Shown here piece by piece: positions 1 through 39,885 of a stretch of 39,885 nucleotides of DNA. The position numbers were made by a program, and so were the translations under genes. The notes below the pieces were generated by a model. It had not been told where the DNA came from. It made no database searches and saw nothing but the letters and a program-made list of their open reading frames with translations. Location: contig JAKLQT010000223.1 in NCBI GenBank assembly GCA_022013205.1, forward strand, positions 1 through 39,885, given 5' to 3'. Source of the DNA: Candidatus Omnitrophota bacterium. GTDB lineage: Bacteria; Omnitrophota; Gorgyraeia; B26-G9. The stretch's first letter is position 1. Each line of letters starts with the position of its first letter.

Positions 1-144
1 GAAATGTTTTTTTACGCTTTATGTTGTTTTTTCTTCTCTATCCTCGAATTTAACGCCTAAAGAAGCGCGAAGAATTTTAGGTTCTTAATTGCTGAAGAAA
101 TTTTATAGCATTAGGCAGGATTACTCTGCGAAGAAGTTAATCCT

Positions 145-1233
145 TCAGGACTTTTTCAAAGCAACAATAGTTTCCCCGACAATTTCATCTATAAGCTCTT
201 TCACAGAGACTATTTTATTTATTCTGTAAACATTACTTCCGGCAAAAACAACCGCGTCATCAATCTTCCCTGTTACAGCATTGAACAAGGCTTTTGCTAT
301 GCAATAAGGAGCAGATGATGGATCACAGGTTTTAAGACAACGATAATTACACCTGAATGCTTCTCTTTTGCCTTCTACAACTCGTTTGATCAACGATGTT
401 TTTAACGACCTTCCAGGCAAGCCCACAGGGCTTTTAATAATTACAATGTCTTCCTTCCTGGCATCAAGATAGAGCTTTTTAAACTCATCGGGAACCGAGC
501 ACTCATGTGTAGCTACAAAGCGCGTAGCTATTTGCACCGCCTTTACACCCAGCTTGAAAAATCGGGCCGCATCTTTTCCATCAAATATTCCACCAGCAGC
601 GATAACCGGAATTTGCCTCTTATATTCCTTTTCATACTCGCATACAACTTTAAGCACATCAATAACCAGTAATTCAAGCATATTATCTTTTGGCGGGGTC
701 AATTCTTCAAATTGAAACCCCAAATGCCCCCCGGCAAGCGGGCCTTCGACAACTATAGCATCCGGAAAACGATCATATCGTTTTTTCCAGGCTTTTAATA
801 TTACTGCTGCCGCCCGGGCAGATGAGACAATAGGGATTATTTTAACGGAATATCCTTCTACGTATTCGGGTAATTTTAAAGGAAGCCCTGCTCCGGAAAC
901 AAGAAAGTCGGCTTTTTCTTCTGCTACTACCTGCACCAAGTCTTCATAATTTGATACCGCAACAAGAATATTTGCTCCAATAATTCCTTTGGTTATTTTT
1001 TTTGCTTTGCGAATTTCGCTTTGCAGTCCTTTTCTTGAAGCTTTAACAAAGTCTGTTTCATTCTCCTGAGATCCATAACCAAGCCCAACGCTGGCTATTG
1101 TACCTGCTCCACCGCAATTTGCAACCGCACTAGCTAAAGAAGCTGTTGAAATAGCAACTCCCATCCCCCCTTGAATTATCGGGACCTTTATTTCCAAGCC
1201 ACCAAGCATAAGAGGTTTCAATTCATTACTCAT
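145..1233 (-). CDS. NAD(P)H-dependent flavin oxidoreductase, nitronate monooxygenase / FabK-like (enoyl-ACP reductase II) family
   Basis: 362-aa ORF with IIQGGMG, PLAGGHLGF and AAGGIFDG motifs typical of the FMN TIM-barrel NMO/FabK family. Family recognised from memory. Confidence 0.7.
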   Translation of the reverse strand: MSNELKPLMLGGLEIKVPIIQGGMGVAISTASLASAVANCGGAGTIASVGLGYGSQENETDFVKASRKGLQSEIRKAKKITKGIIGANILVAVSNYEDLVQVVAEEKADFLVSGAGLPLKLPEYVEGYSVKIIPIVSSARAAAVILKAWKKRYDRFPDAIVVEGPLAGGHLGFQFEELTPPKDNMLELLVIDVLKVVCEYEKEYKRQIPVIAAGGIFDGKDAARFFKLGVKAVQIATRFVATHECSVPDEFKKLYLDARKEDIVIIKSPVGLPGRSLKTSLIKRVVEGKREAFRCNYRCLKTCDPSSAPYCIAKALFNAVTGKIDDAVVFAGSNVYRINKIVSVKELIDEIVGETIVALKKS

Positions 1234-1308
1234 ACTATTCCTATCTTTCTTTTTGTTTACCGATCGCTAATAAACAACAACATTTAGGTTTCAATAACAC
1301 ATTTCTTT

Positions 1309-1386
1309 TGGGGTGGATGATGGGATTCGAACCCACGGCCCCAAGAACCACAATCTTGTGCTCTAACCAACTGAGCTACACCCACC
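1309..1386 (-). tRNA. tRNA-His (anticodon GTG)
   Basis: Reverse complement reads GGTGGGTGTAGCTCAGTTGGTTAGAGCACAAGATTGTGGTTCTTGGGGCCGTGGGTTCGAATCCCATCATCCACCCCA. It folds as a cloverleaf with anticodon loop TTGTGGT, an extra 5' G(-1) opposite C73 (His hallmark), a TTCGAAT T-loop and an encoded CCA. Confidence 0.92.
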
Positions 1387-1465
1387 ATATAGAAGTTATA
1401 AATTATAAATATAAATTAAAAGTTAAAAAGCAATATGGCAGTTCTTTTTTTACTTTTTACTTAGT

Positions 1466-1542
<77 letters not shown>

Positions 1543-1628
1543 CCCGTAATAATACAAAAGTTAAACGGCCAAAGCATAAAATCAATTTAACCCTTAAGCC
1601 CCAATCCCCATACTCAAGTCCCATCAAG

Positions 1629-1707
1629 TGGTCGGGGCAGGTGGATTCGAACCACCGACCTCTTGGTCCCAAACCAAGCGCTCTAAGCCAAGCTGAGCCA
1701 TGCCCCG
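1629..1707 (-). tRNA. tRNA-Pro (anticodon TGG)
   Basis: Reverse complement reads CGGGGCATGGCTCAGCTTGGCTTAGAGCGCTTGGTTTGGGACCAAGAGGTCGGTGGTTCGAATCCACCTGCCCCGACCA. Anticodon stem is CTTGG/CCAAG with loop TTTGGGA; CCA is encoded. Confidence 0.9.
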
Positions 1708-1737
1708 AATCATTTACAACGCTTAGATGATATTTTA

Positions 1738-1766
1738 ATATTACAAAAGTGTAGAGAAATGGTCAA
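1738..1766 (-). promoter_or_regulatory. Putative sigma70-type promoter of the tRNA Pro-Arg-His cluster
   Basis: Minus strand reads TTGACC, 17-nt spacer, TAATAT. The -10 ends about 30 nt upstream of tRNA-Pro, and the -35 sits in the loop of the adjacent hairpin. Confidence 0.4.
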
Positions 1767-1783
1767 TAATTCTCTACACTTTT
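1745..1783 (-). terminator. Hairpin terminator downstream of the 120-aa secreted-protein gene
   Basis: Perfect 14-bp inverted repeat aaaagtgtagagaa / ttctctacactttt with an 11-nt loop, 45 nt after the stop at 1828. The U-run lies partly inside the stem. Confidence 0.5.
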
Positions 1784-1827
1784 CAGAAACTAATCGCCCA
1801 TTATTTATATTGCTTTAGTTTTTTCTC

Positions 1828-2190
1828 CTACTTTTTTTCCTGCTTAGCCGTTTTTACAATACTTAAGGAAACAAGCGTATTTTTTTCTTTTCCCTTCTTG
1901 TCTGTCTCCTTTCGAAAAGTTGCCAGAACCGTCGCCTCACTCTTTAGTTCTTTAAGGGAAACCTTTATAGACTCACCTTCACTGGTTTTAAGCACTATGG
2001 TTGATTCTCCTCTCGTCTTAAAATCGACATACTCAACTTTTCCCACCGCACCATATACATTTTGAGTCTTCGTCCCTAAAGTAAGCACAGAGGATGACGC
2101 GGTTTTTTCTTCAGCAAACAGACTCGCCCCCTGCGTAACCACGAACAATAAAGCAAGGATTAAAATTATTACGCATAAATTTTTCCTCAT
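1828..2190 (-). CDS. Small secreted hypothetical protein
   Basis: 120-aa ORF with an N-terminal signal peptide (MRKNLCVIILILALLFVVTQGASLFA) and a strong RBS (GGAGG 5 nt upstream of ATG). No family recognised. Confidence 0.6.
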   Translation of the reverse strand: MRKNLCVIILILALLFVVTQGASLFAEEKTASSSVLTLGTKTQNVYGAVGKVEYVDFKTRGESTIVLKTSEGESIKVSLKELKSEATVLATFRKETDKKGKEKNTLVSLSIVKTAKQEKK

Positions 2191-2224
2191 TTTTCCCTCC
2201 TCGATAATGCTAAAAGTTCATTTA

Positions 2225-2253
2225 ATTATAACATTGTTTAATAGTAACGTCAA
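2225..2253 (-). promoter_or_regulatory. Near-consensus sigma70 promoter for 1828..2190
   Basis: Minus strand reads TTGACG, exactly 17 nt spacer, TATAAT. The -10 ends about 35 nt upstream of the ATG at 2190. Confidence 0.6.
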
Positions 2254-2257
2254 GAAA

Positions 2258-2285
2258 TTAGGATATTAAGTTTAGGATATTAAGT
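2258..2285. repeat. Perfect tandem duplication, 2 x 14 bp (ttaggatattaagt)
   Basis: Units at 2258-2271 and 2272-2285 are identical. They lie 4 nt upstream of the -35 element of the promoter above. Confidence 0.85.
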
Positions 2286-2314
2286 TTTCCACCTCAACAA
2301 AGGTTCTTTCTTGT

Positions 2315-2725
2315 TTAAAATGAACGCTTCCAGAACAGCTTGAGACGTTCATCGTCCGGATCCACCTTTATATCCACTTTGTAACGGTTCAGATAGGGGT
2401 CATCAAGCTTATTAAGCCATTCAAAATAGTCAACTCCCTTATCCAGCAATTCTGAGAACTGGGGGATATAATATTCATTAATTGTAAGCCTTACTGTTTC
2501 CGGTGTTATCTTTTTTTTATCAGGGTATTTATCATCTTTATGTTCTTCCTTATTGATTGTTTTATTCCAGTCAGATGTTACATAGCTCTTTTTTGAAAGC
2601 TCTTTCTGTCCTGTGTCAAAAGCCTGCAAACAATCCACCCTCACAAAATAAAGGGAAAAAAGTGCGCTGATAATAAAGGCTGCGCATTTAACTTTAATTT
2701 TTCTTTTAAATTTAACTATTTTCAT
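2315..2725 (-). CDS. Hypothetical membrane-anchored/secreted protein
   Basis: ORF track gives 2315..2788. I prefer the internal ATG at 2725 (MKIVKFKRKIKVKCAAFIISALFSLYF, signal anchor) because the longer form overlaps the rlmB 3' end. No family recognised. Confidence 0.5.
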   Translation of the reverse strand: MKIVKFKRKIKVKCAAFIISALFSLYFVRVDCLQAFDTGQKELSKKSYVTSDWNKTINKEEHKDDKYPDKKKITPETVRLTINEYYIPQFSELLDKGVDYFEWLNKLDDPYLNRYKVDIKVDPDDERLKLFWKRSF

Positions 2726-2762
2726 AACAATAACTTGGATGTACAATGCTTCGCCTGAGCCA

Positions 2763-3479
2763 TTACCTTCTTTGCCGTGTGACCTCATAGCAAAATATCG
2801 CTGTTGCTACCGCCGCGTTAAGTGAAAGCCTGGCTCCCGGCATAGGCAAAGTAACCTTAAAATCCAAATGCGCTATTACCCCCGGACGAATCCCCTTATC
2901 CTCTGAGCCGATAACCAGGCAAAGTGGAAATTGAAATTTAAAATCAGCAATATTCTCTCCTTCGTCAACTACCGTCCCGGCCACCCAGTAGCCCGCATCT
3001 TTAACCTGTTTGAGTACAGGTATCAAATTTGTAACCTGAATTACCGGGATATAATTTTCTCCTCCGCAAGCAACTTTTAAAACCGTCTCATTTATACTTA
3101 CAGATCTGTGCTTGGGAATTATCAGCGCAAATCTGCCAAAACACGCGGAAGTTCTTAAAATAGAACCCAGATTCTGCGGGTCAGTAATATTACTCAGAGC
3201 AATCAGCGTTATTTTATTCTCATCAGGCAATTGTAAAATTTGCTGTAAGTCGTGATAAAGAAACTCTTGCGTTTCCGCTATAACCCCTTGATCATTTACA
3301 TTCTTTGAGATCGACATGAATTCCTTATCTGGAAGGGCAATATGCGCGATATTATTTCGCAGTGCTAATTCTTTAATAACCTTATTGTTTACGCTTTGAT
3401 TACAAATTATTTTTTTAATGGTTTCAGGGTAAACCTTTAACCTCTCAAGAATCTGGTTTTTACCATAAAGCCTGATCAT
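2763..3479 (-). CDS. rlmB: 23S rRNA 2'-O-ribose methyltransferase, TrmH/SpoU family group 3 (RlmB-like)
   Basis: 238 aa with an N-terminal substrate-binding domain. SpoU motifs are present: DPQNLGSILRTSACFG, LVIGSEDKGI, IPMPG...SLNAAVA. Confidence 0.8.
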   Translation of the reverse strand: MIRLYGKNQILERLKVYPETIKKIICNQSVNNKVIKELALRNNIAHIALPDKEFMSISKNVNDQGVIAETQEFLYHDLQQILQLPDENKITLIALSNITDPQNLGSILRTSACFGRFALIIPKHRSVSINETVLKVACGGENYIPVIQVTNLIPVLKQVKDAGYWVAGTVVDEGENIADFKFQFPLCLVIGSEDKGIRPGVIAHLDFKVTLPMPGARLSLNAAVATAIFCYEVTRQRR

Positions 3480-3533
3480 GAAATTTCCCCTTTAAAATAC
3501 CCTTAAACCAATAATTACTTGAATTACCTGTTA

Positions 3534-4934
3534 TTATCTTAATACAGGCAGGATAAGCTGCGCAACTTTAAAATATATTATTAACCCGATAACATCAACA
3601 AAACTTGTCGTGATCGGCCCGGCAAGCACAGCAGGATCAAAGCCCATTTTTTTTGAAAGAAAAGGCAAAGAAATACCCGTACATATCGCAAGCAAAACGA
3701 TCAGAAACATAGTCAAGCCTACCACTAATCCGATTAACGGGTCACTCTGCAGTAATAAAGCTCTTGTAAACGCCACTAGCCCCACTATAAGCCCCATAAC
3801 CAATGCGGCAAAAAGCTCAAGTTTAAACACCCTCTTCAGATTATTAAAGCTAACATCTCCGGTAGCTAAACCGCGAATAACCGTAATTGAACTCTGTGTT
3901 CCCGCGTTTCCTCCGGTACCCAGCAGCATCGGGATAAAAAAGACCAGCGCCACCACACTGCTTAAAGAATTTTGAAAAGTCTTAAGAACTGTTCCTGTTA
4001 AGAAATCAAATATAAGCAGGAAAACAAGCCAGCCTGCCCGGCGGCTGATAAGCTCCTTAACTGTAGCTGTAGCATAACTTATCATTTTACCTTCTCCGGG
4101 AGTCATCTTACCAACTTCGTAAATCTCCTTTGTCGCTTCCCGGTCAATAACATCAACAATATCGTCAATAGTAATTACGCCGATCAATTCATCTTTTTCA
4201 TCCACCACCGGAGCGGCAATAAGGTCATAACGTTTAAAACTCTGAGCAACCTCTTCATCAGGAGAATACTCATTGATTTTTATAAAATCAGTGTTCTCCA
4301 TCAGAGCTTCGATCAGCATATCCGACGGCGCTTTGATCAGATCCTGCAATTCCACTACCCCGATTAATCTATGCCCGGTATCAGTAACGTATATTGAGCT
4401 GATATCAAGATCATCGTCAAAGCTTAACGTATCCTGCAGCTTTAAAATTGCCCCGCGTGCCGTTATTTCCTTGCGCAGTTCAATATAGTCCGTTGTCATG
4501 ATCGCGCCCGCAGTTCCCTCATCGTAAGTCATCAACTCTCTTACATCTTCAACCTCTTCCTTTTCCATTAATTTAAAAAACTTTTTTATTACTTTAGGCG
4601 TCAGATCTTTAAAAAGTTTAGCACGCTCATCCGGAGCCATTTCGTTTAAAACCTGCGAAACCTCGGCATTATCAAGGTTATCCAGAAGGAAGGACTGGTC
4701 TTCAAATTTAAGCACCTCAAATAATTCACCGGCCAAAGAAGTCCTCAAAAGTTTAAAGATAAGGATCTTTTCCTGGTGCGAGAAATTATGCCAGCGCTCG
4801 GCAATATCTATTGCCGGGATCTTTGAAATAAGAGATTTTACATCGGAAAAGCTCTTATTATTCAGCAGTGCCCTGATCTCCGGCACAAACAGCGCCGTCA
4901 TGCTTAATGATTTCCGCTGGTTCTTTTTCGTCAT
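3534..4934 (-). CDS. mgtE: Magnesium transporter MgtE
   Basis: 466 aa with an MgtE N-domain, tandem CBS region (AGAIMTTDY..., PVVDEKDELIGVITIDDIVDVI) and a C-terminal 5-TM domain with the GNAGTQS motif. Confidence 0.9.
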   Translation of the reverse strand: MTKKNQRKSLSMTALFVPEIRALLNNKSFSDVKSLISKIPAIDIAERWHNFSHQEKILIFKLLRTSLAGELFEVLKFEDQSFLLDNLDNAEVSQVLNEMAPDERAKLFKDLTPKVIKKFFKLMEKEEVEDVRELMTYDEGTAGAIMTTDYIELRKEITARGAILKLQDTLSFDDDLDISSIYVTDTGHRLIGVVELQDLIKAPSDMLIEALMENTDFIKINEYSPDEEVAQSFKRYDLIAAPVVDEKDELIGVITIDDIVDVIDREATKEIYEVGKMTPGEGKMISYATATVKELISRRAGWLVFLLIFDFLTGTVLKTFQNSLSSVVALVFFIPMLLGTGGNAGTQSSITVIRGLATGDVSFNNLKRVFKLELFAALVMGLIVGLVAFTRALLLQSDPLIGLVVGLTMFLIVLLAICTGISLPFLSKKMGFDPAVLAGPITTSFVDVIGLIIYFKVAQLILPVLR

Positions 4935-4985
4935 CTTGGGTTTTCCAGTATATTAAAATTCATTTTCAAGAAAATACTTATATTG

Positions 4986-5015
4986 ATCATACATTAATCA
5001 AGCAGCCTGAGTCAA
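4986..5015 (-). promoter_or_regulatory. Putative sigma70 promoter upstream of mgtE
   Basis: Minus strand reads TTGACT, 18 nt spacer, TATGAT, about 50 nt upstream of the mgtE ATG. Confidence 0.35.
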
Positions 5016-5066
5016 AATGATTTTCGACAACCACGCAGATTAATACCGGGAAAAAACATAAAATAA

Positions 5067-6707
5067 TTAATGATGTTTCTCCGTTACCTGCTTTGCTGTC
5101 CACTGCAGTTTACCCAGAACAGCCTGAGCAACATTAGTTAAATGATCGCCAATTTTTTCGAAATTACTAATCAAATCAAGAAAAATGATTCCGGAAAGAA
5201 CCTGGCATTGCCCGATGGACAAACGGTTTATATGATTATCCCGCAGCTTCTGCGTAAACTTATCAACTTTCTCTTCCAAATTCAACACCTTTTGGGCATC
5301 TTCAATGCTGTCATTATCCAGGGAACTGATAGTAAATTTGGCCATGTCATCTACGAGAGAAAACATCTCCTTCAGCTCCGTTTCCGCTTCTTTAGAAAAA
5401 GGAAAACCAGAAGCGATTTTTCTTTGGGCAAGCTCCATGATATTTTCGCAATGGTCACCCATTCTCTCAATATCATTCACACTATGTAGTAAAGAAGGTA
5501 TTTTACTCGCAATTTCAGGTGATATTTCCTTTTGCATAAGCTCCATAAGATAATTAGTTACCGCTTCCTGCAGATTGTCTAATGCTGCTTCTTTTTTAGG
5601 AACAAGTCCTAATACCTTAACATTTTCCTTAAAAAATCCCACCATCGCATCACTCATCATGCCGCGGGCAAGATTAGTCATACGCACAACTTCCTTGATC
5701 GCAGCATCAAAAGCAACAAGCGGGGTATATAGAAGATGTTTTTCTAGAAATTGCGGCTGTGTATCAATAATTGTGTCTTTGCCGGGTAAAACTTTTGTTA
5801 CAACCTTTGCGTAAACTGAAGCAAACGGGGCCAAAACTATTGTACCTAGTACATTAAATAATGTATGCGCATTAGCCACCTGTCTTGCAATATCACCTGA
5901 CGTCATCGCGATAATCCTGTAATAAAACGGCAATGTCGGCAAAAACAAGAGCGTTATCATAATATTAAATAAAACATGGGCAAGCGCCGCTCTTTTTGCA
6001 GAGATCGTTGTTCCCAAAGAAGCGAGCATTGCCGTGACACATGTACCGATATTACAGCCGAATATAAGCGGTATGGCACCTTGTAAATCAAATAGCCCTA
6101 AAGAGGCCAGCGTAATAATCATACCTGTGGTAACGCTTGAACTTTGGAACAACGCTGTTATAGATGCGCCGATCAAAATACCCAAAAAAGGATTCTTACT
6201 AAACTCAACAAAAATATTCTGTATGACCGGATCACCCGCAAAGGGCTTTATCATCGAAGTCATTATTTTTAAGCCCAGGAAAAGGATACCAAACCCCAGA
6301 CAGAAAAGGCCAAAAAACTTCCAGAATCTTTTTGGTGAAAATAAATAAAGGCACGCGCCAATAGCAATCGCCGGCAGCGCAAATGCCGTTAGTTTAAAAG
6401 CAATTATCTGAGCAGTTATGGTTGTACCGATATTAGCGCCGAATATAACCCCTATTGCCTGCGTTAGAGTCATAAGCCCCGCATTAACAAAACCTACAAC
6501 CATTACCGTTGTTGCTGAAGAGCTTTGGATAATAGCAGTAATTCCGGCACCAAGTAATGTTCCTGATAAGGTATTTTTTGTAAGGGCTTTAAGCAAACGC
6601 CTCAGCCTGTCTCCGGCAGCATTTTGCAGCCCCTCCCCCATCAAATGAATACCGTAAATAAAAAGCCCTAACCCTCCGACAATACTAAAAATCAACTCAC
6701 TTACCAT
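5067..6707 (-). CDS. Na+/phosphate cotransporter family protein with C-terminal PhoU-like domain
   Basis: 546 aa with duplicated Na_Pi_cotrans segments (QSSSATT / QSSSVTT, GANIGTT / GCNIGTC) followed by PhoU-like helices (ERMGDHCENI, EKIGDHLTNVA). Confidence 0.85.
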   Translation of the reverse strand: MVSELIFSIVGGLGLFIYGIHLMGEGLQNAAGDRLRRLLKALTKNTLSGTLLGAGITAIIQSSSATTVMVVGFVNAGLMTLTQAIGVIFGANIGTTITAQIIAFKLTAFALPAIAIGACLYLFSPKRFWKFFGLFCLGFGILFLGLKIMTSMIKPFAGDPVIQNIFVEFSKNPFLGILIGASITALFQSSSVTTGMIITLASLGLFDLQGAIPLIFGCNIGTCVTAMLASLGTTISAKRAALAHVLFNIMITLLFLPTLPFYYRIIAMTSGDIARQVANAHTLFNVLGTIVLAPFASVYAKVVTKVLPGKDTIIDTQPQFLEKHLLYTPLVAFDAAIKEVVRMTNLARGMMSDAMVGFFKENVKVLGLVPKKEAALDNLQEAVTNYLMELMQKEISPEIASKIPSLLHSVNDIERMGDHCENIMELAQRKIASGFPFSKEAETELKEMFSLVDDMAKFTISSLDNDSIEDAQKVLNLEEKVDKFTQKLRDNHINRLSIGQCQVLSGIIFLDLISNFEKIGDHLTNVAQAVLGKLQWTAKQVTEKHH

Positions 6708-6732
6708 TAAATCCTCCCTAAAAAACCATATT

Positions 6733-7386
6733 TTACAAAAGCTCCGATTCTACTTTACTGATCACATTTTCAATTTCCGATACAACATCATCGGATAAAA
6801 AATTATTTATTTTTATTTCCTTCTTTATTGAATTAAGCGCTCCGAGCATTCTTCGCAAATAAGTTATGCGCCTTTGCCTGTGTGTTTCCTCGGGGCTGCT
6901 CTCCGGACGCAAAGACTTAATCATCGCTTTGTATACATCCTTTACATCTTTGTCCGCCTTGCCTTCCTCAAAAACATGTCGTTTCATTTTTTCATAATCG
7001 GCAATACTCAGATCCTTATTTGTCTTTACCTGGCGCAGTGTATTTACCGCCTCATAAGAAGGCAGCTGCGGGCTGTTCGCTGATTCCAGATAATCTTTCT
7101 TTATAAATTGCGGTTCTTCCTGCTCAAGGAAATAATACGACCTGAGTAATTTTAATCCTGTTTCCTTTCTAATGCCTATCTCTTTACTGCAATAAGCCTC
7201 AAAAGTCAGGTAATCCCATTCCTTATATAGTTTATCCTTATAAACAGCCACCAGATGCTGGCCAAGCTCAAGCCATGAAGACTTAAAGTTCTTAGCACAT
7301 TTTAAAATCTCATAACGAAAACTGCCCTGTTCAATTTTGTCCATGCTACTTTGAATTCTATCAAGCGATTTTGTTGTTTTGTACAT
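6733..7386 (-). CDS. Hypothetical protein
   Basis: 217-aa ORF, helical and charged. No family confidently recognised. Confidence 0.5.
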   Translation of the reverse strand: MYKTTKSLDRIQSSMDKIEQGSFRYEILKCAKNFKSSWLELGQHLVAVYKDKLYKEWDYLTFEAYCSKEIGIRKETGLKLLRSYYFLEQEEPQFIKKDYLESANSPQLPSYEAVNTLRQVKTNKDLSIADYEKMKRHVFEEGKADKDVKDVYKAMIKSLRPESSPEETHRQRRITYLRRMLGALNSIKKEIKINNFLSDDVVSEIENVISKVESELL

Positions 7387-7527
7387 TTTTCTACTTTCTC
7401 AGCTGTTTTAAAATGATTATTCAAGCGTTAGCTCAATTAGCCCGCTCATTTCCCCAGTCGAAAAAAGAGCTCATCCAAGTCTGCCCTGGCAGGTAGAAAA
7501 GAACTTTCAGCAGGCGTATTGTAACAT

Positions 7528-7591
7528 AAAATACCCCGTATTTACAAGAAATTAAGAATCTGCTTTAACTTTCATAAATACAGGGTATTTT
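7528..7591 (-). terminator. Long hairpin downstream of 7632..7853 (terminator or structured RNA)
   Basis: 17-bp arms aaaataccccgtattta / taaatacagggtatttt with a 30-nt loop. The single mismatch is C-A on the + strand but a G-U wobble in a minus-strand transcript, which favours minus-strand function. Confidence 0.45.
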
Positions 7592-7631
7592 AACCTATTT
7601 TTATAAACTCTAAACAAGCCCTTCCTCACTC

Positions 7632-7853
7632 CTAGATCCTGGATACGATACGTTTTTTTACTCTATCGCCAGCCAATACCGCTAATTCATACCCCTGACG
7701 CTTTAAGGCCTTTATCATGCGCTGATAAGCTTGGTTAGCCGTCGTTCCTTCAGTAAGATTGTTCAGAGAAATGGCCGCGTAACCACGGCGATTAGCAATT
7801 TTGAAAATTCTCACTTTCATCGGCGAAATTTTTCTTAAAAGCTTTTTTACCAT
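7632..7853 (-). CDS. Small basic hypothetical protein
   Basis: 73-aa ORF with RBS AAGGAG upstream, tightly following the phasin-like gene. No family recognised. Confidence 0.5.
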   Translation of the reverse strand: MVKKLLRKISPMKVRIFKIANRRGYAAISLNNLTEGTTANQAYQRMIKALKRQGYELAVLAGDRVKKRIVSRI

Positions 7854-7866
7854 TTTTACTCTCCTT

Positions 7867-8208
7867 TTACTTTTTCTTTGTTTTTGCTTTCTTTTTTGTT
7901 TTTGGATCCACGTTCTTGCTTTTTCCCGCCTCTAATGCTTTTGCGATCTTAGTTAGCTTATTATTTAGCGCATTAATTTGCTTTTGAGATTGATCCAAAA
8001 TACCCGCTGAAATCTGTTTCATCTTTTTCTCAAGATCTTTATCCAATTTTTTCGTACCCTGCAGTAAACGGCTAAGGACAGCTTTTTTATCCTCTGCTTG
8101 AATCTGCCCTTTTTTAATAAGCGCATCCACAAGCTTTTCCGCTTTTTCCTTTGTCAGATTCGCTAATCCCACTCCTGCTAAAACTATTTTTCCCAATATT
8201 TCAAACAT
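7867..8208 (-). CDS. Phasin-like protein (COG3937-type PHA granule/regulator family)
   Basis: 113 aa. The N-terminus MFEILGKIVLAGVGLANLTKEKAEKLVDALIKKG, a coiled-coil and a Lys-rich tail fit the family from memory. RBS is GGGAGG. Confidence 0.55.
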   Translation of the reverse strand: MFEILGKIVLAGVGLANLTKEKAEKLVDALIKKGQIQAEDKKAVLSRLLQGTKKLDKDLEKKMKQISAGILDQSQKQINALNNKLTKIAKALEAGKSKNVDPKTKKKAKTKKK

Positions 8209-8255
8209 TTCCTTTCCTCCCTTTCTTTAATTTAATGTTAAACAACAAATCCTAT

Positions 8256-8327
8256 TTATTCTTTTTCTTTTGTCATGCTCACCAGCCCAGCCCCGGCTAA
8301 AATAATTTTCTCCAAAATCTCAAACAT
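8256..8327 (-). pseudogene. Truncated 23-codon paralog of the phasin-like gene N-terminus (relic or upstream mini-ORF)
   Basis: ATG at 8327 with RBS AAGGGGGTGA encodes MFEILEKIILAGAGLVSMTKEKE-stop. This parallels MFEILGKIVLAGVGLANLTKEKA of the gene starting 48 nt downstream. Confidence 0.5.
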
Positions 8328-8371
8328 TTCTCACCCCCTTACAAAATTAATATCAAACTCTTGCATTAAAT

Positions 8372-9628
8372 TCAAATTACGGTATGTGCCGCGAGATTTA
8401 TTCCGCGCCTTATGATAGTTATACCGTCCCGGACACAATAATAATCCCCGTCACTGTTCGGCGCATTTCTTTTATCCGTAATATGGCAGAAATCACAAAT
8501 ATTAACATTTTTGTCAATTATCGCCCTCTCGATAGTCACCCCTTTGCCGATATGCGGATGCGTATTTACCTTTGCGGACGTATTATGATAATAATCATTT
8601 CCTATGATTATAGAGTCTTTAATCCTCGTATTTTCCATAATTTTACTTCTCAGGCCGATAATTGAGTTTTCAATATTTGCATTTTTGATCTGGCATCCAT
8701 CGGCAATAATCGCATTTTTCAAGAAAGTCTCACTGATCTTGCTGGGAGGCAAAAAGCGGGCCCTGGTTACAATCCCGCAATCATCATCAAAAAGGTTAAA
8801 TTCAGGATTATTAGCCAGCAAATCCATACTCGCCTCATAGTAGCTTTTGATTGTCCCGATATCCCGCCAATAATCTTTAAACTCGAATGTATATACTTTG
8901 TTCTTTTTCTTCAGCATCCAAGGCAGAATATGTGTACCGAAATCCGCAGCTTTCGTCCTGAGCAAAATATCAAAAAGAACATCTTTTTTAAAAAGATAAA
9001 CTCCCATCGAAGCATAATACTGGCTAACCGGAGCCTTTGTTTTTTTCCCGCTTTTAGATTTAATTTTCAAGCGTTTAACGTTTAAAGGCTTTTCGATGAT
9101 TCTCCTTAAGCGCCCAGAAGCAGTGCAATCAAGAACCCCCATTCTCGCAGCCTCATCCTCATTAACAAAAATAGAAGCAACCGTCGCATCAGCCTCCTTT
9201 TTTATATGAAAGCCGGCCATTTTGCGGTAATCCATTTTATACAGGTGATCACCGGAAAGAATAAGCACGTATTCCTGAGGCATATTGCGCAGGTGATTCA
9301 AAACACGGCGCACAGCATCCGCAGGCCCCTGAAACCATTCAGAGCTTTTGTGTGATTGTTCTGCTGAAAGTATCTCTACAAATCCTTTTGAAAAATTATC
9401 GAATCGATATGTATGCATTATGTGAGCATGCAAAGAGGCCGAAAGGAATTGAGTCAGAACGAAAATCTTATTAAAACCGGAATTTATGCAATTTGACACA
9501 GGGATGTCTATCAATCTATATTTACCGGCAAATCCGATAGCCGGTTTACTCCTCTCCAAAGTAAGCGGAAACAATCTTGTTCCTCTGCCGCCTCCGAGTA
9601 TTAAAACTAAACAATCAGGAATATCCAT
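8372..9628 (-). CDS. glgC: Glucose-1-phosphate adenylyltransferase
   Basis: 418 aa. It has the N-terminal LGGGRGTRLFPLT...SKPAIGFAGKYRLIDIPVSNCINSG motif and a C-terminal left-handed beta-helix. Confidence 0.88.
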   Translation of the reverse strand: MDIPDCLVLILGGGRGTRLFPLTLERSKPAIGFAGKYRLIDIPVSNCINSGFNKIFVLTQFLSASLHAHIMHTYRFDNFSKGFVEILSAEQSHKSSEWFQGPADAVRRVLNHLRNMPQEYVLILSGDHLYKMDYRKMAGFHIKKEADATVASIFVNEDEAARMGVLDCTASGRLRRIIEKPLNVKRLKIKSKSGKKTKAPVSQYYASMGVYLFKKDVLFDILLRTKAADFGTHILPWMLKKKNKVYTFEFKDYWRDIGTIKSYYEASMDLLANNPEFNLFDDDCGIVTRARFLPPSKISETFLKNAIIADGCQIKNANIENSIIGLRSKIMENTRIKDSIIIGNDYYHNTSAKVNTHPHIGKGVTIERAIIDKNVNICDFCHITDKRNAPNSDGDYYCVRDGITIIRRGINLAAHTVI

Positions 9629-9636
9629 TATTTTCT

Positions 9637-10458
9637 TTAACCTTTAAGTAATACTGCAATGCAAATAAATCCCATCCCCCAGCAATAAAATGAGAAGTAA
9701 TGGAATTTAGCCCTTGCTACCATTTTAGATAAGACTGATAGAGCAAAATATCCGCTCAAGAAAGCCGCCAGAAATGATAACCCCAGTTCCAGATTACCTA
9801 TTGAAAGTTCTCCCAGCCCATTTTTTAATTTATATATTGCCGCAGCTGCAATAGTCGGGATTGACAGAAGAAATGAAAACCGTGCTGCCAGTTCTTTATC
9901 AAGCCCTCTGAAAATGCCGCTTGAAATAGTAAGCCCGGAGCGGGAAATACCCGGAATGATCGCAACCGCCTGCGCAAGTCCGATAATAAGAGAATCGATA
10001 AGCGTCAGTTGTTTTTTCTTATCATGCGTTCCTTTTCCCTTGGTAAAAAACAATATGGTTCCGGTTGCAAAGAAACTAAGGGTTATTACCTGAAAAGAGC
10101 TGAACATCTCCTCGATATAGCGGTGAAAAAGTAACCCTATCAATACTGCCGGAATTATTGCGGCGATCACAAAAACAAATAGCCGTAGATATTCAAACTC
10201 ACTCCAAACCTCTTTCAAACTGGTTCCTTTAACTACTTTATTAAAAGCAATGACCGATTCCTTGAGTATAGACAAGATGTCTTTTCTTAAGAAAACAATG
10301 ACAGAGAACATAGTCGCTAAATGCAAAATAATATCAAAAGTAAGCAGCGGTTCTTTAAGCCCGATAATTTCCTGAAAAAAAACCAGATGTCCTGAGCTGG
10401 AAACAGGAAGAAACTCTGTTACTCCCTGTAGGCATGCTAAAAATAAATAACGCATCAT
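9637..10458 (-). CDS. uppP: Undecaprenyl-diphosphate phosphatase
   Basis: 273-aa polytopic membrane protein with BacA/UppP motifs: TEFLPVSSSGHL and PGISRSG. Confidence 0.88.
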   Translation of the reverse strand: MMRYLFLACLQGVTEFLPVSSSGHLVFFQEIIGLKEPLLTFDIILHLATMFSVIVFLRKDILSILKESVIAFNKVVKGTSLKEVWSEFEYLRLFVFVIAAIIPAVLIGLLFHRYIEEMFSSFQVITLSFFATGTILFFTKGKGTHDKKKQLTLIDSLIIGLAQAVAIIPGISRSGLTISSGIFRGLDKELAARFSFLLSIPTIAAAAIYKLKNGLGELSIGNLELGLSFLAAFLSGYFALSVLSKMVARAKFHYFSFYCWGMGFICIAVLLKG

Positions 10459-10631
10459 ATCTGTATTTTCCCCTTAAATATTCTCAAATCCTATTTATTT
10501 TATCACAGACAACTCAAACGGGCAAGACATTAAGAATAAGGGCGTAAGGGCATAAGATGTACATTATGAATGACGAATGATGAGTTATGAGTTAAGAAAA
10601 GCAGATTGGTTCATAGCCAATGGCTAATAAC

Positions 10632-11321
10632 TCATAGGAAAAACTGGTTTATAAGAATATTTGCGATTTCATGTGTTTTCAGGAAGCATTTCATATCCTC
10701 CGGCATTGGCGTGCAAAACTTCATACGCTCTTGACTCTGAGGATGATTTATTTCTATGGAGTATGAATGCAACGCAGCCCTTTTGAATTTGACCGGCCAA
10801 TCTTTAGCATATACAAAGCGCCTTTCACCTACAAGCGGATGCCCGTAATCCCTAAATTGTATTCTTATCTGATTCGTCCTTCCGGTTACCGGCTCAAGGC
10901 GCATTACACTAAAATCATCCGAGCTGAAAATTAATTTAAAATTTGTAACAGCCAGTTTGCTCATTTGGCAGCGCCTGTACGGCCAAGCGCCTTGTATATT
11001 ACTTTTAATCACACCTTTCGCCCGTTTAATGCACCCGTGGACAAAAGCGATATAAGTCTTTTTTATTTTTCTCTGGCGGAATTGATCCATTATAATCTGT
11101 TGGTTATTCCTGCCTTTTGCAAAGACAATTACGCCAGATGTTTCTTTATCCAGGCGGTGGCAAGGCAAGGCATTGTCTCTTTGCATTTGCCGGTTCAAAA
11201 GAAAGCCCAGATCCTTTTCTTTTGCATCAGGTGCCGGCACACTAAGAATTCCGCTGCGTTTATTTACGATTATCAGAGCATCGTCCTCATATATAATCTG
11301 GATTGGGTTTTTATGCGTCAT
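10632..11321 (-). CDS. RluA-family pseudouridine synthase
   Basis: 229 aa with the catalytic HRLDKETSGVIVFAK motif and a TGRTNQIR motif. There is no S4 domain. Confidence 0.85.
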   Translation of the reverse strand: MTHKNPIQIIYEDDALIIVNKRSGILSVPAPDAKEKDLGFLLNRQMQRDNALPCHRLDKETSGVIVFAKGRNNQQIIMDQFRQRKIKKTYIAFVHGCIKRAKGVIKSNIQGAWPYRRCQMSKLAVTNFKLIFSSDDFSVMRLEPVTGRTNQIRIQFRDYGHPLVGERRFVYAKDWPVKFKRAALHSYSIEINHPQSQERMKFCTPMPEDMKCFLKTHEIANILINQFFL

Positions 11322-11372
11322 TAATATTCCCTGCCGCCTTTAATAGTTCTGTCAAATACGTAGCCATAGTTT

Positions 11373-11395
11373 TTTTTATTCTCACACAAAGCCGC
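11373..11395. repeat. Copy A of a 23-bp exact repeat (tttttattctcacacaaagccgc)
   Basis: Identical to 28188-28210. Both copies lie 30-75 nt upstream of minus-strand start codons. The minus strand reads GCGGCTTTGTGTGAGAATAAAAA, which contains an extended -10-like TGTGAGAAT. Confidence 0.8.
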
Positions 11396-11460
11396 TAAAA
11401 TTATAGAATTCATGAAGGATATTACTTTGACACTACCCGTTTATCAACTCGGCCGAATAA

Positions 11461-11492
11461 TAAAAAAGCCGGAATAAATAATTATTCCGGCC
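11461..11492 (-). terminator. Rho-independent terminator after the cytochrome c gene
   Basis: 10-bp stem gccggaataa / ttattccggc with a 4-nt loop, followed on the minus strand by TTTTTTA. T-runs on both sides suggest it is bidirectional. Confidence 0.7.
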
Positions 11493-11515
11493 TATTTTTT
11501 TCAATTATCCCTGCC

Positions 11516-11830
11516 TTACTTGCCGGCAGCATCACCCGGATTTGTTCCTGCCTTGATTTCATCTGCGTTTGTCACCCCGTCAGCATCGCTGTCTAAATCA
11601 TCAATTGTTTTAACCGCGTCAACATTTCTGCCCGCAGCCAAATAAGCCTTGCCGTATTCATTTAAAGCCTTGAAGTCCCCCTGCGGATGGCATACTGTAC
11701 AGCCAACGGTAGCGTCAGTATGAACTTTTTGAACATTTTTAGCGTCTGGCATAGCAGCGAAAGAATAAGGTAAAAAACTAAGAACAATCATCGCTGCTAA
11801 AATAAAACGGAGATTTTTTGATTTAGTCAA
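11516..11830 (-). CDS. Small secreted mono-heme c-type cytochrome-like protein with acidic Ca-binding-like tail
   Basis: 104 aa with a TTG start preceded by a strong RBS (AGGAGG). It has a signal peptide, a single CTVCH (CxxCH) motif and a C-terminal DSDADGVTNADE (thrombospondin-type-3-like) motif. Confidence 0.55.
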   Translation of the reverse strand: MTKSKNLRFILAAMIVLSFLPYSFAAMPDAKNVQKVHTDATVGCTVCHPQGDFKALNEYGKAYLAAGRNVDAVKTIDDLDSDADGVTNADEIKAGTNPGDAAGK

Positions 11831-11982
11831 GTCACCCTCCTTTTTGAATTTAAAAATACTATAATTTGTTTATAAAGTCAATCTTTTTTAAAATCATATT
11901 TCCCTGAGCAGTTTTTACCGGCAGAATAAAATTATGTGAGATTTTTAGGAGGAGTGACGAAAGTCAAGTCTTTTGCAGCCTG

Positions 11983-12078
11983 GAATCCCACCCCAAAGGC
12001 GGAAAACTTTTTTCATCCTGGCCTTAAGCCAATTTGAAATCTAAAATTTTAATCTTACTTCCCCGCCTTTGGGAATTC
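11983..12078 (-). other. GC-rich long-range stem in an AT-rich intergenic region (candidate structured RNA or operator)
   Basis: Perfect 11-bp inverted repeat cccaaaggcgg (11992-12002) / ccgcctttggg (12063-12073) encloses 60 nt. An outer 5-bp extension closes with a G-U wobble only on a minus-strand transcript. Confidence 0.35.
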
Positions 12079-12153
12079 GCAACATCCTTGTTCTACAAAT
12101 TTTAATCGGGATTTGGATCTATTATTCTTAATCAAAGTTGCTCCAGCAATTTG

Positions 12154-12255
12154 TTATTTTTTCTTTTTCTTAGCTACTGCCTTTTTTGCTGGTTTCTTAG
12201 CTACTGCCTTTTTTGCTACTTTCTTCTTTACTGCTTTTTTCTTTTTCACTACCAA
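12154..12255 (-). CDS. Candidate 33-aa lysine/alanine-rich (histone H1-like tail) micro-protein
   Basis: TTG at 12255 lies 5 nt after RBS AAGGGGGTGA and encodes MVVKKKKAVKKKVAKKAVAKKPAKKAVAKKKKK-stop. It contains a 27-bp tandem repeat, is below the ORF-track size cutoff, and is the antisense of the F-rich + ORF 12113..12388. Confidence 0.35.
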   Translation of the reverse strand: MVVKKKKAVKKKVAKKAVAKKPAKKAVAKKKKK

Positions 12256-12493
12256 AATATTCACCCCCTTTCCTATTAAATATTTACATCAGAAAATTGC
12301 TTCCCTGCTTCCCATACAATATCTTGGTGTGCCTAATTTATTCTACACAATATGGCCTCGTACTACATATTGTATTTACAATTTATAATATACAACATCA
12401 TATACTATGATTTCAAGGAAAAAAATAAAAAAAATAAAATTTTTTTTATTTTGGTGAAGATTTTAGAATATTTTTTTAAAATGGCAGGGTTTA

Positions 12494-13168
12494 CTATCTA
12501 CTCTTTCCTTCTTTTATTTCAAAAGAAAGGATTATGGCTTCCGCTATTTCTTTCATAGGCATTCGTTTACTCATACTGGATTTTCTAAGCAGTTTATAAG
12601 CATCGCTCTCGGAAAAATTATTTTCACTCATTAATATCCCTTTTGCTCTTTCAACCTTTTTCCGGGTTTCAAGTTCTTCCTGTACAATTTTAGTTTTCAC
12701 CATGAGTTCTGTGTTTTCAATTGCGACCGCTGCCTGATTTGCAACAGTACTTAAAAGTTTAATATCATTGTTACCGAATTTATAAAACTCAGTGGTATAG
12801 CAGTTAATAACACCAATAACTCTATTTTTTACCAGCATCGGTACGCTTAACATAGAAACCAGATTTTCTTTTTCGGCAAGTGTTTTCTCTTTGTAACTTT
12901 TATCTTTTAAAACATCAAGTATAACTGTGGGCTTTTTATTTTTTGCGACAAGCCCGATAATCCCCTCTCCGACTTTTATTTTTCTCTCCTTTATATATTC
13001 TCTGCTCATTGCCTGTGTTGCTTTAATTTTTAACGATTGCGTTTTTTCATCAAGAAGCCATAAAGAGCAAATCTTTGCTTGCATAACGTTTGCGGTTAAA
13101 GTAACAATAAGTTTCAGCATGTCTTCAAGATAAAGGTCACTTGTAATAGCTTTGCTTATTTTACTCAA
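12494..13168 (-). CDS. GAF domain / ANTAR domain RNA-binding antitermination regulator
   Basis: 224 aa with an N-terminal GAF fold and a C-terminal ANTAR pattern (RKKVERAKGILMSENNFSESDAYKLLRKSSMSKRMPMKEIAEAII). The start is TTG in the track with no clear RBS, so it is uncertain. Confidence 0.75.
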   Translation of the reverse strand: MSKISKAITSDLYLEDMLKLIVTLTANVMQAKICSLWLLDEKTQSLKIKATQAMSREYIKERKIKVGEGIIGLVAKNKKPTVILDVLKDKSYKEKTLAEKENLVSMLSVPMLVKNRVIGVINCYTTEFYKFGNNDIKLLSTVANQAAVAIENTELMVKTKIVQEELETRKKVERAKGILMSENNFSESDAYKLLRKSSMSKRMPMKEIAEAIILSFEIKEGKSR

Positions 13169-13222
13169 TGTATCAATATAGGACTTTAAAGAATTCTCTT
13201 TAATGTTCTCACCTGTTTAATA

Positions 13223-14668
13223 TTATTTTTCCGCGCAAGCGCAGCTTGCTTTTTCTTTTGCGCAATCGGATCCAGGGTATTTGCCTGTCCAGCAGAAAAG
13301 GCAAAGCTTTTCCTTGGGTAATCCAATAGCCGCAACCATATCATCAACAGTCTGGTATTTTAGCGTATCAACCTCTAAATCTTCCGCTATCCAGTCTATC
13401 ATTTTTTTATACTTCTGTGAAGCAGAGTCAGTATATTCACTCACATCTCTCAGATCATGCCCCTCAATAGATCTAATTGCTCTTCTTGCTACAAGTTCAT
13501 TTATATCTCTGGTTGAAAGATTAAAACGGCAAGGGAACATGAGCGGCGGACATGCCGGACGAACATGTATTTCCCGAGCGCCTGATTCCTTTAGCTTCTT
13601 TATGGTGAAATTCTTCAGCTGGGTTCCCCTAACAATGGAATCATCACAAACCACAATTCGGTTTCCGTCTATTATATCCTTAATGGCTATCAATTTCATC
13701 TTGGCCACAAGATCTCTTTTTTCCTGTGAAGGCGGCGTATAGCTTCTTCCGTAGCCAGGTGTATATTTTACGAGCGGCCTTCTGTAGGGAGAGCCGCTTT
13801 CCATGGCATAGCCGATAGCATGCGCCGTACCTGAATCCGGAACGCCTGATACAACGTCCACCTTTATCTCTTTATCGCGACGAGCCAGATATCTTCCGCA
13901 GCGTTCTCTGACCACCTCGGTATTAATGCCTTCATAACTGGATGCCGGAAATCCGGTATACACCCACAAAAACGCGCAGATCTGATTAGCCTCGGTTGCC
14001 TGTCTTTTGGGCACCAGCCCTGATTCGCTAAGCAAGACTATTTCTCCGGGGCCAAGATACTTGGTTATTTTAAAATCATTATTTAAAAACGCACAGGTCT
14101 CAGTAGTTACGGCAAGCGTATCTTTGCGCTCACCCAACACAAGAGGAGTATATCCGTATCTATCACGCGCAGCGTAAACTCCGTCTTTATTGAGCAGTAA
14201 AAGCGAGCAGGAGCCTTTAATGCGCTCAAACATTTTTTCAATACCGTCGATTAGATTATCACCCTGATTAATAAGCTTAGCGACAAGTTCAGTTTCATTA
14301 ACACCGCTTTTCCCTACTTCCGCAAAAGAAATTCCCTTTTGAAGGAGATCCTTTTCTATCTCTTGTGAATTCTCGATAAAACCATTGCTAACAATACAGA
14401 AAGGCCCGAATCTAGAGTGGACATAAATAGGTTGGACATTAGAGGCGCTAATAACCCCGATACCTTTGTTGCCTTTCATTTTCTGGTATTCATCAAAGAA
14501 TTTTGACTTAAACTGCCCCTGGCTTATATTATGTATACGCCTGTAAAAATCTTCCCCCAATACAACAAGGCCGCCGTATTCAGTGCCTAAATGGGAGTGA
14601 TAATCTGTGCCATAAAATAAATCCTGTATGCAGTTGCCTTTTGAAACAACTCCGAAAATACCGCTCAT
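13223..14668 (-). CDS. Amidophosphoribosyltransferase (PurF)-like protein with degenerate glutaminase site
   Basis: 481 aa with a PRTase motif (VVCDDSIVRGTQ) and FeS-type Cys ligand pattern (CLFCWTGKYP). The N-terminus is MSGIFG (AGC Ser) where PurF has the catalytic Cys1, and GHVRY and AHNGN are replaced by GVISA and VSNGF. RBS is GGAGG. Confidence 0.7.
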   Translation of the reverse strand: MSGIFGVVSKGNCIQDLFYGTDYHSHLGTEYGGLVVLGEDFYRRIHNISQGQFKSKFFDEYQKMKGNKGIGVISASNVQPIYVHSRFGPFCIVSNGFIENSQEIEKDLLQKGISFAEVGKSGVNETELVAKLINQGDNLIDGIEKMFERIKGSCSLLLLNKDGVYAARDRYGYTPLVLGERKDTLAVTTETCAFLNNDFKITKYLGPGEIVLLSESGLVPKRQATEANQICAFLWVYTGFPASSYEGINTEVVRERCGRYLARRDKEIKVDVVSGVPDSGTAHAIGYAMESGSPYRRPLVKYTPGYGRSYTPPSQEKRDLVAKMKLIAIKDIIDGNRIVVCDDSIVRGTQLKNFTIKKLKESGAREIHVRPACPPLMFPCRFNLSTRDINELVARRAIRSIEGHDLRDVSEYTDSASQKYKKMIDWIAEDLEVDTLKYQTVDDMVAAIGLPKEKLCLFCWTGKYPGSDCAKEKASCACAEK

Positions 14669-14751
14669 CTTTAACCTCCGTTTAAGTAAAAATAAATTGC
14701 CTTATGCTTTTTATCAGGACTGTGTTTTGCAGCAGTCCCATTCGGTTAAAC

Positions 14752-16269
14752 TCACAACACAAAAAGCCTTTTTGTGGAAAAAACTGCTTCGCTTGTCAGG
14801 TCCACTCCCAGTTTTCTCAATCCTGCCTCATCACCTGAAGCAGGAATATGCGTTAGATGCATCTGGCAGCCGTTAAGCTCTTTTAATTTCTCCATTGCTG
14901 TCTGTGAAGTAGGATTGGTAGCAGCGCTTATACTTAAAGCGATCAAGGTTTCTTCAAGATCTAAGCTTACGGCCTTTTCATTTAAGATTTCTTTGTTTAA
15001 TACCTTTATCGAACTTATTATATTCGGCGACAATAAATGGATTTTATCCGGTATCCCGGCCATCTGCTTTATTGCGTTTAAAATAAGGCTTGATGAGGCA
15101 TGCATCATCGGCGAATTCCTGCCGCTGATTATTGTCCCGTCATTTAGCTCTAGTGCTGCCGCGCAGAAAACCCCCTCATGTCCTTTATTCTTTTTTTCTG
15201 CATCTTTGGCCTTATCCCTTGCAGGCTCTACGACCTTTCTGTCTTCCGGTTTTATATTAAGCTCTTTCATAATAAGCTCAACACGCTGCACTGTTTCTTT
15301 ATCCACAAATCCAAGCATATATTCACAGGAGTAGCGAAAATACCTTCTGATAATTTCCTGTTTTGCCGCCTCCTGGACAGCCTCATCATCAATTATCCCG
15401 AATCCGGCGCGGTTGACCCCCATATCAGTAGGTGACTTATACATGGATTCTTTTTGGATTATTGTCTCAAGTATTCTCTTGAGCACGGGAAATATCTCAA
15501 CATCACGGTTATAATTTACTGTCGATTCCTTGTATGCCTCAAGATGAAACGGATCGATAAGATTAAAATCCCGGATATCCGCGGTTGCCGCCTCATATGC
15601 GATATTAACCGGATGTTTAAGAGGGATACTCCATATCGGGAACGTCTCAAATTTCGCATAACCGCTTTTTATGCCTTTTTTATAGTCATGGTAGAACTGC
15701 GAAAGGCAAGTCGCGAGTTTCCCGCTTCCAGGCCCTGGGCCGGTTACGATTACCAGCGGATTCCTTGTTTTAATATATTCATTAGCACCATAGCCTTCCT
15801 CACTTACAATCTGGTCTACATCTGTAGGATAGCCTTTGGTAAATCTATGCGTATATACCTTGATATTTCTGCGTTCCAATTTATTTTTGAAAATTTTCGC
15901 GGCAGGCTGATTATCATATCGCGTAATTACAACAGCCCTGACATCCAGCTTCCATGATCTTATATCATCTATCATCTTCATAGCATCGGCGTCATAACTT
16001 ATTCCGAAATCAGCCCGGACTTTTCTTCTTTCGATATCGCCTGAGTAAATACAAAGTATTATATCCGCTTTATCTTTTAATTTCTGCAAAAGCCTCATCT
16101 TCACATTAGGGTCAAACCCCGGCAGTACCCTCGCAGCATGATAATCAAAAAGCAGTTTTCCCCCGAATTCAAGGTACAATTTGCCGTCAAATTTTTCGAC
16201 TCTTTCAAGAATAGCTTCTGTCTGTTCCTTTAAATATTTTTTGCTATCAAACCCTATTCTTTTAATCAT
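14752..16269 (-). CDS. DUF1846 / UPF0371 family protein
   Basis: The N-terminus [55 protein letters not shown] matches my memory of the UPF0371 family. I use the ATG at 16269 (RBS AAGGAAGG) rather than the track start at 16419. Confidence 0.7.
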
Positions 16270-16419
16270 TATCAATACCTTCCTTTTAAGCATTTTCTTA
16301 AAAAATTTATTTGGAATCTTCGTCGGATAATTACCGTTATGGGCAATCGCAATATTCCCGCGTTTCCTCACCGCGATGCTGTAAAGCATACAAACCCGGG
16401 TATGTGAGCCTTGCGGCAT
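16270..16419 (-). pseudogene. Possible relic of a class-II (Ntn) glutamine amidotransferase
   Basis: The in-frame N-terminal extension of the track ORF reads [28 protein letters not shown]. It resembles the G-H-x-R ... AHNGN segment of PurF/GlmS-type domains but is short and lacks a start context. Confidence 0.2.
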
Positions 16420-16452
16420 TTTTATGCCCTGTAATACAAAATACTCCGTACA

Positions 16453-19400
16453 TTATTTTTCCGACTCCTGATTCTCTTCATAGTAACTCTGCAAAGCCTT
16501 AGGAGTAATGCTGGTTTTCTGCATTGCTTCTATAGCTCTCACACTGGCAGATGCCGCGGCCATCGAAGTTATATAGGGAATTTTCTGCTGTATAGCCATA
16601 ATCCGGATATAGCTGTCGTCACTTTTTCCACTGCGCCCTACCGGTGTATTTATAATAAGATGAATCTCTTTGTTTTTCAGGGCATCGACAATATTAGGCC
16701 TGCCTTCATGCAGTTTTTTAACCGGGATACTGTCTATACCTTGTTCGCGCAAATATTTACTTGTTCCTTCTGTTGCATACACCTTTAGCCCTAATTCAGC
16801 AAGTTTGCGGGCAATAGGCAAAAGATTTTTCTTGTTTTTATCATCAACTGTCAAAAGGACTCCTCCTTCAATCGGCAGCCTGGCACCGGCAGCTTCTTCT
16901 GCTTTATAAAAAGCAAGATCAAAAGATTCGGCAATCCCCATAACCTCACCTGTTGCTCTCATTTCAGGGCCGAGCAGCGGGTCAACTTCCGGAAACATAT
17001 TAAAAGGAAATACCGCTTCTTTAACACCTACATAAGAAATTTTTTTAGCCCTTAGTTCAGGGAAATCTTTGATCTTTTTTCCCAGCATCAATTGTGTTGC
17101 TATATTAGCGATAGGGAAACCCATAATCTTAGAAACTATAGGTACAGTACGTGAAGCTCTTGGATTTGCCTCTAGGATATATACTTTGTCCTCACAAATC
17201 GCGTATTGAATATTCATCAATCCTTTGACTTCAAGCTCTTTCGCGATCGCCTTTGTATATTTCTCTATAGTTTTAATATGTTTATCTTTTATTGAACAAG
17301 GCGGGATAGCACAGGCTGAATCACCGCTGTGAACTCCGGCAAGTTCAATATGCTCCATTATTGAAGCAACAAATGTGTCTTCTCCGTCACTTAGAGCATC
17401 AACTTCAGCTTCAATCGCGTTTTCAAGAAAACGATCAATAAGCATCGGGTGTTCAGGGCTGAGTTCTATTGCCTCATTAGCGTATTTTATTAACATTAAT
17501 TCATCATAAACAATCTCCATGCCTCTGCCGCCCAAGACAAAAGAAGGCCTGACCATAAGCGGATATCCGAGATCATTCGCGATTTTAAGCGCTTCTTCCA
17601 AAGAACGTGCCGTACCGCTTTGCGGCTGAAGCACATTTAATTTGATCATCTTTTCTCTAAACTTTTCCCTGTCTTCCGCCAGAGCGATACTTTCCGGTGT
17701 TGTCCCCAGGATATTAACTCCATTATCTTTTAACTCCTGCGCGATATTCAAAGGGGTCTGTCCGCCAAACTGAACGATAACACCTTGCGGTTTTTCTTTT
17801 TCATATATAGAGAGAACTTCTTCCACCGTTAAGGGTTCAAAATATAATTTATCGGAAGTGTCATAATCAGTAGAAACAGTCTCCGGATTACAGTTGACCA
17901 TAATTGACTCATATCCTGCATCACGCAGCGCGAATGCCGCGTGCACACAGGTATAATCAAATTCAATCCCCTGCCCGATACGGTTAGGCCCGCCGCCTAA
18001 AATCATGATTTTTTTATTTATTGAAACAGGCACCGAATCTTCCGCGTTATAGGTAGAATAATAATACGCGGCATTATCAACTCCGCTGACAGGAACCGCC
18101 TCATAACACTCTTTTACCCCAAGTTTTATCCGCCTGTTTCTTACCTGCTTTTCTTCAACGCCAAAAAGATTTGCTATATATTTATCACCAAAACCCCATT
18201 GCTTAGCCTTCAGCAACTTCCCATCCGTCAATTTCTTCCAACCAACCGCTATAATTTCTTCTTCCAGATCAACAAGGTCTTTCATCTCCTGTATAAAATA
18301 ACTATTTATATACGTCATCTTATTTAATTCATCAACACTCAGGCCTTTACGCAGTGCTTCATACATAATGAAGATACGTTCACTTGTTGGGTTGGCTAAC
18401 TTTTCTTTTAAACGGTCAAGCGGAAGGGATTTAAAGTTTTTCGCTCCTCCCAAGCCATACCTCTTGATCTCCAGAGATCTTATCGCTTTTTGAAAGGCCT
18501 CCTTAAATGTTTTACCAATGCTCATCACTTCGCCTACTGCCTTCATCTGCGTACCCAGAATATCTAACGCCTGAGGGAATTTTTCAAATGCCCAGCGTGC
18601 GAATTTTATAACCACATATTCTCCGCTGGGTTCATATTTCTCCAGCGTCCCTTTCCTCCAGTAAGGCATCTCATCCATAGTCAAGCCTATGGCAAGTTTT
18701 GTTGATATACGAGCAATAGGAAAACCTGTTGCCTTTGAAGCCAGGGCAGATGAACGCGAAGTCCTGGGATTAATTTCAATAACTAATAAGCGGTCATCTT
18801 TAGGATTATGCGCGAATTGAACATTAGTACCTCCGGTTACCCCAATGGCATCAACAATTCTATATGAATAATCCTGCATGCGGTCTTGTAATTTTTTCGG
18901 TACAGTTAACATCGGAGCCGCGCAAAAACTATCTCCGGTATGCACACCCATGGCATCAATGTTTTCGATAAAACATACCGTAATCTTCTGATTTTTAGCA
19001 TCACGCACAACTTCAAGCTCCAGCTCTTCCCATCCAAAAACAGATTCTTCAACCAGCACCTGGTGCACAAGGCTCGCGTTAAGCCCGCGCCTGACTATTG
19101 TCCTTAGTTCCTCTACATTATACGCGATCCCGCCGCCTGTTCCTCCCATTGTATAAGCCGGACGCAAAACAACAGGATAATTCATTTTTTCCGCGATCTT
19201 CTGGGCTTCTTCCACAGAATGACAGGGGTCAGAAAGCGGCATTTCAATACCGATTTTGTTCATTGTTTCTTTAAAAGCAATCCTGTCTTCACCTCGCTCG
19301 ATAGCGTCAGCTTTTACCCCAATAATTTCTACATTATGTTTTTTTAATACGCCGGAGGCATGAAGTGAAGAGGTAAGATTAAGCGCTGTTTGTCCGCCTA

Positions 19401-19668
19401 AATTAGGAAGCAAAGCATCCGGCTTTTCTATCTCGATGATCTTTTCTATAGTCTCTGCAGTAAGCGGCTCGATATAAGTTTTATCTGCCATGCCAGGGTC
19501 AGTCATTATAGTAGCCGGATTAGAATTTACCAGCACAACCTCATATCCTTCTTCTTTTAATGCTTTACAGGCCTGTGTTCCTGAATAATCAAATTCGCAA
19601 GCTTGCCCGATAATAATCGGCCCTGAACCAATAATCAGAATTTTTTTAATATCCTCTCTGCGCGGCAT
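16453..19668 (-). CDS. carB: Carbamoyl-phosphate synthase large subunit
   Basis: 1071 aa with duplicated ATP-grasp halves (both begin ILIIGSGPIIIGQACEFDYSG / IMILGGGPNRIGQGIEFDY) and a C-terminal MGS-like domain. RBS is AAAGGAG. Confidence 0.95.
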   Translation of the reverse strand: MPRREDIKKILIIGSGPIIIGQACEFDYSGTQACKALKEEGYEVVLVNSNPATIMTDPGMADKTYIEPLTAETIEKIIEIEKPDALLPNLGGQTALNLTSSLHASGVLKKHNVEIIGVKADAIERGEDRIAFKETMNKIGIEMPLSDPCHSVEEAQKIAEKMNYPVVLRPAYTMGGTGGGIAYNVEELRTIVRRGLNASLVHQVLVEESVFGWEELELEVVRDAKNQKITVCFIENIDAMGVHTGDSFCAAPMLTVPKKLQDRMQDYSYRIVDAIGVTGGTNVQFAHNPKDDRLLVIEINPRTSRSSALASKATGFPIARISTKLAIGLTMDEMPYWRKGTLEKYEPSGEYVVIKFARWAFEKFPQALDILGTQMKAVGEVMSIGKTFKEAFQKAIRSLEIKRYGLGGAKNFKSLPLDRLKEKLANPTSERIFIMYEALRKGLSVDELNKMTYINSYFIQEMKDLVDLEEEIIAVGWKKLTDGKLLKAKQWGFGDKYIANLFGVEEKQVRNRRIKLGVKECYEAVPVSGVDNAAYYYSTYNAEDSVPVSINKKIMILGGGPNRIGQGIEFDYTCVHAAFALRDAGYESIMVNCNPETVSTDYDTSDKLYFEPLTVEEVLSIYEKEKPQGVIVQFGGQTPLNIAQELKDNGVNILGTTPESIALAEDREKFREKMIKLNVLQPQSGTARSLEEALKIANDLGYPLMVRPSFVLGGRGMEIVYDELMLIKYANEAIELSPEHPMLIDRFLENAIEAEVDALSDGEDTFVASIMEHIELAGVHSGDSACAIPPCSIKDKHIKTIEKYTKAIAKELEVKGLMNIQYAICEDKVYILEANPRASRTVPIVSKIMGFPIANIATQLMLGKKIKDFPELRAKKISYVGVKEAVFPFNMFPEVDPLLGPEMRATGEVMGIAESFDLAFYKAEEAAGARLPIEGGVLLTVDDKNKKNLLPIARKLAELGLKVYATEGTSKYLREQGIDSIPVKKLHEGRPNIVDALKNKEIHLIINTPVGRSGKSDDSYIRIMAIQQKIPYITSMAAASASVRAIEAMQKTSITPKALQSYYEENQESEK

Positions 19669-19730
19669 AACTTAATGCTCCTTTCCTATCTATCTTTAAG
19701 AAAACTTTTTCAGGTATTCCTGTAAATAAG

Positions 19731-20003
19731 TTACTGAAAAATTACTTTTTTTACCGATTCCATACCATTGACTGCTGCCTGAATGACTTTGCAATTACCG
19801 ATAAGCGGATAGGTCATCGTAACAATTTGAGCTTTGTAGAAAGGATCGGTAAGTATTTCCTGATATCCGGCAAGGCTTGTGTTAAATACTACTTCGCCGA
19901 ATACGGTACCGGCTGTTCCAAAAGAAAATCCGCCCAAAGCCCGTCCGGCCTCTAAAATAATCTTTGCTCTTTTACGGTTATGGGCATATTCTGCGTTATT
20001 CAT
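19731..20003 (-). pseudogene. carA: Truncated carA: only the N-terminal about 75 residues of the CPSase small subunit, no glutaminase domain
   Basis: The 90-aa ORF contains [35 protein letters not shown] (the CarA N-domain signature), then diverges and stops. Only 62 nt remain before the carB ATG, so the GATase domain (about 290 aa) is absent here. Confidence 0.75.
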
Positions 20004-20114
20004 ACAATTATTTATAATTCAATATCTTATTATCGCGTTTTAGGCTTTTTATGTATAGTGGACCCCTAAATAGCGGGTTTGAAGGGTTTACCATAATGGC
20101 AAATATTATAATAT

Positions 20115-20143
20115 AAGCGTCCTATGTTAGGAAGCTTTTTTTT
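20115..20143. terminator. Hairpin plus T8 run between pilM and the carA fragment
   Basis: Sequence aagcgtccta-tgt-taggaagctt forms a 10-bp stem with one mismatch. It is followed by TTTTTTTT on the + strand and only by an AU-rich tract on the minus strand, 33 nt after the pilM stop. Confidence 0.4.
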
Positions 20144-20175
20144 AAATTTTCCAACTGGTATTTTTGGCCTTAATA

Positions 20176-21198
20176 TTATTCCAAAGCCAGCCCCGCGGCT
20201 ATCACTAGGTCCGGCAGGTTATCTTCGAATTCCTGCTGAGAAATATTAGAATCAAGATTAAACCTGCGGTTAAAAGTAAACCTTTTAACTTTTAGCCCTA
20301 AATTGCTTTCCAGCATTTTTTCCAGATTATACAAACGCAGGCTGCCGCCGCTGAAATATACAGCGCTTATTTCCTTACCCATCTCTTTTTTTATATATTG
20401 AAAGGAAATTTTTAACTCATTACATAAATTTTCCAGCACAATATTTACCAATCTATTAATATTTACATCTTCGTCCTGGATATTATACTTTATCGCTTCC
20501 GCGGTAGAATAAGTCAAATGCAATCTTTCTTCAACTATCTGGGTTATATCACGCCCTCCCCACAAAATATCCCGCGCGAATTGAGGGATTCCCTTGTTAA
20601 CTATAACAATATTTGTAAAGTAAGAGCCGATATTTATAAGCGCGGTAATCTTTTTATCTTCATTATGCTGCGTAAAATTAAACGCGTTCATTAATGCTAA
20701 AACATCAACATCTATAAACTGCGGTTCAAGCCCGGCATTTTTAACAATGTTTATACGTTCTTCAATAAAATCCTTTTTTGCCGCTACAAGAAGAACAACT
20801 AACTGCCTACCGCCAGGCCTCGCAATGGTTTCCAATATACGGCAGTCCCAAATGACTTCATTCGCCTTAAATGGGATATATTTATCCAGCTCCAAAAGTA
20901 ACGCCTCTTTTAATTCCGATCTGCGCATAAGAGGCATGCGTATAAATCTATACGAAACATTCGGCCCGCTAACGGCAATATTTACTTTTGTAGAACTTAT
21001 ACCCGTTTTCCTTAGAGTGTTTTTAATGATTCCCGAGATTTGAGCATTTGTCGCTTTTTCAGGGATATTGCTTTTAGCAAATGAAATCTTTTTTTTCTTG
21101 CTGAATTTTTCTGTTTTAAGGCCAACAATCTTGACGCTAAAATTACCGATATCCAAACCCAGGCCGCTTAAGGTATTATTTGGCTTAAAAATATTCAT
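20176..21198 (-). CDS. pilM: Type IV pilus assembly protein PilM (actin-like ATPase fold)
   Basis: 340 aa with GLDIGNFSVKIVGL (phosphate-1) and a later FSGGSLRL motif. The length and pattern fit PilM. Confidence 0.8.
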   Translation of the reverse strand: MNIFKPNNTLSGLGLDIGNFSVKIVGLKTEKFSKKKKISFAKSNIPEKATNAQISGIIKNTLRKTGISSTKVNIAVSGPNVSYRFIRMPLMRRSELKEALLLELDKYIPFKANEVIWDCRILETIARPGGRQLVVLLVAAKKDFIEERINIVKNAGLEPQFIDVDVLALMNAFNFTQHNEDKKITALINIGSYFTNIVIVNKGIPQFARDILWGGRDITQIVEERLHLTYSTAEAIKYNIQDEDVNINRLVNIVLENLCNELKISFQYIKKEMGKEISAVYFSGGSLRLYNLEKMLESNLGLKVKRFTFNRRFNLDSNISQQEFEDNLPDLVIAAGLALE

Positions 21199-21228
21199 TA
21201 TTATCTTTCTAAAAAAATATTCGAAATT

Positions 21229-21852
21229 TTATTGTGTTTTCTCAATGATATCAGGATTATCCAAATACTTCTTGTAATATTGACCTGATTTTTCTCTATC
21301 TTTTAAATTCTTATCATAAATTAACGCTAAATTATAATAGATTTGCCCATCGTCTTGGCCTTTATATAATTTTAACGCCAGATTATACGCCTTTATAGCA
21401 TCTTCATATCTTCCTACTTTCACGTAAAGGCAGCCTAAATTATAATACACATCCTTTTCCCGGGGCGCGTGTTTTAAAATCAACTCAAACTGAGCTATAG
21501 CCGAAATATAGTCCCCCTTCTCATAATATTGATAGCCCAGTTGATAATAAGCTCTTATTTGCCTGTTCTTTGTTTGTTCGCTGTGTTTTAATTTTTTATG
21601 TACGGGAGAGGATTTATTAGCCTTAGAATAACGCTTTTTATTTAGTAAATCAGCATCTGCTGTACTATCATCACTTTTTAACGAGCCGCAATCTATATTA
21701 AGAGACTTTAACAACGCCAAAAATTCCGCCTCTTCTTTATCCAATACTTGCTGCTTTTCTCTAATTACAGGCTCATTTTTCTCAGGCAACTGCCCGGCTC
21801 GGCATAAATTGATTAAAGATAAATAGATAAGTAAAAAAATCGACAAGCGCAT
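21229..21852 (-). CDS. TPR-repeat protein with N-terminal signal/anchor (possible PilF/PilW-like secretin partner)
   Basis: TPR repeats are present (AYYQLGYQYYEKGDYISAIAQFELILK, VYYNLGCLYVKVGRYEDAIKAYNLALK). I prefer the ATG at 21852 (MRLSIFLLIYLSLINLC); the track start at 21921 is GTG. The position after pilQ suggests, but does not prove, a pilotin role. Confidence 0.6.
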   Translation of the reverse strand: MRLSIFLLIYLSLINLCRAGQLPEKNEPVIREKQQVLDKEEAEFLALLKSLNIDCGSLKSDDSTADADLLNKKRYSKANKSSPVHKKLKHSEQTKNRQIRAYYQLGYQYYEKGDYISAIAQFELILKHAPREKDVYYNLGCLYVKVGRYEDAIKAYNLALKLYKGQDDGQIYYNLALIYDKNLKDREKSGQYYKKYLDNPDIIEKTQ

Positions 21853-21958
21853 GAAGAATAGAGCATTACGCCATTTATCCTTAATCTTAAGACTGTTCAA
21901 ACGATACCTCCATGTAATCACCTAAAAAGAAAAAGTTTATATCACAGGCTATCCTGTT

Positions 21959-23440
21959 TTATTTTAACGGACGCAAAGGGAAAGAATCCGCCGTTTCTGT
22001 ATTGCGATCTAAAATATTTTTGCGCTCATCTCTAATCGGATCAAACTTTTCCAAATTTACCTGTTCTCTAGGAGTTAATTGAACCTGATTAATTATAAAC
22101 GGAGTTACAAATATAAGTAATTCCGTATCCGTAGATGAATTGACCGTTTTTCTAAACAATTTGCCGATTAAAGGCAAATCACCTAAAATAGGCGTTTTAT
22201 CTATAGTGTCTGTTTTACTCTTCTTCCGCAATCCGCCAATAATAATCGTTTCACCGCTTTTCACCAGCAGGTTGGTTTCCGCCTTACGGGAATCGATAAT
22301 CGGCTGGTTTTCTATAGTTCCTGTCCTAAAACTCTGCTCGGTTTTTATAGTTAGAGATATAAAGCCGTCAGAACTAATAGTCGGAGTAACTTCAAGCTTT
22401 ATCCCCACATCCTTAAATGAAACTGTGGATGTTATTGATCCTGTTTCTGTGGATATCGTAGATTGAACATACGGAACCTGCTCAATAAGCTCTATTTTTG
22501 CCGTCAATCCATCTAAAGTCATTACCTTAGGATTTGCCAGTACCTCAGCTTTTTGAGTTTGGCTCCAGAAGTCAACAAGCGCGATTAATTCCGTGTTTTT
22601 ATAAATAGTTTTTCCGTATTTTATAATTCCTTCCACCCTGTCGGATCCTAAATTCTGCTGCGCCGACTTATCATTGTCACTATCCGCGTCATCCAATGAA
22701 TCTTTGTCTCCCAAGAGTAAATTTATCCCCAGCTGTTCATCTTCAGTAAGTTTCACATCCAGCATTAAGCCTTCGATTAAAACCTGCGGAGTGCGTTTAT
22801 CAAGTTCTTCTATAACCTTTATCATTTTTTGAATATTTTCCGCGTTATCGGTTATAATTAAACTATTTGTCTTTATATCAACAGAGATTTTTCCCCGTCC
22901 TGATCTCATCGAGTCAAGAGACCCTTTAATATTTTCGACATTGGCAAAATTCAAAAATACCACCTTTGATATTAAAGGGACCGTTGAATCTTCCATCTGC
23001 AATTCATTATATGTCAAAATTCTTAAAAAATTTTCCTCACGGATAGAAGCCAGGTTATATGTTTTTAAAATCATCTCCAGAGCTTTTTCCCAATTAGCGT
23101 TACTAACGCTTATCGAAACCTTACTTTTTACTTGTTCACTGATAACAATATTCAAACCGCTGACACGCGAAAACATTCTCGCAACATCTTTCATATCCAC
23201 ATCTTTTAAATCCAGATCAATTAAATCGCCTTCCTTTATATAAAATCCCGGGATTTTCTCAGATTGAGCAAAAGCCTGCTCAATCATAAAACACCCTTTA
23301 GATTTATTTGCCGTCTGCTTTAATGATACCGCACCAGCAGGGCAATCCGAAACATAATATTGCGGTTTTAATTTACCCATCAAAATTAAAGCCAGCATTA
23401 TCACCGCTAAAACAAATCCTTTATAACGGAATTTCTTCAA
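21959..23440 (-). CDS. pilQ: Type IV pilus / T2SS secretin PilQ
   Basis: 493 aa with a signal peptide, secretin N-domains and a C-terminal secretin core containing the PILGDLPLIGKLFR motif. Confidence 0.88.
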   Translation of the reverse strand: MKKFRYKGFVLAVIMLALILMGKLKPQYYVSDCPAGAVSLKQTANKSKGCFMIEQAFAQSEKIPGFYIKEGDLIDLDLKDVDMKDVARMFSRVSGLNIVISEQVKSKVSISVSNANWEKALEMILKTYNLASIREENFLRILTYNELQMEDSTVPLISKVVFLNFANVENIKGSLDSMRSGRGKISVDIKTNSLIITDNAENIQKMIKVIEELDKRTPQVLIEGLMLDVKLTEDEQLGINLLLGDKDSLDDADSDNDKSAQQNLGSDRVEGIIKYGKTIYKNTELIALVDFWSQTQKAEVLANPKVMTLDGLTAKIELIEQVPYVQSTISTETGSITSTVSFKDVGIKLEVTPTISSDGFISLTIKTEQSFRTGTIENQPIIDSRKAETNLLVKSGETIIIGGLRKKSKTDTIDKTPILGDLPLIGKLFRKTVNSSTDTELLIFVTPFIINQVQLTPREQVNLEKFDPIRDERKNILDRNTETADSFPLRPLK

Positions 23441-23515
23441 TCCTTTTCTCCTTTATATTTTTCTATTAATAAATCTTCTAAAGCCGGCAAGCCATTACAA
23501 AATATCCGCGGCTCT

Positions 23516-23932
23516 TTAAAATTTTTTAGCTTTTTCTTTTTCTATGAAAATTTCAAAACTAAAATTACCATATTTTAAAATCACTTTATCTTTTTTTATC
23601 TCTTCAACCTTTAAATCTTTCCAGGTATCTCCTTTTTGAACAAGTTCAGTATTTATAATCGCGATTGAATCTTCCTTTTTCCAGATAATCCCATTTAATT
23701 TCACGGAATAAGGCAATTTTAATACATCAAAAGATTCTTCCGCTATTTTTCCCTGCTCATTTAACGCGACAAAGGGATCCCTTTCTTCTTCCGTGAATGA
23801 TAACTCGATAGTATTATTCATTATAAGGCAAATTACCGGCAAAAACAATAAAAAACAGGCTTTTTTAACCGTTCCTAACCTGCTAAATTCATGCCGTGCT
23901 GGGATATTAACAATAAATTCATTAAACTTCAT
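23516..23932 (-). CDS. PilP-like / GspC-HR-like pilus assembly protein
   Basis: 138 aa with an N-terminal TM segment and a C-terminal beta-domain pattern (LNGIIWKKEDSIAIINTELVQKGDTW...VEEIKKDKVILKY). It sits between pilO and pilQ. Confidence 0.55.
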   Translation of the reverse strand: MKFNEFIVNIPARHEFSRLGTVKKACFLLFLPVICLIMNNTIELSFTEEERDPFVALNEQGKIAEESFDVLKLPYSVKLNGIIWKKEDSIAIINTELVQKGDTWKDLKVEEIKKDKVILKYGNFSFEIFIEKEKAKKF

Positions 23933-23975
23933 GCGAAAAGCATCCTTTTGTTTTTGATTTTTTAAACTTTATCAC

Positions 23976-24557
23976 TTATATTCTAAGTTTCGCGTTAAAA
24001 ACATTAAAAGTCATTTTTATATCATGAACTGTTGGATTTTTTGAATTTTTTTTAATTTCGAAAGTTTCTATTTTAAACAACTTCTTTGATTCTTCTACTC
24101 TTTTTAAAAATTTTAATAACTTTGGATAACTAGCTCTCATCTTAAAAACAACTGCCATCTGTTTCAAGGAAAACGGAGCATTTTCATAAAAATCATCTAT
24201 TGATTCTGACGATACCGGCTCAATAGAGCCAAATTCCAGCTCTAAATCCCTGCTTATCGCGATAATCTCTTTTACAACCAATGTTATATCTTCTTTAAAA
24301 AAAAGCATATCTGTATAAGACTCATGATATGTACCAGCCTCTTTGATTTCCTGCCTTAAACGCTCGTTCCCCTGGATAGTTTCCTGCCGGCGGGCAAGTT
24401 CTATCTGGCGTTCTTTTACCACGCCTCTTTGCGCCTTAAGCTGTTTAATCTCAGGGGAGATAACCACAAAAAAGAAAATCATAGCCCCAACAATTAGGGC
24501 TAAAACAATACCCAGATATAAATATACCTTCTCCTTATCTTCTAAATAAAAATTCAT
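23976..24557 (-). CDS. pilO: Pilus assembly protein PilO
   Basis: 193 aa with a single TM segment, a coiled-coil and a ferredoxin-like C-terminus. It sits directly after pilN. Confidence 0.65.
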   Translation of the reverse strand: MNFYLEDKEKVYLYLGIVLALIVGAMIFFFVVISPEIKQLKAQRGVVKERQIELARRQETIQGNERLRQEIKEAGTYHESYTDMLFFKEDITLVVKEIIAISRDLELEFGSIEPVSSESIDDFYENAPFSLKQMAVVFKMRASYPKLLKFLKRVEESKKLFKIETFEIKKNSKNPTVHDIKMTFNVFNAKLRI

Positions 24558-24566
24558 ATCTTTTCT

Positions 24567-25193
24567 CTATTCTTTTAAATCCATTTTTATTTTAAAATTT
24601 ATCATATGCTCTTCAGCTTTGCTGCCTTTTCTTAAGTCAAGCATAGTTAAATCCTTAAAGTTTTGATAAAAATCTTTACTTTCCTTGATGTCCTCAATAA
24701 ATCTATTTATTTTTAAAAGTATTTCATCGTCGGTACTCAAAAAACCCACATGAGCGGAAAGCCGCAACGACCTTTTAAATTTCATATTATCATTCAGCTG
24801 CGCCCGGTTATCTTCTTTTTCTAATACTAATTCCTCAAACCACATTTCTATTGGCGTAATTTTAATCAGCTGATTGAATCTTTCCGACCAAAAAATATCC
24901 CGGCTTAAAATCCTGCGTAAAAAAATAACCGCTTCTTCAGCTTCTTTTTTTTGTTCCAGCAAATTACCGCGTTCTTTAACCAATTCTTCCGTAGCTTTCC
25001 ACGAGGCTTCAATTCCTGCCAATTCCACTTTTATTTCATCCAGCTTTGAGCTAAGAACCAGCCGCCATGCCAACAAAAAAACAGTAATTACAACAGCCGC
25101 CAAAATAAGCCTTGCTATTTCAGGCGTTATTATTAAAAACTGCCTGTTTTTTTTTACCTGCAATTCCTCGGGCAAAAGATTTATTAAACGCAT
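24567..25193 (-). CDS. pilN: Pilus assembly protein PilN
   Basis: 208 aa with the N-terminal MRLINLLPEE motif (the PilM-binding peptide typical of PilN), followed by a TM segment and a coiled-coil. Confidence 0.75.
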   Translation of the reverse strand: MRLINLLPEELQVKKNRQFLIITPEIARLILAAVVITVFLLAWRLVLSSKLDEIKVELAGIEASWKATEELVKERGNLLEQKKEAEEAVIFLRRILSRDIFWSERFNQLIKITPIEMWFEELVLEKEDNRAQLNDNMKFKRSLRLSAHVGFLSTDDEILLKINRFIEDIKESKDFYQNFKDLTMLDLRKGSKAEEHMINFKIKMDLKE

Positions 25194-25245
25194 ATTTTTA
25201 ATTTCCTATTTATACACGCGTATTTCTTTTTCTATATAACAAGCC

Positions 25246-26007
25246 TTACTCTATGGTAATCCCGTTCAATTCGACATCTGCGTTCGTGCCTATAGTTACA
25301 GCACCTGAAATAACTGTTGGATAATCCGCGACAGAGCGTGTTATAAAAGAGGGGTCATATCCTCCCCTGATTTTATAACATTGGTATACACCGGGTGAGA
25401 TAAGAATATTTTCCTCTAACTTTGTCATCGTAATGGCTATTTCATCACTATCCTGCGCCTCATCAACCGCCTCTTGCAGAGATGAATACAAAATACTTTG
25501 CGTGAGATTTTTAATCGGATACCAAAGAGCCAACTGCTCTAAAATCTTCTGCGTACCGTCAGATGCCGTTCCTGTAGAGCGCAGGAACATACGCTTATCA
25601 TAAAAATCCCACGGGATAGACCCGCCGGAAGGATCTTTTTGCAGATAATCAATTTCCACAGTATAAAAACCATCCGCTATAGCCTGATTAGCATATAAGG
25701 TATAAAAAGCGTCCGGGGCATTAACATCAGGCGCCGTTACCGCATCTTTATTGATCTGGCCGTCAAGCCAAGAATCACTGTCTAAATACAAATTCAGCAT
25801 CGCCCTTTCTAATCCGGCTTTAGCAAAAAATACCGCCGCCTGCACCTGCTTTTCTTTCTGCAGATTCTTCTGATCATAAAGAGCGAGAAAAGTGTGGCTG
25901 GATAAATAAATCATAACCACAACAATTACTAAAATCACATTAATTAAAATCATGCCGCTATTTGAATTTATTAACGGCTTATATTTAATTGTCTTTTCCG
26001 TTTTCAT
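25246..26007 (-). CDS. PilX/GspK-like minor pseudopilin with beta-helix-cap-like C-terminus
   Basis: 253 aa with an N-terminal hydrophobic helix (SGMILINVILVIVVVM) lacking the G-F-T-L-x-E site. The C-terminus SLQEAVDEAQDSDEIAI...GGYDP...TVISGAVTIGTNADVELNGITIE resembles the first rungs of right-handed beta-helix proteins. Confidence 0.55.
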   Translation of the reverse strand: MKTEKTIKYKPLINSNSGMILINVILVIVVVMIYLSSHTFLALYDQKNLQKEKQVQAAVFFAKAGLERAMLNLYLDSDSWLDGQINKDAVTAPDVNAPDAFYTLYANQAIADGFYTVEIDYLQKDPSGGSIPWDFYDKRMFLRSTGTASDGTQKILEQLALWYPIKNLTQSILYSSLQEAVDEAQDSDEIAITMTKLEENILISPGVYQCYKIRGGYDPSFITRSVADYPTVISGAVTIGTNADVELNGITIE

Positions 26008-26014
26008 CTGTTTT

Positions 26015-26638
26015 TCAGTTTTCCAAATAAACCAAGGCTGTATTCGACAAACTTATATCATGCCTGTCCGGGCCCTGTTTTCGCGCCGTACTTGTAATTT
26101 TTATACTGCCGAAGGGAACAGCTGCATCCAGCATAGGATCCGCAAACTGCAAATCAATAACCCTATATGCTATCTGTTGTTCACTGCCTGCGGCCGGAGA
26201 AAACGCCGCGTCTAAAATATCCCGCAATAAAAATTCACCTGTGGCGTCTAACCGATACCTTATATAATAATCCGCCGTACCGTCTGCACCCCATATTACA
26301 TTATAACCATTATCTAATCCAATTGGTATCTGAAAATAAATAATATCTGAACCATTTATTCCCGCCCCGTCCTGAATAGTAGTTTTTAGCGCTAAATTCG
26401 ATTCTTTCAATTCATTCGATATTGAGGAGATTACCCTCTGATTTTGCCGGTATAAATCTATCTGTATTCGTATCAGCCCGTTATATATATCATTTGTTCT
26501 TAACGCCGAATAAGCTATCCCCATAATAATAGAAAATATACCAAGCGCGACCATCATTTCGGCCAGGGTAAACCCGGTTCTTACTTTTATAAACCGATGC
26601 TTACGGATAACTGAAATCAATTGAAACTGGTCTCCCAT
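26015..26638 (-). CDS. Prepilin-type N-terminal cleavage/methylation domain protein (minor pseudopilin)
   Basis: 207 aa with a leader MGDQFQLISVIRKHRFIKVRTG, then FTLAEMMVALGIFSIIMGIAY (class III signal with Glu at +5). Confidence 0.8.
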   Translation of the reverse strand: MGDQFQLISVIRKHRFIKVRTGFTLAEMMVALGIFSIIMGIAYSALRTNDIYNGLIRIQIDLYRQNQRVISSISNELKESNLALKTTIQDGAGINGSDIIYFQIPIGLDNGYNVIWGADGTADYYIRYRLDATGEFLLRDILDAAFSPAAGSEQQIAYRVIDLQFADPMLDAAVPFGSIKITSTARKQGPDRHDISLSNTALVYLEN

Positions 26639-26691
26639 AATCTTTCTATCCTGCCGATTTAAATTTTCATAACTTTCTATTAATTTTTAAG

Positions 26692-28158
26692 TTACGGCCC
26701 GCCCAAATATATTTTTCCCAGTTTATCTTTATCCGTAATAAGCTCCAAAAACTTAACCGGCGAATCTATTTCTCCATTACTATTTATATCTTCTCCGGCA
26801 TCAAGGGCACCATTAAAATTCGTATCCTCACCGATAATTCGGCCGCTCTTATCCTGCCAGCAAAAACTAATTACTGCCTCTAAGAGCCGATTATAACCCG
26901 CGCAGGACCAAACATCGTTGCTTATACCCACCCCATCAATATTCCCTCCCATTACCCACAATATATTATTATAAACTAAAGCGAGAAAACTTTGTCTTGG
27001 CCCCCAGGAAGCAGCAGCTGCTGCTTCAGTCCAATATACTCCATCAGTAGAATACCATACATCATCCTTAAACGGGCCAGAACTTGTTCCTCCGATCACC
27101 CACATTTTATTATCATAAACCACTGCTTCATGACTCATTCTTTGATCCCACCCGGCACTTGCCGTTGCCTGCGTCCAGGTTATGCCGTCAGAAGAATACC
27201 AAACGTCATTTGTTCCGCCAAAAAAATTACCTCCAAGATGCCACATCTTATTATTATAAACCAAAGAAGCATGTAAATTTCTTTGTCCCCAGGCAGCTGC
27301 TGCTGTCGCTTGAGTCCATGTAATTCCATCCGAAGAATACCACACATCACTAAAGATTCCCGCGGAATTGCCTCCCAACACCCACATTTTATCATCATAG
27401 GCCAAAGCGGTATGAGCGCTTCTTGCCGGCCAGGCCGCCGCTGCTGTTGCCATTACCCAGTTTACCCCATCCGTAGAATACCAGACATCATTTAAAAAAA
27501 TAGAGGCAGCATTTACCCCCCCCATCACCCACATCTTATTGTCATAAACTAAGCAGGTAAACCCTGCTCTTTTCTGCCAATTCGCTGAAGGTGTTGCTTG
27601 CAGCCAGGTTATACCGTCAGAGGAATACCACACATCTCCCTTTACCGTAGGGATAGGCCCTGAACTGCCTCCCATTATCCACATCTTATTATCGTAAACC
27701 ACACCCCCGAAATTAATTCTTTCTACCCAGGACGGATCAGCAATAACCAAATTTTCCCCGCCTCCATAAAGTGCGGGCCTATCAATTAATTCTATATTTC
27801 CCTTGCCGGTTAAGCCTGTAATATCAAAGGTATTTCCCGGGGTTCCGCCAGAGACATAATCAACCATTATTTTGTCAAAATCATGCGCTTTAATCTGTTC
27901 TAATATGTTTTTTACCTCGTTAGCGGCAAGATGAGTATCCCGGCTTTGCTCGCTCAAATTAAGCGTTTTATTAAAAGTGCTTAAAAAAGCGGCTAAAACA
28001 GATATTAATATCGCGCTGGATACCAAAAGTTCAATAAGGGTGAAACCTCTCCTTATTTTTATAACCTGATACGCGCGGATATCTGAAATAATTTGAAACT
28101 TGTTAAAATTTGTTAAAATTTGTTGTTTGAAATTCGATGAAAATTTATTGAGATTCAT
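26692..28158 (-). CDS. Pseudopilin fused to a six-blade Kelch-like beta-propeller and two EF-hand-like loops
   Basis: I use the ATG at 28158; the track start at 28212 is TTG. The leader MNLNKFSSNFKQQILTNFNKFQIISDIRAYQVIKIRRG is followed by FTLIELLVSSAIL. Six repeats follow of the form YDNKMW.(M/L)GG....DVWYS.DG..W...a..A.W..R, then DTNFNGALD and DINSNGEID. Confidence 0.8.
   Translation of the reverse strand: MNLNKFSSNFKQQILTNFNKFQIISDIRAYQVIKIRRGFTLIELLVSSAILISVLAAFLSTFNKTLNLSEQSRDTHLAANEVKNILEQIKAHDFDKIMVDYVSGGTPGNTFDITGLTGKGNIELIDRPALYGGGENLVIADPSWVERINFGGVVYDNKMWIMGGSSGPIPTVKGDVWYSSDGITWLQATPSANWQKRAGFTCLVYDNKMWVMGGVNAASIFLNDVWYSTDGVNWVMATAAAAWPARSAHTALAYDDKMWVLGGNSAGIFSDVWYSSDGITWTQATAAAAWGQRNLHASLVYNNKMWHLGGNFFGGTNDVWYSSDGITWTQATASAGWDQRMSHEAVVYDNKMWVIGGTSSGPFKDDVWYSTDGVYWTEAAAAASWGPRQSFLALVYNNILWVMGGNIDGVGISNDVWSCAGYNRLLEAVISFCWQDKSGRIIGEDTNFNGALDAGEDINSNGEIDSPVKFLELITDKDKLGKIYLGGP
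26902..27720. repeat. Six tandem about 145-bp coding repeats (Kelch-like blades)
   Basis: Repeated DNA and peptide units are visible, e.g. gatgtgtggtattc... coding DVWYSSDGITW four or more times. This periodicity explains the antisense shadow ORFs at 26992-27495. Confidence 0.85.
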
Positions 28159-28187
28159 GAAATTTATTGTCCTTTGCGTTATAATCC

Positions 28188-28210
28188 TTTTTATTCTCAC
28201 ACAAAGCCGC
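28188..28210. repeat. Copy B of the 23-bp exact repeat, left arm of an imperfect inverted repeat spanning the pilC-pseudopilin spacer
   Basis: Identical to 11373-11395. In addition, attctcacacaaagcc (28193-28208) matches the reverse complement of gtctttgtgtgattat (28365-28380) at 13 of 16 positions. Confidence 0.75.
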
Positions 28211-28438
28211 AAAGATCACAGAGTTTTTATTCAACATCTTTGTTTACCCAGATAGAGAACGGTTACCTGAGACAACCGTCAAAGTCTTAAGATGAATTAT
28301 CTCTAATGAGGTTTATAATGCTTAAATCCTGCCTTTTGTTTTCTGCCCTTCTTTGTGCCTTGGTGTCTTTGTGTGATTATTTTATTTATTTTTCTATTTC
28401 AACCAATTTCCATAAATTTCAATGCGTTTCTAATATTA

Positions 28439-29638
28439 TCAGCCTCCTATAATTTCTGTCATCTTCAATATCGGCAAAAACATGGCCACAACGATTCCTC
28501 CGACAACTAAGCCGAGGAAAATTATAATAAACGGCTCGATTAAAGACATCATATTATTCACCGTCGCGTCTACCTGGTCTTCATAAAAAAAACCTATTTT
28601 AGTAAGCATAAGTTCCAATTCCCCGCTTTCCTCTCCTACCCCGATCATTTCCACAACCATTTGAGTGAAAACACCTTCTTTACTTAATTGCAAAGCGATT
28701 CTTTCTCCTTTGCTTACTTGATCTCTTACCCTAATAATTGCCGCCTCAATAACGCTATTGTCAACCGTAGAGGACACTATATCCAACGCGTTTAATATAG
28801 GTATGCCGCTTTTTAAAAGAGTCGCTAAGGTCTGGCTAAAACGCGCGATGATTAATTTTTGAAAAAGAGCTCCAAATACCGGCAATTTTAATTTAAAAGC
28901 ATCAAAATTTATTCTCCCCTTTGGAGTTCTAATATAATTACCGATTCCCGCCAAAGCAAGCCCTATCCCGATAATAACTACTAATACATATTTTCGCATT
29001 ACATTACTGAAATCGATCAAAAGCTGTGTAGGCAAGGGTAATCGCGTGTTTAAGGAATTAAAAATTTCCTCAAACCCGGGAATAACTTTAAAAATCAGAA
29101 ACGACACAATTATTACAGCTACGATAATAATTGCCGCCGGATAAACTAATGCTGATTTTACACGATTGACAATCTTATTATTCTTTTCTATATAACTCGC
29201 CAGGCGCTCAAGGATTTCATTCAAAGCGCCGCTTGTTTCCCCGGCGTTGACCATACGCGTATACAGCGAAGCAAAAACACGCGGATAATTCCCCAGGGCG
29301 TCTGAAAGGCTGCTGCCTGATTCGATCAAATTACGAATATCAACAGATATTTCACGCATTTCCCCGTTTTTAAACTGTCCGGATAAAATAGTCAACCCTT
29401 TTGTTAAAGGAATACCCGCTCCTACCAAAGTAGAAAGCTGGCGGAAAAACAAAGCTAGTTGCTCTTCATTAACTTTTTTAGCTTTAACCCCTCGCTTTGA
29501 GTCCCCTTTACCAACAGAGAGAACCACCAGATTTTGCTGCCGTAGAATAACCATCGCTTCCTGAGCGTCCTTGGCAATAATGCTTCCGGTTTTGCCCTTT
29601 CCTGATACTTCTTTAGCTTTATAACTAAATGTAGGCAT
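28439..29638 (-). CDS. pilC: Type IV pilus / T2SS inner-membrane platform protein PilC/GspF
   Basis: 399 aa with the duplicated GspF domain architecture and three TM segments (motifs LSTLVGAGIPL / LATLLKSGIPIL). Confidence 0.9.
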   Translation of the reverse strand: MPTFSYKAKEVSGKGKTGSIIAKDAQEAMVILRQQNLVVLSVGKGDSKRGVKAKKVNEEQLALFFRQLSTLVGAGIPLTKGLTILSGQFKNGEMREISVDIRNLIESGSSLSDALGNYPRVFASLYTRMVNAGETSGALNEILERLASYIEKNNKIVNRVKSALVYPAAIIIVAVIIVSFLIFKVIPGFEEIFNSLNTRLPLPTQLLIDFSNVMRKYVLVVIIGIGLALAGIGNYIRTPKGRINFDAFKLKLPVFGALFQKLIIARFSQTLATLLKSGIPILNALDIVSSTVDNSVIEAAIIRVRDQVSKGERIALQLSKEGVFTQMVVEMIGVGEESGELELMLTKIGFFYEDQVDATVNNMMSLIEPFIIIFLGLVVGGIVVAMFLPILKMTEIIGG

Positions 29639-29639
29639 T

Positions 29640-31460
29640 TTAGTTGTCCGCGTATCCTGTCTCTACCCAGGCTGTACCATTCCAAATTAACATTAAAATA
29701 TCGTTTTGATATAAATCTAAAGGATTAGTATGTAATCTTGTACTCGCATCCGTGCTCAGGCGAACCATAAAGGCTGTTGTGTTTTCAAGGATAAGAATAT
29801 CTCCCGCGGACTTGCCAGCAGCGATACCAGGACTGCCTAAACTAACATCTCCGAGAGGGGAAAGCCGGAGATAACTGGTCGGGCCATCAGGTGTTAAGGT
29901 ACTCCCATTTACCAGTCCCGTATAACCGCTTCCCGGCTCTAAGGTAATCCTGGTTTTGTCAGTATATTGGGTGTTAATGCCATTATCATAAACAGGCGCA
30001 GCATAAATAGAACCGCTAAAAGTCCCTGTTATCATATTGCCGTTTAGGTAGTTATCAGAACCGCTCCATAACCTGATTCCATTTTCAACAGCAGCTAAGG
30101 AATTCATAATGCGATTACTGGTAATAATATTTTTACTGCCAGTGATATATATATTGGATCTCTCCCCGCCGCTGCCGTTATTGTCAAAAATAATATTCCC
30201 AGCTATAACATTGGCATTACTGTCAGACAGTCTAATCCCCTTATAAGTATTATTTGCGATAGTGTTTCCTGAAATTAAATTATACCCATAAAGAAGTATT
30301 GTTTCACTGCAAAAAGTTTCATCTATCCAGCATCCTCTTTCTAACCCAATACCATTTCCGATATTTGAACTAATATAATTATTACAAACAACGTTAAAAA
30401 CGCTATAGTATAAGTTTATCCCATTCCCATTATTAGCCTGGATAATATTATTTAAAATAATATTATTCCTGGCTTGCTCGCCAGAACCATCTATATTAAT
30501 ACCGGTTCCCCCATTTTGAATAATATTATCCGAGATAGTGTTGTAATTAAAGCGAGCCGCGCAGCCCGCGGAGTTTGTTTTCGCATATATACCACCCTTA
30601 GAATTATCAGTTATAATATTGTTTGAAATAACCTGATAATATATATAATAATTTGAATAAGTATAAATGCCATAACCAGCATTATAACCTATATTGTTAT
30701 CGGTAATAATATTTCCATAACTGGGCCCGCTGCCGCTGTTAATAATAATACCGGTTCCGTTCATATCCTCAATCCACACATTATTAATCTTTGAATAATA
30801 AGCCGCATGCAGATGTATACCGTTATTATTTGTTCCTGTTTGACTGTTTCCATCAATCATAAGCTGCGAAATTAAAATCCCGTCTATTAAATACACATAA
30901 ATTGCGCTAACACTACTTGCTCCAGACGCAATCTTTAATACCGTTCCTTTTCCTGTTCCGATTATCGCCTTTCCAGAATCATCAGGCGCGGTACTATCCA
31001 GATTTATTGAAGCAGAGATATTATAGGTTCCTTCTAAAAGATACACTGCTCCTCCGTTTGTCCCTAAATCATCAATCGCGGCTTGAATCTCTACCTGGTC
31101 ATCTGTGCCGTCGCAGACATAGTCTGCCCTGGTTGTATCCACTGAATCTGACGCGGCAACGATTCTGGCTACTATCGCGGCATCATCGCCCCCTGCGCTT
31201 GAAAATTCCTGCCATGCTGTCCCATCATAATAATACGGTTTATCATCATTATCGTCATAATATACCTGCCCTTCCGCGGGAGATGACGGCGCTGGATCCT
31301 GCGGATTAAAAATCAATGTTTCACTTCGTACATCAGCCGGAACTTCAAGCCGGGCGAAAACCTGTCCACAGTCAAAAGTCAGAAGTCCATAGCTGACAGC
31401 TAATAGCCAAAAGAAAAGAGTTCTGAGTTTTGAGTGATGAGTTATAAGTTTTGAGTTCAT
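29640..31460 (-). CDS. Secreted right-handed parallel beta-helix protein, paralog P1 (pectate-lyase-3 / tailspike-like cap, conserved C-terminal domain)
   Basis: 606 aa with a Sec signal (LLAVSYGLLTFDCGQVFA), RADYVCDGTDDQVEIQAAIDDLGTNGGAVYLLEGTYNISASINLD, many NNII.DN-type rungs and a C-terminus ...LIWNGTAWVETGYADN. The stop is 1 nt from the pilC ATG. Confidence 0.8.
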   Translation of the reverse strand: MNSKLITHHSKLRTLFFWLLAVSYGLLTFDCGQVFARLEVPADVRSETLIFNPQDPAPSSPAEGQVYYDDNDDKPYYYDGTAWQEFSSAGGDDAAIVARIVAASDSVDTTRADYVCDGTDDQVEIQAAIDDLGTNGGAVYLLEGTYNISASINLDSTAPDDSGKAIIGTGKGTVLKIASGASSVSAIYVYLIDGILISQLMIDGNSQTGTNNNGIHLHAAYYSKINNVWIEDMNGTGIIINSGSGPSYGNIITDNNIGYNAGYGIYTYSNYYIYYQVISNNIITDNSKGGIYAKTNSAGCAARFNYNTISDNIIQNGGTGINIDGSGEQARNNIILNNIIQANNGNGINLYYSVFNVVCNNYISSNIGNGIGLERGCWIDETFCSETILLYGYNLISGNTIANNTYKGIRLSDSNANVIAGNIIFDNNGSGGERSNIYITGSKNIITSNRIMNSLAAVENGIRLWSGSDNYLNGNMITGTFSGSIYAAPVYDNGINTQYTDKTRITLEPGSGYTGLVNGSTLTPDGPTSYLRLSPLGDVSLGSPGIAAGKSAGDILILENTTAFMVRLSTDASTRLHTNPLDLYQNDILMLIWNGTAWVETGYADN

Positions 31461-31541
31461 TTTTTACGGTCTCTATCCTCTGGTTAAATTTCTATTACCA
31501 ATCCTGGCATTTTCCGTTTTTTTGTTTCTCTGCCTTTTTAG

Positions 31542-31601
31542 CTAGTTGTCAACATACTTCATCTCCAGCCACTTAGAGCCGTTCCGGATTAACTCCTTCG
31601 T
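31542..31601 (-). pseudogene. Relic 3' end of a fourth beta-helix paralog
   Basis: Between in-frame stops, the minus strand encodes TKELIRNGSKWLEMKYVDN-stop. This parallels the paralog C-termini (KLIWNGTRWLEMKWTDN-stop in P2), and the DNA aligns with 32261-32315. Confidence 0.6.
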
Positions 31602-31611
31602 CTAATTTGAT

Positions 31612-31956
31612 TTACTTGTAATCACTAATCCAGATTAACCGGCCTTTTACCTTTTCTAAAGAAGCGGCTGCTAAAAATTTAAGCAGCCGTCTTAAAAGTA
31701 AAGAAAAAGAAGTCTGGTTGCTTAATATTATTCCAAAATGCGCGCCCTTCAATTTTTTATGCAGCTTAGCAAAATCTTTTATATTATGAGTTAGAATCGC
31801 CCTCTTTTCTTTTATGGCCATCCTTAATTGCGCTTCATCAGATAAACCAAAGAGCCTTTTTTCAATACAACTCATTACATCATAACCCCTGATTCTTAAG
31901 ACTTCAGCTAATAAAGGCCTTATGTCTTCATCTAGATAAATTTTTACTTTTTCCAT
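31612..31956 (-). CDS. DUF5615-family (PIN-like) putative toxin
   Basis: 114 aa, starting MEKVKIYLDEDIRPLLAEVLRIRGYDV... It overlaps the upstream DUF433 gene by 13 nt, a typical TA arrangement. Confidence 0.65.
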   Translation of the reverse strand: MEKVKIYLDEDIRPLLAEVLRIRGYDVMSCIEKRLFGLSDEAQLRMAIKEKRAILTHNIKDFAKLHKKLKGAHFGIILSNQTSFSLLLRRLLKFLAAASLEKVKGRLIWISDYK

Positions 31957-32210
31957 ATTTCCTCTTTTTGTTTTTCAAGTAAAGCCTCGATTTCTTCTTT
32001 ATGGTCATAATAATAAGAAAGGGCATCGTAAATAGCTGCTAAAGAAAGTTGAGGAAACTCTTTAACCAATTCTTCCGGCAGCATTCCTTCTTTAATTATG
32101 TAAAATACGATTGACCTTGCCGGAAAACGTGTACCCTTAATAATCGGCTCTCCTCCTTGAATTTTAATATCATGGGTTATATAGCAATGATTCATAAAAG
32201 TCTTGGCCAT
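31944..32210 (-). CDS. DUF433-family putative antitoxin
   Basis: 88 aa. The segment IQGGEPIIKGTRFPARSIVFYIIKEGMLPEELVKEFPQLSLAAIYDALSYY matches the DUF433 pattern from memory. RBS is GGAGG. Confidence 0.7.
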   Translation of the reverse strand: MAKTFMNHCYITHDIKIQGGEPIIKGTRFPARSIVFYIIKEGMLPEELVKEFPQLSLAAIYDALSYYYDHKEEIEALLEKQKEEIWKK

Positions 32211-32260
32211 TTATTTTACCTCCATTTTTCTTAATCTCCACCAATTTCAATGAATTTCTA

Positions 32261-34054
32261 TTAATTATCCGTCCACTTCATCTCCAGCCATCTGGTTCCG
32301 TTCCAGATTAATTTCAGCATATCATTTTCCCCTAAGCAGCGGCTTGCGCCTAAGCTCACATTTGCGCCATCAGGAACAGTCACGGTATTGGTATTATCAG
32401 TCCCCTCCAAAATCAGGATATCACCGGCAGCCTTGCCATTAGCAATAGCTGTAACCGCGTTTAACGTTACCGCTGAAGCAGGGCTTAACGGTACATATCC
32501 CTTAGGATTTGTGCTTACATCTAAGGTGCTGCCCGCGGCAGGGATAACCGCTGTCTGCCGCTCTATAGTAATCTTTTCTTTCTGAGTGTATTTGGTATTG
32601 GTGCCGGAGTCGTTGATCCTTCTATCATAACCCGCGCCGATATTTCCCGCGCCGTCGATAAGGTTACCGATAAGATAGTTATTACCGCAGGTATTACTCC
32701 CTATATTTATCCCATAACCTGTTCCCGCGGAATCGAAGATTCTATTTGACGAGATAATATTATTATGCCCCCATAAGCTCCATACCCCGCTATAAATTCC
32801 ATCTTCGATGTTTTCGTAAATAATGTTCTGCGTAATTAAGTTAAAAGAACCGCTCATTAATATTCCCCGCCCACTATTAGAAACTACATTTTTAGAAATA
32901 ACACCACACTGAGTTCCACACAATACTCCGATACCGTTGGTATTATTAGAAACATTATTTCCAACCACAACACTATACCGGCAGTAACTAGCAAGATTAA
33001 TGCCAAAACTACTGTTAAAATTCACATTATTATCTATAATAATGTTGTTGTAATCATTTCCGCAGTAACCATCAAGGTTAATTCCGCTAGCTCCATTGGA
33101 ACAAATGCTGTTATTGGAAATTACATTATTTTTAAAACCTGCGCCGCCATAAGTATAAGTCTGTATCCCGCTGTAGCTATTATTACTTATAACATTCTGA
33201 GAGATAATATTGTTATCCACACTTGATCCGGTTACTCCTCCCCCGAATGTATTATAAATACCTCGCTTATTAAATTGGATATGATTATTAATAATTATAT
33301 TATATTTAGCACCTTGATTATATCCAATAGTAATACCAGTTCCACTCATATTTTCTATCCAAACACCAGCAATTTTTGAATAATCAGTTTTATTAAGCAG
33401 CAAACCTGTAACTTCACTCCCTAACTTAGAGTTTCCATCAATCATTAGGTTAGTAATTAAAATTTTATTCACATAATAAGTCTTAATAACACCCGTGGAA
33501 CCTATAGCCGCCGCTAATTTTAACACCGACCCTTTGCCTGTTCCAATTATTGATTTATTTGAATCATCTGGCGCAACATTATCCAGATTTATAGAGGCGC
33601 TTATATTAAAGGTTCCCTCCATTAGATACACTGCCCCGCCAACTGTCCCCAGATCATCAATCGCGGCTTGAATCTCTACCTGGTCATCCGTGCCGTCGCA
33701 GATATAGTCTGCTCTGGAAGTATCCAGGGAATTAGAAGCAGCAACAATCCTGCTCGCTGCTGTTTTCGGGCCGCTGCCTGCGCCAAATCCCTGCCAGGCG
33801 GTGCCGTCAAAATATTTCATGAGTTTTCCTGTAGAGTTATAAAACAGCTCTCCTTCTAAAGGCGCAGCCGGATAATCCGCCACGTCACCGGTAAAGGTTA
33901 TGGAATCCGCCTTTATATTTTCTTTTACAGTCAAATGGTCATCTGAGGCGAAAGCCGGCCCGCAGTTAACAGCTAATAGCCCATAGCTGATAGCCAATAG
34001 ACAAAAGAAAAAGATTCTGTGTATTGAATTCTGAGTTATAAGTTTTACGTTCAT
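32261..34054 (-). CDS. Secreted right-handed parallel beta-helix protein, paralog P2
   Basis: 597 aa with the same architecture as P1 and P3. Its ATG overlaps the TGA of the upstream nucleotidyltransferase gene (ATGA). Confidence 0.8.
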   Translation of the reverse strand: MNVKLITQNSIHRIFFFCLLAISYGLLAVNCGPAFASDDHLTVKENIKADSITFTGDVADYPAAPLEGELFYNSTGKLMKYFDGTAWQGFGAGSGPKTAASRIVAASNSLDTSRADYICDGTDDQVEIQAAIDDLGTVGGAVYLMEGTFNISASINLDNVAPDDSNKSIIGTGKGSVLKLAAAIGSTGVIKTYYVNKILITNLMIDGNSKLGSEVTGLLLNKTDYSKIAGVWIENMSGTGITIGYNQGAKYNIIINNHIQFNKRGIYNTFGGGVTGSSVDNNIISQNVISNNSYSGIQTYTYGGAGFKNNVISNNSICSNGASGINLDGYCGNDYNNIIIDNNVNFNSSFGINLASYCRYSVVVGNNVSNNTNGIGVLCGTQCGVISKNVVSNSGRGILMSGSFNLITQNIIYENIEDGIYSGVWSLWGHNNIISSNRIFDSAGTGYGINIGSNTCGNNYLIGNLIDGAGNIGAGYDRRINDSGTNTKYTQKEKITIERQTAVIPAAGSTLDVSTNPKGYVPLSPASAVTLNAVTAIANGKAAGDILILEGTDNTNTVTVPDGANVSLGASRCLGENDMLKLIWNGTRWLEMKWTDN

Positions 34055-34683
34055 TTTAGGTTATTACCCGCTATTCTTTTAATTTCGCTTTCAAAAAATC
34101 TCTTTACTTCTTCCCATTCGCAGGGCTTAAGCATCTTAGGCATCGGGTCTTTTTCTGCATCCTCAAAATAGACCAAACTTTTCATAATATGTACAGAGGT
34201 AGTGGCTAGGTTTTTATATTTTTTATCATAAAGCCGAATAGCCTCATCCAATGATATGCCCTCCTGACAAATAAAATAAAAATCAATAAAGTCTCTCTTA
34301 ACGCCTCTAGACGCAATCGCGGCAATTTTCATCGCCGCGATATCGCGGATATCTATAATATTAACCTTTCCAAATTTTTTTGTAGAGTAAAGAAGAGGAT
34401 ATTCGTAATAAAATATACTAAAGCGCACGCCTTCAAAGTTACCTAAAATTGTTCTCCAGGCAATTCTCTCTAATTTGAATTTAGAAATTTCTTTAAGCTT
34501 TGGGAGAAGGTTAGTTTCATTAAATTCATCGGTGGTAAAAAAATCTAAGTCATAAGATATGCGGTGCCCGAGTTGTAAGGCTAAGGCAGTTCCGCCTGCT
34601 AAATAGGCCTTTTGGATAATCTCGCTTCTCTCTAATAAGGCCAAAATTGCTTTTGTATTTCCTGGAAGGACATGTTTAAACAT
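34051..34683 (-). CDS. AbiEii/AbiGii-type nucleotidyltransferase toxin family protein (DUF1814-like)
   Basis: 210 aa with the YLAGGTALALQLGHRISYDLDFFT motif typical of this NTase family. Confidence 0.7.
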   Translation of the reverse strand: MFKHVLPGNTKAILALLERSEIIQKAYLAGGTALALQLGHRISYDLDFFTTDEFNETNLLPKLKEISKFKLERIAWRTILGNFEGVRFSIFYYEYPLLYSTKKFGKVNIIDIRDIAAMKIAAIASRGVKRDFIDFYFICQEGISLDEAIRLYDKKYKNLATTSVHIMKSLVYFEDAEKDPMPKMLKPCEWEEVKRFFESEIKRIAGNNLK

Positions 34684-34934
34684 TTTACCTCTTCTTTCTT
34701 ACAATTTAAAATAAGCGCCCAGAAATTAGCGCTCTTTCCAGACAATCCCCTGCTTTTTTGTAAAGCGTAAATAATTTGGGAGCGTGAGAAATTCCTCAAC
34801 ATCCAATTAATAGCCCGTTTATCGCCATATTCAAAAATACGTTCGATAGTATATCGGGGATAATTTTCATAATCCAATGCTTCAAAGTCTATATCCCAAA
34901 AATACTCCTTTAAAAATTTAGGCGGTTTTTTCAT
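34632..34934 (-). CDS. Small partner protein of the NTase (putative antitoxin; resembles the DUF6922-type family from memory)
   Basis: 100 aa, including FWDIDFEALDYENYPRYTIERIFEYGDKRAINWMLRNF...SGKSANFWALIL. It overlaps the NTase gene by 52 nt. Confidence 0.55.
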   Translation of the reverse strand: MKKPPKFLKEYFWDIDFEALDYENYPRYTIERIFEYGDKRAINWMLRNFSRSQIIYALQKSRGLSGKSANFWALILNCKKEEVKCLNMSFQEIQKQFWPY

Positions 34935-35046
34935 TTTTTACAATCTCTATCCTCCGGTTAAATTCCTTTAACAGTCCTGTCATTTTTAGTTTTTTCGTCC
35001 CTTAAACCTTACTTTTGACTTGCTTGTGCCCTTAAGGGTATTACTT

Positions 35047-36828
35047 TTAATTATCCGCCCAATCCGTCTCCAGCCAGTCTGTCCCGTTCCACAATAAAGT
35101 CAAGATATCATCCAATCCCAAAACCCGCGAAGCCGCGCCGTATAATATTGTATTCGCAGCATGAGGAATTGTAACAGTATTCGTATCTGACGTTCCCTCT
35201 AATATAAGACTGTCTCCTATTGCCTTGCCGTCGGCAATAGCTGTAACCGCGTTTAACGTTACAGCTGAAGCAGGGCTTAACGGCACATATCCCTTAGGAT
35301 TTGTGCTTACATCAAGAGTACTGCCTGCAGCCGGCGCAACCGCTGCCTGCCGCTCAATAGTAATCCTGGTTTTGTCCGTGTATTTAGTGTTGGTACCTAA
35401 ATCCTTTATAGAGTTGGTAATAAAATTCCCCATAAGATAGTTATTCTCACATAGATTACTACTGATATTTATATCTGCTAGACTAGGAGATGTGAGATTA
35501 ATAATCCGATTAGAATGTATAATATTATTATCCGAATTAGTGCCTTCTAAAGCTATCTTTGAACGCGCCTCATTTATCCCATAAAAAAGATTCCCAAAAA
35601 TATTATTATCAGAAGAGTTGCGAATGGTAAAAGCTTCTACACTCCATCCAACCTGAAAATTATTGCCTGAGATAATATTAGAAGAACCACCATCGATAAG
35701 AGTAACCCAGCAAAGCCAGCCCCCTCCTGAAGTTACTTTCACAGTATTAGCTGAGAATATATTATAGGAGGAAGAGGAAAGGTGAAAAGGATTATATGGT
35801 GCTTCAATATAATTACCAGAGAAAATATTATTATCAGAAGAGTTAATATTTAAATTCGCCCATTGAACACCTGACTGAATAATATTATTATAGGTGATGG
35901 TATTGTTATCGGAAGATGATAGATATATAGAAAAAACTCCTCCTTGAATAGAGTTGCCGTTGATAATATTATTATTGGAAGAAGAAAGATTTATACTGCC
36001 CCACCTCGCTGAATTCAGATGAGTATTAGAAATAATATTGTTAGAAGAAGAGGAAAAAATAATCCCGCTTCCACTACCCAAACCTCCTTCAAATTTCTCT
36101 ACCCAGACTTCATCTATTTTTGAGTATGTAACAGAATTAAAATAAATACCTCCTTTTCCAATTGTATTTCCGTCAAGCATCAACTGAGAAATAAAGATTC
36201 TATTTACACTTACGGCATTAATCACATACACATTGCTTACACCTGAGGCCAATTTTAATACAGTCCCCGCGCCTGTTCCAATTATCGCTTTTCCCGAATC
36301 ATCCGGGGCAATATTATCCAGATTTATAGAAGCAGAGATATTATATGTCCCTTCCAAAAGATACACTGCCCCGCCGCTTGCCCCCAGATCATCAATCGCG
36401 GCTTGAATCTCTACCTGGTCATCCGTTCCGTCACAGGTATAGTCGGCTCTTGGGTTAACCCCTGCCGCGGTATCTATTGAATTGGATGCCGCCACGATTT
36501 TTGAGGCTATGGTTTTATCCGTGCCTGAGCCTGTGCCGAATCCCTGCCAGGTGCTTCCGTCGTAATATTTCACACTGTTTTCTGAGTCATCATAATACAT
36601 CTGGCCTTTCGCAGGCGCGCCGGGTGAGGCTGACTGGGGATTAAACACAAACCCGGAACGGTTATCCGCGGCAGTGCTGTTTATTTCAATGCTGCCGTTA
36701 ACCTCAAGTTTTTCCTGGGCGAAAATTAGTCCGCAGTCAATAGACAATAGCCCATAGCTAATAGCTAATAGCCCGCAGGTTAAAATCGTTCTTGTATAAA
36801 TGATTTTAAAAAACATCTTTCTTCTCAT
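35047..36828 (-). CDS. Secreted right-handed parallel beta-helix protein, paralog P3
   Basis: 593 aa with the same architecture. The middle is rich in SSS.NNI(I/F)S.N rungs, and the C-terminal 100 aa are nearly identical to P2. Confidence 0.8.
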   Translation of the reverse strand: MRRKMFFKIIYTRTILTCGLLAISYGLLSIDCGLIFAQEKLEVNGSIEINSTAADNRSGFVFNPQSASPGAPAKGQMYYDDSENSVKYYDGSTWQGFGTGSGTDKTIASKIVAASNSIDTAAGVNPRADYTCDGTDDQVEIQAAIDDLGASGGAVYLLEGTYNISASINLDNIAPDDSGKAIIGTGAGTVLKLASGVSNVYVINAVSVNRIFISQLMLDGNTIGKGGIYFNSVTYSKIDEVWVEKFEGGLGSGSGIIFSSSSNNIISNTHLNSARWGSINLSSSNNNIINGNSIQGGVFSIYLSSSDNNTITYNNIIQSGVQWANLNINSSDNNIFSGNYIEAPYNPFHLSSSSYNIFSANTVKVTSGGGWLCWVTLIDGGSSNIISGNNFQVGWSVEAFTIRNSSDNNIFGNLFYGINEARSKIALEGTNSDNNIIHSNRIINLTSPSLADINISSNLCENNYLMGNFITNSIKDLGTNTKYTDKTRITIERQAAVAPAAGSTLDVSTNPKGYVPLSPASAVTLNAVTAIADGKAIGDSLILEGTSDTNTVTIPHAANTILYGAASRVLGLDDILTLLWNGTDWLETDWADN

Positions 36829-36981
36829 TTTTTATTTTTTACTTTTAAATTTTAGTTTTACCTTTTTACTTTTAATTGTCCATCCATTTTTAATAACGTT
36901 CTCTTATTAGTATATCAGTGTGATCGAATTTTTAATCGGTGTAATCAGGTTCTTTAGTTCAACTTAAACAAGAAAGAACTA

Positions 36982-38652
36982 TCAAAACTCCGCTGTTGCC
37001 CGGATAACCTCTTCTAATGACGTAATTCCGGAAAGAGCTTTTTTAAACGCGTCTTCCCTCAAGCTCTCCATTCCCTGCGAGGTTAAATAGCGTTTAATCT
37101 CAACATCTGAAACTCTGTTTAAAATCATCTGCTTTATCTCATCATCAACAATAAACGCTTCAATAACCGCTATCCTTCCTTTGTATCCGCTTTTACTGCA
37201 TTTATCGCAGCCAACTGATTTATATAAGGCTACTTTTTCCGATTGCACATCAATAAAAAATTTTTTAAGTTCCGTCTTTTCTATTTCATATTCCTGTTTG
37301 CAATCCGGGCATAAACATCGGCATAATCTTTGAGCGGCAACCATAATCACGGAAGAAGCGACCAGAAATGGTTCAACCGCCATATCAACAAGCCTTGTAA
37401 TAGCGCTGGGAGCGTCATTAGTATGAAGAGTGCTCAAAACCAGATGCCCGGTTAATGCCGCTTTCATGGCAATATCCGCGGTCTCCAAGTCTCTTATCTC
37501 CCCGACCATCAGGATATCCGGGCTTTGACGCAGAACAGACCTCAAACACTGGGCAAATCCCAGGCCGATTTCTGGTTTGGTCTGAATCTGAGTTATTCCT
37601 CTAAGATGATATTCAATAGGATTTTCTATGGTTACAATACTTTTCTCCATCACGTTAAAACGGCTTAAAATCGCGTAGAGTGTGGTTGATTTTCCGCTGC
37701 CCGTGGGGCCGGTGATTAGGATTGCCCCATAGGGGATATTTATAGCTTTTGCTAATGTATTCAGCGATTTTCCCGAAAAACCAAGTTTTTCTAATTCAAA
37801 TTTTAGATTCCCCTTATCTAAAATACGAATAACAATCTTCTCTCCAAAATTAATCGGTAAAATTGAAACACGAAAATCCACATCCCGGCTTTTGAACTTC
37901 AGCCCAAAACGGCCGTCCTGCGGCAGCCTTCGCTGTGTAATATCTAAACGCGACATAATTTTAAACCGGGCGGTAAGGGCATCCTGAATATCTTTAGAAA
38001 AAGACTTTATATCGTGTAAAACTCCATCAATACGATATCTCAATCTTATATTATTTTCATAAGGCTCTATATGGATATCACTCGCCATACATTCTAAAGC
38101 TTCATTCAAAATAGAATTCGCGGCATTAACAATAGTTGTATCTTTACTGAGTTCCGCTACTTTTCTAATATTAAATTCTTCTGCCTTGGTTATTGACTCA
38201 AGCTCAATTTCCGGGATTAGCTCCTTATCAAAATCCATAGATTTACCAGACAAGCTATAATATAAATCAACCGCGTTAGTTATTTCCGCCGCGGAGCTGA
38301 TCACCGGATGTATTTCATAATCACTCAAAATTATGGCTAAATTATCTAACGTCAATACGTCAAGCGGATCAGCCATCGCAATGGTAAGCATCTGTCCAAT
38401 TTTGGAAATAGGGATAAGCTGATAGTTACGGCAATTTTTTTCCGTAATAAGCGCGATGACATCTTCAGGAATTTTATAATTAGATATTGTAATAAAAGGT
38501 TTCCCCAGCTTGAGGGAAAAATCAGCAACCTGTTCTATATCACCGCGCGAATAATTTTCCTCAAATAATTCCAGCGCGGAAGACTGCTCATCAGCAGCAG
38601 ACGCAGGATCAGCCTCTTCAGAATTTTCCTTTTGTCTTTCCTCAAAAACCAT
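36982..38652 (-). CDS. pilB: Type IV pilus / T2SS assembly ATPase PilB/GspE
   Basis: 556 aa with a GspE-N domain, Walker A GPTGSGKST, Asp box, Walker B, His box and a tetracysteine motif (CPDC...CDKC). Confidence 0.9.
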   Translation of the reverse strand: MVFEERQKENSEEADPASAADEQSSALELFEENYSRGDIEQVADFSLKLGKPFITISNYKIPEDVIALITEKNCRNYQLIPISKIGQMLTIAMADPLDVLTLDNLAIILSDYEIHPVISSAAEITNAVDLYYSLSGKSMDFDKELIPEIELESITKAEEFNIRKVAELSKDTTIVNAANSILNEALECMASDIHIEPYENNIRLRYRIDGVLHDIKSFSKDIQDALTARFKIMSRLDITQRRLPQDGRFGLKFKSRDVDFRVSILPINFGEKIVIRILDKGNLKFELEKLGFSGKSLNTLAKAINIPYGAILITGPTGSGKSTTLYAILSRFNVMEKSIVTIENPIEYHLRGITQIQTKPEIGLGFAQCLRSVLRQSPDILMVGEIRDLETADIAMKAALTGHLVLSTLHTNDAPSAITRLVDMAVEPFLVASSVIMVAAQRLCRCLCPDCKQEYEIEKTELKKFFIDVQSEKVALYKSVGCDKCSKSGYKGRIAVIEAFIVDDEIKQMILNRVSDVEIKRYLTSQGMESLREDAFKKALSGITSLEEVIRATAEF

Positions 38653-38744
38653 TTAGAACTACCCTTTCTATATAAAAATAAAAAGTGACAATAACCTTTA
38701 GCGGAGTTTACTCATTTTTTGAATCACATCTTAACTTACTACTT

Positions 38745-39885
38745 TTATTTTTCATCAGAAACCGTGCATCTTAAAACCTCTTCCAGAGATGTAATACCCC
38801 TTAGCATTAAATCCAAGCCTCCCTGCCTTAAAGTGACCATCCCTTCCTGCCTGGCCTGTTTCCTTATCAGGATTTCCTGCTGCCCCTGCTCTATTAATTT
38901 TTTAATTTCACGGCTAATCGGCAAAACTTCAATTATTGCCGTTCTTCCATAGTAACCTGTATTTAAACAAAACCCGCAGCCTTTGCTTTTATAAATATAC
39001 CCCGCGCCTTCAAATTCAGAGGCATTAATCCTATATTTTTCTATTTCCATGTTAATCGACGCGGGGATCAAATACCGCTCCTTACACTTCAGGCAAAGTT
39101 TCCTGACCAAAATCTGCGAAGATACAATAAGACAGGCGGAGGCAATCAAAAAGGATTCAATCCCCATATTTATCAAACGAATAATCGCGCCGCTTGCTGT
39201 TGCCGTATGAAGAGTACACAAAACCAGATGGCCGGTAAGCGCGCTTCTAACAGCCATTTGAGCGGGTTTAAAATCCCTAATTTCTCCCACTAGAATGATA
39301 TTCGGATCCTGTCTTAAGATAGATCTTAAAGCTACATCAAAAGTTAACCCAATATTTTCATCTACCGCGACCTGATTAATCCCATGCAGCTGATATTCGA
39401 TAGGATCCTCGACCGTAGTAATATTTTCTTCTATAGAATCCATATATTTAAGGATGGCGTACAAAGTCGTTGTTTTTCCGCTTCCTGTAGGCCCGGAAGC
39501 CACGATCATACCGTAAGGCTTATGTGTAGCCGCCTTTAATAATTCTACAGACCTTGAGTCTAAACCAAATTTATCTATATCCAAATTTACTCTTTCTTTA
39601 TCAAGTATCCGCAAAACAATCCTTTCTCCTGCCCTTGAAGGCATTGTTGAGATACGGAAATCAACCTCTTTCCCCGGCACCTTTATTTTAAATCTTCCAT
39701 CCTGGGGAAAACGATGTTCTGAAATATCAAGATCACTAATAACCTTAAGCCGGCTGATAATCCCGCTATGAAACGATATAGAAAAATTTTCAAATTTCTG
39801 TAAAACCCCATCAATACGAAACCGCACCTGGATTGAATCCTCTAAAGGCTCGATAAAAACATCACTCGCTCGATTTTCTATTGAC
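38745..39885 (-). CDS. Second PilB/GspE-class ATPase, 5'-partial (continues beyond the window end)
   Basis: The reading frame stays open to position 39885 (...SIENRASDVFIEPLEDSIQVRFRIDG). It has Walker A GPTGSGKTT and a tetracysteine motif (CLKC...CGFC), so it is PilB/GspE class rather than PilT class. Confidence 0.85.
   Translation of the reverse strand, partial: SIENRASDVFIEPLEDSIQVRFRIDGVLQKFENFSISFHSGIISRLKVISDLDISEHRFPQDGRFKIKVPGKEVDFRISTMPSRAGERIVLRILDKERVNLDIDKFGLDSRSVELLKAATHKPYGMIVASGPTGSGKTTTLYAILKYMDSIEENITTVEDPIEYQLHGINQVAVDENIGLTFDVALRSILRQDPNIILVGEIRDFKPAQMAVRSALTGHLVLCTLHTATASGAIIRLINMGIESFLIASACLIVSSQILVRKLCLKCKERYLIPASINMEIEKYRINASEFEGAGYIYKSKGCGFCLNTGYYGRTAIIEVLPISREIKKLIEQGQQEILIRKQARQEGMVTLRQGGLDLMLRGITSLEEVLRCTVSDEK

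Follow-up and report, generated by a model that had tools for sequence, protein, structure and literature searches.

A predicted Omnitrophota prepilin with a Kelch beta-propeller inserted within its pilin domain

Gene content of the locus

The window (the whole stretch of DNA that was analysed, 39,885 nt in length) carries on its minus strand a filament gene cluster that includes the gene of a prepilin with an inserted propeller, referred to here as the Kelch pilin. The genes from PilM to the PilN-like protein were assigned from Pfam/NCBIfam matches and from an order conserved in related loci, and the others from the evidence given in brackets:

20176-21198, minus strand: PilM
21229-21921, minus strand: TPR protein
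21959-23440, minus strand: secretin
23516-23932, minus strand: small GspC/T2SSB-like protein
23976-24557, minus strand: PilO
24567-25193, minus strand: PilN-like protein
25246..26007, minus strand: third pilin-like gene, PilX/GspK-like, 253 aa (synteny; homology)
26015..26638, minus strand: second prepilin (pilin2), 207 aa, RTG/FTLAEMMV (Pfam N_methyl, E=1.5e-7; synteny)
26692..28158, minus strand: Kelch pilin gene, prepilin with inserted propeller (ORF and translation; Pfam N_methyl and Kelch; full-length homologues)
28439..29638, minus strand: GspF/PilC platform protein (Pfam T2SSF, E=2e-60; TIGR02120, 381 bits)
29640-31460, minus strand: beta-helix paralogue with Sec signal (Pfam NosD, Beta_helix, Phage_depo_C; signal sequence)
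32261-34054, minus strand: beta-helix paralogue with Sec signal (same evidence)
35047-36828, minus strand: beta-helix paralogue with Sec signal (same evidence)
36982-38652, minus strand: assembly ATPase 1, PilB/GspE-type (Pfam T2SSE; NCBIfam)
38745-39827, minus strand: assembly ATPase 2, PilB/GspE-type, possibly cut by the window end (Pfam T2SSE; NCBIfam)

The gene of the GspF/PilC platform protein is located immediately upstream of that of the Kelch pilin. Downstream, the two further pilin-like genes are followed by the block from the PilN-like protein to PilM (20176..25193), which represents assembly machinery. Both tandem ATPases have NCBIfam PilB and GspE scores far above those for PilT. 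The window showed neither a prepilin peptidase gene nor a PilT gene, and no further prepilin gene, major pilin gene or equivalent of GspG or GspH was found within its 40 kb. Toxin-antitoxin modules lie between the three beta-helix genes (29640..36828). A scan of positions 25900-28700 for sigma-70 promoters and terminators gave results at chance level. A candidate sigma-54 promoter (GGCAGG-N6-GCA near 28316-28332) was rejected: it is not among the matches with three or fewer mismatches, which were fewer in the window than in shuffled sequences (50 versus 80).

Reading frame and prepilin signal

The Kelch pilin is encoded by a single, unbroken ORF of 488 amino acids plus stop, with its ATG at 28158 and an alternative in-frame TTG upstream of this at 28212. 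Its exact sequence is absent from a collection of 15 billion proteins. The following parts of the protein were distinguished:

28045..28158, minus strand: leader peptide, residues 1-38, ending in RRG (sequence)
27757..28044, minus strand: N-terminal half of the pilin module, residues 39-134 (AF2; aligns with propeller-less pilins)
26902..27756, minus strand: six-blade Kelch beta-propeller, residues 135-419 (Pfam PF24681, PF01344 and PF24981; AF2; Foldseek)
26692..26901, minus strand: C-terminal half of the pilin module, residues 420-488 (AF2; aligns with propeller-less pilins)
26764..26826, minus strand: two tandem EF-hand-like loops, residues 445-465 (sequence; conserved in propeller-less pilins)

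Class III signals are recognised by a leader ending in Gly or Ala, Phe or Met at +1, Glu at +5 and approximately 20 hydrophobic residues. All of these occur in RRG/FTLIELLVSSAILISVLAAFL (the slash marks the cleavage site), the prepilin motif reading ...IKIRRG/FTLIELLV with Glu at +5 (E43). The protein also scores above the cut-offs of Pfam N_methyl (PF07963; 22.0 bits, cut-off 21.2) and TIGR02532 (22.1 bits, cut-off 16.3), bearing out the class III signal of the original prediction. E43 is invariant in 21 members of the Kelch pilin family. The leader is modelled with pLDDT below 50 by AF2 and contains no further in-frame ATG, GTG or TTG ahead of the cleavage site. Over its last ~18 residues it is a paralogue of the leader encoded by the next pilin gene; a direct repeat (D3) relates positions 28022-28103 to 26550-26631 (72% over 82 nt). 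Leaders fused to an HTH occur among relatives of the Kelch pilin, and the MerR-like HTH gene of related clusters was searched for in the window and is absent.

The Kelch propeller

Kelch repeats are defined as repeats of 44-56 aa with a GG/Y/W/R signature that pass the family thresholds. Six such repeats of 47-50 aa each were identified, anchored by KMW at residues 158, 208, 257, 304, 351 and 399 and by DVW at residues 175, 224, 271, 318, 366 and 415. Matches above threshold were obtained to PF24681 (E=2e-23, 83.3 bits, cut-off 50), Kelch_1 (PF01344; E=1.7e-21, 75.8 bits, cut-off 20.1) and PF24981 (53.4 bits, cut-off 50). In the AF2 model of the protein (mean pLDDT 88.8, pTM 0.77), residues 135-419 form 24 strands (6 x 4) with pLDDT of 90-98, blade 6 being closed by the N-terminal strand 135-139. 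Foldseek aligned the model with whole six-blade Kelch domains (TMt 0.75-0.80 over 315-325 columns), among them LZTR1 (9mez, TMt 0.79-0.80) and KLHDC2 (6do3, TMt 0.75), and a PDB profile search with the family gave Kelch proteins only among the best 60 of 108 matches. The propeller is predicted from this model to be a canonical closed six-blade Kelch domain. The structure prediction and Foldseek comparison that had been proposed as a check uphold the covalent joining of a prepilin to a closed propeller. No phage family was matched in a PHROG scan of the protein.

The blades had also been described as very similar at the DNA level, with a repeat number that may be unstable. Compared pairwise, they are 57-67% identical in nucleotides and 37-67% in amino acids and share no exact run longer than 14 nt; a repeat search found copies at 63-77% identity and Tandem Repeats Finder reported no array across them. 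Blades that differ this much (57-67% identity in DNA) give no support to repeat instability. Homologues P0017, P0036, P0073 and P0080 possess five blades and the rest six; this difference is evolutionary variation and is no evidence of an unstable blade number in a population.

Genes rich in repeats are easily assembled wrongly from metagenomes, and the pilin N-terminus and the Kelch repeats might have been separate genes joined by a frameshift or misassembly, an outcome the original prediction had itself named as a ground for rejecting it. Against this, a search of relatives recovered approximately 20 full-length homologues (35-54% identity) from independent assemblies, all with the same order of N-terminal pilin half, propeller and C-terminal pilin half. 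A simple join could not produce a pilin domain split around a propeller, and the blade DNA is too divergent for assembly collapse. An artefact is exceedingly improbable, and the fusion is, as judged from its homologues, genuine.

Position of the propeller within the pilin domain

The N-terminal pilin half is modelled by AF2 as an alpha1 helix (residues 41-90), a short helix and a beta-strand (117-126), and the C-terminal half as strands 425-435 and 468-475 with the calcium-type loops between them. Together they form the lollipop fold of pilins, a long alpha1 packed on an antiparallel beta-sheet. The propeller had been thought of as a simple fusion to an N-terminal pilin stalk. It is instead an insert of ~295 residues within the pilin domain, in the turn of a beta-hairpin that lies on the outer face of this domain. 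A profile search with the propeller deleted retrieved at least 604 propeller-less pilins, mostly of 150-170 aa and covering 93% of the profile, which align over both flanks of the insertion; those with a source name are labelled Omnitrophota or Omnitrophica. In alignment A5 the entire propeller is a single gap, from ...GKGxIYID to LLxIxVVVxW, and the AF2 model of a propeller-less member (pLDDT 90.2) has the same topology as the module of the Kelch pilin.

Foldseek comparison of this propeller-less model with the PDB gave no significant match (best E=1.8), probably as a full-length lollipop aligns poorly with truncated crystal structures; with no solved pilin matched, the pilin fold is assigned from topology. 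A PDB profile search with the propeller-deleted alignment matched only the generic alpha1 of PilE/PilA-type pilins (E ~2e-3), which is uninformative on the pilin subfamily. The best NCBIfam matches, all below threshold, were to the minor pilins GspI, ComGE and PilV, with GspG and PilA not among them. GspI is recognised by a match above the TIGR01707 equivalog cut-off (44.35 bits) along the entire ~100-aa protein; the Kelch pilin reaches 24.9 bits, over alpha1 only (residues 38-90), and falls short of it. It likewise has no match to Pfam T2SSG at E<=0.01 or to NCBIfam GspG at E<=1.

Calcium-type loops

The two loops were found where they had been predicted, at residues 445-465: DTNFNGALDAGE (core DTNFNGALD) is followed by DINSNGEID, both of the DxNxNGxxD type and modelled with pLDDT 88-91. 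In a canonical EF-hand the loop has 12 residues, of which positions 1, 3, 5, 7, 9 and 12 hold ligands and position 6 holds Gly. Loop 1 fits at positions 1, 3, 5, 6, 9 and 12 and has Phe at position 4, a residue that the PROSITE pattern PS00018 excludes there. Loop 2, DINSNGEIDSPV, has no acidic residue at position 12, and the loops have no flanking helices in the AF2 model. They follow the propeller and fall in the C-terminal portion of the pilin domain, and the pattern GED..N.NG.LD.GED.N.NG..DS is invariant or nearly so in 44 propeller-less pilins and in alignment A5. On the basis of these alignments, the loops belong to the ancestral pilin module and predate the insertion. A calcium site in the propeller, as the original prediction implied, is not supported: the loops are part of the pilin module and vary hardly at all among hundreds of propeller-less relatives. 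Four family members (P0032, P0040, P0049 and P0069) lack the loops, so the design can do without them.

These results bear on the proposal that the protein is a PilY1-like calcium-responsive adhesin, in which binding and release of calcium at EF-hand-like sites would control adhesion, or extension and retraction of the pilus, from the tip. The two loops are well formed (pLDDT ~90), with five ligand positions of loop 1 (1, 3, 5, 9 and 12) occupied, and loop 2 is nine residues long, as is reportedly the calcium loop of PilY1. A propeller on a pilus-tip protein would also be functionally analogous to PilY1 (PMC8179133). However, the loops are older than the insertion and are missing from four family members, the cluster has no PilT-type retraction ATPase, and the propeller is a six-blade Kelch domain for which the PilY1/PilC family or chain appeared in no result list. 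The corresponding Pfam families (Neisseria_PilC/IPR008707) gave no match at E<=0.01, and PilY1 chains were absent from the 25 phmmer PDB matches (E<=0.01), from the best 60 of 108 family-profile PDB matches (E<=10) and from the Foldseek top 50. We consider a PilY1-like adhesin unlikely and the loops are probably not a PilY1-type switch. By analogy with the site in GspG/PulG, they most likely bind calcium and stabilise the C-terminal beta-hairpin.

A conserved set of three pilin-like genes

Among the 13 Kelch-pilin loci that extend far enough downstream, 12 have the Kelch pilin gene followed by pilin2 and the PilX-like gene. The three genes are present but differently ordered in locus L003, the PilX-like gene of L002 lies at another place in the cluster and L009 gave no PilX-like match. 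In the loci of propeller-less relatives, the relative is the first gene of the same triad (3/3). Pilin2 is homologous to the second gene of the propeller-less triads (E=3e-11). The third gene encodes a hydrophobic N-terminus without Glu5, is similar over its N-terminal 62 aa to the third gene of a propeller-less triad (E=3e-4) and has a counterpart in L013 that carries PilX_N. The set of pilin, pilin and PilX/GspK-like protein resembles the GspI-J-K and PilV-W-X tip or priming complexes. In the propeller-less locus L015, separate small pilins (128 and 155 aa) are encoded upstream, and PilMNO and a secretin downstream.

The Kelch pilin gene lies directly after gspF, where classical T2SS operons have gspG, the gene of the major pseudopilin, and the cluster has no major pilin gene, both of which speak against a minor pilin. 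The Kelch pilin could thus be the major subunit of a short T2SS-type pseudopilus, with a propeller decorating each subunit of the piston. The order gspF then Kelch pilin is found in the window and in loci L010, L011, L018, L020, L021 and L022, the window offers no other candidate major pilin, Glu5 is invariant and GspG reportedly has a C-terminal calcium site. The GspG position is not accompanied by any T2SSG (E<=0.01) or GspG (E<=1) match, however, and the propeller-less relatives head a minor-pilin triad ending in a PilX_N protein and coexist in L015 with separate small pilins. Furthermore, a propeller of ~45 Å on each subunit would, by analogy with ComZ, make the shaft much wider than the secretin channel. 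A major-subunit role appears improbable on this evidence.

Large non-filament proteins with class III signals are known. In the Bas system of Sulfolobus (the archaeal bindosome), sugar-binding proteins carry such signals and are not known to form filaments. The signal of the Kelch pilin might similarly serve only in export and anchoring, the protein then binding its ligand in the periplasm or at the surface without ever becoming part of a fibre. Its leader is unusually long (38 aa), HTH-fused leaders are present in relatives and the ATPases match the bindosome protein BasE, but they do so weakly, among many others, and far below their PilB and GspE scores. Glu5 is invariant, alpha1 is canonical and the gene has a fixed place in a three-gene pilin set beside PilMNO and a secretin, all of which argue for a filament protein; a role in export only is quite unlikely.

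Beta-helix exoproteins encoded beside the Kelch pilin

The three beta-helix proteins gave weak PHROG matches to tail and tailspike proteins. Their genes adjoin that of the Kelch pilin in 10 of the 11 informative loci and in none of the three propeller-less loci; in the complete cluster L010, none occurs within 18.8 kb. Orthology by BLAST bit scores gave a noisy matrix, and N-terminal motifs, taken alone, suggest A/B/C orthology of the paralogues. These proteins are candidate cargo or partners of the propeller.

Proposed role of the Kelch pilin

We favour, with a probability of roughly 0.6, the reading that the Kelch pilin is a modular minor pilin of a tip complex, in which a small Omnitrophota pilin is the carrier and the propeller the binding head. 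The prepilin would enter the inner membrane by alpha1 and be cleaved by prepilin peptidase after Gly38. Together with the two downstream pilin-like proteins it would nucleate a fibre, assembled by the GspE/GspF/PilMNO/secretin machinery, and would therefore end at or just below the fibre tip, where the propeller would act as the binding head. From the original prediction, which placed a calcium-responsive adhesin directly at the fibre tip, a position at or near the tip is retained as plausible on steric grounds, by analogy with ComZ, and the PilY1-like calcium response is not. Two candidates for the ligand appear best. One is the three co-encoded tailspike-like beta-helix exoproteins, the pilin then serving as cargo or display adaptor, by analogy with CofB and its partner CofJ; the other is a surface glycan or protein on a partner or prey cell.

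A bolder and rather doubtful extension of this reading is that the Kelch pilin is the adaptor of a pilus-borne device, so far undescribed, with which host-dependent Omnitrophota would attack or attach and whose type IV filament would carry beta-helix spikes at its tip through the secretin. The propeller would capture the three beta-helix proteins (conserved A/B/C paralogues, possibly a hetero-oligomer) in the periplasm. If so, spikes able to degrade polysaccharides would be presented by the fibre, or delivered, to a cell that serves as partner or prey, a merger of cargo loading as in the T2SS with a tool similar to a phage tailspike. Omnitrophota are thought to attach to or prey on other cells with type IV pili (PMC10066038), and the near-constant linkage to three tailspike-like exoproteins offers a concrete, testable candidate for the contact molecule.

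The tip-complex minor pilin favoured here is a new variation on the modular-pilin design and probably not a PilY1-like calcium switch, which corrects a tempting homology call. Modular pilins explain the functional diversity of simple fibres, yet only a handful have been studied, with hardly any from phyla that are uncultured. The hundreds of propeller-less pilins and their Kelch-bearing relatives form a before-and-after pair with an exact insertion point, of help in understanding and engineering which pilin loops tolerate a 30-kDa passenger.

Comparison with known systems

The putative calcium loops, in the C-terminal beta-region of the Kelch pilin, are comparable to the C-terminal calcium site of GspG/PulG, a pseudopilin without the disulphide of type IV pilins, which reportedly needs this site for stability. 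The Kelch pilin differs in possessing two tandem DxNxNGxxD loops and no sequence match to GspG. PilY1 has 9-residue EF-hand-like loops of the DxDxDGxxD type; unlike the Kelch pilin, it is not a pilin, and its propeller (IPR008707) has the calcium site inside. Both proteins carry a beta-propeller, that of PilY1 being presented at the pilus tip (PMC8179133).

Like GspI-J-K, the Kelch pilin is part of a three-gene pilin-like set in which one protein has a large domain inserted in its beta-sheet and the third member lacks Glu5, and for which a role at the pseudopilus tip has been proposed (PMC8179133, PMC6561018). In the T2SS the insert is the alpha-domain of GspK, in the third gene, whereas here it is a beta-propeller in the first; similarity to GspI is below threshold and confined to alpha1, and equivalents of GspG and GspH are absent from the cluster. 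In type IVb pili, CofB/TcpB is a large minor pilin at the tip which acts as adaptor for the secreted protein CofJ/TcpF encoded with it (PMC8179133). The tight linkage of the Kelch pilin to three Sec-dependent beta-helix proteins parallels that of CofB and CofJ. The extra domains of CofB differ in being C-terminal, a beta-repeat and a beta-sandwich, and CofB is homotrimeric.

ComZ, a competence minor pilin of Thermus thermophilus, binds DNA and has a beta-solenoid of ~380 residues between its last two strands (PMC6561018). Both ComZ and the Kelch pilin have a domain inserted within the pilin fold and are encoded beside a partner minor pilin, and the tip position of ComZ has been argued sterically because the fibre must pass the secretin (PMC6561018). 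No sequence similarity was found between the two; the insert of the Kelch pilin is a six-blade Kelch domain between strands 117-126 and 425-435, and ComZ lacks the canonical prepilin motif that the Kelch pilin has. After ComZ, this is a second pilin whose fold contains an all-beta insert.

Two modular pilins of Streptococcus sanguinis, PilB with a vWA and PilC with a lectin module, carry that module C-terminally on a short linker (PMC8179133, PMC9934059). As in these proteins, a small pilin module carries a bulky module for ligand binding, and the minor pilin is predicted to be at the tip. In the Kelch pilin, by contrast, the module is inserted within the pilin domain, an arrangement seen in GspK and ComZ. 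S. sanguinis is a monoderm in which adhesion was established by experiment, while the Kelch pilin is predicted only, from an uncultured diderm. The 2021 survey of Raynaud et al. listed 264 architectures, in which N_methyl with Kelch_1 (IPR012902-IPR006652) occurs once, in Dataset S1, tabulated without description (PMC8179133). With N_methyl and Kelch in one protein, the Kelch pilin is a modular pilin in the sense of that survey, its Kelch module being placed within the pilin domain rather than C-terminally on a short linker.

Coding sequence and predicted fold of the Kelch pilin

The Kelch pilin is encoded by a single unbroken ORF of 488 codons (window 26692-28158, minus strand). Its leader of 38 residues ends in RRG, after which comes FTLIELLVSSAILISVLAAF (Glu at +5). 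The signal is matched above threshold by Pfam N_methyl (22.0 bits; threshold 21.2) and by TIGR02532 (22.1 bits; threshold 16.3). Six Kelch repeats follow, with KMW anchors at residues 158, 208, 257, 304, 351 and 399 and DVW anchors at residues 175, 224, 271, 318, 366 and 415 (PF24681, E=2e-23; Kelch_1, E=1.7e-21). The original prediction of a class III signal preceding six blades was thus borne out, as was its placement of two DxNxNGxxD loops, DTNFNGALD and DINSNGEID (residues 445-465; window 26764-26826). The N-terminal part of the leader is of low complexity and low model confidence; AT-rich short tandem repeats with 10-nt and 19-nt periods occupy window 28096-28169, in the coding region for the first half of the long leader (NFKQQILTNFNKF).

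The blades had been described as very similar in DNA, with a repeat number that may be unstable. Codon-aligned blades share 57-67% nucleotide identity and an exact run of 14 nt at longest; a repeat search returned copies at 63-77% identity and Tandem Repeats Finder reported no array over the blades. This divergence is too great for slippage or efficient homologous recombination, and both suggestions fall away.

AlphaFold2 modelling, using an alignment of 21 family members (mean pLDDT 88.8, pTM 0.77), placed the alpha1 helix at residues 41-90 (50 residues), then a short helix and a strand at 117-126. The 24 strands within residues 135-419 form six four-stranded blades, the last completed by the first propeller strand (135-139). 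Strands 425-435 and 468-475 follow, and the long loop connecting them bears both DxNxNGxxD motifs. The top Foldseek matches in the PDB were six-blade Kelch domains only, over 290-335 aligned columns (LZTR1, TMt 0.79-0.80; KLHDC2, 0.75; designed SAKe propellers). Searches of PDB sequences, whether with the one protein or the profile of its family, gave Kelch proteins only among the matches listed. On this evidence the propeller is closed and canonical. PilY1 was absent from every PDB list among the matches listed (Foldseek, single protein and family profile) and the PilY1/PilC Pfam families gave no match, so that the supposed likeness to PilY1 is not retained.

Insertion of the propeller into a small pilin domain

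A search for pilin-propeller fusions elsewhere yielded approximately 20 clusters of full-length homologues in the order N-pilin, propeller, C-pilin (35-54% identity, 92-98% coverage), which excludes a frameshift or misassembly as the origin of the gene. Most have six blades and four members have five. One, from an Elusimicrobia-labelled MAG, is annotated at NCBI as a 'prepilin-type N-terminal cleavage/methylation domain-containing protein'. The closest locus among GTDB species representatives belongs to a Candidatus Omnitrophota MAG, in which the downstream genes have 47-78% identity to those of the window; on this basis an origin of the window in Omnitrophota is almost certain.

The segment after the propeller (GYNRLLEAVISFCWQDKSGRIIGEDTNFNGALDAGEDINSNGEIDSPVKF...) resembles the remainder of a pilin domain. 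A profile of 16 family members with the propeller deleted matched at least 604 proteins; the best 120 of these are nearly all 147-217 aa long, cover 93% of the deleted construct and have 31-47% identity; those with a name in the source are prepilin-type or type II secretion proteins of Candidatus Omnitrophota. When these short pilins were aligned with the Kelch pilins, the entire propeller (approximately residues 127-421) became one gap, flanked by ...TGKGxIYID and LLxIxVVVxW, the two arms of a beta-hairpin in the short pilins. In the AlphaFold2 model of one short pilin (pLDDT 90.2), helices and strands succeed each other as in the pilin module of the Kelch pilin. The propeller is covalently joined to a pilin, as first proposed; it is an insertion within the pilin domain and not an end-to-end fusion on a pilin stalk.

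The short pilins conserve the motif GED-x-N-L-N-G-x-L-D-x-G-E-D-x-N-x-N-G-x-x-D-S with no or almost no variation. The calcium-type loops, by sequence, are thus an ancestral trait of the carrier that has nothing to do with the propeller, and a calcium site tied to the propeller is not upheld. They occupy the place of the stabilising calcium site in disulphide-less pseudopilins such as GspG/PulG, and we infer, for economy, a structural role for these putative sites. Four Kelch-bearing family members are without the loops, and a PilY1-like calcium switch is considered unlikely.

Gene content and conservation of the cluster

All genes of the type IV filament cluster lie on the minus strand.

Genes of the type IV filament cluster in the window
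36982-38652 and 38745-39827, minus strand: two tandem PilB/GspE-type ATPases, neither PilT-like
35047-36828, 32261-34054 and 29640-31460, minus strand: three Sec-signal beta-helix paralogues (NosD / Beta_helix / Phage_depo_C)
between the beta-helix genes and the Kelch pilin, minus strand: GspF/PilC
26692-28158, 26015-26638 and 25246-26007, minus strand: in this order, Kelch pilin, second prepilin (207 aa) and PilX/GspK-like protein (253 aa, without Glu5)
after the PilX-like gene, minus strand: PilN-like, PilO, small GspC/T2SSB-like protein, secretin, TPR protein and PilM

No PilT-type ATPase was found in the window. The longer tandem ATPase has an MshEN domain. Related loci L003 and L010 further encode a free-standing MshEN protein, a giant GGDEF-AAA_16 protein (1268-1348 aa) and a PilZ protein, a set suggestive of control by c-di-GMP. 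Elsewhere in the window, and unrelated to the Kelch pilin, GC content dips to 0.317 (vs approximately 0.40) at 12001-13200; this stretch surrounds the gene of a GAF-ANTAR regulator (12494-13168), which lies upstream of a gene of glutamine amidotransferase type.

Synteny was assessed by running a tblastn panel against every locus retrieved, a small sample in which near-duplicates were collapsed (L001+L007, L004+L023, L011+L012, L008+L025). The order Kelch pilin, second prepilin, PilX-like gene was found in 12 of the 13 Kelch-pilin loci extending far enough downstream. At L003 the order of the three genes is changed, at L002 the PilX-like gene lies elsewhere in the cluster, and at L009 the panel gave no PilX-like match. 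Propeller-less relatives (mostly 150-170 aa) are likewise the first gene of a triad (3/3 loci), followed by a pilin of approximately 180-220 aa and a PilX_N/DUF4900 protein of 500-600 aa. The second and third genes are homologous across both types (E=3e-11 and 3e-4). The third encodes approximately 240-250 aa in Kelch-type clusters (window 25246-26007) vs 500-600 aa in propeller-less ones (L013 11235-12743; L015 5106-6893), as if the two systems carried their bulky module on different subunits.

The leader and mature start are shared by the two window prepilin genes (28022-28103 vs 26550-26631; 82 nt, 72%). In a related MAG (L005, 130-300 vs 1700-1900), approximately 130 nt upstream of both genes are near-identical, including the leader MTYDCELVTNK, suggesting a duplicated regulatory/leader cassette or gene conversion. 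Related clusters, though not the window, also contain a MerR-like helix-turn-helix gene of approximately 72 aa, stand-alone at L001 (3424-3639) and L004 (4124-4351) and fused in frame to the Kelch prepilin leader in three divergent homologues (P0020, L002 10001-11557; P0026; P0034). Prepilin-peptidase cleavage of such fusions would free a cytoplasmic DNA-binding domain; they could reflect true regulatory coupling or a start-codon miscall (internal Met in 2/3).

Beta-helix exoproteins

Beta-helix paralogues, usually exactly three, adjoin the cluster in 10 of the 11 informative distinct loci (exception L010), as in the window and at L001, L002, L003, L004, L009 and L021. None was found near the propeller-less triads in three loci (10/1 vs 0/3; Fisher probability approximately 0.01, in a small sample). 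These proteins match Pfam Phage_depo_C (25-37 bits) and, weakly, PHROG tail and tailspike families. Each has a common N-terminal motif '...YYDGTAWQ.F', a C-terminal Phage_depo_C and the ending '...WNGT.W.E....DN'; judging by the N-terminal motifs, there may be three orthologous types whose order is kept from genome to genome. Toxin-antitoxin modules, of a type varying by genome, separate the genes: AbiEii with DUF6922 and DUF5615/Mut7-C with an 88-aa partner ORF in the window (34051-34934; 31612-32210), and HEPN/nucleotidyltransferase, HicAB and DUF2283/DUF4258 at L003 (2191-3552) and L009 (3616-4879, 6661-7204, 9076-9781). Such variation would fit either a landing site used repeatedly or an association under selection.

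Proposed role and comparison with known systems

Structure comparison assigned no pilin subfamily to the pilin module; the best NCBIfam matches, sub-threshold and over alpha1 only, were the minor pilins GspI, ComGE and PilV. The carrier most likely heads a minor-pilin triad resembling GspI-J-K or PilV-W-X. Minor-pilin sets prime assembly and end at the tip. For ComZ, a tip position has been argued, as a bulky subunit fits poorly along a shaft passing the secretin (PMC6561018); by the same argument, a rigid propeller of approximately 30 kDa would be hard to place there. For these two reasons the Kelch pilin is most likely a minor pilin of the tip complex that displays the propeller as a predicted binding head. 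No further prepilin motifs occur in the 40-kb window, and the Kelch pilin might itself be the major pseudopilin; the propeller would then have to line the shaft, and at L015 the propeller-less triad is flanked by separate small pilins (128 and 155 aa) on one side and by PilM-N-O with a secretin on the other. This reading is given no more weight than the calcium switch. An anchored, non-polymerised binding protein is a further reading; set beside the conserved triad, it appears slightly less probable than either.

For the tip-complex minor pilin, a surface ligand is favoured by the wide use of Kelch of like type in extracellular multidomain proteins, seen in the homologue search, and by the proposed attachment of Omnitrophota type IVa pili to host cells (PMC10066038). 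Tight linkage to three tailspike-like exoproteins favours a cargo/display adaptor, for which CofB-CofJ is a precedent (PMC8179133).

Modular pilins as a kind are already known, having been defined by Raynaud et al. 2021 (more than 1,200 proteins, 264 architectures; PMC8179133), as is domain insertion inside the pilin sheet: an alpha-domain in GspK and a beta-solenoid in ComZ (PMC8179133, PMC6561018). Dataset S1 of the former study lists one N_methyl-Kelch_1 protein without comment, and no paper linking Kelch repeats to prepilins or pseudopilins was found in the literature searched. New here are a conserved family with a Kelch passenger, the exact mapping of the insertion point alongside an abundant sister family that lacks the insert, the assignment of the calcium loops to the carrier, and the conserved association of the Kelch pilin with three beta-helix exoproteins in Omnitrophota.

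What the first reader, a model, noticed from the sequence alone, without database searches (positions are those of the whole stretch)
29640..36828. Three paralogous secreted beta-helix proteins embedded between the pilus ATPase and platform genes
Three 593-606 aa paralogs (P3, P2, P1) lie between pilB (36982..38652) and pilC (28439..29638), a junction that is normally tight in T4P/T2SS operons. They share five modules. (1) A Sec-type signal. (2) A P..G..YYD......YYDG..WQ.F motif. (3) A near-invariant RADY.CDGTDDQVEIQAAIDDLG..GGAVYL.EGT.NISASINLD..APDDS block, like the cap of pectate-lyase-3/tailspike folds. (4) A strongly diverged run of N/S/G-rich NNII..N rungs, read as a right-handed parallel beta-helix. 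(5) A shared about 110-aa C-terminal domain ending L.WNGT.W.E....DN. The P1 stop is 1 nt from the pilC ATG (TAAAATG), so P1 is almost certainly co-expressed with the machine. I infer dedicated cargo of a T2SS-like secretion mode, or pilus-associated depolymerase/adhesin variants whose variable helix sets target specificity. Pectate-lyase-fold enzymes are classic T2SS substrates. I know of no described pilus operon with such an internal array.
Basis: partly seen in the sequence, partly recalled or inferred. Interest (0 to 1): 0.82.

Follow-up and report, generated by a model that had tools for sequence, protein, structure and literature searches.

The report
Tailspike-like protein array inside pilus operon
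Three fast-evolving, phage-tailspike-like sugar-binding proteins are built into the operon of a pilus/secretion machine in an Omnitrophota bacterium, and the same arrangement recurs across that phylum, so they are probably exported by the machine and set which host surfaces these tiny, probably parasitic bacteria attack.

Summary
Three paralogs (P1 29640-31460, P2 32261-34054, P3 35047-36828, minus strand, 45-46% identical) lie between a PilB/GspE ATPase and PilC/GspF. Each has a Sec-type signal, a small YYD...YYDG..W domain, a capped right-handed beta-helix (Pfam Beta_helix/NosD; AF2 pLDDT 87) and a Phage_depo_C beta-sandwich. The closest structures are AlgE4/AlgE6, alginate and VPS lyases, and phage tailspikes/depolymerases.

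About 22 of 24 informative Omnitrophota loci carry 2-6 tandem copies inside the same machine cluster. The array sits in at least four different positions. A second, canonical T4aP locus type in the phylum has none. Between close genomes the machine is 85-97% identical, while the central helix rungs of orthologs drop to 14-30%; N and C ends stay at 70-88%.

Best reading: Sec-exported, machine-dependent glycan-binding/depolymerising proteins whose swappable helix body sets target range. Export, enzymatic activity and pilus docking are all inferred. No family-wide catalytic residues were found.

I found no description of this in the literature searched. It is a new variant of known kinds (operon-encoded T4P/T2SS cargo; multi-tailspike arrays).

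The parts
35047..36828 (-). P3: 593-aa signal peptide + YYD domain + capped beta-helix + Phage_depo_C domain
   Evidence: Pfam NosD 1.4e-9, Phage_depo_C 5.2e-9, Beta_helix 1e-7.
34632..34934 (-). DUF6922 small protein, putative antitoxin partner of AbiEii. It uses a leader homologous to the P1 leader.
   Evidence: PF21956, 9.2e-15. Leader repeat D9. Sequences.
34051..34683 (-). AbiEii-type nucleotidyltransferase toxin. Its stop overlaps the P2 start (ATGA).
   Evidence: PF08843, 2.5e-16; PADLOC AbiEii.
32261..34054 (-). P2: 597-aa paralog with the same architecture
31944..32210 (-). DUF433 protein, putative antitoxin
   Evidence: PF04255, 2.5e-15.
31612..31956 (-). DUF5615 / Mut7-C PIN-like protein, putative toxin
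   Evidence: PF18480, 7.6e-15.
31556..31608 (-). Decayed copy of a paralog 3' end. With a frameshift it reads LIRNGSKWLEMKYVDN*. It is followed by an inter-paralog spacer and leader.
   Evidence: D7, 75% to the P2 3' end. Sequence.
29640..31460 (-). P1: 606-aa paralog. Its stop is 1 nt before the pilC ATG.
   Evidence: AF2 model pLDDT 87.2.
36982..38652 (-). PilB/GspE-type assembly ATPase with an N-terminal MshEN domain
   Evidence: PilB and GspE models score almost equally, both below cut-off.
38745..39827 (-). Second GspE/PilB-type ATPase (not PilT-like). The upstream part of the locus is cut off by the window end.
   Evidence: The ortholog in L002 is typed. It has a tetracysteine motif.
28439..29638 (-). 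PilC/GspF platform protein
26692..28212 (-). Pilin with a class III signal (G|FTLIE), a long alpha1 helix and a six-blade Kelch propeller head. It is a conserved partner of the array-bearing locus type.
   Evidence: AF2 pLDDT 85. Conserved synteny.
20176..26638 (-). Rest of the machine: minor pilin (26015-26638), conserved 253-aa protein (25246-26007), PilN with an INLLP motif (24567-25193), PilO/GspM-like (23976-24557), T2SSB-domain protein (23516-23932), short secretin (21959-23440), TPR protein (21229-21921), PilM (20176-21198)

Best explanation
P1-P3 are exported, tailspike-like glycan-recognising proteins, probably depolymerases. They belong functionally to the type IV filament machine whose operon they sit in.

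Proposed mechanism, step by step:
1. They are co-transcribed with pilB...pilM (inferred from spacing).
2. They cross the inner membrane by Sec and are cleaved after (Y/F)(A/S/G)|Q (inferred from sequence).
3. They fold into a small N-terminal beta domain, a capped ~11-12-rung right-handed beta-helix and a C-terminal beta-sandwich (predicted, high confidence).
4. They are then pushed through the secretin, or carried out on the filament that bears the Kelch-propeller pilin, powered by the two GspE/PilB-type ATPases (inferred from conserved gene linkage only).
5. Outside the cell, the central helix rungs bind and probably cut surface polysaccharide of the host or prey cell.

The conserved N and C modules would serve folding, docking and export. 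The replaceable central rungs would set target specificity, and several paralogs per cell would broaden the range, as in multi-tailspike phages.

The interspersed TA pairs are secondary selfish insertions riding in the operon.
For: Fold and family:
- Pfam Beta_helix, NosD and Phage_depo_C hit all three paralogs.
- A profile search of PDB sequences gives AlgE6 2.6e-22, AlgE4, NosD, AlgG, alpha-1,3-glucanases and tailspikes.
- The AF2 model has pLDDT 87.2.
- Foldseek against PDB: AlgE4/6, alginate epimerase/lyase, the VPS lyase RbmB, and the Det7 and CBA120 tailspikes.
- Foldseek against BFVD: a Rhodococcus phage tail fibre at 6e-19 over the full length, plus EPS depolymerases and tailspikes.

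Export: Sec-type signals are conserved in about 75 homologs.

Linkage:
- The P1-pilC gap is 1 nt and AbiEii/P2 overlap as ATGA.
- Arrays of 2-6 copies lie inside the same cluster in about 22 of 24 informative loci.
- The array occupies four different slots: pilB|P|pilC, pilC|P|Kelch pilin, pseudopilins|P|PilN-O, and divergent next to PilO.
- Linkage that survives repeated rearrangement argues for function rather than accident.

Specificity to one machine type: four canonical T4aP loci of Omnitrophota (PilT x2, PilSR, small pilins) have a tight pilB-pilC junction and no beta-helix genes.

Variation pattern:
- L005 vs L010: machine 85-97% identical, P orthologs 50-63%. Along each ortholog the N part is 80-88%, the C part 70-86% and the central rungs 14-30%.
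- L009 vs L039 shows the same trend.
- Within the window, the cap is under purifying selection (dN/dS 0.13-0.23 at dS~1), not recent gene conversion.

Precedents: TcpF and CofJ are secreted proteins encoded in T4bP operons and hooked to the tip minor pilin (PMC9565799, PMC10120004, PMC6048534). Predatory Myxococcus uses interchangeable pilus tips (PMC12075869). Omnitrophota are inferred predators or parasites with expressed type IV pili (PMC10066038).
Against: - No experimental or transcript data were available.
- No family-wide conserved acidic or basic residues occur in the central rungs; only an N/G/I/S ladder is conserved.
- The AlgE YG(F/I)DPH catalytic motif is absent. Catalysis is therefore unproven, and the proteins could be purely adhesive.
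- The best PDB relatives include periplasmic proteins (AlgG, NosD).
- The machine cannot be typed as T2SS or T4aP, and no small major pilin, PilD or PilT lies in the cluster.
- Most array-bearing loci were found by searching with the P family itself. Only one (L070) came from a blind pilC sample.
- Two loci show copies without visible pilus genes (L004, L008), though both are cut by contig ends.
- A trimeric tailspike might be too wide for a secretin pore (own knowledge, not tested).
Confidence: 0.55

Rival explanations
1. Non-catalytic adhesins. The beta-helices are receptor-binding modules displayed on the cell surface or pilus and mediate attachment only, with no polysaccharide cleavage.
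For: - No conserved catalytic residues in the central rungs.
- The AlgE motif is absent.
- The beta-helix adhesin PfbA is among the PDB matches.
- A hypervariable centre is typical of receptor-binding proteins.
- The locus has a PilMNOPQ architecture.
Against: - The Phage_depo_C domain and the best structural neighbours are enzymes or depolymerising tailspikes.
- Catalytic residues of tailspikes are family-specific and would not show up as family-wide invariants.
Confidence: 0.2
2. Periplasmic accessory or self-polysaccharide-modifying proteins. AlgG/AlgE/NosD-like beta-helix proteins would stay in the periplasm and remodel the cell's own envelope or exopolysaccharide, or scaffold the machine.
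For: - Top sequence and structure matches are AlgE4/6, AlgG and NosD.
- A Sec signal proves export only to the periplasm.
- The genes are operon members.
Against: - Copy number varies from 2 to 6.
- Central rungs diverge to 14-30% identity between genomes whose machine is ~90% identical. That is unlike a structural or housekeeping periplasmic component.
- The AlgE catalytic motif is missing.
- There is no nos or alginate gene context.
Confidence: 0.12
3. Hitch-hiking variable island. The array, like the TA pairs, is cargo of a recombination or insertion hotspot and is functionally unrelated to the pilus machine. It could be phage-derived.
For: - TA modules and Avd-like PF05635 genes recur in the same slots.
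- A decayed paralog end shows turnover.
- The architecture is tailspike-like.
- L004 has a Y1 transposase next to a copy.
Against: - No phage genes are nearby, and the IMG/VR scan found no relative.
- The proteins carry Sec signals, which virion proteins lack.
- The array follows this one machine type through four different slots and an inversion, yet is absent from the canonical T4aP locus.
- There is translational coupling to pilC.
Confidence: 0.08

Closest known systems
TcpF (Vibrio cholerae TCP) and CofJ (ETEC CFA/III): secreted proteins encoded inside type IVb pilus operons
   Same: - A non-pilin, Sec-exported protein is encoded among the ATPase, platform and pilin genes of a type IV filament operon.
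- Export depends on the pilus machine.
- A conserved N-terminal segment docks on a large tip minor pilin (PMC9565799, PMC10120004, PMC6048534).
- Here a large-headed (Kelch) pilin is the conserved neighbour.
   Different: - No sequence or fold relation to TcpF or CofJ.
- Here the machine is PilMNOPQ-type, not T4bP.
- The cargo is a tandem array of 2-6 hypervariable beta-helix paralogs rather than one gene.
- Docking and secretion are untested.
Phage tailspike / capsule depolymerase sets (e.g. CBA120 TSP1-4, Det7 gp208, Klebsiella phage depolymerases)
   Same: - Same architecture: small N-terminal module, right-handed beta-helix, C-terminal beta-sandwich (PF25692).
- Full-length Foldseek matches.
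- Several paralogs per genome, with conserved ends and a swapped receptor-binding body.
   Different: - Chromosomal and cellular, with Sec signal peptides.
- No virion or baseplate genes, and no relatives found in IMG/VR.
- Both ends are conserved, rather than the N terminus only.
T2SS-secreted pectate lyases and other beta-helix exoenzymes (Dickeya/Pectobacterium Out system); T2SS operons with an embedded substrate gene (E. coli SslE/YghJ, Klebsiella PulA)
   Same: - Sec-exported, folded beta-helix polysaccharide enzymes leave through a secretin driven by a GspE/F-type motor.
- Substrate genes can sit in the machine operon (PMC3707838; the rest is own knowledge).
   Different: - The machine here has PilM/PilN/PilO and a short secretin, and cannot be typed as T2SS.
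- No Pel-family catalytic signature.
- Arrayed, hypervariable paralogs are not a feature of the described T2SS operons that I know of.
AlgE4/AlgE6 mannuronan C5-epimerase A-modules, AlgG, alginate epimerase/lyase, RbmB
   Same: - Best sequence-profile and structural matches, starting at the ..DD..IQAAID....GG.VYL..G.Y cap motif.
   Different: - The catalytic YG(F/I)DPH(D/E) segment aligns to non-conserved residues (NGTGIIINSG in P1).
- No R-modules and no alginate genes.
- Extra N- and C-terminal domains.
Myxococcus xanthus Kil Tad pilus with interchangeable minor-pilin tips
   Same: - A predatory bacterium equips a type IV filament with several alternative variable modules that determine which prey are recognised (PMC12075869).
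   Different: - There the variable modules are minor-pilin complexes of a Tad pilus.
- Here they are non-pilin, Sec-exported beta-helix proteins in a PilMNOPQ-type locus.

Membership tests
Pectin-lyase-like right-handed parallel beta-helix superfamily (Pfam Beta_helix PF13229 / NosD PF05048 / Pect-lyase_RHGA_epim PF12708) | Profile matches to beta-helix repeat models above the curated cut-off | tested here: met
   PF13229 scores 70.8, 49.7 and 32.2 bits (cut-off 25.9). PF05048 scores 57.7, 52.6 and 38.1 bits (cut-off 23.6) in P1, P2 and P3.
Pectin-lyase-like right-handed parallel beta-helix superfamily (Pfam Beta_helix PF13229 / NosD PF05048 / Pect-lyase_RHGA_epim PF12708) | Three-dimensional fold: stacked three-strand rungs with an N-terminal capping helix | tested here: met
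   AF2 pLDDT 87.2 with a cap helix at 122-131 and regular short strands over 137-480. Foldseek probability 1.00 to AlgE4/6, tailspikes and GH28-type enzymes.
AlgE-type mannuronan C5-epimerase / alginate lyase | Catalytic YG(F/I)DPH(D/E) motif (Tyr, Asp, His) on the rung after the VEVREMSG segment | tested here: not met
   In the HMMER alignment, GYGFDPHEQ aligns to non-conserved positions of the profile. P1 reads NGTGIIINSG there. There is no conserved D/H.
AlgE-type mannuronan C5-epimerase / alginate lyase | Alginate biosynthesis context or RTX-type R-modules | tested here: not met
   No such domains in P1-P3 and no alginate genes in the window.
Phage tailspike / capsule depolymerase | Beta-helix followed by the C-terminal beta-sandwich domain PF25692 | tested here: met
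   PF25692 scores 36.9 bits (P3), 32.6 (P2) and 25.0 (P1, at the cut-off of 25). Full-length BFVD matches.
Phage tailspike / capsule depolymerase | Encoded in a phage or prophage and attached to a virion | tested here: not met
   The neighbours are pilus and TA genes only. No relative was confirmed in IMG/VR. Sec signal peptides are present.
Phage tailspike / capsule depolymerase | Homotrimer with an inter- or intra-subunit catalytic groove | not testable with these tools
   Only monomer prediction was available.
Type II secretion substrate | N-terminal Sec or Tat signal peptide, folding in the periplasm | tested here: met
   By inspection only, since no signal-peptide predictor was at hand. 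There are n/h/c regions and a conserved (Y/F)(A/S/G)|Q site in the three paralogs and the homologs. AF2 predicts helix 10-26 followed by a disordered linker.
Type II secretion substrate | Secretion depends on the GspD/E/F machine | not testable with these tools
   Only conserved gene linkage is shown.
T4P-dependent secreted proteins (TcpF/CofJ type) | Gene embedded in the pilus operon | tested here: met
   Conserved in relatives.
T4P-dependent secreted proteins (TcpF/CofJ type) | Homology to TcpF/CofJ and a type IVb machine | tested here: not met
   No such Pfam or NCBIfam hits. The machine has PilM/N/O/secretin of the T4aP/T2SS kind.
T4P-dependent secreted proteins (TcpF/CofJ type) | Flexible mature N terminus that binds the trimeric tip minor pilin | not testable with these tools
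   Residues 29-47 are low-confidence or disordered in the model, and the mature N terminus L.V.G / LTVP is conserved. No complex prediction was possible.
NosD (nitrous oxide reductase maturation) | nosZ/nosF/nosY operon context | tested here: not met
   No nos genes in the window or the related loci. The NosD Pfam hit reflects the shared repeat only.

The most novel reading that the evidence does not exclude
Omnitrophota carry a dedicated type IV filament machine that works as a cellular counterpart of a phage baseplate. Its Kelch-propeller pilin, or pseudopilus tip, would dock and present or eject a swappable set of trimeric tailspike-like depolymerases through their conserved N-terminal hook. 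This would give these ultra-small predators or parasites phage-style, cassette-exchangeable host-range determinants. The hypervariable central rungs would be exchanged by recombination between paralogs and between genomes.
Probability: 0.3. Interest if true: 0.85.

Novelty: new variant of a known kind. Interest (0 to 1): 0.7.

Why it matters
Omnitrophota are abundant, uncultured nanobacteria thought to live as predators or parasites. How they recognise and breach host cells is unknown. Published work has focused on their type IV pili, Tad systems and giant proteins.

A conserved, rapidly diversifying set of tailspike-like proteins wired into one specific pilus/secretion machine gives concrete candidates for host-range determinants. 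It also provides a natural test case for two open questions: how type IV filament machines select non-pilin cargo, and whether cells use phage-like modular receptor-binding enzymes.

The proteins are small enough (about 600 aa) to express and to screen against polysaccharides and candidate hosts.

Tried and rejected
- The promoter/terminator consensus scan of 28000-39885 gave nothing interpretable. There were 65 promoter-like sites against 37.5 expected, scattered inside genes, and no convincing intergenic terminator on the minus strand.
- The N-terminal YYD domain matches no Pfam family even at E<=1. It gives only weak PHROG hits to 8309 and 20787.
- PADLOC finds nothing for P1 or for the DUF433/DUF5615 pair.
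- The Kelch-pilin homolog search was swamped by generic Kelch proteins and gave no taxonomy.
- The IMG/VR scan found no relatives, so a prophage origin was rejected.
- Diversity-generating retroelement idea: Avd-like PF05635 genes lie in the same slots in L005 and L070. However, no reverse transcriptase was seen in any locus table, no template/variable repeat pair was found in the window, and the window has no PF05635 gene. Rejected for the window and not pursued elsewhere.
- Lipoprotein idea: Cys31 lies in a T/A/S-x-D/N-C-G context. The Cys is not conserved (often Tyr) and the context is not a lipobox. Rejected.
- Recent gene conversion as the cause of the near-invariant cap was rejected, because dS is about 1 there.
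- Rfam finds only three tRNAs, far from the locus.
- The profile search of 1.84 billion representatives is dominated by giant multi-helix proteins and gives no context.

Full report
**What is there**

All large ORFs of the 39.9-kb window are on the minus strand. The window has ~40% GC. From 39827 down to 20176 they form one co-directional cluster:
- a GspE/PilB-type ATPase, with the locus cut upstream by the window end;
- a PilB/GspE ATPase with an MshEN domain;
- P3;
- DUF6922 and AbiEii;
- P2;
- DUF433 and DUF5615;
- P1;
- PilC/GspF;
- a pilin with a Kelch propeller;
- a minor pilin;
- a conserved 253-aa protein;
- PilN (INLLP motif), PilO, a T2SSB-domain protein, a short secretin, a TPR protein and PilM.

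Housekeeping genes follow: a carA fragment, carB, a GAF-ANTAR regulator, uppP, glgC, a Na/Pi transporter, mgtE and three tRNAs.

The leader upstream of P1 is repeated upstream of DUF6922 (D9), and the AbiEii stop overlaps the P2 ATG. So that TA pair slipped between P2 and its original leader and now rides in the operon. P1 and pilC are separated by one base.

**What the proteins are**

Each paralog hits Beta_helix, NosD and Phage_depo_C in Pfam.

A 78-sequence family profile matches AlgE6 and AlgE4 A-modules (E 2.6e-22 and 1.3e-20). The match begins at the ..DD..IQAAID...GG.VYL..G.Y cap. Further matches are NosD, AlgG, alpha-1,3-glucanases and tailspikes.

The AlphaFold2 model of P1 has pLDDT 87.2 and pTM 0.77. 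It shows:
- a signal helix (10-26);
- a disordered linker;
- a small beta domain carrying the YYD...YYDG..W motif (52-102);
- a cap helix (122-131);
- about 11-12 helix rungs (137-480);
- a C-terminal beta-sandwich (530-604).

Foldseek confirms the fold against PDB: AlgE4/6, alginate epimerase/lyase, the Vibrio VPS lyase RbmB, and the Det7 and CBA120 tailspikes. Against viral models it gives full-length matches to tail fibres, tailspikes and EPS depolymerases, with a best E of 6e-19.

The N termini of the three paralogs and of about 75 homologs look like Sec signals, with a conserved (Y/F)(A/S/G)|Q site. The Cys the three share is not conserved in the family and is not in a lipobox.

Two limits apply. 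The AlgE catalytic YG(F/I)DPH segment is not conserved. Family-wide conserved polar residues lie only in the cap and first rungs and in the neck and C-domain; the central rungs keep only an N/G/I/S ladder. Catalysis is therefore plausible by family resemblance but not shown.

**Paralog history**

Synonymous sites are near saturation between all pairs (dS about 1 or more). The cap is under purifying selection (dN/dS 0.13-0.23). The near-invariant block is thus selected, not recently homogenised.

The genes are mosaics. P2 and P3 share the C-domain (76% aa), while P1 differs there (35-36%). P1 and P2 share the signal region (78% nt).

**Context elsewhere**

The closest homologs are named Omnitrophica/Omnitrophota, and all named pilC homologs are too. 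Some bins are labelled Planctomycetia or Elusimicrobia.

Gene tables and tblastn mapping of 70 fetched loci show 2-6 tandem family members inside the same machine cluster, in four arrangements:
- pilB|P...|pilC: the window, L002/L003/L022, L012 with four copies, L013, L023, L034, L065 with six copies, L070.
- pilC|P...|Kelch pilin: L001, L009, L036, L039, L044.
- Pseudopilins|P...|PilN-PilO-secretin: L005/L006, L010, L011/L032, L014, L025, L045.
- Divergent next to PilO...PilM: L015, L033.

Only L004 and L008 show copies without visible pilus genes, and both are cut at a contig end. By my count that is about 22 of 24 informative, dereplicated loci.

A neighbour-joining tree groups copies by slot and, within slots, by position. 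The multiplication is therefore old and the order is kept.

Distant relatives (~30%) occur as modules inside giant Saccharibacteria/CPR proteins, or next to CBM96 proteins, without pilus genes. The linkage is thus a property of the ~600-aa Omnitrophota family, not of the superfamily. No relative was found in IMG/VR.

**Reverse test**

I chose five pilC homologs on long contigs without regard to neighbours.
- Four belong to a different, canonical T4aP locus. It has two PilT-like ATPases, two PilB, PilC, small pilins and PilS/PilR. Its pilB-pilC junction is tight and it has no beta-helix genes.
- One is of the window type and has the array.

The arrays therefore mark one of at least two type IV filament systems in the phylum. 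That system has a Kelch-propeller pilin, two assembly-type ATPases, an MshEN/PilZ context, and no PilT in the cluster. NCBIfam cannot decide between T4aP and T2SS for its ATPase, platform and secretin; PilM and PilN are T4aP-like.

**Evolutionary tempo**

| Comparison | Machine proteins | P orthologs | Notes |
|---|---|---|---|
| L005 vs L010 | 85-97% | 50-63% | Kelch pilins 48-83% |
| L009 vs L039 | ATPases and PilC 88-90% | 46-57% | |

Along the L005/L010 orthologs, identity is 80-88% in the N part, 70-86% in the C part and 14-30% in the central rungs. That is the pattern of receptor-binding proteins with exchangeable bodies.

The AbiEii gene inside the arrays of L001 and L009 is 92% identical while pilC is 69%. 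This fits recent spread of the TA module.

**Interpretation**

The most economical reading is that these are Sec-exported proteins whose extracellular delivery or display depends on this machine, and that they recognise and probably degrade host-surface glycans. On this reading the conserved ends serve folding, docking and export, and the variable rungs set specificity.

| Status | Items |
|---|---|
| Shown | Anatomy, fold, conserved linkage through rearrangements, specificity to one machine type, the variation pattern |
| Inferred | Co-transcription, signal cleavage, route through the secretin or on the filament, oligomeric state, enzymatic activity, the target |

The rivals are pure adhesins, periplasmic accessory proteins, and a hitch-hiking island. 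They are weighed in their own section; none explains the linkage and the tempo together as well.

**Comparison with the known**

Operon-encoded cargo of type IV pili is known: TcpF and CofJ hook by their N termini to the tip minor pilin (PMC9565799, PMC10120004, PMC6048534). T2SS substrates encoded in the machine operon are known (SslE, PMC3707838). Beta-helix exoenzymes secreted by T2SS are known (own knowledge). Multi-tailspike phages are known. Interchangeable pilus tips in a predator are known (PMC12075869).

I found no description of a tandem, hypervariable tailspike-like array as a conserved component of a pilus/secretion operon. The Omnitrophota papers in the library discuss T4aP, Tad and T2SS-like loci and giant proteins, but not this. 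The library lacks most subscription journals, so absence there is not proof.

I rate it a new variant of known kinds, with interest 0.7.

Noticed in passing
window 34051-34934 and 31612-32210; L001 9060-9915; L009 ~12022-12645; L028 1039-1662; L065 7314-8194 and 19583-21192: Toxin-antitoxin modules (DUF6922/AbiEii, DUF433/DUF5615, DUF6036, HEPN/MNT) recur inside or beside the beta-helix arrays in several genomes. The AbiEii genes of L001 and L009 are 92% identical although pilC is only 69%. The arrays look like a preferred landing site for TA modules.
   Followed up: partly
window 31461-31608 and 34935-35046: The leader of P1 is duplicated in front of DUF6922. A frameshifted relic of a paralog 3' end (LIRNGSKWLEMKYVDN*) follows DUF5615. 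These are footprints showing how the TA pairs were inserted.
   Followed up: yes
L005 3354-3749; L070 5319-6209: Small PF05635 (23S rRNA intervening-sequence / Avd-like four-helix-bundle) genes sit in the same slots of the cluster. No reverse transcriptase was seen, so a DGR link is unsupported but was not excluded genome-wide.
   Followed up: partly
window 26692-28212; L002 14745-15977 vs L022 16487-17941: A pilin with a canonical G|FTLIE signal, a long alpha1 helix and a six-blade Kelch propeller head (AF2 pLDDT 85) is the conserved neighbour of the arrays. Its C-terminal segment is rich in D/N/G. It is the only gene that differs (91%, with an indel) between the otherwise identical loci L002 and L022. 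No paper in the library links Kelch repeats to prepilins.
   Followed up: partly
L066-L069 (pilC at 10001-11215): Omnitrophota carry a second, canonical T4aP locus: two PilT-like and two PilB ATPases, a response regulator, PilC, small pilins, 900-aa unknown proteins and PilS/PilR. It has no beta-helix genes. Published 'T4aP' counts for the phylum may merge two different machines.
   Followed up: partly
N termini of P1-P3 (window 31350-31460, 33945-34054, 36715-36828) and homologs P0002-P0082: The signal peptides share an unusually conserved end, L(L/W)T.D(Y/C)GL(L/V)Y(A/S/G)|Q. The hydrophobic segment is often tandemly duplicated (e.g. LVACGLWLVACGLLYAQ). This may be a dedicated sorting signal; it is unexplained.
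   Followed up: no
L016-L020 (e.g. L017 5915 onward, 3134 aa; L018, 3424 aa): The YYD motif + cap + helix module occurs, sometimes several times, inside giant 1100-3400-aa proteins of Saccharibacteria and other CPR bacteria. No homologs of the window's pilus genes lie nearby.
   Followed up: partly
L012 5549, L013 9197, L015 9998: Some family members carry the N-terminal YYD...YYDG..W module twice in tandem.
   Followed up: no
window 19731-20003: Only a 90-aa ORF with the N-terminal part of the CarA small-chain domain precedes carB (16453-19668). It may be a truncated or frameshifted carA.
   Followed up: no
window 36982-38652, 38745-39827; L002 4337-6504: The array-bearing machine has two assembly-type GspE/PilB ATPases. 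It also has a separately encoded MshEN domain protein and a PilZ protein upstream. Because MshEN and PilZ domains are known c-di-GMP receptors (own knowledge), this suggests c-di-GMP control.
   Followed up: no
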